Positions 1 through 64,000 of a stretch of 64,000 nt of DNA are shown here, piece after piece. A program made the position numbers and the translations under genes. The DNA is from Monocercomonoides exilis PA203 (taxonomy: Eukaryota; Protista; Preaxostyla): positions 992,001 to 1,056,000 of the forward strand of contig LSRY02000030.1 in the NCBI GenBank assembly GCA_001643675.2, read 5' to 3'. The stretch's first letter is position 1. Every line of letters starts with the position of its first letter. The notes beneath the pieces were generated by a model. The model was given only the letters and a program-made list of their open reading frames with translations, made no database searches and had not been told where the DNA came from.

Positions 1-3000
1 TCTTGTTGAATTGGATGATTGTGGTATTTTTATTTTGAGTGGAATATCTCCATTTTGTTTGACTGGAGGTTGTGGGCTGTTCACCAACATTTCTCTCAGT
101 TCATCTTCAACTGGGTTTTTGAAGACATTTCCCTCTCTCTTCTCTTCAAAAGCACAAGAAGGAGAGATTTCTCAGAAATTTCATGTTTCTGTTTGTTCAT
201 CACATTTTTCATCTTTTCGTGTCTCATCAACCACCTTTCTTTCATCGCCTTCCATTTCACAAATGTCACTTTCTCATCTGACATTTTTCAACATTTCAAC
301 AGCATCTTCAGATTGCCCATTTCCAACCACAATGTCAACACAAACCACATGTTTTATGAACTGCTGCTCATTTTCATCAGTTTGTGATGCATATGATGGA
401 GGAATTGTCCCTTCTCTCAACAACCCCTTGACTTCTTTGACAGTCTCAAACACCTCATTCGTTGGGTGCAGCCGGACAAGAAATGTGAAATGTGAAGGAA
501 CTGCAGATGGAAAGTTGACTCCTGCGAGACAAAACTCAACGGATAATGGAGCCAATTCATTCACTTGGTGCGAATGGAACGGATCGAAGACAACAGGAAA
601 CAAAGATGATTTTTCTGATGATGCTTCAAATGGTGGAGCAATTCGCATGTATAGTCTCAATTCTGGGGAACTTTCGGTTTCACATTGTTCATTCAACGAT
701 TGTTACGCTTATTTTGCCGGGGGAGGGACAATGTGCCATGGAATCAAATCAGTTGAAATCGAAGACAGCATATTCAATTCGTGTGCTGTTCAAAGCAACT
801 CTGGAGGAGGGATATTCATTTATTCAATTTCATCATGTGCAAGGATCAGTGGATGTGAATTTCTGAATTGCACAGCAATGCTTGATGGAGGAGGAATTCA
901 TCTCAATAATTTTCAGGTTTCGGGAACAGGATGTATTGGAGATGAAAGTGGAGGAGGGGAGAGCGCGTGTGTGTTTAACTTAAACTTCACTTCATGTTCG
1001 CTTTCGAGAATCGAGGGCGGAGGCATGTATTGCAGAACAGTTCCAATAGATTTCAAAATAAGGAGTGTTCAATTATTATATTGTTATTCATTGTCTTCCG
1101 GAGGAGGGTTTTGGATTAATCCGAATAGAGATAATGCGCCAAATGATACATTTTATTGTTATTTTTTATTTTTCCACGAATGCAAATGCAGAGATGAGAG
1201 CACTCCATATGGTCACGACGTGATGTTTTATGATCAAAATAATCTCTATTTGTCCCAAAATAATCCATTCAAAGAATGCTTCACAACGAATGCAGATGGC
1301 AAGAGAGTGCGATACGGATATGATTTATCGAATTCGGGGAATTGGAAATTTCAGCACATGGAAAAGAAGAATTGGCTGAAAGATAAAACGTTATATGTCT
1401 CAGTGAGTGGGAATGATGCATCTCCGCTTTGTGGGGCAGATATAACGCATCCATGCCTAACAGTGAAGAAGGCTTTTGAGATGTGCGAAATGCTATTGAG
1501 CTTATCAGTCACACTGATGGAAGGGAATCATCAAAGCGAGTCAACAACAATTGATATTGGAGAAAAGAAGATTTCAGTCATTGGGACAAGTAAAGAGAAG
1601 AGTGCAATTGGAACAAGAGCACTTTTATCAACTGAACCGCTGTTCAGTGTGACGACGGGTAACCTTGGTTTATTGCACATGAAGGTTGATTGTAACTCAA
1701 ATGAAAGTCCTTCTCTAAATGCGGTTGTGGTGTCTGACGGGAGTGGGTCACTCTCATTGGAAGATGTTTTGATTACCACGAGCAAAACAGGAGACTATGT
1801 GATATCATCATCAGTGTTTGTGGTTCCGCTGTCGCAGCTGTTGATGACCGATGTGGAGATCAAAGATATGAATATTTCTCAATCATTGTTCTCCGAGACG
1901 GATCTTTCTTCTTCTTCTTCTTCTTCATTTTCTTCATCTTCCCTGTTATTGGCAGCCACTTCATCTGGAGAGAGCGCACTGGCGAACATGAAAGTGAAGA
2001 ATGTGAGGTTGATAGAAGGAGATGGGGTGGTTGTGGCAAAGAGTGTGAAGGAAGGGGAGACATTTGTTGTTCAGAATGTGACAATCGAGGATTGTGAGTG
2101 CGAGAATGGGAGTGGTGGAGGAATCAAGGTTGAGTTGGAAACAGATACGAGCAAGCTTCGGGTTGAAAGAACAACAACAATCAAGAGATGCACAAGTGGG
2201 AAATATGGAGGAGGGATGATGCTGCAAATGGCTGACAACTCATTTGACTTCACGATTGTGTCAGTTGACTTTTCAGGGTGTTCTGCCTCATTGGGGGGGA
2301 ATTATGTGTTCGTGAATGGGAGCGATTCAGCGAGCTGGGGAATAACAACAGAAAAGCTGAATGTCCAACATGACGATTCAAAATACAATGAGCTGGTGGG
2401 ATATGATCGGAGTGACACAACAATGGGGCTATTCCCGTTGAATGTGTATTTGGACAGATATCCAGATGCAGCACATGTGGGGAAGGGGAAGGATGGGCTG
2501 GGTGGATACGACTCGTGGTTCTGTGGGTTTGACTATTATCCGTGTGCCACCATCACCCATGCAGCGCAGGTGAGATATGCAGACACAAACAAGAAGATCG
2601 AATTGGATTCAGGATTTGAGCTTGCTGAAGAGGTTGGAATGACAGATGGCTGTGAATGGGAGATTTCATGTGCGAGAAAAGGGATGGAAGTTGGGGTGAA
2701 AGCACCAGAGATTTTTGAGTCATCTTGTCTGATTGAGGTGTTGAGCAAATGTTCAGTGAGAAACATCAAGTTCTGTATTCCATCTGCTCTATCTGGTGCA
2801 ACATCATCATCTCTGATCGCATCCAACTCTACGCTCCTCACACTCACTGACTGTTCTGTTGTTTGTTCATCAGAGAATCCCATTAGATATTGTTTTGTGA
2901 ATATGATTGGGGGAAAAGTGAAAGCGGAGGGATTGGTGATCACAGAGACATTGAGATTTGGAGAACATTCACTGGTTGAGTTTGGTGAAGGGGTGGAATC

Positions 3001-6000
3001 AGTTGTGTTTTGGGGGTGTGAGGCGAGCAACATTGAGAAGAGAAATGGAGATGGAGGATGGGTGAGTGGAGTGGTTGGGGCAGAGAGAGATGAGGGGAAG
3101 AATGGGATAATTGTGATTGAGTCGTGTGTTGTGAAGGGATGCAGGTGTGTTGGTGGAAGAGGAGGAGGGATGAGTGTTGTTGTGAAGGGGGAAGGGAGTG
3201 TTGTTGTGAATAGGAGTTGTGTGATTGATGGGTGTGAGGCGAAGGGTTCAGGGGAGAGTTCAGGTGGGAGAAGTGAAGGGAGAGGGGGAGGGATGATGAT
3301 TGTGATGGAGAGTAGGGATGGTTCAATGAAAATGGAGTCGGAAAGAGAGGGTTTGTTTGTGTTTGGAGAGAATAACAAAGCTCAATATGGGAAGGATGTG
3401 TTTGTTGAATGTGGTGGAGGAGTGTTGTTGGAGTGGAAAGTGAACAGGAGTTCATTTTCATTTTTTGATTATGGTGTGATTCCAACAGATGTTGTGAAGT
3501 TGTGTGGGAGTGAGGATGGGAGAGAAGGGGAAGTGATTCCGCTGTTTGTGTATTTGTGTTCAATCGGGACAAAGCTGAGAGTTGATGGGAGAGGAGAGAG
3601 GGCGCTGGATCAGAGCCATTGTGGGTTTGAGGAGTTTGGGTGTTTGACGATTGACTATTGTGTTGGGAAGAGAGTGAGCATCAATGTGAATGAAATCGAA
3701 GTTGCCTCAGAAACATGGATAAAGAATGAGATGAAAGTGGCATCGTTTGAGTTGAGTCTTTCTGGGAAAGAAGAAGGGATGAGGGTGGTTGTGAGGGATG
3801 AAGGATCGATAAATCAAAACAACCTTATTGAGTGCACAAAATCATTTGAGATGAGACATTTGTCATTTGTGTTGAATGAAGAAATGAATGGGAAGAGAAG
3901 TGCATTTATCCACTCCTCATCATCAACCATCACAATGATCAGCTGTTCAGTCACATTTGGAAATGATGAAATGATTGGATACAATGTGATTTGTATTGAG
4001 GGAGGAGGGCTGGTTGTGAATGGGTTTGTGATGGAAGGGGGAGTGAGAATGAGTGGGAAACCGCCAATTGTTGCTTCGAATGGAGTTGAATTGGAGATGA
4101 ATAACAGTCGAATGAGTGGAGTGGAAGTTGTTGGTGGAATTGGAGGAGGAGGAGGATGTTTGAATGTGGAGATTTGTGTGAATGGGATTGTGAATATTGA
4201 AGAAAGCAATTTTTCATCAGTGTGTTCAGGAGTGAGTGGGATGAAAGGGGGAGGGATGAAGATATCAGTGGGGAAGGGAGGGAGGTTGGAAATGAAAAAT
4301 GTGAAATATTCAGGGTGTGAAGTGCCAAGAGAGGATGTTGGGGATGGAGGGAGAGGAATGGGAGGAGGGATGTTTGTGAAGCTGGCAGATGAGATGGGAA
4401 CATTTGTTATGGAAGGAATGATATTTGTTGGGTGCAATGCGTGGAAAGGGAAGAATGTGTTTGTGTCAGGATGGGATCTGAGAGAGATTGTGAACGAGGA
4501 GCACCTGAAATGGGAGATAAAGGATGAGGAGTTGGGATCGTTGGATGAGTTGTGTGGATGGGAGAGGAAGACGACAGGGGAGGAGGGATATGTGATTCCA
4601 CTGGTTGTGTATTTGTGGAGGAACTGGAGTGGGGATGGGTATGTTTCTCGAGAGAAAGGAGGAGACTTCAGTGGGTGCGGGTATTCCGAGGCGCCATGCT
4701 CATCGATTGACCACTTGATATCACTTCGATGTCCAACACTTGGAGAAGGAGAAACACATATTGCCATTGTGGGATCAGGGCTGCTGAGCCATTCCATATC
4801 ATTTTCATCTTCATCTTCATTTTCATTTTCTTCATCATCAATATCAGAGTCACCAAAAGTGGTAATTGAAGGAACAAAGAAAGGGACAGGGGTGATGATC
4901 AGTGATGAAGATGAGAATGATTTGTCCGATGGTTCAATGATATCATCGAATGTGAGTCTGTCATTTGTGAATGTGTCATTCACCAAGCCAGCCATCACAA
5001 CCCATCATTCAGTGTTGATTGAATCCTCTGGAGCAAACACATTATTGTCAGTTTCAGATTGTTCATTTGGCCCAGGGAGGGGAGTGGAAGAAAGTTTTGG
5101 ATATTGTGTGATGAGAGTGAATGGGGGGAGTGTATTTATTGAAAAGTGTTCGTTGAGTTTGATTTCAGAGTTGAAAGGGTTGATTGCGTTCAGCCCAAGT
5201 GCAGGTGAGGTGACACTTCAGAATGTGAACATTTCATTTGCCGATGTGACAGAAAGAAGTCTGATTTCGATGATAGATGAGGATAACAAAATGAATGGAG
5301 AAAAGAAGGTGTTTTCAAATGGGAACGGACCAGTTCTGAGGGTTGTTGGGTGTTCATTTGCGAACATCACAAACGAAGGGATTGGAGCGAGTGTTGTTGA
5401 TGTGGGATCATTTGAGCATGGAATGGAGTGTGTGATTGATGAGTGTTCTATGTCGAGTTGCAAGAGTGGCTTGAGTGTTGAAGGAGGGGGAATGAGAGTG
5501 GTGCTGAAGAGTGGGGAGTCAGTGTTGAAAGTGAATGGGAGCTCGTTTTCGATGTGCAAGTGCTCGAGTGAGACAGGGTGTGGAGGAGGGCTGTTTATTG
5601 ATGGATCTGACCCACATGCGAATTATAGAAATGAGAGTCAGATTCCACCTCTGAATTTCAAGATTGTGAACATCCTGTTTGTGATGAATGAGGCACATGT
5701 GGGGAAAGACGTGTTTGTCAGATGCCACTCGATTGCTCACCAGATCAACGAAACACTGTTTGCGCTGAACTACAACCAGGAGTCACTGAACTCGAACAAC
5801 TCGATCTATGGGAGGGATGTTTTGAGCGAGGGAGATGTTGATCTGATTCCGCTGATCACATTCTATTATTCGGCACAGGTGTTTGTGAGTGGGAGAGGGA
5901 GTGACAACAGGCAGTGTGGGGCACAGAGCAATCCGTGTGCAAGCATCGACTGTGGGGTTGAGCACATTCAGGAAGGGGTGATGAATGCAATTCTGATTGA

Positions 6001-8731
6001 TGGGGAAGTGTTTGTGACGAAGGAATGTGTGATTGGAGATATGGTTGTGAATTCATTGAAAAAGACACAGGGGATTGTTCGATTGAACTCTAAGATTGAG
6101 ATATCAGGTGAGAAGGATTGTGTGATGGAGTTTGTGAATGAATGTTCAGTGGAGAGATGCTCATTCCAGCTTGAAGATGGATTTGAGTCAGCTCACAATT
6201 ATTTTATGAAAGTGAAGAACGGGTCAATGGAGATCCAAAAATGCGAGTTCTTCTCTTCTTCTGATGAACTGAAGTTGAACAGTTCAATTGTGAGTGTGGA
6301 AAGTGGAGAGCTGAAGATATCAGAAACAACATTCAGGGATATTCATTTAACAAAATCAATTCTTTCATTTTGTGAGGAATCGAATGTGACAATTGATGAA
6401 ACAAGAATATCAAATCTCAGATGTGAGGGAGATGTTGTGAGTGTTGGAGGGAAAGCGAAAGTGGAGATGAAAGAGATGAAAGTTGAGAATGTGACTCTGT
6501 TGTTGGAGGGGTGTGTGATTGGGATGGAAGATGCTGAGAAAGAGGTGAGTGTACTGAACAGCTCATTCGAAAAGTGCGAGAATTCAGTTGATAAGGGAAG
6601 CATGATGCAGATCAAAAATTCCAAGGATGTGAGGATTGTGAATTGTGTGTTTGATGGAGAAAAAGAAGATGAAATTGTCAATGAAGAAAACAATAGAAAA
6701 GAGGGATTGTGCAAATGGAATGGGTCATTGGTTGATGTTGAGAAGAGCAAAGTGGAGATGAGGGAAACAACAATCAGAAATAGCAAGGGAGGAGGGTTGT
6801 GGGTGAGTGGAGGGAGTGTGAAGATTGAAAATGGAAAGTTTGAGAACAACAACCCATCGATTGAGGGATATCCATCAGCCAGAAGGAATGTGATTTGTGA
6901 AGGGAATGGGGAGTTGAATGTTGTGAATGTGAAAGGGGGAGATGGACTGAAAGATAACTCATCATTGTGGATATTGGATGAGGGATGCGAATTGGGAGGG
7001 ATAGCAACTGAAAGAGGATCATCATTTTTCATCCCTGTTTTGGAAGAGGTGAAGAATATTTCTCAGCCAAATGGGAATGTGGAGTTGATGATTCTTGGAA
7101 AGCTGTTTCTGCCATGTGATTTGTCGGTGAAGATGAGCATGAAAAATGGGGATGAGGAGGAGATTGTGAGAAAAGGGATTGAAGAAGATGGGTTTGTGTC
7201 AGAGAATGAGATTCACTCAGTTATTTCATGTTCAGAATGGGAGAAAGTGAGAGAAGAGACAGAAGTGAGTGTGTGGATTGTGTTTGGGAAAGCTGATTCC
7301 CTCACATCAACAGATTCGGTTATTGTGAAGAACAGGAGTGAAACTGTTGGAAAAGGAGATGAAAGGATTGTTGAAGGAGGGAAAGAAGGGAAGTCTTATT
7401 GGCTGTTGATTATTATAATCATGGGAATAATCCTTTTGATTGTTCTGATTGTATCTGTCATTGTGACTATTCGTTGGAGAAAGGCAAAGAATGAGAATAA
7501 AGATCTGAGAGAGATTGTGAATGATACAGTGAGAAAGGATCCGAAGGCATTCGAGATGGTGACGATGGAGATGTCTCCAGAGGAGCAGTGGAGGAGAGCA
7601 GAGAAAGAGGCAGAGAAGAAGAATGATGAGAGGATAAAGAAAAGAATGTATGAGACGAATATGCAACATTCAGTGTCATCTGAGCATTTGCTGAGTGAGA
7701 GTGGATCGACTGAATATATCTTGGGAAAAGACTCAGACAAGATTCCTCAATGGGCATTGGAAAAGGTTGATGAGAAAGAGGAAGAGACAAGGAAAAGAAC
7801 ACCATCACCATCCATCTCATCCACTTCAACAACTGATTCAGATTCAACATTTGTTCGATCGGAGAGTCTGTATCCCACCACCTCATCGATGTCGAATCTG
7901 GTGGATGCTATGGCCTGTTCGTCTCCTCATGAGAAGCTAATTGTGGATCTGAGGGATTCATTGTTCATGTTGCTTCACGGGCTGAACAAGACAAAGGAGA
8001 TGGCAATAGGCACTCTGCAGGAGAGGGAGCAGACAGCTGCCCAGATCCTGTTCTGGGTGGCTAATCTTGCTCTCCACTCGTTTGACGAAATGGAAAACCC
8101 ACTTCAATCATTGTCCACTCTGAGTCCTCACATTGTATTGTTTTCAGAACACATGGTGATCTGCATTGTGATGCACTCTGATCTCCTTTCTTCTGATGAT
8201 TCAGACTCATCATCCATCTCTTCATCAACAGTTGTAACATCTGCCAGTGATGATGATGATGATTCTCTGCCCTCATCTGCATTTGATGATGAGAGCCTTT
8301 TCAAAAAAGAGTGCCTGAGATGGAAGGCGCCAGAGCTGCTGATGAACAAGAAGATGGGGGCAACAAAGGAGTCGGTTGCATTTTCGATCGGGATGATGCT
8401 GTGGGAGTGTTTGACATTGGAAATTCCGTTTGGAGAGTATGAAGGGGAGGTGGCAGGGCAGAAGATTGTGAATGGAGAAAGACCAGAGCTGGAGAAGGTG
8501 ATTGGAAGCAAGTTGGATGAAGCAATGAACATATGCGTTTCTCAGGATGCAGTATCCAGGCCTTCGCTGACAGTTCTGAAGCGAATGTTGTTTGAGCACT
8601 TTCCGGCAGGTACGATGATGATGACAATGTCAGATGCTGTTGATTATGCGTGCTACTCAGAAAGGTGTGAAAGCAATGGGCGGTGCATTAAGAGCAGCTC
8701 TATCCGTGGTGAGGGCGAAAGAACGAGTTGA
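1..8731 (+). CDS. Giant single-pass receptor: Cys/Gly-rich beta-helix (Pmp/pectin-lyase-like) ectodomain, TM helix, C-terminal TKL/TK-like pseudokinase; 5' end lies upstream of the window
   Basis: 2906-aa intronless ORF with the frame open to base 2. The paralog at 57369 has about 160 more N-terminal residues. Repeated FxxC...GG[AG]I motifs; five modules starting V..G.D...CG....PC.[TS][IV] (GC in one); TM YWLLIIIIMGIILLIVLIVSVIVTI at about 7397-7471; kinase C-lobe motifs RWKAPE, FSIGMMLWEC and RPSL at about 8320-8570, with no recognisable HRD or DFG. Confidence 0.85.
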   Translation, partial: LVELDDCGIFILSGISPFCLTGGCGLFTNISLSSSSTGFLKTFPSLFSSKAQEGEISQKFHVSVCSSHFSSFRVSSTTFLSSPSISQMSLSHLTFFNISTASSDCPFPTTMSTQTTCFMNCCSFSSVCDAYDGGIVPSLNNPLTSLTVSNTSFVGCSRTRNVKCEGTADGKLTPARQNSTDNGANSFTWCEWNGSKTTGNKDDFSDDASNGGAIRMYSLNSGELSVSHCSFNDCYAYFAGGGTMCHGIKSVEIEDSIFNSCAVQSNSGGGIFIYSISSCARISGCEFLNCTAMLDGGGIHLNNFQVSGTGCIGDESGGGESACVFNLNFTSCSLSRIEGGGMYCRTVPIDFKIRSVQLLYCYSLSSGGGFWINPNRDNAPNDTFYCYFLFFHECKCRDESTPYGHDVMFYDQNNLYLSQNNPFKECFTTNADGKRVRYGYDLSNSGNWKFQHMEKKNWLKDKTLYVSVSGNDASPLCGADITHPCLTVKKAFEMCEMLLSLSVTLMEGNHQSESTTIDIGEKKISVIGTSKEKSAIGTRALLSTEPLFSVTTGNLGLLHMKVDCNSNESPSLNAVVVSDGSGSLSLEDVLITTSKTGDYVISSSVFVVPLSQLLMTDVEIKDMNISQSLFSETDLSSSSSSSFSSSSLLLAATSSGESALANMKVKNVRLIEGDGVVVAKSVKEGETFVVQNVTIEDCECENGSGGGIKVELETDTSKLRVERTTTIKRCTSGKYGGGMMLQMADNSFDFTIVSVDFSGCSASLGGNYVFVNGSDSASWGITTEKLNVQHDDSKYNELVGYDRSDTTMGLFPLNVYLDRYPDAAHVGKGKDGLGGYDSWFCGFDYYPCATITHAAQVRYADTNKKIELDSGFELAEEVGMTDGCEWEISCARKGMEVGVKAPEIFESSCLIEVLSKCSVRNIKFCIPSALSGATSSSLIASNSTLLTLTDCSVVCSSENPIRYCFVNMIGGKVKAEGLVITETLRFGEHSLVEFGEGVESVVFWGCEASNIEKRNGDGGWVSGVVGAERDEGKNGIIVIESCVVKGCRCVGGRGGGMSVVVKGEGSVVVNRSCVIDGCEAKGSGESSGGRSEGRGGGMMIVMESRDGSMKMESEREGLFVFGENNKAQYGKDVFVECGGGVLLEWKVNRSSFSFFDYGVIPTDVVKLCGSEDGREGEVIPLFVYLCSIGTKLRVDGRGERALDQSHCGFEEFGCLTIDYCVGKRVSINVNEIEVASETWIKNEMKVASFELSLSGKEEGMRVVVRDEGSINQNNLIECTKSFEMRHLSFVLNEEMNGKRSAFIHSSSSTITMISCSVTFGNDEMIGYNVICIEGGGLVVNGFVMEGGVRMSGKPPIVASNGVELEMNNSRMSGVEVVGGIGGGGGCLNVEICVNGIVNIEESNFSSVCSGVSGMKGGGMKISVGKGGRLEMKNVKYSGCEVPREDVGDGGRGMGGGMFVKLADEMGTFVMEGMIFVGCNAWKGKNVFVSGWDLREIVNEEHLKWEIKDEELGSLDELCGWERKTTGEEGYVIPLVVYLWRNWSGDGYVSREKGGDFSGCGYSEAPCSSIDHLISLRCPTLGEGETHIAIVGSGLLSHSISFSSSSSFSFSSSSISESPKVVIEGTKKGTGVMISDEDENDLSDGSMISSNVSLSFVNVSFTKPAITTHHSVLIESSGANTLLSVSDCSFGPGRGVEESFGYCVMRVNGGSVFIEKCSLSLISELKGLIAFSPSAGEVTLQNVNISFADVTERSLISMIDEDNKMNGEKKVFSNGNGPVLRVVGCSFANITNEGIGASVVDVGSFEHGMECVIDECSMSSCKSGLSVEGGGMRVVLKSGESVLKVNGSSFSMCKCSSETGCGGGLFIDGSDPHANYRNESQIPPLNFKIVNILFVMNEAHVGKDVFVRCHSIAHQINETLFALNYNQESLNSNNSIYGRDVLSEGDVDLIPLITFYYSAQVFVSGRGSDNRQCGAQSNPCASIDCGVEHIQEGVMNAILIDGEVFVTKECVIGDMVVNSLKKTQGIVRLNSKIEISGEKDCVMEFVNECSVERCSFQLEDGFESAHNYFMKVKNGSMEIQKCEFFSSSDELKLNSSIVSVESGELKISETTFRDIHLTKSILSFCEESNVTIDETRISNLRCEGDVVSVGGKAKVEMKEMKVENVTLLLEGCVIGMEDAEKEVSVLNSSFEKCENSVDKGSMMQIKNSKDVRIVNCVFDGEKEDEIVNEENNRKEGLCKWNGSLVDVEKSKVEMRETTIRNSKGGGLWVSGGSVKIENGKFENNNPSIEGYPSARRNVICEGNGELNVVNVKGGDGLKDNSSLWILDEGCELGGIATERGSSFFIPVLEEVKNISQPNGNVELMILGKLFLPCDLSVKMSMKNGDEEEIVRKGIEEDGFVSENEIHSVISCSEWEKVREETEVSVWIVFGKADSLTSTDSVIVKNRSETVGKGDERIVEGGKEGKSYWLLIIIIMGIILLIVLIVSVIVTIRWRKAKNENKDLREIVNDTVRKDPKAFEMVTMEMSPEEQWRRAEKEAEKKNDERIKKRMYETNMQHSVSSEHLLSESGSTEYILGKDSDKIPQWALEKVDEKEEETRKRTPSPSISSTSTTDSDSTFVRSESLYPTTSSMSNLVDAMACSSPHEKLIVDLRDSLFMLLHGLNKTKEMAIGTLQEREQTAAQILFWVANLALHSFDEMENPLQSLSTLSPHIVLFSEHMVICIVMHSDLLSSDDSDSSSISSSTVVTSASDDDDDSLPSSAFDDESLFKKECLRWKAPELLMNKKMGATKESVAFSIGMMLWECLTLEIPFGEYEGEVAGQKIVNGERPELEKVIGSKLDEAMNICVSQDAVSRPSLTVLKRMLFEHFPAGTMMMTMSDAVDYACYSERCESNGRCIKSSSIRGEGERTS

Positions 8732-9119
8732 TACGCAAACTAAAAATGGTGATTAGTGGTATTTTTGATCCAGAAGAAATGAGAGAACAAGAAAAGTCAA
8801 AAGTGCGGAACAAACGAATTTCTTCCAAATAAGGATTTGATAATGGCAGCTCATAAAGGAAAGGTTTTGGCGTTGTAACATTCTCTTTCATTTCTTTTTT
8901 TGAAGGTGAAATGTGGTCTGACGATCACTTTCGCAATAACGAAAACTCACAGTTTGACAGACCATTTTTCTTTCATTTTTATATGTTGATGGCTTTTTTA
9001 ACTTTTTTTTGAAAAAAATTAATAGTAATTGAATAATGTCCATAGCAATATCGTCATGCCTATGTACTCTGGTTTCGTTTGATATCCGACCAAGAAAACA
9101 TATTGCTGTTTCAAAGATA

Positions 9120-10086
9120 GGGTCAGTAATTTATCATATCCCCTTTTTTTTTATCGGGACCTAAATTTTCTGGCTCATAGGAGCACTTTCAGTAAAAAAT
9201 AAATAATAGGAAACCTTTTTTAAACTTTTATATACTATGCCAGAAAAATTTTTTTATTTTTTTTATTTCTGTAAATAGATCTGGAATTTTTTGTTTTATT
9301 TTTTTGATCAAAGACTTGCTCATATTTTCACGAGCTTTTTGTTTTGAGTGTTTTGAGCTATATCATTGTAAATTAACTGAACTTATTAATGCTTTTGGTA
9401 ATTTTTCATTGTTAAACACTTCGTTTTTTAATTATTTTTTCCATTTCATTATTTTTTGACAAAATTAGAAACAATAGCAGAGTTTGAAATTGTAATGGTT
9501 TTTCGTGTTAAAGAAAAGTTGAAAAAATGATTGTTATGTGCGTTACAAAGATTTTGAAATGAAAGAATGTGATTTGAAGCAAAAAATGCTAAAATATATA
9601 AAAACATGTTTTTTTTAAAAAAAATCTCGATCATTAAAAATTAAAGATTTTCATCCTTTTAAATACCTTTGTTTATTGATTGTTTTCATATTTTCCCTTT
9701 TGAATTAACGAAAAAACTTATTTATTCAAATGTATTTATCAATTTGTCGAAATTTAGTGAAATGGAAAAAATAATAAAAAAACGAAGTGTTTAACAATGA
9801 AAAATAACCAAAAGCATTAATAAGTTCAGTTAATTTACAATAACAACACTTAAAAATCTCAGAACAAAAAGCTCGTGAAAATATGAGCAAGTCTTTGATC
9901 AGAAAAATAAAACAAAAAACACCAGATCTTTTCACTAAAATTAAAAAAATTAAAAAATATTTTCATGAATAGCTTATTATAATATATCTGAAATTTTCTA
10001 TTATTTATTTTTTTCTAAAAGTGCTCCTGTGAGCCAGAAAATTTAGGTCCCGATTAATTTTTTGGGTACCGATAAATTTCTGACCC
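9120..10086. mobile_element. Non-autonomous fold-back/MITE-like DNA element A with long imperfect TIRs and TA flanks
   Basis: TA|GGGTCAG...CTGACCC|TA. The arm 9120-~9465 is an imperfect reverse complement of ~9742-10086 (e.g. gatcaaagacttgctcatattttcacgagctttttg and its reverse complement). No coding capacity. Confidence 0.85.
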
Positions 10087-10245
10087 TAATATTAATATCT
10101 ATCATTTCATTTTGTTTATATCATTTCATTTATTGTTTAATAAACAGAATAGTCAGCAAACCACCAATCAGATTTATTTCTTTTGTTTTTTTTCTGACAT
10201 TACAAAAACAATGCAGGAGTTTTTTTTTCCGTTCATTTTTATTTA

Positions 10246-11304
10246 GGGTGATTTATAAACCCAGACTTTTTTTAAAATCCGGACTTTTTTTAAAATTCAT
10301 ATTTCTCGACGAGTTTCTAAAGTTAAATTAAAGTAATTTTCATAGTTATGAATTAGCATATAACACATCTAACCATATACAAATTTTTATTTATTGTGCT
10401 GTATTTATGAAGAAATAAATAATTTTTATTTATGAAAATCTGACTTTTGAAGAATTTTTCTATTTTAATAAAACGATTCAGCTCATCTTTTATACATACA
10501 ACTTATTTTTTCTATGCAATAAACGATTTTGGTTATTTTTCATTTTCGGCAATTTGCTCTTTCCAACGGAATGAAAATCTGTCATTTTCAAAAAATCACG
10601 AGCAATGGGATTGCTTAAAAAATATTTTTCATAAGATGCAGGAGCTAGGAACTAAAACTAACCGTTGCATTAATTAATATAATAGTTACATAAAATTATC
10701 ACAAAGTTGTAATTTCTAATGATTCAGTAGGGATCAAATAAATTAATATTATTCAACTTTCAAAGATACTGAAGAAGAAAAATAATCAATTACATAAACA
10801 AATTTCAATTTTGAAATCTTTACTGAATTATTTGAAATTTCAACTTTGTGATAATTTTATGTAACTATTATATTAATTAATGCAACGGTTAGTTTTAGTT
10901 CCTAGCTCCTGCATCTTATGAAAAATATTTTTTAAGCAATCCCATTGCTCGTGATTTTTTGAAAATGACAGATTTTCATTCCGTTGGAAAGAGCAAATTG
11001 CCGAAAATGAAAAATAACCAAAATCGTTTATTGCATAGAAAAAATAAGTTGTATGTATAAAAGATGAGCTGAATCGTTTTATTAAAATAGAAAAATTCTT
11101 CAAAAGTCAGATTTTCATAAATAAAAATTATTTATTTCTTCATAAATACAGCACAATAAATAAAAATTTGTATATGGTTAGATGTGTTATATGCTAATTC
11201 ATAACTATGAAAATTACTTTAATTTAACTTTAGAACCTCGTCGAGAAATATGAATTTTAAAAAAAGTCCGGATTTTAAAAAAAGTCTGGGTTTATAAATC
11301 ACCC
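10246..11304. mobile_element. Fold-back element B with 464-bp near-perfect inverted arms and TA flanks
   Basis: TA|GGGTGATTTATAAAC...GTTTATAAATCACCC|TA. 10246-10709 is the reverse complement of 10841-11304; I saw only one mismatch (gagtttct vs gaggttct). This produces the mirror-image 76-aa ORFs at 10447(+) and 11103(-). Confidence 0.92.
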
Positions 11305-11553
11305 TATGGTTATTTCAAAATAACCATTAACATTTGTTAGTTGGACATGTGAATAATTATATAAAAAAAATGAATAAATAATTAAACAAGAATATACAAT
11401 TTTGAGACTTTCAATATCAGTTTTTGCGTCAAGCATTGAATCCTTCATATTTTTTTGTTTTTAAACATTCATAAAAAGTCTTTTGTAAATCAAAAGGATC
11501 AATCTTGTATCAGTATTTTCTTTTTTCAGTAACATTGGTAAATGTATATTATA

Positions 11554-11988
11554 GGGGAAATTGAATTTTTCAAATTTTTTATTATTAACGGACATAAAAT
11601 AGTATAAGAATCATTTATAAATTAATTAAAATTTGAGATCATCTAATTTTTTGATTAATAATAATCAATGATTCTTAATATTTATGGGATAGATCAATAA
11701 ATTTTCATGTTATTTTTGAGTGCTAACCCTAAAAAGAAGAACGGGAATAAACCCTAAACCCAAGATTTGTTACGCTAACCCTAGAACCTAAACTAATCTA
11801 TTAATGTTGAGATTATTTATGAATTTTAACCCAAATTATAAAAAAAATACTGGGTTAGATCATAATGTTTTGATAGAAAATAAGAAATTTTTATGATTGA
11901 TGATCTTAAATTTTAATTAATTTATAAATGATTCTTATACTGTTTTATGTCCGTTTATAATAAAAAATTTGAAAAATTCGTGTTCCCC
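11554..11988. mobile_element. MITE-like element C with ~90-bp TIRs, TA flanks and internal CCCTAA-like motifs
   Basis: TA|GGGGAA...TTCCCC|TA. The arm 11554-~11645 matches the reverse complement of ~11899-11988 (cggacataaaa.agtataagaatcatttataaattaattaaaattt). Confidence 0.8.
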
Positions 11989-12969
11989 TATCATCTCCTT
12001 TTACCGTAACATTTTCAAATTTGTTGAAAATACATTTTTTGTTATCAATTTTTTTCTTGCAATATCTTCTCTTTTATGTAAATAAATACAATAACACAAG
12101 AAATAATCATCATGAAAAAGTTAGAATAAAATCTTTCTCTTTCAAACAATAATTTTTCATTGGCTATGAATTAAATAATCGCTTCAATGATCTTTGATAC
12201 CCTTTTGAATGGTCCAGATCTTTATTATCCAAAAAAAAAAAATGAAAAGAAAGGAAAGGAAAAGAAAAGAAAAAGAAAAAAGAAAACGTTTGTTCATATA
12301 AAAAATCATGTTTATGAGTGAACGCATTTATGTAAATGCAGAATTTATTTGCAAAAAATAAAACATTTGTAGAAAATCGTTCGAAGATAAAAGAAAACAG
12401 AAGAGTGCAAACAAGATAACAAGTTGGAAAATATAACGTTAAATTATTTTTGTAAACAAAAAATAAAAAGGAAGAAAAGGAAAATGAAAGAAAAGAAAAG
12501 ATAAGATAAGATAAAAAGAATAAATGAACGAACAAAATAAAGAAAAGAAAAGAACATTGAAAAATAAACAAATCATTCCTTTAACATACATAAATGAGGA
12601 ATAATAATACTTATAAAACACAGTTGTGATGAAGAATGGAAAAGTTAGTGAAACAAAAATCCAAAATATGATAAATAAAAATTTTGAAACGGATGATTAA
12701 AAAAGATAAAAAAATAAAAAATAAAACGAAAAATGTTTTGAAATATAGAAATTATAATTTATTTTGAAACATATTTTAAAAATAAATAATTAATAATTAT
12801 GCTATTGTTTAAACAGAAGATAAAAAAGGGGGAAAAAATAAAAGCAAAATAACCACTACAATTACAAAAATAAGAATAAAAGAACTCTCATAATGCATTC
12901 CAAATAATGAAGAAAACGTGTCAAAATCAGGGTTATAAATCATCTAATCTCGTCTTTATTCATCCATAT

Positions 12970-15900
12970 TCAATCGTTTTCATCGCTCTCAGAGTCGTAG
13001 TCTTCGAACACAGCAATCAGATGCTGATGAAAGGTCAAATTGGACGACAGCGGAACAGGAAGAGGAAGCTGATGAGGTACCAAACTTGTCGAGTTCGTGT
13101 GCAAATAAGATGCATTTGAAGAAGAAGAAGAATCATTTCTGGATGAAGCTGGCTGTGTCTGTCCTCTTCTGTGTCTGTGTTCTTGTTGTTGCTGATGGTT
13201 CTGCCCTTGTTCAGCCACACTCCCTTCTCCCTCAACATTTCGATGCTCATTTGAAATTCTCCGAAAAGTGTCTATTTCTCCGATGCCTCTTCGTTCTGTG
13301 TTGTCGCAAGTGCTGTCTCTTCCATTGGAACTGGAGGTGTTTGTGTGAGCGTGTCTGCTCCGTTGTCGGATGGCTGAAATGAGAAGAGGTGTTTGCACTG
13401 GAGAAAGAGGCTGTGAAGGTGCTCTTTCATTGTTCTGCTCATCAGATGAAGAGGATGAAGAAGAAGAAGATGTTAAAGAGGATGAAGAGGATGAAGATGA
13501 TGAAGATGATGGAGGAGACAAAGAAGGAGAAAGAGAGAGAGAAGAAGAAGAGAACGCAGGTGTGGGAATTGGAATTGATGTTGGTGTTGGTGAAGGATTT
13601 CCAGAAGATAACGTTGATTCAGATGCAACAGTATCATCAATTGAAGAAGAATGATTACGTGTTGGTGATGAAGGAGATAGAACTGATAGAGAAGCTGGTG
13701 TAAAAGACGATGTTAGAGATTGCTGCAGAACATTTTCCGATGCAGCAGACGAAGCAATCACTGACTGCTCGTTCTCTAACGCTTTTTGAGAAGAAGATAG
13801 AGAGTTATTTACAGAAGAAGAAGAAGAAGATGATGATGATGATGATGAAGCAGAAGAAGTTGAATCAGGAGCATCCAAAGAAGGAGAAGCTGAAAAGTGA
13901 GAGAGAGAAGCCAATGCTGTTGCACCCACAGTCACATTCTGAGTGTTCTGTTGCTGTTCAAGTGGAGGAGAATGAGGTGTCAGGCACAACGAAACAACTT
14001 CACTGGCAGGCCGAGAAATTGGTGTTGGGGGCGATGAGACAGGAAGAAGAGAAGAAGAGGTGGAGGAGGAGGCGGAGGAGGCAGATGAAGAGTCTGCAGG
14101 AATGTCCTGAAGATGATAGACGAAGGCTGACGAGGACGAAGGGCGGGGTGTGGGCGGAACAGATGCCTGGCTGTGTGTCTGTTTGACTGGCGACATTCCA
14201 AAGGGAAAGAGAGTGGAAGAAGAGAAGAAGGAGGAGGAAGGGTTTGAAGACGATGAAAGAGAAGAAGAAGAAGAAGAAGCTGATGATGTTGAGGATGGAG
14301 TGACTGAATAATAAGGCGGTGGGCAGCTGATTGGGGTGAAAGGAGGAGTGCAGCAACTGGGCGTGGCAAGAGACAGATGTGATGTCACAGACGACGCTGG
14401 CTGAGGAAAAGCAGATGAAAGAAACGAGGCAGAAGGCGTCGGCGGAGGAACAAACTGGAGCGACGAGGAAGTCGAAAGAAGGTTTTGTTGTGGCTGAAAT
14501 GTCTGATAATGTGAATGGTGAAGCGATGTTGTGAAAGGCGAAAGCGCAAGTGAATAGATTCTGGAAGACGAGGCGCCGTATCCGGTGCGACTGCGGGCAG
14601 ACGCTGTTAGCGAAGGCATTGCACTCATCTGAGCATCTGTAGCAACTGAATTTGCAGATGCAGAGGAAGACGAAGATGTGATTGCTGACTGCAATGGCGA
14701 GGAAAGATGGATCTCCACTTCCACAATTGGCTCGATATCTTCATCATCTTCATCGTCGCTGCCTTCATTGTTGATGTTTCCGTGCGGCTGCGACGATGAA
14801 TGAGATGAGATACCTGCTGTTGTGCTCATCTGACCCAACTTCTTCTTCTTCTTCTTCTTCTTCCGTGGATTACTGGCTGCTGAGAGTTGCCTTCCTCTTT
14901 CTCCACTCGTTCCATTTGTAGTTGTCTCAGCACCATAGCGAGCTCTTCCTTTTGCTCTGCCTCTCTTCGGCTGCAAGTGCTCTCCAGCAGGCTCTGTGTG
15001 CTTCCCCTTTTTTATCCAATTCACACCGCCGCAGCAGAAGAACAGAAACACCCCAACCATCACAATCACTGCGGGCCACACCCACCACAGCTCCCTGAAC
15101 CAATACAAGACAGATGCTGAGCTTGTGCTCTTTGTCGAGTCGCCTGTGCTGACCAGGTTCTCAAAGTCCTCTCTGTTTGTTGGGTAGTTTCCCCCACAGC
15201 CCACAAAGCCGTTGGCCATCCACAGATCGCCAACAGAGCCAGACACAGTAGTTACACGAGGCTCAGCTGAGGTCGAAGTGCACGAAAGGAAAGAGCCGCA
15301 GTGCACTCCGCCTTTCATTGAGGTGCTGGCAGATGGCTTTGAGGACGATCTTGTTGGATTGTTTGAGGCGTCACATGATTCGCATGGTGTATCCAATGAT
15401 TCAAAAACTGATGATTCACTTCTTCTTGTTGTTGTTGCGGCTGATTGAGTGAATGCTTCGTCTTCATTTAAAGAAGCTTGCTCTTTCTTTACTTTCTTTG
15501 ATTTCTTCACTTTCTGTCCGTTGTCTGCACCGTAAACATCGCTGCCCAGACTGCTCCTTCCGCACGTATTCTTCACAAACGAGATGCTGCGGAAGAAGAT
15601 CGGTGTTGCTGTTGTTGACTGCCCGTAGATGTACACTCCTCCTCCTCCATTTTGCTTTGCGTCACACATTTTGATTTTGCACTTCTCCATCAAAAGTGTC
15701 TTTTCCATGTCCATCACAGACAAGGCACCGCCAGACACACTTGCTTGGCAGGAATAAAAAGTGCAATCTGAAATGCCGTCTTCTATTATCCAGCTCCCTT
15801 TCACCTCCATTGCGCCTCCCCAACACGACAAACACGAAGTGAAATTAGATGATTCAACATCCACATGAATGTACTCCGTACATATTGCTCCTCCTCTGCT

Positions 15901-17389
15901 GCTTGATTTGCAGCCAATAAAAGAACAGGACGAAACAGAAAGCAAAATTGTGGTGATGTATGAAACAGCAGCTTGATGATAATCACTGCTTCTATCTCGT
16001 TGAATTCCTTGTTTTTGATAAATACCATTCGTTTGTTTTGTCTCCTCCTTGTTCATCTTTTCTTCTTCTTCTTCTTCATTTTCTTCTTCAAAGGAGATGA
16101 AATTTGATTCAGAGGCATCTAAAGATGCAACATAAATTGCTCCTCCTGAACCAAAAGCGTCATCCGTGCAACAATTCGTAAATAAACATCTGGTGAGTGA
16201 AATAACAATAGTTTCATCTTCATTTCTTCCAGCTTCATTTCTGAGCCCTCTTTCGTCTCCGCAGATCTTCACTGATTTTGACATCCCACTCACAATTATG
16301 CATATACAACCTCCATTAATATCCTCAGCCAAGCACCCAATCCAACTTACATCTGTAAAAATGAACAAAGTTTCGTCTGAATCATCAGTCGTTTCAGAAT
16401 TCTTTGTCTGATTGATACATAATATCCTTGGCAGACGATTGTCAAATGCTATTTTTGATTTGTCGTGGGATTCATCAATGCCTGGAACGATTTCATCTTT
16501 TCTCATCGCTTTGAATTCATGTTTGTAAGAAAGCAGACGCTCAACAGCTATTGAATGCCTAATGCAAGATTCAAACGTTGAATTTAATACTTCTATAATT
16601 TCAGGTTTAATATTAACTTTTTGTTCGCTACATAGCCTCTGAATTAATAAACTTGAAGTTCCTAATAATCCCCAGTTAAGTCCACCATAAATTGCATCAT
16701 CCACTCCAAAAAATTGCACTCCATTAATATGCAAACTTCTTTCACTTCCTATAAATTCATTTTTTTGATCCTGAGGAGCATTATGACCTTGGTAAATAGT
16801 AATATTTCTAAAATTGCATTCATTCAAAATTGTTTCAAGAGCACATCCATCAAAAAGTAAAGGTCGTCCAATAGGTTCAATCATTTGTGACAAATCCATA
16901 TGAGTCAAAGAAATTTGTGAAAATTCACTTATGCTTCTTGCAAACGACGTTGATGCCACTTTATTTGGAGATAAGCATGTGTAGTTCAAAAAAGAAATGT
17001 GGACTTGGCCTCCATTTTCAATAAAATGGTGGGAAAACGGTACGCTATCGATTACTAAAAAATTGCACAAAATAAAAACAGAATGCACATCCACAACAGC
17101 AAAGGATGATGAATTAAAAGAACAGCTGCAAGAAAGTTTAAGGCTGCTATTTCGCAAATTAAATTGGTGAAAATCATTAATAAACAATGGTGTACGATCT
17201 GAACAAAGTGTGGTCAGCAAAGATTTGCACACTAAAGAGAAGTTTGATAAAGTAAAAAAGTGAAAAAATAAATATCAGCAAACATTGTTTTTTATAATTC
17301 ATCATAGATGGAAACTGCAAATCATCGAACTGGCAAGCAGTTAATCGAGATATTAATTTAAATATCCAAATGCACAAAAAAATGAGCAT
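12970..17389 (-). CDS. Single-pass membrane protein with a Pmp-like (FxxC/GGAI) ectodomain and a long Ser/Pro-rich cytoplasmic tail; 2 exons
   Basis: 1420-aa ORF. A predicted 52-nt GT-AG intron (17283-17232) joins it in frame to exon 1 from ATG 17389, which encodes a signal-like MLIFLCIWIFKLISRLTAC. Motifs FTNC..GGAIY, FIGC..GGAIC, FTSC..GGAM, FYSC..GGAL; TM WWVWPAVIVMVGVFLFFCC. Confidence 0.75.
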
Positions 17390-17594
17390 TTTTAACAATG
17401 TTGTTCATAATAATTATAATAAGAATGATCAATGAAATTTTGAGTATTTTTTGAACATTGTTCTATTTTCATTTGCATATTGTTTTAATGTAAGAAATAT
17501 TTAAATGAATCTCCGTGGATTATTATTTGTCAACAATATATATTCAAATGAAGGGACCAATTGTTTCAAAAATAAATTTTTTTCATTTCACATT

Positions 17595-20505
17595 ATGTTA
17601 AACCACGTTGAAATAACGTTAGTCAAAGGTGAAAATCTTGTTTCAAGTGCAGAGGCAAGAGAATTTGATCCATTTTGCATTCTGTGCCTTGGAAAGCAAA
17701 GATATATTAGTACAATAAAACATGGAGTAAATCGTGTGCTATGTTATTTTTTCTTTGCTGCACGCAATTAAAATTTCCTGCTTTTTCATATTCTCTTTCT
17801 AAATCGTTCTTTCAGCAAAATGGAACGAAAGTTTCATTTTTGACAAAAACGAATTATCTGCACCTCTTAAAATATTTTTAATGAAAAAGAATCGTGATGA
17901 ACCAACAGAAAACATATTTATTGATGTTGCCGAGATTGATTTAGAACAGTTATTGACTTCAATGCCATTGGCTGAAACAATTACCTTGAAAACTGGAACA
18001 ATATCTATTTCTTTAAGTGAACCGAAAATGAATCCGGATCATGCTCGTTCATCTCCTGTAGCCATAGACGCATCTATGGCACGTCAAACATTAGACCTTT
18101 ATCGAAAGAGTGATCAAAGCAACATTCAAACGTTATTTATGAATAATGAAAAAATTGGTCCAAGAAGGCGTAGAAATGGAATGAAGCATAAAATGCAAAA
18201 GAGCTCCGAGGCAAATGATATTCGTGCGTCTGGACAGCATCATTTTCTTGATTATATTCATCGACTCGATCGCAAAGGAGAAAAAATAGGAGGCAAAGTG
18301 TATGGAAATTATGACAATACCTTTTCTGATCTGAATGAAGAAGAAACGTATGTTCCTCCAACTTCTCTTCCCGAAGAGCATGAAGAAGCAGACGAAGAGC
18401 TTGCAGAGAAAGAGAAAAGATGGGCGCGCATTGCTACTTTTCTGAGCAAGCCCTTTGATTACCGCAGCAAATACATAGCAGAGCTGCAGCAGCTGGACGC
18501 GATGGGTGCAATCAACCTGGACAGAATCCGACGAGAGCAGATTCCCCCAATCACCATCAAATACTGTGCAGCGCTGTTTTTTGTTCCGAGAGAAGGCGAG
18601 GTAGAGGAAATCAGCGGAGGGCTAGTGAGGGATGTGGTTGCACTTGCTGAGCTGTTTGTGGAAAGGGGATATCGAGTTGTGTACTTCTGCGATGCAACGC
18701 CGAAGGAGTATATGAAATGGATGGATTGGCTGATGGCGACGGTGGAAGATGAGATCTTCTGCTATTTCGGAGGGTATGGCGCTCAAGTTGATGTGAATGC
18801 ATTCAGAAATAAAAGGATGTCGAGAAAGGATATCAGAGAAGATAGCAGAAAGATGACACAGATAATGCTGTTTTCAAATGAGGAGCAGAGGAAGAGACTA
18901 AGGAACAGACAAGGTGATGGAGAAGAAGATGGTGAAAGGATGGCTGGTGAGGAAAGGCAATCATTTGGAGTAAACATTCAGAATGAAGCGCTCGATGATC
19001 AAGAAATTTATCAGTTGATTGTACGAAAGGAATATCCTGAAACTCGTCTTGTTCTGTTCAAAGACATCAGAATGAACGATGAAATATTTGGGCCTTCGTC
19101 ATTTTCACATTCGCCTTCTGCTTCAACTTCATCATCATCCTCTTCCTCTTCCTCTCGTTTTGATCAACATCTTGTTCTTCCCCCTCCAAGTGTTGTATCT
19201 GTCTCTTCACTTCACTCTGCATTTTCTGTTTCCTCTTCTGAATCTTCTGAAGACACTTCCATTTCGCCTTCTTCTGCCTTTGTGAATCTGTTAAAAGAAA
19301 ACCCTTCTGCTTCATTCAGCGACTTAGCACAGAATGGAATGCGTTTGAAAACCGATTATGAAGAAGACATCGAAGATGAGTCGGTTGAAGATAATGCTAA
19401 CACTCATCCTTCTTTCCAAATTGCCTGTTTCGATGAAGAGCTGAGCAACGACCAGATCATTGTGACGCTTGTGGCTGAGGAGACAGAGATACAATTGAAT
19501 GAAATCGACGAAGAGCTGCTGGGTGTGCCTCCTGAAGAGATCACGTCCATCCCTGAAGAAGACGAGCCGTCTGCGATTGAGCAGGAGATGGCGACGGTGC
19601 GGTGGGCGCAGTTCTGTGCAGAGCTGGCGAAACCTGCTCCGTACACGAGCAAGTACAAAGAGTATCTGCAGAAGCTGGATGCGATGGGTGCGCTGAACTT
19701 GGAGCGTATAACCAGAGATCAGATTCCGCCAAACATTTACATCGACCACTGTGCAGCTCTGTTCATCAACCCGTATGAAGACCTACCACACACGCTTGAT
19801 GCAGGTCCCTTGGGCGATGCACTGCTTTTGGCGGAGCTGTTTCTGGCACGTGGGTATTATGTGGTGTACTTCTGCGATGCGACACCGCACGAGTACTACA
19901 GATGGATGGACTGGCTGCTGGACAATGTGGAGACGGAGTTTGTGTCTTTCTTCTCAGGGCATGGCACGCAGATACCAGACACGACGGGGAAGGAGGCAGA
20001 CGGGCTGAGCGAGGTGCTGGTGTTTTATGACTCGACGAGGAAGAAGAAAGCAGCAGGGGCAGATGTGCCGAAGATCGAGCCAATTCAGGGCATCACGAAC
20101 GAGACAGTTGATGACGACTGCATGTTCAGTTTGATTACAAGCAAAGAATATCCGCAGACGCGTGTGGTGCTGCTGACGGACTGCTGCCACTCAGGGACGA
20201 TGTTCAACTTCGATCAGGAGATCCCGCCAGACGCACACGGACTCACTCCTCCGATGAATGTGGTGTGTGTCGGCTCTGCGGAAGACAGCCAGACTGCAAA
20301 GCAGACTGTGTTCAAGGGAACAGAGTCGGGTGTGTTCACATACAACTTCACGCAGCTGCTGAAGGAGAAGCCGCACACCACATTTTTGGAGCTGAAGGAG
20401 CACATGGACAAGAAGATCAAGAAGTATCAGTCGATACAATTAACTGGGTCAACATCTGAGTTGTATTCTCATCCAATTATTGTTGATAATGATGATGCTG
20501 AATAA
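17595..20505 (+). CDS. C2-domain metacaspase (peptidase C14) with a tandem inactive + active metacaspase domain; 2 exons
   Basis: Exon 1 (17595-17733), intron 17734-17815 (GTGTG...CAG) and exon 2 give the C2 signatures VEITLVKGENL, DPFCIL and NPKWNESF. The C-terminal domain has FSGHGTQ (His 19960) and TDCCHSG (Cys 20185). An upstream duplicate has FGGYGAQ and FKDIRMN at the equivalent positions. Confidence 0.9.
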
Positions 20506-20999
20506 AGAATATGAGCAAAACTGTTATAATTAATAGTAAAATTTATCTGAATGAAACATTGGCGCTTGTTAGTCTTCTGTATAATAATCATATCTGTAAA
20601 AGCATCTGAATATTATATTAACCATTGGGCTGAATGATGAAAAGTTTTATCGAATAAATGTTGAAACGACTATGTCATGATTTTCATTATTTTAGAAAAG
20701 AAATCTAAAAAAAATGACTTTTTAAAGTGTATAATTTTTTGTTTTAATAACAATAACTTTTTAAGTTTTTATAATTTTTACAAAGAATGATTTTCCTAAA
20801 TAACTTCAATTTTTTGTTGAAATATCATACTTTAAGTAATTAAATTTTCATATAAATGATAAGAATTCTGCAAATGGATACTTCACCGGTTCATCAGAAT
20901 TCACTTTATTTTATGATAAAAGTATTTATCATAGTTTAATACTTATTTGTCCAAAATATCCGACCGAGGAAATCATTCTTTGTTAAGATTAATATTTTT

Positions 21000-21000
<1 letters not shown>

Positions 21001-21042
<42 letters not shown>
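21001..21042. repeat. Poly(A) tract (42 nt)
   Basis: Direct reading of the sequence. Confidence 0.95.
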
Positions 21043-21044
<2 letters not shown>

Positions 21045-21064
21045 GTTGAAAACGTTATGAAATA

Positions 21065-22130
21065 TTATTTTGAAGGACTATATTCAGTCGAACTTTTACT
21101 GTTTCCTGCTCCAAACGGATCAAAATCATCATCTTCTTCAATTTCACGAAAAGTATCATCGGCATCTGAAATTTCTTCTTCATCCATTTCTTAAAGAATT
21201 TCATTTTCCTCTTCAATCAATTCATCAGGTTCACAATGGATCAATTCTTTCATCACATCTTCAAACTGAAGCTTCAACGAACTTTCAACCAAAAACATTG
21301 CAATCTGATCTGCAAGATATTATATTTTCAAACCGGACTGATGAACACATGACCATGAATGCTTCCATAACCCTTCAATTGTGCTTGTGCAATCCAAATT
21401 CTCTTTATTGAAGAATTCCAGCTTGTGGCAGACTGCTTCATGTTTATAACCAAACGAACTCAAACATTGGAAAGCTTTCAGTTCGTCTGAATAAATCATT
21501 ATTCGAATTTTGATGTGATTCAGAATTTTTGAGACCAGTGAAAACTTTGGTTCTGTCTGGAATTATCATCATGAATCGGAAATTAATTCATCCGCAATTT
21601 AACCTATTGATTCCTCCAAAAAATCCAAATAATCTTTTTTTTCCACATTTTTGTTCCTTTTTTCTTTTTCATAATGCCACTCAATATCGTCAGTGTTCAT
21701 ATCTCCTTCAATCTTTTTCTGACGTTTGTTCCAAATTTTAATGCAGCTGTCCATCATGACGCTTTCCCAATAAGATATTGTTTTTCTATTCACAGACAAA
21801 AGCATTGAAACAGTATTTTTTTTTTTTTTTTGATATTTTTTACTAGAGATATAGAAACACAAACAGAGTGACTCAAAAAGGCTATTTCATATTATCAAAT
21901 ACTGTTCCTTCATGAACGGAACTATTGATTTTTCTGCATCTTGGACAAATCCAATATCTGTGTCCTTCTTCCATTCTGCCCGTTTTTTCTATTTTGTGAA
22001 TTCCTCATGTTGGTGAAATCACATATTTCAGGATAGAAAAATACAAATTCTGCGCTTTCTCTTTGTCATTAAATGAACGATTCATCAATGAATATATTCT
22101 ATCTTTCAAGATCAAATTTAGTTCAGACAT
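21065..22130 (-). pseudogene. Decayed Merlin (IS1595/ISXO2-like) DDE transposase
   Basis: Manual minus-strand translation across stops and frameshifts gives RYWICPRCRKINSSVHEGTVF (Zn-ribbon), KKIEGD, WIF/GGINR, FMMIIPDRTK/SLVSKILNHIK, IYSDELKAFQCLSSFGYKHEAVCHKLEF and TSTIEGLW, then an acidic tail. This follows the ISXO2/Merlin motif order W.FG...VPDR...I.SD.W.AY..L...GY.H..V.H...T..IE..W. Confidence 0.8.
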
Positions 22131-23079
22131 TCAAAAAAAGACAATCATTAACTTCAATTGCAAAAAAATATTTTGGAAAAGAAATTTTCAAAAAAAATTA
22201 ATCAATAAGTATCCGCACTAATTCAACAACACAGAAAAGCATAATTTTTCATAATCATTTGGGATAAATAATATTGTTTGGTATTTGAATGTTCCGGAAT
22301 AAACCCTATTTCCAGTATATTATTGTTGAATGGAGGATTTCGATAAACATAAAAAAAAAATTTTTTTTTATCGGAAAAAAGTTGTTAACAAAAAAAAAAT
22401 TTTTTTTTATGAAAAAGCAGTTTCGATTATTATCAAGTTCGGTAACAATCACAAATAAAATCTTTAATAATGGATTGTGACAAAAACTGAGCTTTTTTAT
22501 ATTGCAGTTAAATTTTCATTTGAATTAAAAATTCATCTTCAAAGAAAAGAAAACTTTGAAGATTCTTTACACAGAAAAATGATGTGATTTCATAAATAAT
22601 CACTTGCATGCTGATTAAAGTTAGAGAAAAAAAATTTTAGCTGCAAATCTTGAGAAATTCAAAAGACTTTTTTGAAGAATTTCAGAACTTCAATTAACAT
22701 GAAAAAACATGCTTTCTATCATTTGTAAAGTCCGAACAAAATTAAATATAAAAATTAATCAACAATTTTCTTTCATAAATATTTGTTTCGTGATGTTTTT
22801 GAAAAGAAGTTTTAAAAATTGATTTTGAATATCAAAAAACATTTGTTTCAAACAATCAATTTCCAAAAATACCCATAGAAAAATATGATTATTATACAAG
22901 ATATTAATCAAATAAACAACGGTTTGCGTTGATATTTGCTCAGAAGCAAATAATTCTTAAAATAAGTTATTTTTGATTTATTATTCAAAGCTTTTGAAAA
23001 AATTTCAGAGAAGTCATGAAGGAATTAAAGGAAATTCGCGAAGCTCTGATTCAGATACTTTTAAATCTTCTACAATTAA

Positions 23080-25980
23080 ATTGTGTCTTCCTCACTGACC
23101 ATTCCTTATTTCTTCTTCCTTTTCTTCCTCGATTTTCCTCATTTTTCATCTTTTTCTTTTGGCATCGCATTCTATTGCTTCAACGACTCCAAGGATCTCA
23201 CATTCTCTGTGTTATCTGCTCTCCTCTGTTTCTTCTCCTTCCTTTTCTTTGTCAACTCAGTTGAGATTCCTGACAGAGCTCCTTCTGGCTTTTCAGTCGA
23301 GAAAGAAGCTAGCCAGCTTGCAGTGTACCCACTCCTCTTCAGAAGAGCGCTTCTTTTCTTTCTCTTTCAGTGTTTCTTGCCTTTCACAAGAGCTGAGTCA
23401 GCTATGGTGCTATCATTAGTAGCAGGGTGTCTTATCGGCTGCATTGATTGTTTCGCCTTAATCAACGCCTTCTTCTGTTTTCTTTAAATAATGTAATACA
23501 AACCAAATCAATTGTTTCGTCACTGTATCTGTTGAAAAGGTTGATTGTTCGTGCTTTTTTGTGGGAAAGGATGTCTTTCTCCAGCTCTTCGGTATCCACG
23601 CCTAAAACAAATAATCACCCTTTCCCCTCGACTTCATCAAGCCTTCATTCACCACAAACACCTCTAGTCAAGGCTCCAAATCCTCCCGTTCCAGCTTTTT
23701 CTTCGATCCAGATCTCCTTACTTCATCATCATCATCATCTTTTTTCACTTATTCTTTGCTTTTCCTTGATTTTGTTGTGGCAGACTCCAACATCTTCAAA
23801 CGAATCATGTGCTTTTCTTGTACATTCCACGATTTAAAACACTAGTGCAATTTTTCGTACCAATAAACTTTTTATTCCAGTTACTGACAGCTGTCGCTCG
23901 CTTTCAGTTAAGTTCCTGCCACACATCACGCCCTTCTCTCTTCCCTCCTTCTTCTCGCATTTCTCACTTTCCAACTGTTCCTTCCCCTCTTTTTCTCTCT
24001 TTCAGCTTTTTCAATTGCTTTGCCAGCACAAAATGCCTCAAATGCACCGCTCACTGCTTTTAAAACTATTTCTGTGTTGCCACTCCAGATGCTTCTTCTC
24101 CTCTTCCTCCAAACTCGCCATCACCGACAATCCACTGAATGAACATCTCATTGTTGAGCAACCTCCGCATTCCTGCAGACAGTTTAAAATTGAATTGTTA
24201 AAAGAAAATGGAAAAAAATAATTCTTATTAGAAAAAAATAAGACAAAGGAAAAAAACCTTAAATAAGGCAATGTCCTTTTCGCTGTTCCAATTCAATATT
24301 TTCCTCCTTTTTCTTCTTTTGCCAAATATTCGTCTGATAGAAATATTTTGAAAAAACACTTCTGCAATCAAAACTCATGAGCGTTGATTGATAAATCAAA
24401 CAAGTTCAAAGGTTCTTCTTCTCTTGCCTAAGCTTTGCCATTAATCGAAGCATATCCCAGAATTGAAAACATGCTCCGTGACTGTATTTCTCCGTTCCAA
24501 ATATTTGAAATTGGATCTTCAAAAAAATACTTTTTGATTATCAACCCATCTGCCAGCCCTTTCTTTCTGTCCAATCCTTCCTTCTTCCCTCTTCCCCTGC
24601 CAGAACAGTCGAAACAAAAAAACAAGTACAGCATTTCCATTTAACTGCCCTCCAAAAAGGCGAGTATAAATTCAACCATTTCATGATGCAAATGAAGTCT
24701 GTTGCCTTTCTCATCCCCATCCTCATACTCACACTCATATTCAGATTCAGAGAGAATCTCCTTTGTTCTTCTCATTCCGCTGTTTCTGCTCAATTCTCTG
24801 CCTCTCAATCACCGAGCAGCAAGGCGTGTGCCTCAAGTGAAAAGATAAGATAAACAAAAAATTCATCCGCATCTTTCCAAGCATCGCAAAAAGAGCAGGA
24901 GATAAAAGATACCAAAAAATAAAAAATAATCAATTGTTGATAGAATATCAAGAACAACAAACTTTGAATTTCCTGTCTTGCCTCAGACTTCAACATTTGG
25001 GAAACAGCTGATCCCAACTCTGGCTGTGCTGCTGCGAGAAGGCAAAAAATATATCAATAGAAGAAGAAGAAGATGAATGCGATTGCAAAGCATTCTCCAG
25101 GTCCTGATGAAGTTGAAGCAGATCAAAACAAAATGACAACGCCCCTGCTCCTTCCTGTTCAATATGCCCCTAATACAAATGATGAGAAAACAGCATTGCC
25201 TTTTGTTTCGCCATGCAATTCTATCTAAAAATTCAGTCAGACAAATGACTGAGCCAGAACCCAAAGACATCCTTCATATTCTGTGTTGAGGAAAAATGAG
25301 TTGTCTTCTTCGATGGTCAATAAAAACTTCATAAAGCATCAGCCTTTTCTTCGAATTGCAGAAAAGAAGTAGATGATATTTTATGTTGTAATATCGAGCT
25401 CCATTCTGATTGTTTTGCAATATTTCCATTGAATTGTTGCCTTTTTTGTGATAAATATCCTTCCCTCGATATTGCCAGCCACTTTCCTTGCCAAAAAAGC
25501 TTCTCCTTTGCCGTATGCTCCCGAATTCTATATAATTTTGTGTAGATTTTGTTCTTCACAGAATTCCATCCATAAATCTTCATTTTTTTATATGACAGCT
25601 GAATATGTTTTCACTCTTGCAACAAAAAAAAATTATGAAAATCATGTGTCTTGCGTAACTTCATTTGTTTCCCAATGGCTATATAATAATCAGCTCCATT
25701 CTCATTGTGTTGCTTTCCAAAGCGGAGATTGGTCATTTCAACAATAATTCGTATTCCCAGGCTTTGAAAAGGATACAGATGGAAATATCTTCACAATATA
25801 TAGAACAATATAAATTACATACATTATGTCTTTTTGTGTTGTTGATGAAATTGTTGCATTCCCCTTGGCCATCCAATCTCCAATAATCATCAGACAGGAT
25901 TCCAAAAATATTGCATCTCCACCATTGTCTGTTATCTCCACATGAAATAAAATTTCTAGTTCTACAGGTAATGTTCACTC
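23080..25980 (-). pseudogene. Degenerate remnant(s) of lineage-specific Lys/Glu-rich gene(s)
   Basis: Higher GC and coding-like composition. A minus-strand frame at 23480-23080 reads as K/E-rich protein broken by TGA, TAG, TGA and TAA, and further fragmented frames continue upstream. No recognisable domain. Confidence 0.35.
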
Positions 25981-26208
25981 ACGGATTTCTCATTCTGTGA
26001 ATGGAATATTCCAGTTTAAAGAAAATGATTCGATCATTGCAACCATAACAACAAACAGAAAAGATTAAGAATTTTTTTTCTTAGAAATTACAAGTCGAAA
26101 ATGTCTACGCTTGATGGAACGGTTTGAATGCATATTTTTCTATGATCTTTATGAGTTTTTTATTTTTCATCTATGCCTTCTATCCAAATATATGCTTATT
26201 CGATAATA

Positions 26209-27689
26209 ATGGCAAAATGGTGTTGCGTTCATGTTCAATTTTTTGATAAAAAAATATGTGCGCAGGAGACGAAAAACATAAAAAAGTTCACAGGTATGTA
26301 TTCGTTGTTATATTTGAATTCTCATTTATTTCTATTATTTATTTCTATTTTTTATTAAAGAATTGTTTTGCGGACTGGAGCATTGCACGAAAATTGATCA
26401 AAAACAAAAAATCATTGAAATAAACGAAATAATTGATGAAATGAATGTGGAAGAATTTGATTCTGTTTTTACAGGAGAATTATTCAACATAATGCACAAA
26501 ATAATTGAAGAAAAGAAAATTTCAATTGAAAATGCACTTGTACTATTAAAGCATGTGGGATATTGCAAAGTTTTAAAAAATATATGGAGCTTATTCTTTG
26601 AAGAATCTTCATTAAACGAAAGATTGGAGGAATTGATTATTGAAGAAGAAAAGAAGAAAGAAGAAAAAAGAAACGAAAAGCTACTGATTGATCTTTGCGA
26701 ATGCTATATTTCACTTAATTATCTCCTCTTGCCTGAAATTGTTTCAATTTGTGTTCCCTGTCTTCTGAAAGTTGCAATGAGGAAAGAGGAAAACGAGGAG
26801 ATTCAGAAAGAAGTGGAAATGGCTTTATTGGCATTAAGTTGCATTGATGAATTTGAGGTTTGAACTATAATGTTTCCTTTTTGATATTTTCCTTTTTGAT
26901 ATTATTGTAATTTTTCTTATTCCTTATAAGTTTTACGGGCAAGAACTGCATTTGAACGAAATCAAAGAAATCATCAAATATCATCAAGAGCATCGCAACC
27001 TCACTCATCTTTCCTATCTGTCTGCTTGGAGGCTTTTGGTTAACCGACTTTGGGTTGACAATTGTTTGGAAGAAGTGATTGTGAACGAGCTGCATTTTGG
27101 AAGAGAGGCGGCAGGAGAAATCGAAGATCTGTCAAAGTGTGTGGATTGGAGGAGAAAAGAAGAAAATGAAAAGAGAAGAAAAGAATCGAAAGAAGAACTT
27201 CTTTTGAAAAAATGGCTTGATGAAGTTGGTATTTGCGCGTCCGAATGCAAATTGTGGAATGAAGGATTTGCTGGGCTTATCGGCATCATTGCTCAGGTGC
27301 ATCGAGCAGCAAAGGATAATCACAGAGAAATTAGTGAGAAATGCATTTTTATAATTGTATTGTCTGTCGAAAAAAGAGCTGTGAAATTAGATGATTTATT
27401 GAAAAGAGGAGCAGTTAATGCTATTTTGGAGGAGATTTAGCGACCAACGTTGAATGATGAAATGGTACGTGAAATCTCGAACATTTTTTATTTGATCTCA
27501 ATGCAATTGAAGGAAAAAGCGGATGATGAAATGGAAGAAGAGGAACAAAAAGCATTGAAAAGGAAAGTATTTGATAAGGTGGAAGAAGATGGTTGCGAAA
27601 ATGTCATCATTAGCTTTTGTGGAATGCTTCCTTTTGTATGCATAAATAATTTTGACTTACTGTCGAATATTTGTAGTCATATTTTGTAA
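26209..27689 (+). pseudogene. Member of an expanded lineage-specific helical-repeat family, with a premature TAG
   Basis: Exons 26209-26293, 26361-26857 and 26931-27689 join in frame via GT-AG introns (KKFTE|LFCGLEHC...ALSCIDEFE|FYGQELHLNEIKEIIKYHQEH). There is an in-frame TAG at 27438-27440 (EI*RPTLND), after which the frame continues for about 80 aa. Confidence 0.7.
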
Positions 27690-28303
27690 ATATTTGAAGA
27701 AATATATAGCATTTTGTAATTCCATATTTTCAATTTTCTCTTTTTTAATCATAACGCAAAACGGTACAAAAATTAATTTTCATTAATACGTTTAAGAGTG
27801 TGTTTTAAATCCCTCTTCATCAAAATAAAGTGAAACAACAACAACAAAAAAAAAAAAAGAAAGAAAGAAAAGAAAAAAAGAAAAAAAGAAAAAAAGAAAA
27901 AATGCTGTTTCAAAAAATATCATAAAGGTGAAAAAAGAATATTAATTATTATTATTATTAATATTTTCGAAACTTTGCAAATTCAAATATTTCTTGTGAA
28001 TTCAAAATAAAAATAAGAAACATATGTCACACTTTGAATCTTCTCTTCTTTTGTTTTAATTTAGAAAACACAAAGCAGCATCAAATAACTAAACATCGAT
28101 ATTTCTTCTCCTTCATTTCAAGAATATTCGAATCGGTTATCATTTCTTCATATTTATTTATTTTTTTCCAAAAATTGCTTCAAAGTCATTCTTTTCCTCC
28201 AAGAAGATTCATCAAAATCGTTCGTTAAAAAATTAATTAAGAATAATTAAAATGAAAATTAGTTTTTGCTTCTGAAAATTTTGAAAAAGTGAAGTGTGTC
28301 CTT

Positions 28304-29643
28304 TTATTGACCATGAGGTGTTGAAGTGTCTATAAATGTTTGGTGTAATGGAAGAGGAGTGTTGGAAGTGACGTGAGTTGGCTGAAGTGAAGAAGGCGTG
28401 ACAATTCTATTTTCATCAATATTATCTCCTTTATCAGAGAAAACGAATTCTTTGTAATCTTTCTCACGTTCGTTGCTAAACTGAACCACTTGTTTATCGT
28501 TGAGCTCTTTATTTTCAAAATCAATCGATTTATTTTTATCTTCCACTTGTGAAAATTCCTTTTTTGATGATTGAGATGCTTTTCCAAAACTACGAGAAGA
28601 AAGTTGTGATGCAGTTTGTTCCAACAGATGTGACAACTGTTTTATTGTTGTGTCCTGCTTTAATATTGCTTTTCTAAAATTCTCATTTTCTCTTTCTCTT
28701 CTTTCGACCTCTTGCTCCTTTTCTTTCCTCTCTTTTTTTAAATCAAATCTTATCTTTTTCATTTCAGTTTGATGTTTTGCTCTTCGTTCTTCTCTCTTTC
28801 TTTTTCTTTCTTCAATCATTTTTAATTCTTCTTCTTCCAATTTCTTCTCCATTTCTTTCAATTTGTCATTTTGAATTTTGAACTCTTCTTCTTTCTTTTC
28901 AATTTCTTTCGACTTTTTCTCTTCCAATGAAATTTTCTCACTCAGAATTTGAATTTCTTCTTCATCAGCTTTTTGCATCGCCGCAAGTTCTTCATTTATG
29001 GCATCACACTCTTCTTGTAGCGCCTGATATTTTTCTTCTCTTTCTTTTTGGAGTTGCTTTTCTTGGATTTTTTGCTCAATTAATTGACTATCAATCGATT
29101 CTTGTTGAAGTGAATTTGAATTATCATCTTTTTTATGTTCATCATATCGAACATTAGCTTCCCCCTTTGTATTTGCATTGGAAAGAATAATTTCTTCAGT
29201 GCTACATCTTGACATTGGAGTGTTAATAGGCTTCTCTTTAAAATAAAAATTAGTCCTATCCTCAAGAGCCGGACTAACTGTCATTTCTGAAGGTTGAAGA
29301 GGGGGAGTAATCGAAGTTTGCGAATATTGAATAAGAGATTCTATTTCATCTGAAGTTCTTGGCTCTTCAGAATCTTCATCAAGAGAGATTCGAGGAGTCT
29401 CCAATTGCTTCACAGATTTTTCATCTTGCTCAACAACTTTTTGAATCGACTATATTTCAACGGCAAATAATTTTTAAGAAGTTTATAAAAAAAGCAAATA
29501 ATTTGTCATACTGATAAGCTTCTGGTCAGAGATCCCATTGATTGATGCGGAGTGAAAAACACAACGATTTTTGAGGAACTCTTTTTCTTTCGTGCAGGAG
29601 TTGTATTCACTCTTAAAAGTGAAGGAGTTCCGTTGGACTGCAT
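28304..29643 (-). CDS. Coiled-coil protein of unknown function; 2 exons
   Basis: ATG 29643 exon (MQSNGTPS...RSLS), an intron GTATG...ATATAG, then phase-0 continuation SIQKVVEQDEKSVKQLE into the 369-aa E/K-rich heptad ORF. Confidence 0.6.
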
Positions 29644-29902
29644 CTCTGTTATTTTTCGTCAAACAAAATAATGCGTTTAAATTTCTAAAAATGAAATTAT
29701 TTTGGGAAATGATCAATCAAAAATTGAGAAACGAAACATTCACTTTTTAATAAATACTTAGAACTACACTAAATATAACAGAAATGATTATTAAAAAATG
29801 AAATTATTTCTAAAACAAAACGTAATTTCTTTCAAATGAAACAAATTGAAATTAAAAAAATTTAGTTGATTGCTGGTTAAAATTTTTCACAGATATAAAA
29901 TG

Positions 29903-32052
29903 CTAAACTGGAAGAGAGGGTGGTGGATAAAGACAACCAGCAACTTTTGATCTTAAATGGAAAGGCGGAGGAGCAAAGCTCTTTCGCTTTGACTCATTCT
30001 TTTGATGCATAAGTGAGTAACTGTTAGTGCTTTTTGCTTCTTTTTCCTCATCTTTTGTTGTCAAAGGCTGTTCAATATTCTGAGCAGGTGCTTCTCGAGA
30101 AGCTGGGTCTTTGGTCAATTTGGCATTGACAAGATGAGAAGACGGCTGCAGGTGGCGTGAATAAGAAGACGACGAAGCAGTGTGTGAATGCGTTGACTGA
30201 ACGGAGTATGAATCAGATTGAGGAAGAGCAACTGACAATCGAATTGTCTTTTGCGGAGAAATCTGACTGTCTGCTGAGCCAATTGCTGATCTCGAACGGT
30301 TCATCGAAGCTTTGTTTGCATCCACATAGCGTTTCCCATTCGTTCCATATTTCTGTTGCATCTCATTCTTCTGCTCTTTCTCCTCATTTTGTATCGAACT
30401 CCGCAAGCTGCTTCGGGCTGTTAGCGATTTTGAGGCAAAAAGAGAAGAATAAAAAGCAGACGGATCAGCCTCTGGCTGTTCAGATGGCAAAGGAACAGCT
30501 TCTTCTTCTTCTTCTTCTTCTTCTTCTTGACCTTCTTCCTCTTCAATATATTTGGATTTTGAATGAGAGAAAGAACGAAAACGAGATGGATTTGGAGAAG
30601 AAAGAGATGACATTCGCTTTCTTTCAGTTCTTTTTCTGAAGTCAACTGAAGCAGAAGAAGAAGATGATGATGATGACATTTTCGAATTAACATCTGTGCG
30701 AAGTCTTCGAGAAGGCGTAAAGGTTGGAGAATGCGAAGACGGAGGAGGCGAAACAGATTTTTGTGGAGATTTCATTCTCCGATCAGATGTTAATGGCTCT
30801 TTTGATGCCGTTCGAGCAGATTTGCGCTGCTCAAAACGAATGATAGACGAAGACGACGACGACAACGAAGAAGACGATGATGATGAAATGCCTTCACGTT
30901 GAGGTGTTCCAGACACATTTGTCTTGCTTGCTCTGATAAAACGCGATTTCCTGAGTGTTTCTTTTCTTTCCAGTGGCGTTTCAATTCCATTTCTTGAGGT
31001 AATTTCAGGTGATGTTGTTGGCCTTCCATTCTTCCTGTTTCTTTCTGTCGAAGTTGCACTTCGAATTCTTCTTCTTCTTCCGTCTTCAGATCGAATTGAA
31101 CGAGAAGAAGCAGAACTCATCTTCGCTTTCTTGTTTTCATTCATTTCCCTTTCCATCGCTTCCTCTTCTTCTTTTTCTTCTTTTTCTTCTTTTTCTTCTT
31201 TTTCTTCGTCTTCCATCAGCTTCAAAAGCGATTTTGGTATCTTTTGAGAGACATTTGATGGAATTGAAGTCTTCTTCTCTGTTTTGCCAGACTCCAACGC
31301 TGTTGATAGCTGAAATATTATTTATTCAAAAATAAATAAATTAAAAAAAAATAATTTTGAATTAGAATTCTCTCAAAATCAATCAAAAGAAGAGTGTTTA
31401 TCACTCACAATATCTCCACAAATATCAAAAAAATAGCATTTCATTCATCTGATTTCATACTCTTTTCTTCAAAACACTCAAATTCGGATTCGAGTTAATC
31501 GTCGGCTTGAACGTGCATTCGGACTCTTTCGCTTTTTCCATTGTTTCCAGTTCTCTTTGCCTCCACTCTTCTTTCTGCTGCAGCCAATCCTGATTCTTCG
31601 CATAGACATAATCCTTCGAAGGAACAGCAGGCTTTTTCGTGTTTGTTGTTTTTGGCGATTTTTGAGAGAATGATTGAGGTGGATTGGAAAGAGTGACGAA
31701 TTGATAGCGAGAAGATGAGAGAGGAGAAAGAAGAGAAGAAGAAGTTGTTTGAGAAAGAAGAGCTGACTGCAAAGATTTGGATGTGCCCGAAAAGGAGTGT
31801 GAGAGCGAAGACGATGAAGCAGCTAGTTCATCTTTAGCTGCTTCTGATGAGGATTGAATTGGAGAATATGAAAGTGTCTGAGAACGAGAAAGAATGCGAT
31901 TAGGTGAATGAGTCTCAATTATTTGTGAGCGACGAGAAAGAAGCGAATGATTTGGAGAAGAAGGTGAAAGGGCTGAAGAGACGATTGTGCAAAAATGTCT
32001 GTTGCTTCTGCTTCTTCTGCTCTGACGATCAAAATCAGGAGAAGAATGAGAA

Positions 32053-32085
<33 letters not shown>

Positions 32086-35000
32086 AGCAAAGGCGAGTCA
32101 GAAGGAGAAGGAGTATCAGAAGGAGATGTTCTGATCGGAGAAGATGTGGGCGAAGGAGGTTTGTTTGGAGGAGAAGCTGGTTTTGGCAGAAATGATGGCA
32201 TGTCTTCATTAGCATCGTCTGGAATATCATTGAATGAATTCTTGGATTTTGTCTTGTTTCTGTCTGAAAGAGAAGAACGACGAGAAGAAGAAGATGATGA
32301 AGAGGAAGGTCTGGAAGCTGATGAAACACTCGAACGCTGCTTTGAATGAACATTAGATCGAATCACAGAATGTGAAGAGGGCTGCAAATTTGTGTTGTTT
32401 TTCTTCTGTTTTTGAGGTGTTTTCTGAGCTCTTTCATTTCTCTTGTCTTCAATTGGATCTTCGTCATTCCATTTGCCTCTGACCGAGCTGACAACAGACG
32501 AAGAACGCGACAATGAGCGAAGAGAAGTTGGAGTTGAAGATTCAAAATCAGAAGGAGAAGGAGAAGGGGAAGAGGAATGAGGAGAATGAGAAGAAAATGA
32601 AGAAGAACGAGTAGAACGATAAGAAGAAGAAGAAGATGATGATGATGATGATGAAATGGAAGAACGCAATCTTGGTGCTTCAGAAAAAGATGAGCTTGAA
32701 TTGCTTCTTTTGTGGCGAGCAGAAGCAGAACGAGACGAACTGAGACGATTTGGCGTTTGTGTGAAAGAAAGAGAAGAAGGTGTCTCTTTTCTTGATGTGG
32801 CAGAAGAGAATGAAGAAGAAGAATGAGAACGAGTATTGTGACGTGGAGTGGGTGCTTTGTATTGTGGAATAGTCGAATGTCTGTTTTTCTGAGAAGAAGA
32901 AGAAGAAGAAGAAGAAGAAAGTGAAGTGCGTGTGTTAGTTGTTGGAAGAGGTGCTTTGTTTTGCTTTTTGGAAAATGAAGATGGAAATGAAGAAGAAGAA
33001 GAAGAAGAAGAAGAAGAAGAAGAAGAAGAAGAAGAAGAAGAAGAAGAAGAAGAAGAAGGGCGATTTATCAATTTTGTGTGTTTTTGTAGAGAATTTCGAG
33101 GAGAAGAGGCAGGGGAAGAAGTTGTTTCATCAGAAATAAATGAATTTGAAGAAGGAGAAGAAACATGTGATTGGCGAGAAGACAATGGACTGTTCAAAGA
33201 ACGAGCAGGAGAAGGGCTGAAAGAGGAGCGTGTGCGAAGTGGAGGCGATGATGGACTGTTTTGATAGGAATTTGAAAGTGAAGGAGAATGAGAAGGAGAA
33301 GAGGAAGAGGAACGAAAAGGAGAAGAAGAAGGAGAAGTAATTCGACGTGATTGGCGTGCGGATGAAGGTGATTTCTGAGTTCGTGTAGAAGATATGGGAG
33401 AAAAACGAGAGTTTTCCTGAGAGGAAATATCATCAGAAGAGCGACGATATTTGACAAATGACTCGGAGAGGGCATATTGCTGAGTGGCTCTCTGAAAGAA
33501 GAAAGAAGAAAGAAAGAAAGAAATAAATAAATAAATAAAGAGAAAGGAAAGAAAATATGCATTTTTTAAAAAAAGGATAGAAAATAATGTTTGTTGAAAG
33601 AAATAGGCGAAACAATCCAAGTTAAAAAAAAAAAAAAAAAAAAAAAAGCAGAAATGAAGCATTCACATACAACCCATCTTTCCTCGTCTTCGTCTCCGCT
33701 TTCATAATCATATGCATCATCAATTCCTCTTCCTGCTCTGGCTGATTGCACTCTTTCATGTCTAAATCTGCCTCCATACTCAGCTTCTGTATTTCTTTCG
33801 CTATCTGATTCGTTTCTCGATGTCCTTTGAGATAATACAAACTGCTCATAAAGACGTTCTCCGGCTGTCTGATGCTTTCCTGTTGGAGAAAACGATCGAA
33901 TTGTCGATCGGAATTGCCTTTGCCGCTCGTCTTCTTGTTCTTTTCGCTGCCGCTCAATTTCAGCATTTGCTATCTCTTGTGACTTTAACAATCTGTCTTC
34001 GACTGGCTCGGCCTTTTTAAATAAAAACAATTATTTGTTCAAGTATAAAATTGTCAGAAAAATTGGTAATGGATACATGCAAATGCCCATAAATTATTAA
34101 CACTTAAATGACAATAGCCACACCTTTCTATTTTTCAAATAACGATCAGTTTTGGCAGCTAACCGAGGTGTAAATGTGCATTCTTCCTCTTCTTGCTTCA
34201 AAAGTTCCTTCTCTCTCGCTTCTAACTTTCTTTTTCCAATTCTTCCATATTCAATCAGATCATCAAAGTTTCTGTCCAAATCCCAGGAGCGAGAATTTAT
34301 TTGAGGTGTGTATGTCAATTCCTTCAGCTCCTTTTCTTCCATTTCTTCTTGAATTCGTCTCCTCTCTTCTTCCCTTTTTTGGAGAAAAAGAGCCATCCTT
34401 TCTTCAAGAGATCCTCTATTATATGCCATCTCTATTGATTTTTTGTTAAATTCTGGTTGCTTCACAGATTCTTCTTCTTCTGCATCTTGTTTCAATCTCT
34501 TTCTTTCTAATTCTGCTTGCTTCATTGAGTGAAGTTTATAAAGAATTTCATATGCTGGTTCATCTCGTTTTATTCGTTTTGAGTGGGTATTTATTGCAGG
34601 TGAAAACGTTGGCTCTTCATCTGCTTCCTTTGAGTTCTTTGGAGATGAAGCTAATCGATAAAAAGGCGGTGGCGATGTTGAAAGACGGGCTGGAGAATGC
34701 GTCTGCGGAGCTCTGTGAGGCCTAATCGGAGATTTTGGTTGAAGTTGCGTTTTTTCAGGAGATAAATTTGAAGATACAGAAATATGAATAAGTTTTACTG
34801 ATTGCTTGCTTTCGTTGCCTATAAAGTAAAATCAGAGTTTAAAATTATAATGTTGATATAAAATAATGATTTTACGTATTTCTTTTCCGAAAAAATTACG
34901 TATAATTATTTCTAAATTAAATTATAAATGAATACAATTTAAATATTTGATATTTCAAATTTGTTGCCTTTCATATTCATTTCAACATACAGCTCTCCAT
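29903..35000 (-). CDS. Large Ser-rich/coiled-coil protein with repeated E.T[FY].P.IN motifs (putative cytoskeleton-associated); about 5 exons
   Basis: ORFs 34097-34525 (frame open to ~34819), 33566-34030, 31455-33662 and 29903-31297 join via canonical donors and acceptors (NRK|AEP, ERWV|RATQ, LKKR|LSTA). Motifs EPTFSPAIN, ELTYTPQIN, ECTFTPRLA, ECTFKPTIN. The first exon (ATG 35000) is tentative. Confidence 0.65.
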
Positions 35001-35257
35001 TTAATATTATATAACACACCATTTATCTTTTTATGTGAAATTCCTGGAGAAGATGGCGAAAATGTCACTTTATCACTTTTTAATGGCATTTTATGGTTAC
35101 CTTTTCAAAAGTAAATTATATACTCAGATCATAATATTGTTTGTTCACTTTTATTGGATATATTTTTATAATTGGCTGTTTAAATTTGTTATTTGTATTG
35201 CTAAAATGCGTTTATTTTATTATTTATTTGTTTTTTGTTTTTCTTACAGTCCACAGA

Positions 35258-36229
35258 ATGGCACTTGGCAAGAACAAGAAATTGTCCAAAGGAACAAAGA
35301 AGGGAGGAAAAAAGAAGGTGTATGTAAATGTACCTTATTTATTTATTAAGTTTATGCATCATGTAATTATTAAAAAGTGTTGATCCATTTGCACGTAAGG
35401 AATGGTACGAAGTGAAAGTTCCAAATTGCTTCACAAACCGTGTTCTGGGAAAGACATTTGTCAACCGTTCCCAGGGAACAAGTGTGCATTAAGTCTTTGC
35501 ATTACTGGAAGCATTTAGCAATCCATATTTTGTGAAATTTTACTTTTTATGGATATAACTTGTAATTTTTAATTTTCTGTAATCTTTCGAATAGAACTTG
35601 CAAAGGATGCTTTGAAAGGTCGCGTTTTTGAAGCATTCCTTGCTGATCTTAACCAGGGTGGTGATGTTGATCAATTCCGCAAAATCCGCTTGAGATGCGA
35701 GGATGTTCAAGGAGCCAACTGCTTGACCAACTTCCACGGAATGACAATCACAGCTGACAAATTGCGCTCAATGATCAAGAAGTGGCAAACTCTTATTGAG
35801 GCGCATGCAGATGTTAAGACAAGCGACGGATACGTTCTTCGCGTGTTCTGCATCGGCTTCACACGTCACTTGAGAGGATCAGTCAAGAAGACAGCCTACG
35901 CTCAAGGCCAAAAAGTTCGCCAAATCAGAAAGAAAATGGTTGAAGTCATCCGCCGTCAATGCCAGGAAAGTGATCTTCGCGGAGTTGTTGTGAAGCTTCA
36001 GACAGAATCAATGGGAAAAGAGATTGAAAAAGTTACAAAGACTATTTTCCCGCTCCACAATGTTCTTATCCGCAAAGTAAAAGTTATCAAGGCACCTAAG
36101 ATGGATGTGTCGAAATTGTTGGAATTCTACTCCGACTCACAATCAGCACAAGCTGCTCAGGCTGCTGCTCTTGAAGCTGCTGCTGTTCCTGAAACAAAGG
36201 AACCAGAACAAGAACAGGTTGCTGCTTAA
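35258..36229 (+). CDS. RPS3A: 40S ribosomal protein S3a (eS1); 3 coding exons
   Basis: [21 protein letters not shown]|[15 protein letters not shown]...QGT|[13 protein letters not shown]...NCLTNFHGM...[10 protein letters not shown]. Introns at 35320-35377 and 35482-35594. Confidence 0.97.
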
Positions 36230-36708
36230 ATGTTTTGATAACTTTAAATTAGTTAAAAATGGAAATTTGTATTGAAAGCATCTTTACAATAGTCAATAAT
36301 TCATGTTTGTATTTTGCACTTCATAACTACATTTTCAAAAGCCTCTGTGGATGACAAACGAAAGATGAATTTTCAAATAATTTAATTATTTTTTTTTTAA
36401 AAAAAAAAATAATAATTATTATTATTATAACAATTTAATTTTTCGGGTTTTCTGTTGTTGTCTTACAAAAAATTTGAGCTTTTTATTTTTTGAGCAGCCC
36501 ATACCATCTTTCATATTAATAATATCAATTTTATCTCTGGCAATTTTCACCGAATAAAAAGGTTGCAAACTTATATAGCAAGTTTATGCAACAAACTGTT
36601 AGAGTTTGAGACAATGCATTTAATAATTAAATCTATAATCTTGTTTTATTGCTTTTTTTTTCAACAATATTCATTAAAAACTGTCTCTTTCGGTGTTATT
36701 TTTTTAAG

Positions 36709-39700
36709 GATGTTCTGGAACTTCAGGATCAAGCCAAAAAAACTTTGGACATATGTGGGCTATCTCAAGAATTGTATTTTCATTCTCACAACGTGACAGA
36801 GCTCCTTCCATTCCAAAAAGATCCGATGCTTTCTTCAGCGTCCATCAATGTTCCAAAACCATTAACTGTTAAGTTACCACCTCAAGGGTTAAGAACATCC
36901 TCTTCATTTGGAGATGAAGAAGAAATTCAAAGCGACCAAGATGATGTGAAGGAAATCTTCAATTGTGCTTTTGCATCACAAATATTAAGACAATCACAAC
37001 TATCAACTCGCATTCCATTTTCAAATATGACATATATTAAAAACAACCGTTTTCAAGCTGTGCCACAAACTGCAATTCCAAAGGATTCAGTTCCACCATG
37101 TTTTCACTTGGCCGTGATGGTTGACTCATTATCTTTAGCAGTGTGCAATTCATGTTGTAATTAGTACTTATATTTTTATTAATTTTTTGCATTTTTATTG
37201 TCTTATAAATCTCGTTGTTTGTTGTGAAGCTTTGCGATAAAGTTGATATCTACGGTTCTCTCTTCAGATTTGATGCCAACGTCCAGCGCCACGTGCAATT
37301 CACCGAAGAATTTCACCTCCGATTCTCTCCAATCGGGAATGGAGGTGGGCAGATGGCTATTGAATCCAACTGCATCTGCCTGTTTAAAGAGCTTTTGCCT
37401 TCTGATCTGGAGGCAGACATGACGCTGCTTATGCGAATTGTGCGTGAAGGCAAAGTCAACCTCGAAAAGTCCAAAAAATCAGCAAAGGCGCACAAAGAGC
37501 CTGTTCGGTGCATCGTCGGGTATTCGATGATTCTACTGGGCAGATTGAGCCAGCAGGAAATACGCACTGCTTTGTCACATGCTGGATGGAATGGTAACAA
37601 TCAGATACACCAAACTAAATCTCTTCAATTTACTTCCTCTTCTTCCTCTTCTTCTTCAATTCCACCACTTCTGCATCCAGCAAAGGAAATCTCTTCTCAA
37701 TCAGTCCACAACACGCTTTCAACCCCTTCCTCTTCCTCTTCCTCCTCTTCCTCCTCTTCATCCCCAATGAACGAGCTCCCTTCTGATCTTTCTGATCCCG
37801 AAAAGCCCAAAGGCACCTCCACATCGCTGCTTGGCCATCTCTCCCGCGCTCTTTCCCGCCCACTGCGCCTGTGGAACCAGCCAGTCTACGCAGCACAACG
37901 TGGCGAGGCGCTTTCGCTTCTGATCGACCGCCTGGCACACGAAGAAGGATGCGACACGATAAAGGGAAACAACCAGATCACTGTGTCATTCGTGCTGATT
38001 TCGTGTGGGGGTGAATGTGAGGGGAAAGAAGTGAAGGAAGGAGTGGAAACATCAGCAGAAGCAGAGGCAGCAGCAGAAGCAGCAGCATCGGCAGCGATGA
38101 AGGCAGACTATGCGGCTGTTTGTCCATTGGCTCAGCTTCAGTTGTCTCCATATGCACACCCCACTGACAGAAGGCATTCATGTTATGTGACACTGCTGAG
38201 ATGCGATTTTGACAAGGGAGAGAAGAAATCAGAGAGGAACATTGAGATTGAGATGCAGATACTCCACAACGAAGGGAAGCTGTTTCCGAAGGATGTGCTG
38301 CTGCCCGCGGTGAATCTGGGGAAAGAAGAAAAAGAAGAGAAAAATGCAAGTGATAAACAAGATTTATGTCAAAAAGTTAATGAAGAAGCTTCCAAACAGC
38401 AAGTGAATCAAATGAACACTCAGAACAATGACAAATCTTCTCCTTCTCTTTCCTCCTCTCATTCATCGCATTCATCACATTCAACACATTCTCCCCATCT
38501 CCTCTTCCGCAAGCCAGCAGAGATCGCCTTCCCTTCTGTTTGTGTGGGCAAAGATGTCCATTCTCAGCCAGGCGCCGTCTACCGCAGCTGTGTCTTCTAC
38601 CACAACAACACGCCCCTCTGGGAAGAGCTGATAAACACACACATTCCCTTCCATTTGATGAAGAAAGTGCATTTTCTGTTCACTTTCCGGCACATTTCGA
38701 TGAACAACGAGGAGACAAAGCCGTTTGCCTATGCGTTCATCAAACCTTTCACCAATGGAGCGTTCATTCAGAACAAAGTGCATTTTCTGGATGCATTTGT
38801 GTGGGACGAGCAAACAGTGAAGACACGAAGCTATTTGAATGAACAGCCATCATCGAATTTTGTATACTTGTCATCATCAAATAATAACAATAACAATAAT
38901 AATAATAACACTGCTTCTTCCTCTTCTTCTTCTCTTTCTCCTTTGGAGCGATTAAAGCCTAATGCGCTTGCCATTCGTTTCACAATGGCATCAACAGAAG
39001 TGTCAAACCATCGCGACATTTGGGAAATACTCTCGTACAACGATAAGCATTCCATTGACCAGTTTTCATCATCATCATCTTCTTCTTCTTCTTCCTCCTC
39101 CTCCTCCTCTTCTTCTTCTTCAGTCAGTCCATTCATTCGTTCGATGCTTGGGGAGAAGAAAGAGCAAGAGTGCTGGATCCGCTTCAACAGCGTCAGCCTC
39201 ATCGAGCAGATGAGGGTGCTCCGCATAGTCATGAACTCTCTTTTCTCCATCATGACGAATGAGTCTCTTCTGCCCGATGAGCGCAATTCTGCCTTCAACG
39301 CCATCACACAGCTCATCCGGAAGCCGTTGAAAGCCGGGAGGGATTATCTGCCCGCGATTCAGCAGTATCTGAATGAGTGCTTCTATTTCCCGACTGCGTT
39401 TCGGTATATTTTGCATTTCATCATCTTCTTCGTGCAGAGTGTGCAAGAAGAGCTGCAGCTGTCGTTTGGGCGGGCGACGACGACGATTCCGACGGATGTG
39501 TTTGTGTCGCTGAAGTATCTGCTGATGTTTACGAACAAGTCGAATGACCAGAGAATGGAGAGGATTGAGGTGGTGAAGAGGGAGAGGAAGGAGAAAGAGG
39601 AGAAGGAGAAGGAGAGGAAGGAGAAAGAGAAAGATGATGATGATGATGAACAGAAAAAGTTGGAAGTGATAAAGCAGAGTGGAAATGAAGGAACGGAACA

Positions 39701-42700
39701 ACAAAATTGTTTGACTTTGAATGAAGAATCAAAAATTGCAAGTTCGAATGCTCAAACAGAAGTTAATGCAATCCTATCAAATGAAGAAGACAAACAAAAT
39801 ATTGAGCAGAAATCCAATTTATCTGATTCATCAAAAGAAAGATCGAAAGAAGAAGAAGTCAAAAAAGAAGAAGAAGAATATTCAGAAAGTGAACCAAGCG
39901 ATGAGCTAACATTGCTTGGGATGCCCAATGAATGCACCATGTTCTACGGGAAGATGCTTCGGGAGGCAGGCAATTTTCTGAGCAGCGCAATCAGCTTGCG
40001 AAAAGCCGCACAGTCGATTCTGATCAAAAGCCTGTCGGATTCGCTTCCGGAGATTGTGCACATCTTCTCCAAAGAAGAATGTGCAGGGCAAGTTCATGTG
40101 CTTCTGCAGAAGATGCTGAAGATCAACGAAGTGACAGCAGCAACACACCAGACATACTTCACAGACAAACTGAATTTCGTGTCACTTGTGATGGACCAGC
40201 CGTTTTTCCTGTGCAAAGCGAGCAGAGGAAAGCTGATGGGGGATGTGTTTGCAGTTGTGAAGGAGCATTTGAGGTTGTATTCGACACAGGCTGTGGAAAT
40301 TCTGATGAAGCTGCTGATGATTGTGGGGCTGGAGCATTTCAGAGGAGAACATGAGGAGTTGAGAGGAAAAGGGGGTGTGGTGAAGGAAGAGGGGAAGGGG
40401 AAGGGGAAGGGGAAAAGGAAGGAAAAGAAAATGAAGGAGAATAAAAGCAAAGATGATTCAAAAGAAGCAGAAGAAACACATTTTTCTTCATCCGCTCATC
40501 AATCAACCAATTCTTATTCCAAAGCTAACAAAACAGCTGAATCTCAATCAGCATCCAATGAAGAGAACATTGTTATTTGGCTTCTTTCTCTTCTTCCTCC
40601 TCTTTTGTGCTGGCTGAATGTTCTTGCGCTGGACGAAAGGACGTTCAACTTCCGTTTTCTGAAGCCGATTTATGAGCAGAGGAACACACAGCATGAGAAT
40701 GAGAAGAAGAACGAAGGGAAAGAGAAGGAGAAGGAGAAGGAGAAAGAGAAAGAGAAAGAAAGGGAGAGAGAGAGGGAAAGGGAAAGGGAAAGGGAAAGAG
40801 AGAAAGAGAAGGAGAAAGAAGGAGAAAGAGAAAAAGAAAGAGAAAGCGACACATTCAAAAAGCGTGGAGAAAACTGGCGTCTTCGTGAAGAAGCAGAGCG
40901 GAAAGCGAAAGAGCTTGAGAAAGATCCAATTGCCTTCTTTCAGCACCACACCCAATTGAAAGCACAGCTGATGGCCGCTCTTATTTCTGTTGTTGATCTG
41001 CTTCCTGACAGGAGTCTTGAAATGTTCCTGAGAAGGAAGAAAATGCTGGGGTTTGTCTATCCTGACTGCTTGAATGACAACAACAATGGAGGAGTTAATG
41101 CGATTTATGCATTGGATTCTTCTTCTTCTTCTTCTTCTTCTCATTCTTCTTCTTCTTTCCCTGTTCAGTTGCCTTTTCCTTCTTCATCTTCCTCTTCCTC
41201 TTCCTCCTCTTCCTCTTCCCTTTCTTTATCCTCGTCCTCCTCTTCTTCTTCTCTCATACCATTAACGTCTTCTTTAACTCCTCCTATTTCTTGTATGTCT
41301 TATGCTTCTTCTTCTGTTTCATCTCGTCTTTCTTCTGTTTTCTCTCCTTCTCTTCCTCTTCCTCCTTCATCTTCTCATTTGCATTCTCACCCTCCTTCTC
41401 CTTCTCCTCCTCTTTCTCTCACTTCTTCCTTCTCTTCTCCTTCTCTTTGGTCTTCCAATCAACCTGTTCCTTCTCCTCCTTCAATAACTTCATCATCATC
41501 TTCTTCTTCTCTTTCTCTTTCTTCTTCCTCATCATCATCTTCTTCTTCTTCCCCCTTCCCTCCTCTTCTCCTTGACTCTCTTTCCAACCCTCCTCTTCCC
41601 TTTTCCTACCGCACCAACTGCGATCTTCTTTCTCTTCCTCCTCTTCCTCAATACCCTTCTGATGCCTTCCTCCTCCTCTTCGAGTCCTTTTTGACTGTCA
41701 AATTCTTCCCTTCTGAATGGAGCTGGATGCATCTCCTGTTTCTGAAGATGACATTTCGCCTTCTTCTTCTGATGCTTCCTCATCTGTGCGAATTAACCTT
41801 GTTCGAAAGAAAACCGTTTCTCTATTTGAACAACAGGTTTGTTCAGTCACATGCTTCGCATTTCTTGTCTTCTCTTTCTTCTTCTTCTTCTTCTTCTTCT
41901 TCTTCTTCTTCTTCTGAAGATTCTCTTTCTTCCTTCCACCCCAAAATCGGCCTATCAAAAACAATGAGTTTTGCTAAGCCTTCTGATTTGATTCGTTCTG
42001 TCTCATATGCTTCTCCTTCTCTTTCTTCTTCTCTTTCTTTATCTTCTTCTTCTTCTTCTTCTTCTTCTTTTCTTTCTTCTTCTTCTTCTTCCTCTTCTAT
42101 TCCTCCTCTTCCTCCTTCTCATTCTCATTCTCTTCATCAGCTTCATTCTAATTCTCATTCTAAATCTAATTCAAACCAAAATTCTCTTCATAACTCACCT
42201 GTTTTGCAGCCTTCTTCTTTTCCTTCTTCTTCTTCTTCTAATTCTCCTTCCTCTTGTTCTCCTCGCCAATCAACTTTCTCATCATCATCATCATCATCAT
42301 CTTCTTCTTCTTCTTCTTCTTCTTCTTCTTCTTCTTCTTCTTCTTCTTTTAATGACTCATCTATTGCTACTAGTCAAAATATTGATGATGAAATATCATC
42401 ATCATCATTAACATCATCTTCTTCATCAACTTCATTAGATTCATCATCATCATCATCTTCTTCTTCTTCTTCTTCAATCAAAGAGCCTTCCCCTTCCCCT
42501 TCCCCTTCTCCTTCTCCTTCTCCTTCTTCTCCTCCTCCTTCCATTCCATCCAACAACAGAAACATAACACAATCACAACATTCTCTTCAATCTTCTCCTC
42601 CTCTCCCTCCTCCTTCACTGCCTGTTCAAGATATTCACAAGAACAATGAAGAAAGAAATGAAATTGCAGATAGCTCAAAAGATTCTTCATTATCATCTTC

Positions 42701-45700
42701 TTCTTCTCCTTCCTCTTCCTCTTCTTCCCCTTCTTCTTCTTCATTAAATTCTCCAATAATTTCTCATCAAACTGAAAATCCTGTTATATTAGAAGCATCG
42801 TCTTCTTCTTCTTCTTCTTCTTCTTCTTCTGATCATATTTCAGTCGCTTCAACATCTTTGCCTTCTTCCCCATCTTCTTCCGCTCCTTCTTCTCCTGTTT
42901 CTCAATCTGTTTCACCTTCTCCTTCTTCTTCCTCCTCTTCTTCCTCTTCTTCTTCTTCTCTTTCTCCTTCCCTTTCCTCTTCCTCCTCTCCTTCTTCTCT
43001 TTCTTCTTCTTCCTCTTCTTCTTCTTCCTCTTTGCCAACACGCAAACGTCTTCATTTGAAATCTCAATCAAATGTTTCTCATTTGATTAACTTCGATAAA
43101 TCTGCCACTGTTTCATCTGAAGCGTATTCATCATTATCTTCCACTTATTCTTCTCCATCTTCTTCTTCTTCTTCTCTTTCTTCTTCTCTTTCATCCTCTT
43201 CTTCTTCTTCTTCTTCTTCTTCTTCCTCTCCTTCCCTTCCCTTCCCTCTCTCCTCCTCTCCTCTCCTCTTTTCCATTGCCAATCGCATCCAGTCCTTCTC
43301 TTTGTCTCGTTTTGCCACTCTTCTTGTCTCTTTCACTCAAATTGCCTTCGAACAAGCTCCAAAGAATCAAATCGCCTTCTTTTTGGACTATGTGAATAAC
43401 TTGGTGATGGCTGAGTGTGTTGGAGAGGAAGGTGGAATTAACGCTGTTTCCAGTTCTTCTTTTGCTTCTTCTTTTGTTTCTTCTCCTTCTTCTCTTGTGC
43501 AATCTCAGACTTCATCGTTGGTTTCAAATGCCTCAAATACTCAATCATTGTTATCATCATCATCTTCTTCTTCTTCTTCATTAAGCGATAATTTTTCTGA
43601 TATTTCTTCATCTCCTCTTCCCTTCACCACTCCTTTCATCGCTTTCTGTTCTCTTCTTATGGATCAACTCACTTTTCCTTCCTCCTCCTTTTCCTCCTCC
43701 TCCTCCTCTTCTTCTTCTTCTTCTTCTTCTTCTTCTTCTTCTTCAAACAGAAGAATGTCATCATCATCTTCTTCTTCTTCACTTGCTTCGCTGGCTAAGT
43801 CCTTTTTGAATGCAAATGTCCCTCCGATTGATTTGCTGGTGCTTCCATTGATGAACAAAAAGCCTCAAACTCATTCTGAGTCAGAAATAGAGGAGCAATC
43901 ATCTTCTTCTCCTTCTCCTTTATCTTCTCCTTCTCCTCTTTCTCTTTCTCTTCCAACCTTTTCTGAAAATTCTTCTTCTTCTTCTCTTTCTCTTTCAACT
44001 TCCTCCTCTTCCTCTTCCTCCAATCGTCATTCTCTTTCCTCTCGTTTCTCATTCATTCTTTCCTTCTTCAGAAAATATCATCCAATTTCTGATGAGACCA
44101 CACAAAATGCTCGTTTGATGCTTCAATTGCTGTTCTCCCCTTACGAACACCTCTTTCTGACTATTGCAAATGAAAAGAGGAAGAAGAAGGAGAAGGAAAA
44201 GGAAAAGGAAAAAGAAGAAAGAATTGAGAATCCAAACACGCAACAAATGAATTTGCCTGAAGAAACAACCGAAACCATCTCAAAAGATAGCATCAACAGT
44301 AACAATAACATCACACCAGCAGTGTTTGCATTGTCACATGTTTATAACTCTATTCGTATTCCTCTTTCGACTTCTCTTCTGCCTTTTGGAAGGATTCTTG
44401 TCTCCAGTTTCAACAGACTCATTGCCAGTGAGTTCTGCTTGATGCAACAGGCAATTTGCTCTTTGCTGTTCAATTTGTGGGAGGAAGTGTGCAAGTGGAG
44501 AGAAAAGAGAAGGAATGAGAAAGGGAAGAGGAAAGGGAATAGGAAAGGGAATAGGAAAGTTGAATCGGAGGAAGAGAAGGATGGGGATGTTATGAGTGAA
44601 GAAGAAGAAGAAGAAGAAGAAGATTATGATTATGATGATAATATTGATGACGATGATAGTGAAGAAGATCTTGATGAAGAGGATAACGACAAATATGATG
44701 ATGATGATGATGATGAGGTGGAAGAAGAAGAAGGTATTGAGAATCATAACCACAACAACAACAAGAAGAAGAAGTATCACCATTCTCATCCATCCAATCA
44801 AACAAATCTCATTTCTCCTCGCTTCCTCCACTCACTCATCTACCAGACGCTGCAGATGGCGATCCACAGCTACGGCAAGGTGCATGCGATGAGCAAGACA
44901 CTTCTTGCTTTGTACATTCGTGAAGATGCTAAGCAGCACAATGGAAGCATCCGGCGTGTGGAGCCAGAGCTGATTGGGTGCATCTACCAGCTCTGCCACT
45001 CCGTCTCAGCCGAAGAGCAGCTGACGTCGATTTTTGACACCCAGTTTGTTGCGCTGGCATCGAAGGATCCGGTTGTGGAAGGGACGAAGACGCAAGGGGA
45101 GCTCAGACTGGCTGAGGAGGATGTGGTGCGGGTGGTGAGGAACATCAGAGAAGTGGTGGAGCAGCTGAAGAGTCTGCGGTGTCTCAAGGCGCTGAAACAA
45201 CCGCTGGTGGCAGAGGACGAAATGGCGCACTGCTATCTGGAGCTGATATCACGGCTGAAAGTGGCGAAGCGGAGGAGTCTTGTGCTGAAGTATCAGAACG
45301 AGCTGCTGGAGATGCACACGAAGCTGGGAAACTACGAAGAGTGTGGCGAATGCCTCATTTGGATGAGCGAGGCGTTCAGTCTGACTGATGCGGCTGTCCC
45401 TGCGTTTGGAGCGTTTCCGGCGCAGACGTCGAGAGAAAGACATTTTGCGCTGGTGAGGAAGGCGGTGGAGTGTTGTGATTTGGGGGGCTATTGGGAAAGA
45501 GGGGTTGAGATCATCGACCCGGTTGTGCAGCATCTGAGAACGAAGTGCCTGAAATATGAGATGGTTGCTCAGCTGATGGTATGTGTTTGTTTTTTTGCTG
45601 ATGAAAAAGAAATGTAAATTAAATATTGATGTTTTATTGTTTTTGAAATTATTTTATAAATCTTTTTGTTATGTTGTTGATTATCTCATTTTTCTCATTA

Positions 45701-47152
45701 TTGAAAAAAACTTGTTTGAATTCTTTTATCTTCCATTTGTATTTTTTTTTTTTTTTACAGGCAACCGAATCCGAGCTGTTTTCGAAGATTGTGAGTCAAA
45801 AGCGCGATCTGTGGCCGAACTTCTATTTTGTGCAGTTTGTAGGGAAGAAGTTCAAAGAGCATTATCTGCACAACAGCGAGTGTGTGTACAGGCAGCCAGC
45901 GAATGTGCGGTTGGATGTGTTCACCCGAACGATGAAGGAGAAGTTCAAAGAGATGAAAGTGGAGAGCGGGGCGAAGAAAGTGCCAGAAGGGGCAGAGGAA
46001 GACGAAGAGTGTGGATTGGTTCTGATCACAGGAGGGCTTGTTGCAGTGAGAGAGGAAGATTATTTGAGGGAAAAGAGGTTTGCCAGCAGATACGACAATA
46101 TCCTGTCTCTCTCTCAGCGAAGAAGAGCAGAAGGAAACGAGATGGAAACAGAAGGGGAGAAAAGAGGGAAGAGCAAAAACAAGAGAAGTGCGAGTGCAAT
46201 TGAAGAGATAGAGAAAGGGGAAAGGGGAAGAACAGGTGATGTGGCAGCCAATTTGGATGAAGAATTGGAAGAGACCGATGCAGAAGATGAGCTGATGGAG
46301 GAGGAAGACGATGGCGAAGACAGCAGCGTTGCCGACGATGCAGCAGAAGCAAACGGAGGCCGTGCGACGAGAAGAAGAGACGTGGACATTGAGCTTGTGG
46401 ACGACTACACAAACAGCTCTCTCTTTGCAAACCACAGAAACTCGTTGAATGCTCATTCTTCTTCTCTTTCTTCTTCTCTTTCTTCTTCTTCTTCCTCTTA
46501 TTCATCCAATTTCTCTTCCCAGTTGCAGCCAGCAGAGTCTGTTCCGAAGTACATCCGCGATGCTGCCTCCCATTTCAAGCAGCACATCTTCCTCAGCACG
46601 AAGACCGTGGAACTTGGCGGCAAGCAGCGCGGCTTTGAGCTCCGGACGCAGCAGAAGATGAGCACATATTTGTTTACCAGCCGCACTTTTCCGTCGCTTT
46701 CAAGAAGGCTCCATGTGGAGCGGAAGGAGGTTCTCCTCTTCTCGCCCATCCAGTCGGCCACGCTGACGGTGATGGAGAAGACGAGGGAGCTGAAAGAGGC
46801 GATAGAAGTGTACTCGGCGCCAGATGCAGCTAAGACAGCGCCTGTGAGCAAGCTGACGATGCTGCTGCAAGGGGTGATCGATCCAGGCGTGGGAGGAGGG
46901 CTGAGGAAGTACTTGGACAACTTCTGCGACAGAGAGTATCTGATGAAGGATCCGCTGGTGAGGCAGATGCAGCTGGACGACTTGTTTGAAGAGATGCGCA
47001 TTCAGTGCAGAATGTCGCAGATGGCAATGGAAGTCCATGCGCGTGTGTGTTCGGGGCCGGCGAGGAATCTGCATGAGCTGCTTGAAGGTAAACTGGCTTT
47101 GCTGATTGAGTCGGTGGAGGAGAAGGCGATGATGTTTGAGTCGCGAAGGTGA
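36709..47152 (+). CDS. DOCK-family Rho/Rac GEF (DHR-1 C2 and DHR-2), DOCK-A/B-like; start not resolved
   Basis: DHR-1 motif YRSCVFYHNNTPLWEE...HFLFTFRH (~38580-38695). DHR-2 motifs LLEMHTKLGNYEECG, GYWERG, FYFVQFVGKKF, TFPSLSRR, SPIQSA and LLQGVIDPGVGGG. Phase-0 introns at 37141-37229 and 45579-45760. Confidence 0.88.
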
Positions 47153-47642
47153 TTTTTTTTTTCTTTTTTCTTTTTTCTTTTTGGAGTTTTGTGAGTTCTG
47201 AAAAGTTATTTGAAGAGTATTTTGCAATAACCTTATGTTTAATGATGATTTTAAGAGTAAATAAATTTTTATTTTATTTTTATTTTTCATGTTGTTTTTT
47301 AATGTTTTGTTGGAGTTTGTCACCTCAAATTAGAACCGTTGCAGATAATAGGTTTATGTTGATGGAATGTGTATCTCAGTTTTTGATGTTTGTTATTCAG
47401 AATGTGAAAGATGCTTTTCTTTTTTTTGATTTTATGTTCAAATGTATGTTTTATGATTTTATAATTTATTTCTTTTGCTTTCATAAATTTTATCATGTTT
47501 AATGTTTTGTGTGAATACTAAAACAAAATGTTTGTTAAAGAAATAGAAAGCTGCTTTTTTCTTTTGCAATAAAGAATAATTTTTAGATGCCTAATGCTCA
47601 AATAAAATAATAGATATTTCCAAATCAATTCGAAGGGGGAGG

Positions 47643-47656
47643 AAAAAAAAAAAAAA

Positions 47657-47703
<47 letters not shown>

Positions 47704-47795
47704 GAGAGAAAGAGAGAAAGAGAGAAAGAAAGAAAGAGAGAAAGAGAGAAAGAGAGAAAGAGAGAAAGAGAGAAAGAGAGAAAGAGAGAGAGAGA
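47643..47795. repeat. Compound purine microsatellite: A-run, (GA)n, (GAAAGAGA)n
   Basis: Direct reading; about 150 nt of pure purine. Confidence 0.9.
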
Positions 47796-48394
47796 AGTTA
47801 TAGCAGAGAAGTTTTCATGTGATAAGTCATTTTGTTTTGTTGTGGATTGATATTAATAATTATGTATTTCGAACGATTTTTTAAGAACCTCTCTTGAAAT
47901 CTTTCAATAGCATAACCAGATAATTCGTCGAAACAGTTTTGAACAAATTTTCCTTCTGATTCGTCAGTTCCAAAGAATATTCACTTCATTAGCATGATTT
48001 TATTGAAATTTTCTTGTTTCAAATTCTTTTTTAAAAAAAATTGGCATATCAAATTCATCATTGTCTTAATTATTAAAACTCCATTAATTATGATTTTAAA
48101 AAAAAAAGATAAAATAAACTCAAAAATTTTATAAAGTCCGTTCAAAAACTCTCAAAAAAAATATGAAGAATATGTTTTTGATAAAACAACAATTCATATT
48201 TATCGACTATTTACTAAAATAAATTCATTCTCATTTTCCTGATTGTCAACATTCTTAAAACTATCTGCCCAAACAAGCAGGCAAAGAAAGGAATTATCTC
48301 ATATAAATAATAAATACTCAAATCAAATAAGACAGATAGAAATTGCGAAGATGAGCAAGCGTTCCGTTGAATTTACTGGAAGCATTTGACTCGT

Positions 48395-49900
48395 TTATTT
48401 AATAACAAAAAATGTAGTTATGTTCTCATGTGCCGGAAAAACGTAAAAATTTTTTAGATAATTTCTGTTCCAACAAATAAGTGCATCTTCATATCCATTT
48501 TCTTCCAATTTTTCAAATATTTCACTTTTTATCATCTTACTTATCTTTTCTGCACGTCCATTTATTGAACGCCCTGTCAATCGATCTGAAAGAGCACCAA
48601 AAAAACTTAATTTTAGAATAATTTCCTGATTTCCTTTTGACTCTTGAAGAAACGTCTCCAAAATGATGTCAATGGCTCCACCTTTCGTCAAATCAGCAAC
48701 GCTCACTGCGCCTTTGGATATCATTCTCTCAAAAAGACGAACACAAAAATCGGTTATTTCTTTGTGATTTCCCTTTGAAAGTCTGTAAAGTCTTCCAATG
48801 CTTCCAATTAATTCGGCCGTTTCCTTTCCGCACGTAGTTGAGAAACAATAAAATGTGAAAAAGTTAAAAAGCCAAATCTTTAAAATCAGCAGATCTTTTG
48901 GCTCTTTTTGACTCTCGCCGACTCTTTTCCAATCCACGCATTTCGTCAGATATTCGAGTTCACTGGTCGATTCTGATTCGAAATTTAGCCTATTCAATAA
49001 AATGCTTTCAAGGTTTTCACTTTTCTCTGTGTCAAAATTTACACCAGAAGTAATTTCATGCATTTTTGACGTTTCACACAACATTCTATTGATAAGAAAC
49101 CTCCAAGCGAACATATAAGCAAGATGTGACAGATTTTGATGCTCTTGATGATATTGGATTATCTCTGTGATTTCGTTTAGATACAGTTCTTTTCCAATGT
49201 TCTAATTTAATTTTTATTAGATTAATTTCATCCATAAAAAAAAACTCAAAAGGAACATACATCACGCTCACTAATATTCCCCAAGCTCAATAAGGCCATG
49301 TCCACCTCTTTCTGTACTTCTTCGCTTTGCTCTTTGAGCATAGCTGCTTTAAGAAGGCAAGGAACGCATATTTGGAGTAAATCATTTGGAATCTGAAACA
49401 AATCAGAAGAATAATTTGTAAGATAGCATTCGCAAAGATCAACCAGCAGCTTTGTGTTCCCTTCTCTTTCTTTAAATTTTTCATCGTATATGGATTTCTC
49501 AATTCTTTTACTCAATAAAGGAAGTTCATAACTTTGACTTGTTTCATTTTTCAGCACTTTCCAATATCCAATTTTTTTCAATAATAAAACGTAATCATTG
49601 AACGGCATTCTCTTCTCATTCGCCATTTTGCTAAAGCAATTATGAATGTCTTTTCTCCAAATATAATTTTGTTTATTTTCATCTGCCTCACTCAAATATT
49701 GGCTCAAATCTTCCATTTTTAATTTTTTCTCACAATCCGAAAGATATTCCTGTTGAAGAAACGTTTCTGCAAACAAAGAAAAAATACTTATTCAATGTAT
49801 TACTCCTTGAAACAGATATTTCTTACCAACCCGATAAAGTTTCATTTGAAGAAACCGACTTTGCTTCCTCCCCAATAAAGAATATATTTTCGGTTTGCAT
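48395..49900 (-). CDS. Second, apparently intact member of the lineage-specific helical-repeat family; 3 exons
   Basis: Intron 49260-49202 joins ...LGNISERD|NIGKELYLNEITEIIQYHQEH..., with the same intron position and motifs (KLLVDLCECY, CVPCLLK, QKEVDMALL) as 26209-27689. Exon 1 (ATG 49900, intron 49830-49767) is tentative. Confidence 0.7.
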
Positions 49901-50289
49901 GTCTTCCTCGGTAAATGCTGTTTTTTGTATTTGCAAAAACATAAACATTAAAAAACCACTCTTTAAAAAAAAAAGAAAAGAAAAAAACTCTTTTCACACT
50001 TTGTTTTCTGATAATATTTGAATGGTTCATCAAGTGATCTTCAAAAAATAGAATCTCTTTTCAATCAACCAACAGAGCTCATTGTTTCGTTGTTTGTTTG
50101 TAAGAGAATCAAAGTTAATAAAATTACTCAAACTATGTTTTTCAAAATTGTGTTGTTTTTTCAACAATATTAGCGAAAAATAATTGCAATGATTCAATTT
50201 CGTATATGTTTATATTTATTTGTTTTCAAGTCTGTTGTAAATGACAATTAATCCCTTAACAATTGTTTATCATCTTTGAAGAAAGGGGC

Positions 50290-51264
50290 ATGATCAAAAA
50301 TTTTTCCATGATAACTTTCACATTGTTGTGTCTGTTTTATTCAATTTTTTCCGAAAGAGCTTTTGAGGAAATTGAAAGTAATGGGTATATTATATACACA
50401 GTGAAATCTGGGGATACCCTTTCAGGAATTGCCAGCAGATATGGAACAACAGTGCAAGCGATCTGTTCGTTGAATGGTATTAAAAATGCAAATCTAATTT
50501 ATGTTGGACAACAGTTGAAAATCCCAACCAATGATCCAGCTCCGAGCGATTATATTTGGTACACTGTTCAATCAGGAGATACTTTATCTGGAATTGCAAG
50601 TCGTTATGGAACTACTGTTCAAGCAATTTGCTCATTAAACGGGATCTCAAATCCTAATCTGATCTATGTTGGACAGAGATTGAAAATCCCAGGGAAGAAC
50701 CCATCACCTCCGTCGCCACCATCTCCACCATCACCTCCATCACCAGGAGGAGAAGTTGCAACAACTGCACAAATGAGAAGACTGGGATGGAATCCTTCTC
50801 AAAGTGTTATGAATGATTTAAATAGCTGCTTGAGAAGATTTGGAATAACTACATCTCTTAGAATTAGACATTTTCTGTCTCAGTGCTCACATGAATCAGC
50901 ATGCGGGGTCTACACAAAAGAATTGGCGTCTGGTTGGGCATATGAAGGAAGAACAGATCTTGGAAATACACAGCCAGGAGATGGTCCAAAGTACAAGGGA
51001 GGTGGGTATATTCAATTGACAGGAAGAGCAAACTATCAGGCATTTGCAAATTATATTGGCGATCAAGGAGTAATGAATGGAGTTGATTACGTTGCCGTTC
51101 ATTATCCATGGACTTCTGCTGGATTTTGGTGGTACAGAAATGGCATGAACGCGCTTTGCGATTCTAATCCATCGGTTGAAGCTGTTACTCGAAGAGTGAA
51201 TGGAGGGTACAACGGACTCGAATCGAGAAGAATGTATTATAATAGAGCCTGCAACATTTGGTAA
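50290..51264 (+). CDS. Secreted 2xLysM + Pro-rich linker + GH19 (chitinase/endolysin-like) hydrolase
   Basis: Signal-like N-terminus; two LysM repeats ([40 protein letters not shown]); (PSP)n linker; GH19 motifs [50 protein letters not shown] and [11 protein letters not shown]. No introns. Confidence 0.92.
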
Positions 51265-52275
51265 GTTGTCATTGGAAACTGTATAAAGAATATAAAGATA
51301 TTGGAAAAGAAAATTTGGTCATTTTTGGAAGAAGGTGCACAAATGATGTGAATGAAAATAACAATCTGTTATTTGCTTTCATGTTATTTTGAATTTGTTT
51401 TATTTCTTTTAATACAGTTTCAAAAAAATGTTGAATTTTTATTCATTGCTTTATTGAAAGAAGGACATTTGTTCCTTATTTTAATAACAGCATTTAGAGT
51501 TCATGTTTTATTTAATTTTTAATTGTATTGATGTTTATTTTGATGTTTATATTGATATGAGATGCTTTAATTTTATTAACGAGATAACATACGGAAAGTT
51601 TAAAGAATTATATTTATTTCAAAGGTTTTGTCTTAATTTGCACATATGGTTATTTATGATAAAGATAACAAATAAGTGATATGAAATAATGCAATTAAAT
51701 AAGATATTCAATGATAGTATGGGCGAAATAAAACCAAACAGTTAAAAAAAGTCTTATTGAAGAGCATCAAACTTAAAATCGCACAACTTAATGAGTGAAA
51801 GTTTGTTTGTTATATTGAATAATAGTTACGCAATCAAAATATTTGTGATGAAAAATCACCGTTTTATCGAAGAATCTTTGACCAAACTGTGAAGAAAAAA
51901 AAATTCCATTTTATTTTAGGGAGATAATTAACGTAAACGCCTTGTAAACAAGTGAAAAAGGATTTTTTAAAAATTTATATTATCAAATGGGTTATGAATT
52001 TTGAAATTCCATTTATTCGGAGCATGCATCACTTCCAAGTTTTTTGATATTGAGAAGATAATTTCGTTGACTCGGGTGATTGGTGAACGAATGACATTCT
52101 TTTTTCGTGAAATTTTCGATGATTAAATTGGTAATGATTTTTGAAATCAAAATTTTTTTCGGGGCGTTGATTTTATAAAAGTTCATTTTCATTGAAAACC
52201 AATTTATCATTGAAATGAGAAATTCAATTCAATTGTTTCAAAAGCAAATATTTGATATGAATAAAATAACAAAAT

Positions 52276-52276
<1 letters not shown>

Positions 52277-52311
<35 letters not shown>
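52277..52311. repeat. Poly(T) tract (35 nt)
   Basis: Direct reading. Confidence 0.9.
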
Positions 52312-52312
<1 letters not shown>

Positions 52313-53499
52313 TTAACATTTTTCTTTGTTCATTTTTGAATATGAAAAATAAAACAAAGAAATCGAAACATTTTTTAACGAATAAAAAGTTCCAAAAATA
52401 ATCACCCATATGGTTTCAATAAATCAGAAAGAGCGTGATTGTTTTTAAAAAAAATGAGAAAGAAGAGAGAAGATACAAAATTCGTCATACTTCATTGGAT
52501 AAACTTGCAAACAAAACTTTTTTGATTGTTCTTTAAGGAATATGTGATATTCATTTGATCTGAAATAAAAATAAAGCTGAATGAAGTTCAAAAACTGTTT
52601 TTGAAATTGCTGAAAAGCAATTTTTTAAAATTACAAAAATGAGATGAAAAATGATTTGAATAACAAGTTTTTTTCTTTTTTAATTATTTTCAAATTCCGT
52701 CAAAGCCGGACACAATTACATCGAATATTATCAATATTGATTTTTATAACATTTTTCAATACACCAACATTTTTTTCACCTCTTTTTAATTCATTTTCCA
52801 TTTCATGCAATCTCTGGACAAAACATTTATAATCACATTTTGTTTTATCACGGGTTAATTAATAATCGAAAAATCATTGAAAAAAACAATTTTTTGATCA
52901 AAAATTTCGTTTAATTGATATATCAAAATTAAAAATCAAATAGTCAAAATAACATTGTTATTCTCATAAAAAAATTATTGGGCAAAATCTACTGTGTATT
53001 TTTTGTTAAATTTTCAAAAATGGAAAATTTTGACTCAATATTTTTATAATTTATTTATTCTTTTTTATTTTTTTGTGAAGACATTTTGCGTATAAGCACA
53101 AACAAATATAGTCACAAAAAGTTGTGCAAAAACCGATATTATTGTGTTCAATTTTAGCAGAATAAGAAATATGGATGTTTATCGAACTTTAGACTTTAAT
53201 TATTCTTTGGTGCAAAAGATATTCTTATTGAATAATCGCAAATGTTCAATAATCAGGTTCACTGAAATAAGGATCATTTTCAAGAATTCATTCAATTGAC
53301 TCTTTGAATATGATCAGAATGAAAACATTGCAAATCGAAAATAATTATCTGAGTGCGATATAAGACAAATTTGTTGATTGAATTCATGAAAATTTTTTTA
53401 TTTTCAATGAACCATCGAATTTGTTATCAGCGAATTTTTCATAAGAATCACCCATTTCAATCACTGATAATAGTTAATTTTTCAATTTTTATTTTTTCG

Positions 53500-53561
<62 letters not shown>
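53500..53561. repeat. Poly(A) tract (62 nt)
   Basis: Direct reading. Confidence 0.9.
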
Positions 53562-53562
<1 letters not shown>

Positions 53563-53827
53563 AAATCCGTCAAAGATAACGTTTTTTTCCAAATTTTGGT
53601 TTAATCACGTTATATCGGACAACCCAAATACTTGATTTTTTGCATCCAACCTACAAAAATATGTATTTTATTCATTTAAAAATGGAATAAATAAGTGAAA
53701 AACATTTTCTCAAAAACAAAAAATTCTCGAAAATTTGACATTCTTCGTGTCAATTTCTATTTAGGGTTATTGAAAAACTGACAACGTTCAAAAATGGCTA
53801 GACCAAGACTAATGAAAATTACAATTA

Positions 53828-54066
53828 GGGTGATTCTTTTTGAAATGTCACAAATGTTTAATTTTCAATTATATCAAAATTTTCATATTTTGCTCAAATT
53901 TCTGTTTCAGCTCACAAATCTCCTCAAGAATGTTTGAAATAGCATTTTCAAGAAATAGATTCCATTGTGGTTAAGTTTGATATTTGTTAACAAAATATTT
54001 AGCAAAATATGAAATTTTTAACATATTTGAAAAAAAACATTTGTGACTTTTCAAAAAGAATCACCC
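53828..54066. mobile_element. Small MITE-like element D with GGGTGATT termini
   Basis: GGGTGATTCTTTTTGAAATGTCACAAATGTTT... is mirrored by ...AAACATTTGTGACTTTTCAAAAAGAATCACCC, with imperfect arms of about 80 bp. ATTA flanks both sides. The terminal 8 bp are identical to element B. Confidence 0.8.
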
Positions 54067-55699
54067 ATTATAAAAAAAATTTGTGAATTTATCAATGAAA
54101 AAGGTTCTCTATAACAGTTTCGGAACAGTTTAATAAACCAATATATTTTTTAAGGATATCATTTCACAATAAATTTTCGTTTCAATGGTGGTTTGAGGGA
54201 AAGGGTTTGCGTTCGAATCAATTTCATTGGATTTTGTGAAGTTTTAGGGTAAGGGTAAAAAAAAAAAAATTATTCAAAATAGAATATTAAGTCGTGAAGC
54301 AATGGTCGTGTTGTTAGGATTTTTCTTCCATTTATGGAATGGTTTATGGTTCTTATTCTTCCAAACACTTCCTTTATTTTCATTTTTTCTACATATCATT
54401 CGCTTAATTATTCCTTTTTGTGATATCTTGGGATTATCTGATGGTGCAAATTCATCAGAATAGAGGATGAAACATAACTGTTGACAATTTTTTCGATTTA
54501 TCAACTTTCAACTTTGTCCCTCAATCAAAATATTTAAAAAAAATTTAAAACCAATTCTGATAAACTTCTTCACATTTTTAACATCGAAGATGTAATAATA
54601 TTTGATTAATAAACATTTCTATTAACATCAAAATCAATTTCTCGATGCCCGATATAATGCGAATTTGCCCAAATTTCAATATTAAACTAGGACTTATAAA
54701 TTATCTTTAGTGCTTTTTCAAAATTACTATCATTTTGAAAAAACCATTTTTTTCTCTCTAACATATAAAAAATTGATCTATCATGAACTGAACACTGAAA
54801 CATTTTGCACATTGTTTTTATCCATTTTTTTTATTTTTTACTGATTCTGCTTGTTTCATCAAAATTATGAAAACTGTATGAAATGAAATACTATTAAGTT
54901 GCGCAACGGAATACAAATTCCAAGTCATCCATTTGTCAAAAAACTATCTGATCATCATTGAAATGAACTGATTATTTTAAAAAGAACAGATATGTCACGG
55001 CTGTGATATAAAGTATATTATCCATTAAAATCTTTGGGATAATGTGGATTCCTTAATCATTTTATGAATAAAAAAATAAGTATTGAAAAAATAAGAAACA
55101 CTGCTTCATTGATAACTGTGAAAATATGACCTTTCAGGCTTTTCTTTTTTTTTCGCAAATCATTTTATCTTTGTTTCACTCTAAACTTGATAAAACTTCC
55201 TCTGATTTCAAAATAGTTCATTTTAATAATCCTGAAAACAGGAGTCATAGAAATAAATAACAAAATTCCTTTTTACCTCACACATATTTCTGAAAATGAA
55301 CGCGTTTTATAAATGATTTTTGTTCACAAAAATTTTGTCAAAAGTTTATAATTATTCTATGAAAAAACTCGAAGTTCTTCGTTTTGTCTCAAACGTCTGT
55401 GTTTTTCAATGTTTATTGATTTCAATCAAATAAGATAATAATTAGAAACTCTCTTTTTCTCAATGAAAAATAAAGGAAAATATTTCGTCATTAAATGACG
55501 AAATTTTTTGCATTATGAATTTTGATCCACACAGTTCTTAAAAGGATTTTTCTCAACTTTAAAATATTTCTTTGTTCAATATAGCGCAACAATGCCAGAA
55601 TTATAATAATGTTATTGTAGGAGAATTTTGTAACAAATCATTAATTTTTTCTTAAATGAAAAAATTTTGTCCCATTTTTGTTTCTTTAATGGTTCAATT

Positions 55700-57000
55700 T
55701 CATAAATTCAAATATCGCTTTATTCAAGATAATAAAAGAATACTTTTTATCGATTCGTAAGAACTTTATTTTTTTTAAAAGAAATCTACAAAAAAACATA
55801 GATAATGATAATGAGTAAGTTGATGTTTGAAGTATCGAAAGTTCCCCCTTTCCCTCTTCTTCTTCATCTTCCTTGCTGCTCAATCAAAATTAAATGACTT
55901 GAATCACCAGTAATCCATAAAATAAACGAACATTAATTTTGCAATAAAATAGAAGAAGAAGCATGCAAAAAATATAAGGTATTTCCCGTTCTGTTGATGA
56001 AATTGAGGAAGAATGTAGAATTAAGTGGCTGATGATGTTAAAGGCATTTTTTGAAGAAATGGTTAAGAAAGAAGAAGAAACACTTCCACAGCAAAAATTT
56101 CTTCCTTTTTCTTTTTCCTTCAAAATACTGTTAAATCAACCAATAAAACGATCGATTTACATTTATAACTTTCTTTCCTCTTTCAGGAGGTGTTGATGAA
56201 TGTTGGCTTATTAAATCTGAAATCAATAAATCCGCTTTGGTGGCTGCTCTCCTTCTTTGAGAAAACATCATCATCTTTGCAATTTGCCTTTCTCCTCTTC
56301 AGATTCTTCCCAAAAAATACCTTCCAATCTGGTTCAGCCCCATTGACTGCTTTTCCTCCACAACATTCCCCTCTTTCCTCTTCCTTTTCTTTGTATTTCC
56401 TCGTGCTTTTCTTTTTTTCTGCCTTTCTATCTTTTCCCCAAAATGGCATCTCCAAAATGAAATCTGCCAGGAACAGAGAAAATGAATTCCATTTCCTTGT
56501 GGCATAGGAACACGGGAGATGCAATCAGATGTGAAATTTCCAATCCAAAACAAAATTGAAAAATAACAAAATTAGATTTTTTATGAAAATATTCAAATAA
56601 AACAAACATTCAAAAGATATTCGTTGCCAATCGCATTCTTTTCTTAAGTGCCTTTGTCCTTTTCAAAGCAATCCATTTCAGTAATTTCAGCCTTTGTCAA
56701 CTTTCCTTTTTTTCTCAAATTGTATCATTTTCTGCCCTGTTTGCAAAAGAAATCAAATAAATGAATAAAACACCCAATGAAATATTTCATATAAATCAAT
56801 TCCACACCTTCCATCTCATTGGACGAGAATGTTCCAATTCAGCCATCCAACGCTTCAGCAGATAACAATCAAGAAATATCAATTCCAAAATGCCTCTGAT
56901 AACTTCAAACGCAAAAATCACACAAATACCAGAAAACAAAATATAAAAGATATTTTCAAAAAACTTTCACTGCACAAACCTCATCTGTTCCTTGGATAAA
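55700..57000 (-). pseudogene. Possible degenerate gene remnant
   Basis: Short K/E-rich minus-strand frames (e.g. 56183-56524) broken by stops. No domain recognised. Confidence 0.25.
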
Positions 57001-57368
57001 TGAATTCCAAAAAGAAAATCGCTTCTCCAACTTTCCCTTCACGTGAAAAATGAAAAATTCGCTCAGAGACTGAAAAACAAATGTAATGACAAGCAGATTG
57101 AGTTTTAATAGTTTTTCTGTCTGTATCTATGAAAATATCAAAACATAAACATTTTCAGTCAATCATTTTGTATTATTCAAATGATCAAAGGAAAATGAAT
57201 ATTTCATTCATTCAAAATATTTCAAAATGAATAAAATAATTTATCTTGTTTTGCAATTGAATAGGAAAAGTTTTCAATTTTTTCATTAATTTTTATTATT
57301 GCACCCATTCTAAAAAAGAAGAAATCTGGAAAAAAAGAAAAGAGTCTTTTTTGTGTGGATAAGTTCCA

Positions 57369-60300
57369 ATGACATCAGGAATATTTTGTTTTGTTTGCAT
57401 AATATGTATGCAATGCCTGCGCAATGGTGCCACAAATGATGAAGCAAATCTGGTGGAGAATTCAATGATTGAAAGAAATACAGATTATTTGGGAAACTCT
57501 TTGTTTGATCTCCTTCCAAATGATAAGAATGGAGATAAAAACAAGTTAGAAATGATTGTTGAAGGGAATGAAGGTGGAATGGAAGAAAATGAAGAAAAAG
57601 AAAAATCAACAAAGAAATATACGAATATGAAAAAAGAAAGAGACAGCCGAATTAGGAGAGAGAATTCAATCAAGACTTTGAATAATGAACATTTCCATTA
57701 TGAAGGAGGAATGAGGGGAATTGAAAGAAATTTTGAAGAAAGTGAGGTTGAAGGAAGTTTAGTTCTTATTAATACTTCAGTGAAGCTCAAATCATTGGGG
57801 CTGATTCAACATGATGAGACAAATATTGTTAAAGTTGGGGATGGAAGTTCTGTTGAATTGGATGATTGTGGTATTTTTATTTTGAGTGAAATGTCTCCAT
57901 TTTGCCTGACTGGAGGTTGTGGGGTTTTCAAGAATATTTCACTCAGTTCATCTTCAACTGTGTTTTTGGAGACATTTCCATCTCTCTTCTCTTCAAAAGT
58001 TTCGAAAGAGAAGTTTTCAGAAAAATGCTTTGTTTCTGTTTGTTCATCTCATTTCTCCTCTTTTTGTGTCTCATCAGCCCCATTCCTATCATCCACTTCT
58101 ATTCTCCTTATATCCCTTTCTCAACTGACATTTTTCAACATGTCAACAGCAAATGATGCATGTTCATCTCCAACCATAACATCAACCCAAACCACATGTT
58201 TTGTGTGCAGTTGCTCCTTTTCATCAGTCTGTGATGCATATGATGGCGGGATTGTTCCCTCCCTCAATTACCCCTTGGCTTCATTGTCTGCCTCAAACAC
58301 CTCATTTGTTGGGTGTTGTCGAACAAGGAATGTTGAATGCACTGGAACTACAGATGGAAAGTTGACTCCAGGGAGACAGAATACAACGGATAATGGAGCA
58401 AATATATTCACTTGGTGTGAATGGAACGGATCGAAGGCTGCTGGAAACAAAGAAGATTACACAGATGATGCTTCAAATGGTGGAGCAATTTGCATGTTCA
58501 ATAAGGGAAATGGAGAACTTTCTATATCTCATTGCGCATTCAATGGATGCACGGCATATGCACATGGAGGCGGAGTCATGTGCCATAACATTAAATCTGT
58601 CACAGTAATAAACAATTCTTTCAATTCTTGCATTGCTCAAAGAAAATATGGAGGAGGTATTTATGCCGTATTAATTTCAACATGTGTTCGGATAAGTGGT
58701 TGCAAATTCCAGGATTGCAAAGCTTATAGCCATGGAGGAGGAATTTATCTCAATAATTTTCAGGTTTCTGGATCAGGATGTATTGTGGAAGAAAAGTGGA
58801 TGGAAGAGAATGAATATATGTTTGATTGCAATTTTGTATCATGTTCAGTTGTAAATATTGTTGGAGGGGGATTGTATTGCGTTAATATTCCTACCAAACA
58901 GTCTGTGATGAGGAGCATTCAATTCATTTCATGTTCTGCACGACAAGAGGCAGGAGGATTGTGTTTGAATCCAAGTCGAGAAACATTACCAAAAAATGGA
59001 AGTTATTGTTTATTTTTATTATTTCACGGATGCACATGCGTTGATGCAACTTATCCACTTGGGCATGATGCGGAATTTGCAGATTATTTCAGTCTTTATT
59101 TGGATACAGGAAATCCGTTCTTCGAGTGTTTCACCACAAACACTGATAACAAGAGAATATGCTTTGCAAGATATCTTTCAGGTTCTTGGGTGTATGATCA
59201 AACAATAAAAAAGGATTGGCTGAAAGACAAAACACAATATGTCTCAGTGAATGGGAAAGATGAATATGAGCTGTGTGGGGCAAATACAACATATCCATGC
59301 CTAACAGTGAAGAAGGCGTTTGAGATGTGTGAAATACTATTGAGCCTTTCAGTCACTTTGATGGAAGGGAATCACACAAGCGAGGCAACAACGATTGCGA
59401 TTGGTGAAAAGAAGGTTTCAGTCATTGGGAAAGGCAAAGAGAAGAGTTCGATTGAAACAAAATCTCTTTCATCGACTGAAGCGCTGTTCAGTGTGTCAAC
59501 AGGTCACCTTGATTTATTGCACATGAAGATTGATTGTAACTCAAATGCAAATCCTTCTTCGCCGAGTGTGGTTGTGGCGTCTGATGGGAGTGGGTCACTC
59601 TCATTGGAGGATGTTGTGATCACAACGAGTAATATTGGAGAATATGTGATATCATCATCAGTGTTTGTGGTGCCGCTGTTACAGCTGTCGATGGTTGGTG
59701 TGGAGATCAAGAATATGAATGTCTCAAAATCATTGTTCTCTGAACCTGTTTTTTCTTCTTCTTCTTCTTCCTCATCTGCCCTGTTATTGGCAGCCACTTC
59801 ATCTGGAGAGAGCACGCTGGCGAACTTAACAGTGAGGAATGTGAAGTTGACAGAAGGAGATGGGGTGGTTGTGGCAAAGAGTGTGGCAGAAGGGGATACA
59901 TTTGCTGTTCAGAATGTGACAGTCGAGGATTGTGAGTGCGAGAATGGCAGTGGAGGAGGAATCAAGGTTGATTTATTATCACCTTCAAGCAAGCTTCATG
60001 TTGAATTATCAACAACAATGAACAGATGCAAAAGTGTCAAATATGGAGGAGGGATGATGCTGTATCTGGCTGACAACTCGATTGACTTCTCGATTGTGTC
60101 AGTTGACTTTTCAGGGTGTTCTGCTTCAGTGGGAGGGAATTATGTGTTTGTGAATGGGAGCAATTCGGTGAGTTGGGGAATAACAACAGAAAAGCTGAAT
60201 GTCCAACATGACGATTCAAAATACAATGAGCTGGCGGGATATGATCGGAGTGATTCAACAATGGGGCTGTTCCCACTGAATGTGTTTTTGGATTCATATC

Positions 60301-63300
60301 CAGATGCAGTTCATGTGGGGAAGATGAAGGATGGGCTGGGTGGATACGACTCGTGGTTCTGTGGATTTGACTATTATCCGTGTGCCACCATCACCCATGC
60401 AGCGCAGGTGAGATATGCAGACACAAACAAGAAGATCGAATTGGATTCGGGATATGAGCTTGCTGAGGCAGTTGGAATGACAGATGGCCATGAATGGGAG
60501 ATTTCATGTGCGACAAAAGGGATGGAAGTTGGGGTGAAAGCACCAGAGAATTTTGAGTCACCTTGTCTGATTGAGGTGTTGAGCAAGTGTTCAATGAGAA
60601 ACATCAAATTCTGTATTCCATCAACTCTATCTGGAGCAACATCATCATCTCTGATCACATCCAACTCCACACTCCTCACACTCACTGATTGTTCAGTTGT
60701 TTGTTCATCAGAGAATTCCATTGGATATTGTTTTGTGAATGTGGTTGGGGGAAAAGTGAAAGTGGAGGGATTGGTGATCACAGAGACCTTGAGATTTGGA
60801 GAACATTCAGTGATTGAGTTTGGTGAAGGGGTGGAATCAGTTGTGTTTTGTGGATGTGAGGTGAACAATATTGAGAAGAGAAGTGGAGATGGAGGATGGG
60901 TGAGTGGAGTGGTTGGGGCAGAGAGAGATGAGGGGAAGAATGGGATAATTGTGATTGAAACGTGTGTTGTGAAGGGGTGCAGGTGTGTTGGTGGAAGAGG
61001 AGGAGGGATGAGTGTTGTTGTGAAGGGGGAAGGGAGTGTTGTTGTGAATGGGAGTTGTGTGATTGATGGGTGTGAGGCAAAGGGTTCAGGGGAGAGTTCA
61101 GAAGGGAGGAGAGAAGGGAGAGGGGGAGGGAGAGGGGGAGGGATGATGATTGTGATGGAGAGCAGGGATGGTTCAATGAAAATGGAATCGGGAAGAGAGG
61201 GTTTGTTTGTGTTTGGAGAGGATAACAAAGCTCAATATGGGAAGGATGTGTTTGTTGAGTGTGTTGGGGGAGTGTTGTTGGAGTGGAAAGTGAATGGGAG
61301 TTCATTTTCATTTTTTGATTTTGGTGTGATTCCAACAGATGTGTTGAAGTTGTGTGGGAGTGAGGATGGGAGAGAAGGGGAAGTGATTCCGCTGTTTGTG
61401 TATTTGTGTTCAATCGGAACAAAGTTGAGAGTTGATGGGGGAGGAGAGAGAGCAATGGATCAGAGCCATTGTGGGTTTGAGGAGTTTGGGTGTTTGACGA
61501 TTGACTATTGTGTTGGGAAGAGAGCGAGCAGCAATGTGAATGAAATTGAAGTTATCTCAGAATCATGGATAAAGAATGAGATGAAAGTAGTTTCATTTGA
61601 GGTGAGTGTTTCAGGGAAAGAAGAGGGGATGAGGGTGATTGTGAGAGATGAAGGATCGATAAATCAAAACAACCTTATTGAGTGCACAAAATCATTTGAG
61701 ATGAGATATTTGTCATTTGTGCTGAATGATGAAATGAATGGGAAGAGAAGTGGATTTATCCACTCTTCATCATCATCTTCGACCATCACAATGACCAGCT
61801 GTTCAGTCTCATTTGTCAATGATGAAATGATTGGATACAATGTGATATGTGTTGAGGGAGGAGGGTTGGTTGTGAATGGGTTTGTGATGGAAGGGGGAGT
61901 GAGAATGAATGGGAAGTCACCTATTGTTGTTTCGAATGGAGTTGAATTGGAGATGAATGACAGTCGAATGAGTGGAGTGGAAGTTGTTAGCGGAATTGGA
62001 GGAGGAGGAGGATGTTTGAATGTGGAGATGGGTGTGAATGGGGTTGTGAACATTGAAGAATGCAATTTGTCATCAGTGTGTTCAGGGGGGAGTGGGATGA
62101 AAGGGGGAGGGATGAAGATATCAGTGAGGAAGGGAGGGAGTTTGGAAATGAAGAATGTGAAATATTCAGGGTGTGAAGTGCCAAGAGAGGATGTTGAGGA
62201 AGGAGGGAGAGGAATGGGAGGAGGGATGTTTGTGAAGCTGGCAGATGAGATGGGAACATTTGTGATGGAAGGAATGGAATTTGAGAGATGCAATGCCTGG
62301 AAAGGGAAGAACATGTTTGTGTCAGGATGGGATCTGAGAGAGATTGTGAATGAGGAGCACCTGAAATGGGAGATGAGTTTGGATGAGTTGGGATCATTGG
62401 ATGAGCTGTGTGGATGGGAGAGGAAGACAACAGGAGAGGAGGGATATGTGATTCCGCTGGTTGTGTATTTGTGGAGGAACTGGAGTGGGGATGGGTTTGT
62501 TTCAGTTGAGAAAGGAGGAGACTTCAGTGGGTGTGGGTATTCAGAAGCACCATGCTCATCGATTGACCACTTGATATCACTTCGATATCCAACACTTGGA
62601 GGAGGGGAAACTCATATTGCCATTGTGGGGTCAGGGTTGCTGAGCCATTCCATATCATTTTCATCATCAATTTCAGATTCACCAAAAGTGGTGATTGAAG
62701 GGACAAAGAAAGGGACAGGAGTGACGATCAGTGATGAAGATGAGAATGATTTGTCTGATGATGGTTCAATGATCTCCTCGAATGTGAGTCTGTCATTTGT
62801 GAATGTGTCATTCACCAAGCCAGCCATCACAACCCATCATTCAGTGTTGATTGAATCATCTGGAGCAAACACATTATTGTCAGTTTCAGATTGTTCATTT
62901 GGCCCAGGGAGAGGGGTGACAGAAAGTTTTGGATATTGTGTGATGAGGGTGGATGGGGGGAGTGTTGTGATTGAGGGGTGTTCGTTGAGTTTGATTTCAG
63001 AGTTGAAAGGGTTAATTGCCTTCAGTCCAAATGCACATGAGGTGACTATTCAGAATGTGAACATCTCATTTGCCGATGTGACAGAAAGAAGCCTGATTTC
63101 GATGATGGAAGAGGAAAACCAGATGAATGGAGAAAAGAAGGTGTTTTCAAATGGGAACAAACCAGTTTTGAGGGTTGTTGGATGTTCATTTGCGAACATC
63201 ACAAATGAAGGGATTGGAGTGAGTGTTGTTGATGTGGGGTCATTTGAGGATGGAGTGGAGTGTGTGATGGATGAGTGTTCGATGTCAAATTGCAAGAGTG

Positions 63301-64000
63301 GTTTGAGCATCGAAGGAGGGGGGATGAAAGTGGTGCTGAAGAGTGGGGAGTCAGTGTTGAAAGTGAATGGCAGCTCGTTTTCGATTTGCAAGTGCTCGAG
63401 TGAGACAGGGTGTGGAGGAGGGCTGTTTATTGATGGATCTGACCCACATGCGAATTATGGAAATGAGAGTCAGATTCCACCTCTGAATTTCAAGATTGTG
63501 AACATCCTGTTTGTGATGAATGAGGCACATGTGGGGAAAGACGTGTTTGTCAGATGCCACTCGATTGCTTACCAGATCAATGAAACACTGTTTGCACTGA
63601 ACTACAACCAGGAGTCACTGAACTCGAACAACTCGATCTGTGGGAGGGATGTTTTGAGCGAGGGAGATGTTGATCTGATTCCGCTGATCACATTCTATTA
63701 TTCGGCACAGGTGTTTGTGAGTGGGAGAGGAAGTGATGGGAGGGGGTGTGGGGCACAGAGCAACCCTTGTTCCAGTATCAACTGTGGGGTTGAGCACATC
63801 CAGGAAGGGGTGATGAATGCGATTCTGATTGATGGGGAAGGGTTTGTGAGGAAGGAGTGTGTGATTGGGGATCTGGTTGTGAATTCATTGAAAAAGACAC
63901 AGGGGATTGTTCGGTTGAATTCCAAGATTGAGATATCAGGTGAGAAGGATTGTGTGATGGAGTTTGTGAACGAATGTTCAGTGGAGAGATGCTCATTCCA
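57369..64000 (+). CDS. Second giant beta-helix receptor paralog (3' end beyond the window)
   Basis: ATG 57369 follows an in-frame TAA and gives the signal-like MTSGIFCFVCIICMQCL. Position 57858 onward aligns colinearly with position 11 onward of the first gene. The ORF track lists no terminated ORF in this frame, consistent with it staying open to 64000. Confidence 0.85.
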   Translation, partial: MTSGIFCFVCIICMQCLRNGATNDEANLVENSMIERNTDYLGNSLFDLLPNDKNGDKNKLEMIVEGNEGGMEENEEKEKSTKKYTNMKKERDSRIRRENSIKTLNNEHFHYEGGMRGIERNFEESEVEGSLVLINTSVKLKSLGLIQHDETNIVKVGDGSSVELDDCGIFILSEMSPFCLTGGCGVFKNISLSSSSTVFLETFPSLFSSKVSKEKFSEKCFVSVCSSHFSSFCVSSAPFLSSTSILLISLSQLTFFNMSTANDACSSPTITSTQTTCFVCSCSFSSVCDAYDGGIVPSLNYPLASLSASNTSFVGCCRTRNVECTGTTDGKLTPGRQNTTDNGANIFTWCEWNGSKAAGNKEDYTDDASNGGAICMFNKGNGELSISHCAFNGCTAYAHGGGVMCHNIKSVTVINNSFNSCIAQRKYGGGIYAVLISTCVRISGCKFQDCKAYSHGGGIYLNNFQVSGSGCIVEEKWMEENEYMFDCNFVSCSVVNIVGGGLYCVNIPTKQSVMRSIQFISCSARQEAGGLCLNPSRETLPKNGSYCLFLLFHGCTCVDATYPLGHDAEFADYFSLYLDTGNPFFECFTTNTDNKRICFARYLSGSWVYDQTIKKDWLKDKTQYVSVNGKDEYELCGANTTYPCLTVKKAFEMCEILLSLSVTLMEGNHTSEATTIAIGEKKVSVIGKGKEKSSIETKSLSSTEALFSVSTGHLDLLHMKIDCNSNANPSSPSVVVASDGSGSLSLEDVVITTSNIGEYVISSSVFVVPLLQLSMVGVEIKNMNVSKSLFSEPVFSSSSSSSSALLLAATSSGESTLANLTVRNVKLTEGDGVVVAKSVAEGDTFAVQNVTVEDCECENGSGGGIKVDLLSPSSKLHVELSTTMNRCKSVKYGGGMMLYLADNSIDFSIVSVDFSGCSASVGGNYVFVNGSNSVSWGITTEKLNVQHDDSKYNELAGYDRSDSTMGLFPLNVFLDSYPDAVHVGKMKDGLGGYDSWFCGFDYYPCATITHAAQVRYADTNKKIELDSGYELAEAVGMTDGHEWEISCATKGMEVGVKAPENFESPCLIEVLSKCSMRNIKFCIPSTLSGATSSSLITSNSTLLTLTDCSVVCSSENSIGYCFVNVVGGKVKVEGLVITETLRFGEHSVIEFGEGVESVVFCGCEVNNIEKRSGDGGWVSGVVGAERDEGKNGIIVIETCVVKGCRCVGGRGGGMSVVVKGEGSVVVNGSCVIDGCEAKGSGESSEGRREGRGGGRGGGMMIVMESRDGSMKMESGREGLFVFGEDNKAQYGKDVFVECVGGVLLEWKVNGSSFSFFDFGVIPTDVLKLCGSEDGREGEVIPLFVYLCSIGTKLRVDGGGERAMDQSHCGFEEFGCLTIDYCVGKRASSNVNEIEVISESWIKNEMKVVSFEVSVSGKEEGMRVIVRDEGSINQNNLIECTKSFEMRYLSFVLNDEMNGKRSGFIHSSSSSSTITMTSCSVSFVNDEMIGYNVICVEGGGLVVNGFVMEGGVRMNGKSPIVVSNGVELEMNDSRMSGVEVVSGIGGGGGCLNVEMGVNGVVNIEECNLSSVCSGGSGMKGGGMKISVRKGGSLEMKNVKYSGCEVPREDVEEGGRGMGGGMFVKLADEMGTFVMEGMEFERCNAWKGKNMFVSGWDLREIVNEEHLKWEMSLDELGSLDELCGWERKTTGEEGYVIPLVVYLWRNWSGDGFVSVEKGGDFSGCGYSEAPCSSIDHLISLRYPTLGGGETHIAIVGSGLLSHSISFSSSISDSPKVVIEGTKKGTGVTISDEDENDLSDDGSMISSNVSLSFVNVSFTKPAITTHHSVLIESSGANTLLSVSDCSFGPGRGVTESFGYCVMRVDGGSVVIEGCSLSLISELKGLIAFSPNAHEVTIQNVNISFADVTERSLISMMEEENQMNGEKKVFSNGNKPVLRVVGCSFANITNEGIGVSVVDVGSFEDGVECVMDECSMSNCKSGLSIEGGGMKVVLKSGESVLKVNGSSFSICKCSSETGCGGGLFIDGSDPHANYGNESQIPPLNFKIVNILFVMNEAHVGKDVFVRCHSIAYQINETLFALNYNQESLNSNNSICGRDVLSEGDVDLIPLITFYYSAQVFVSGRGSDGRGCGAQSNPCSSINCGVEHIQEGVMNAILIDGEGFVRKECVIGDLVVNSLKKTQGIVRLNSKIEISGEKDCVMEFVNECSVERCSF

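Follow-up and report, generated by a model that had tools for sequence, protein, structure and literature searches.

Predicted giant surface receptors of Monocercomonoides exilis with an old, diversified beta-helix head on a recently homogenised stalk

Background

In the general design of silent-cassette antigenic variation, known from MSP2, VlsE and VSG, truncated copies lying in arrays carry the variable segment together with conserved flanks. For the vls system, one study gives the identity of the silent cassettes to the expression site as about 90% (PMC11499132). In the Pmp proteins the repeats are coils of a predicted beta-helix (PMC11166332, PMC10715098), and the trichomonad Pmp-like proteins are, like the proteins described below, metamonad membrane proteins (PMC6701047).

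The DNA considered here, called the window throughout, is a stretch of 64,000 nucleotides of Monocercomonoides exilis PA203 (assembly GCA_001643675.2, contig LSRY02000030.1, positions 992,001 to 1,056,000). M. exilis is a gut protist and the first eukaryote shown to be without mitochondria. In the tyrosine-kinase passages of two publications, its largest gene family is annotated as "protein tyrosine kinases", with 332 predicted kinases, 320 of them tyrosine-kinase-like, and the predicted kinases overlap "unclassified repeats" (PMC6759080, PMC8767320). The family fills several per cent of the genome and appears in those passages under these two labels only; the same passages, and term counts of the two papers, contain no mention of a beta-helix ectodomain, a head/stalk mosaic or head arrays. 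Here we analyze two neighbouring members of the family, copy 1 and copy 2, which lie in the window.

Results

Architecture of the two genes

Both genes encode a predicted giant surface protein of the type-I membrane class from about 3070 codons, whose parts follow in the order signal-like N-terminus, beta-helix ectodomain, one membrane span and kinase C-lobe remnant. Copy 1 occupies positions 1..8731 of the window on the forward strand, on which all features given below also lie. Its open frame has 3071 codons, which in the window run from 11 to 8731 with the TGA stop at 8729-8731; the Met is 478 nt upstream of the window start, and the true N-terminus is outside the window. The product is identical to P0001 of our protein set. 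The upstream part of the head (11..649) begins with a low-confidence, probably disordered stretch and goes on with conserved beta-helix rungs, at 76% amino acid identity to copy 2. The variable block follows (650..1367, aa 378-617), as recognized by breakpoints, dS/dN, register and site models; it consists of six rungs of 28-29 residues and then a less regular cap, and the GGG turns (GGA in the first rung) start at nt 632, 719, 803, 887, 1016 and 1100. The WLKDKT junction motif (1373..1390) marks its 3' edge, after which comes the conserved downstream part of the head module (1391..2125), with a genealogy decoupled from that of the stalk to about aa 860; up to this point, close pairs equal mid pairs in the identity profile. 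The stalk, a G-rich beta-helix ectodomain (2126..7393), is 88-91% identical in about 30 paralogues, with dS 0.14-0.3, and the single hydrophobic membrane span (7400..7471) was read directly from the translation.

The kinase C-lobe remnant (8306..8587) matches Pfam PF07714 at profile positions 165-257 of 258 only, hence it is an incomplete kinase domain, and the 416-residue tail of copy 1 contains no HRD or DFG string, with APE alone present. The published "tyrosine kinase" family consists of the same genes, but their kinase part is here a remnant and not the domain of an active TKL receptor kinase. Copy 2 is a paralogue of copy 1 (57369..64000, in a frame open from 57363) that continues past the window end and has 3076 codons in the genome. 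Its 5' flank (56998..57366) is 82.5% identical to that of copy 1, and its variable block (58497..59216) ends at a WLKDKT motif of its own (nt 59217).

Divergence of the variable block

Between copy 1 and copy 2, the block (aa 378-620, window 650-1378) shows 50% amino acid identity, dS 1.52 and dN 0.42, whereas the stalk shows 86-93% amino acid identity and dS 0.14-0.18. A maximum-likelihood two-breakpoint scan of the pair places the breaks at nt 650 and 1367 (delta lnL 101), with mismatch of 0.18 to the left, 0.39 in the middle and 0.12 to the right, and the 3' break in other gene pairs falls at nt 1337-1514, within about 150 nt of WLKDKT. Block and stalk also differ in composition: GC is 0.39/0.37 in the block against 0.44-0.45 in the stalk, GC3 0.35/0.27 against 0.45, and G-skew 0.2 against 0.5.

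A first-pass annotation, made from the letters of the window alone, had set the block at 650-1380 against about 58495-59225 with some 50-60% amino acid identity; the measured value of 50% agrees, and the maximum-likelihood breakpoints match these coordinates almost exactly. Every residue difference it listed before the GGG turns is found in the alignment, and the AT-richness of the block relative to the stalk is confirmed by the lower GC and GC3, while its count of 34 differences in the first 91 residues becomes 38 on recount. The near-identity of the downstream DNA which it described holds locally, at 97-99% of nucleotides for 5520-5890 vs 63350-63720, but not for the stalk overall, which is at 90-95%. 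The block had further been taken for an N-terminal cassette; because the region 11-649 is also more similar, it is an island and not the N-terminal end.

Fold and variable ridge

In the AlphaFold model of aa 166-870 the strands are regular, and pLDDT exceeds 90 for most of the block and at model residues 180-300. The top PDB matches found by Foldseek are all right-handed beta-helices (7dmk, E 8e-6; 5gkd; 4oj5; 7koh), comprising PL6 lyases, tailspikes and Ag43; since the model is multi-domain, TM-scores are low (about 0.2) and the matches are used for the fold class only. The Pfam Beta_helix profile is above cut-off in the stalk (28.3 bits) and below it in the block (E 0.037), and no significant Pfam family was found for the head.

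Among 184 sequences, entropy amounts to 2.2-2.8 bits at offsets -3 to -1 from GGG and to 2.4-2.5 bits at +4 and +6, with no more than 1.7 bits elsewhere and about 0 at GGG, that is, the variability of the block is strictly periodic at these offsets around an invariant turn over six 28-residue rungs. Sharing one register in six successive rungs, the variable residues stack as one ridge of the predicted beta-helix, where "one ridge" is based on the repeat register and DSSP and not on measured exposure. It had been proposed that the block is a beta-helix with its turns stacked into one surface, and the pLDDT of the model, the Foldseek matches and the shared register all speak for this proposal.

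Age and separate genealogy of head and stalk

The codon analyses used the DNA of five genes of the subfamily and of about 29 heads. Over the 10 pairs of the five genes, dS is 1.06-2.03 in the block, 0.14-0.32 in the stalk and 0.6-0.8 in the tail, and mean omega in the block is 0.28, not above that of the stalk. In 46 full-length proteins the identity of the block is flat at about 0.55-0.57 while that of the stalk runs from 0.6 to 0.95, the fine profile being in agreement, and family-wide the divergence of the block is no greater than the divergence of the stalk between subfamilies. The block is old, not fast-evolving. The "hypervariable" block in the sense of fast evolution in situ has therefore to be given up, since synonymous divergence is saturated too, mean omega is low, and the recent duplicates P0057 and P0058, which have kept their head, are at least as similar in their heads (about 0.95) as in their stalks (about 0.90).

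The genealogies of the two parts are different. AU tests rule out the stalk tree for the block data (delta lnL 389, p 7e-53) and the block tree for the stalk data (p 1e-71), and array copies enclose the blocks of the subfamily genes in the tree with 89-100% bootstrap. Within the block, separate trees for its three thirds improve lnL by about 1000, and the nearest neighbour shifts from one comparison window to the next along both blocks. No recent donor was found in the genome for either gene: the best match has 77% DNA identity over the block for copy 1, and 74% for copy 2 (one 848-nt query with the block whole). Taken as 240-nt thirds, the block of copy 1 has best matches of 78-84%, and at no more than 84% no tract of about 100 nt or longer has been transferred into it recently. 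Of the cassette shuffling suggested at first, what is seen is past recombination between heads, not recent transfer into either copy.

On the other hand, the suggestion that the stalk was homogenised by gene conversion or recent duplication is upheld by its young dS and by the different genealogies. The converted part looks like the stalk rather than the head, judging from three features: the comparison of copy 1 with L035/L036, in which the stalk is young, the tail older and the 3' flanks unrelated; the lack of any head closer than the above 77% and 74%; and the higher GC3 of the stalk. For copy 1 and copy 2 the 5' flank and leader are as young as the stalk, and this pair equally fits a recent duplication after which the head was replaced from a donor that has since disappeared.

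Selection on sites

In the block, M8 vs M8a gives 2 delta lnL of 19.4 with one tree, 30.5 with three trees and 8.6 with nine full-length genes only, and omega_s is 1.7-1.9 for 6-10% of sites. No omega >1 class was found in the flanks (2 delta lnL 0.8 and 2.5 in the same comparison). Sites with omega >1 cluster around the GGG corner, and flagged sites 475, 562, 574, 604 and 607 are in irregular loops. M2a fitted far worse than the beta models and was not relied on. The code of the site models was written for this analysis with fixed topology and proportional branch lengths, and the data are saturated and recombining; site tests of this type are known to be liberal under recombination. No pair has omega >1, the maximum pN/pS in 561 pairs being 0.55. 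When the relative rates of full-length genes and their array sisters are compared, the full-length branches are longer, by dS as well as by dN, while omega is similar, and there is no sign of selection-driven acceleration in them. Since omega_s is modest, the ridge may be under relaxed constraint (omega about 1) instead of positive selection. The diversifying selection suggested at first is retained for a small omega >1 site class that occurs in the block only, but does not extend to the block on average, with its low mean omega and saturated dS.

Family and head arrays

Copy 1 and copy 2 are members of a subfamily of about 30 genes on contigs C26 and C21. In the genome, heads occur in more than 1200 copies, a figure that includes those of full-length genes as well as the truncated ones in arrays; the full-length genes number in the hundreds. 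Contigs C80, C53 and C71 hold many of the head copies in arrays. There they are arranged as inverted pairs, and each has the block and about 150 aa of conserved flank on either side; their short open frames span aa 220-750 of copy 1 approximately. The array copies remain open and under purifying selection (omega 0.2-0.35), and the blocks in palindrome arms are identical. Homologues of the head and of the stalk were found in M. exilis only, and the matches to the family carry MONOS locus tags.

Discussion

We consider it fairly probable that these genes encode mosaic receptors, in which an anciently diversified recognition ridge is set on a homogenised stalk, with an old pool of heads and a diversity kept by selection. 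The two genes agree in pattern with a repertoire of diversified receptors rather than with a switching system. The stalk, and for this pair the leader and 5' flank too, would owe its recent uniformity to gene conversion within the subfamily or to a recent duplication, while the block of about 240 residues would have been drawn from a family-wide pool of old head variants, which would have recombined among themselves in the past and would now be at a plateau of about 55% identity. Purifying selection would hold the scaffold residues (Cys, Phe, the FxxN/C-like segment, GGG and inward hydrophobics), and some 15-25 residues, in the loop before each GGG and at outward positions of the strand after it, would be free or driven to change. 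The ridge is a putative ligand-contact surface, and the family may be a germline-encoded receptor repertoire with different specificities, such as bacterial or host glycans, a kind of ligand which the beta-helix fold suggests. Selection would keep the diversity of the ridge, and conversion would wipe out differences elsewhere.

A lesser but real possibility is an ordinary birth-and-death family under relaxed constraint, in which the block would be the least constrained exposed part of an old domain and would owe its diversity to neutral drift plus recombination. The omega >1 class would then be an artefact, produced by recombination, saturation and the alignment of loops. The low mean omega, the absence of any of the 561 pairs above pN/pS 0.55, an omega_s of just 1.7-1.9, the several flagged sites in irregular loops and the heavy recombination inside the block are all in favour of such a family. 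However, the flanks have the same recombination background and show no omega >1 class, the signal survives both separate trees for each third and the use of full-length genes alone, and the hot sites in well-aligned rungs keep a strict register.

The mosaic reading may be carried further, doubtful as this extension is: head arrays and full-length genes would jointly serve as a germline gene-conversion reservoir, still making new ridge combinations for a very large set of receptors that recognise prey, microbiota or host. Copy 1 and copy 2 would then be old output of this reservoir, and a separate, second conversion process would keep their stalks uniform. If true, this would give protists an equivalent of repertoire-generating systems, different in kind from the antigenic variation of parasites.

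Programmed cassette switching, by which truncated head arrays would serve as silent donors copied into expressed full-length genes during culture or infection, as for VSG, MSP2 and VlsE, seems improbable. It would be in keeping with the large number of head copies, many of them arrayed as inverted pairs with conserved flanks, with the open frames and purifying selection of the array copies, and with the nesting of full-length blocks among array blocks, but the closest heads and the thirds of copy 1 stay at the low identities given above, and there are hundreds of full-length genes, not one or a few expression sites. Hypermutation targeted at the head, with a local mutation rate raising dS and dN in situ, would account for block dS and dN both about tenfold above the stalk and for full-length terminal branches longer than those of array sisters in both, but is very improbable in view of well-supported tree incongruence, which means different ancestry and not rate alone, of the P0057/P0058 heads and of the identical blocks in palindrome arms.

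Taken as mosaics, the receptors each combine an old diversified ridge with a stalk that was homogenised recently and with a dead-kinase tail. The family offers a testable model of how a large receptor repertoire is built and maintained by a free-living or commensal protist, and of how gene conversion may make one part of a gene uniform when selection keeps another part diverse; offsets -3 to -1, +4 and +6 around each GGG turn are concrete residues for binding studies.

Comparison with known systems

With Anaplasma MSP2, Borrelia VlsE and Trypanosoma VSG, as far as passages of PMC11499132 and PMC2632889 describe them, the family shares arrayed truncated copies, a variable segment with conserved flanks and a mosaic history. 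It differs in that the best match is 74-77%, full-length genes are in the hundreds, a defined expression site is absent and ongoing transfer was not found; a donor archive is present, and near-identical tracts between donor and gene were not found for either window gene, in searches with the block of copy 1 whole and in thirds and with that of copy 2 whole.

The peptide-binding region of MHC class I/II and the plant NLR/RLK clusters resemble the M. exilis genes in three respects: the lineages are old and dS is high at the recognition segment, omega exceeds 1 at a few contact sites of an otherwise constrained domain, and recombination or conversion has homogenised the rest of the gene. In the block, too, the omega >1 site class is confined to the putative recognition segment and clustered, the clustering being taken from register. 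Unlike those systems, the M. exilis variants are paralogues in one genome and not alleles, the fold is unrelated, and ligand contact is putative.

The family resembles chlamydial Pmp and trichomonad Pmp-like proteins in its FxxN-like segments followed by a GG[GA][ILVMF] turn in each predicted coil, and is likewise a multi-copy surface family. The rungs of copy 1 have F-N-D-C, F-N-S-C and F-L-N-C, with GGG plus T/I/M/F 7-9 residues on, a likeness in motif and spacing which is not statistical: the head of copy 1 has no match to Pfam Chlam_PMP (PF02415) at E up to 5, and among 65 heads a single one matches, at a non-significant E of 0.047. In contrast to Pmp, the autotransporter barrel is absent, and the C-terminus in M. 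exilis has instead a membrane helix and a cytoplasmic tail with the kinase remnant; moreover, the M. exilis proteins add a predicted beta-helix stalk of about 2000 residues, and their family comprises hundreds or thousands of copies, with separate head-only arrays.

Gene structure and genomic context

The window occupies C26:992001-1056000 (C26 being contig LSRY02000030.1) in a genome of 82.3 Mb and 101 contigs, and all protein homologues found carry MONOS locus tags of Monocercomonoides exilis. Near its two ends lie two paralogous giant receptor genes, both on the + strand. Copy 1 is an unbroken open frame of 3071 codons, whose first Met is 478 nt upstream of the window and followed by a hydrophobic signal-like start, and whose TGA stop ends at 8731; copy 2 starts at 57369 and continues past the window end. 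In copy 1, Pfam gives a Beta_helix match in the long ectodomain stalk and a kinase domain represented by the C-terminal lobe only, with a single hydrophobic span at 7400-7471; HRD and DFG were looked for in the copy 1 tail and neither is present. Among subfamily members this cytoplasmic tail (7376-8728) has been diverging for longer than the stalk (dS 0.6-0.8 vs 0.14-0.2), yet it keeps short stretches 85-88% identical family-wide. The leader following the signal-like start (aa 1-165; window -478 to 10, i.e. L001:374-861, and 57369-57857) is rich in Glu, Lys and Asn, has dS 0.18, dN 0.18 and omega about 1 between the copies, and, at just 15-20% identity between subfamilies, is less constrained than any other part of the protein; its adjoining residues have pLDDT <50.

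The two receptor genes are separated by ordinary genes for a metacaspase (caspase-domain protein, 17881-20505, +; Peptidase_C14, E 1e-20), a DOCK-type exchange factor and a protein with two LysM domains (50263-51264, +; E 7e-43). The exchange factor corresponds to two neighbouring open frames at 37215-47152 (+) with DOCK-C2 (E 5e-26) and DHR-2 lobe C (E 5e-9), probably one gene divided by an intron or frameshift. Strand skews are extreme at 42001-44000 (GC skew -0.65, AT skew -0.45).

Head and stalk have separate genealogies

The alignment of copy 1 with copy 2 contains an island of low similarity at about 640 to 1370, where sliding Nei-Gojobori analysis gives 38-57% amino acid identity, compared with 68-83% on either side and 85-98% deeper into the stalk. 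In a two-breakpoint likelihood scan of the pair, nt 650 and nt 1367 come out as the breakpoints (delta lnL 101); the 3' breakpoint of other gene pairs lies at nt 1337-1514. The first-pass annotation, which had set the boundary of this variable block near the WLKDKT motif (1373-1390), was thus close to the mark, and its comparison of the residues preceding the GGG turns in the two copies, as well as the greater AT-richness of the block, proved correct.

A 500-residue probe places the copy 1 stalk in a group of about 30 genes, located mainly on C26 and C21, with 88-91% identity. More than 150 relatives in the genome are closer to the copy 1 block than copy 2 is, the closest (68% protein identity) located among the short open frames arrayed on contig C80, and the copy 2 block likewise has relatives closer than copy 1. 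Among 46 full-length proteins, block identity stays flat at 0.55-0.57 while stalk identity spans 0.6 to 0.95. On a finer profile, it makes no difference between about aa 220 and about aa 860 whether the stalks of a pair are closely or moderately related, a span roughly matched by the truncated array copies (aa 220-750). By the AU test, the block data are incompatible with the stalk tree (delta lnL 389, p 7e-53) and the stalk data with the block tree (p 1e-71), and in the block nucleotide tree the subfamily genes are dispersed among array copies with 89-100% support. The genealogies of head and stalk therefore differ.

Two further cases were noted in the family. The chimeric full-length pair P0039/P0050 (MONOS_10694, MONOS_4024) is 0.9-1.0 identical over aa 300-1740 and then 0.3-0.5 to the end, a mid-stalk breakpoint, so that breakpoints are not confined to the block. 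The arms of an inverted array-copy pair, L018/L019 (C53:270576-274304 and 280138-283866), have identical blocks and C-flanks and diverged N-flanks (dS 0.45), which suggests that one arm has had a patch replaced.

Homogenised stalks and old heads

Comparison of copy 1 with L035 and L036, two genes of the same stalk subfamily, shows a young stalk, an older tail and unrelated 3' flanks, a pattern that suggests the stalk was homogenised and not that the head was replaced. Biased gene conversion would fit the higher GC3 of the stalk (0.45 vs 0.27-0.35 in the block). Between copy 1 and copy 2 themselves, divergence of the leader (dS 0.18) and of the 5' flank (82.5% identity) is as recent as that of the stalk, and this pair may instead have arisen by recent duplication, the donor having been lost later. 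A genome-wide search for a recent head donor gave best DNA matches of just 77% (copy 1) and 74% (copy 2), so programmed switching is unsupported for these two genes. Taken as 240-nt thirds, the copy 1 block has top matches of 78-84% with a different best partner for each third, and the nearest neighbour shifts from window to window along both blocks; the mosaic is therefore old, and neither a recent donor nor a recent transfer is seen for these two genes.

Rates were compared in the ten pairs formed by copy 1, copy 2, L026, L035 and L036, five genes of one stalk subfamily. In all ten, the block shows dS 1.06-2.03 and dN 0.28-0.42, while the stalk shows dS 0.14-0.32 and dN 0.03-0.11, the tail being intermediate (dS 0.6-0.8). 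Since dS and dN are both high and omega is 0.2-0.35, block omega is no higher than stalk omega: the block, earlier described as hypervariable, is old rather than fast-evolving. Over 30 heads M0 omega is 0.28, none of 561 pairwise comparisons among 34 heads has pN/pS >0.55, and the array copies are likewise under purifying selection (omega 0.2-0.35). The recent duplicates P0057/P0058, whose retained heads (identity about 0.95) are at least as alike as their stalks (about 0.90), speak against local hypermutation of the head. In the block tree, the terminal branches of the five subfamily genes are 2-9 times as long as those of their array sisters, in dS and dN alike; homogenisation among array copies or a raised mutation rate in full-length genes is possible.

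Site-level selection and placement of variation

Codon models were fitted with a custom-written likelihood (F3x4 frequencies, fixed tree, free overall scale) rather than a standard package, and M8 was compared with M8a. For 30 heads on one tree, lnL was -12936.10 (M7), -12927.55 (M8a) and -12917.84 (M8), giving 2 delta lnL 19.4 with 5.7% of sites at omega_s 1.74; with its own tree for each third, the values were -11921.46, -11903.00 and -11887.74 (30.5; 7.8%, 1.79), and for the 9 full-length genes alone -5014.66, -5007.82 and -5003.51 (8.6; 10%, 1.94). The N-flank control (-5995.23, -5993.42, -5993.02; 0.8) and the C-flank control (-3383.98, -3377.70, -3376.44; 2.5) were not significant. A site class with omega >1 is thus found in the block, on evidence that is moderate because recombination makes such tests liberal and the code is non-standard. 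The diversifying selection proposed earlier may hold for this minority of sites, against an overall omega of 0.28. Flagged sites include aa 500, 526-528 and 457 (P 0.78), which precede GGG, and 462 and 507, at outward positions after it; some flagged sites lie in irregular loops.

As first supposed, the block is predicted to be a beta-helix: AlphaFold, run with a 65-sequence alignment, returns a solenoid of beta-strands whose pLDDT exceeds 90 at model residues 180-300, covering the greater part of the block's regular portion, and the top Foldseek PDB matches are right-handed beta-helices throughout. A GGA turn at aa 373 is followed by GGG turns starting at aa 402, 430, 458, 501 and 529, and the rungs are 28-29 residues long with one 15-residue insert. 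Over 184 heads, entropy is 2.4, 2.2 and 2.8 bits at -3, -2 and -1 before GGG, about 0 at GGG, 2.4, 2.5 and 2.0 bits at +4, +6 and +7, and at most 1.7 at the remaining offsets (hot offsets vs rest, Mann-Whitney p 3.5e-12, the offsets being picked post hoc). By DSSP, -3 to -1 form the loop preceding the turn and the next strand runs from +3 onwards, with conserved hydrophobic +3 and +5 alternating with variable +4 and +6. Because the same offsets stack across successive coils, the variable residues would line up as a ridge along one helix corner, in agreement with the single variable face first suggested, as argued from repeat register rather than coordinates.

Discussion

These results fit a recognition ridge that diversified long ago and is kept diverse by selection, borne on a scaffold subject to purifying selection, in genes whose remaining parts have been made uniform through conversion or recent duplication. 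Topology, fold and pattern together suggest a possible function as a ligand-recognition repertoire. We found no paper on the ectodomain, head arrays or mosaic evolution of this receptor family. The gene family is published as 'protein tyrosine kinases', the largest gene family, and overlaps unclassified repeats (PMC6759080, PMC8767320).
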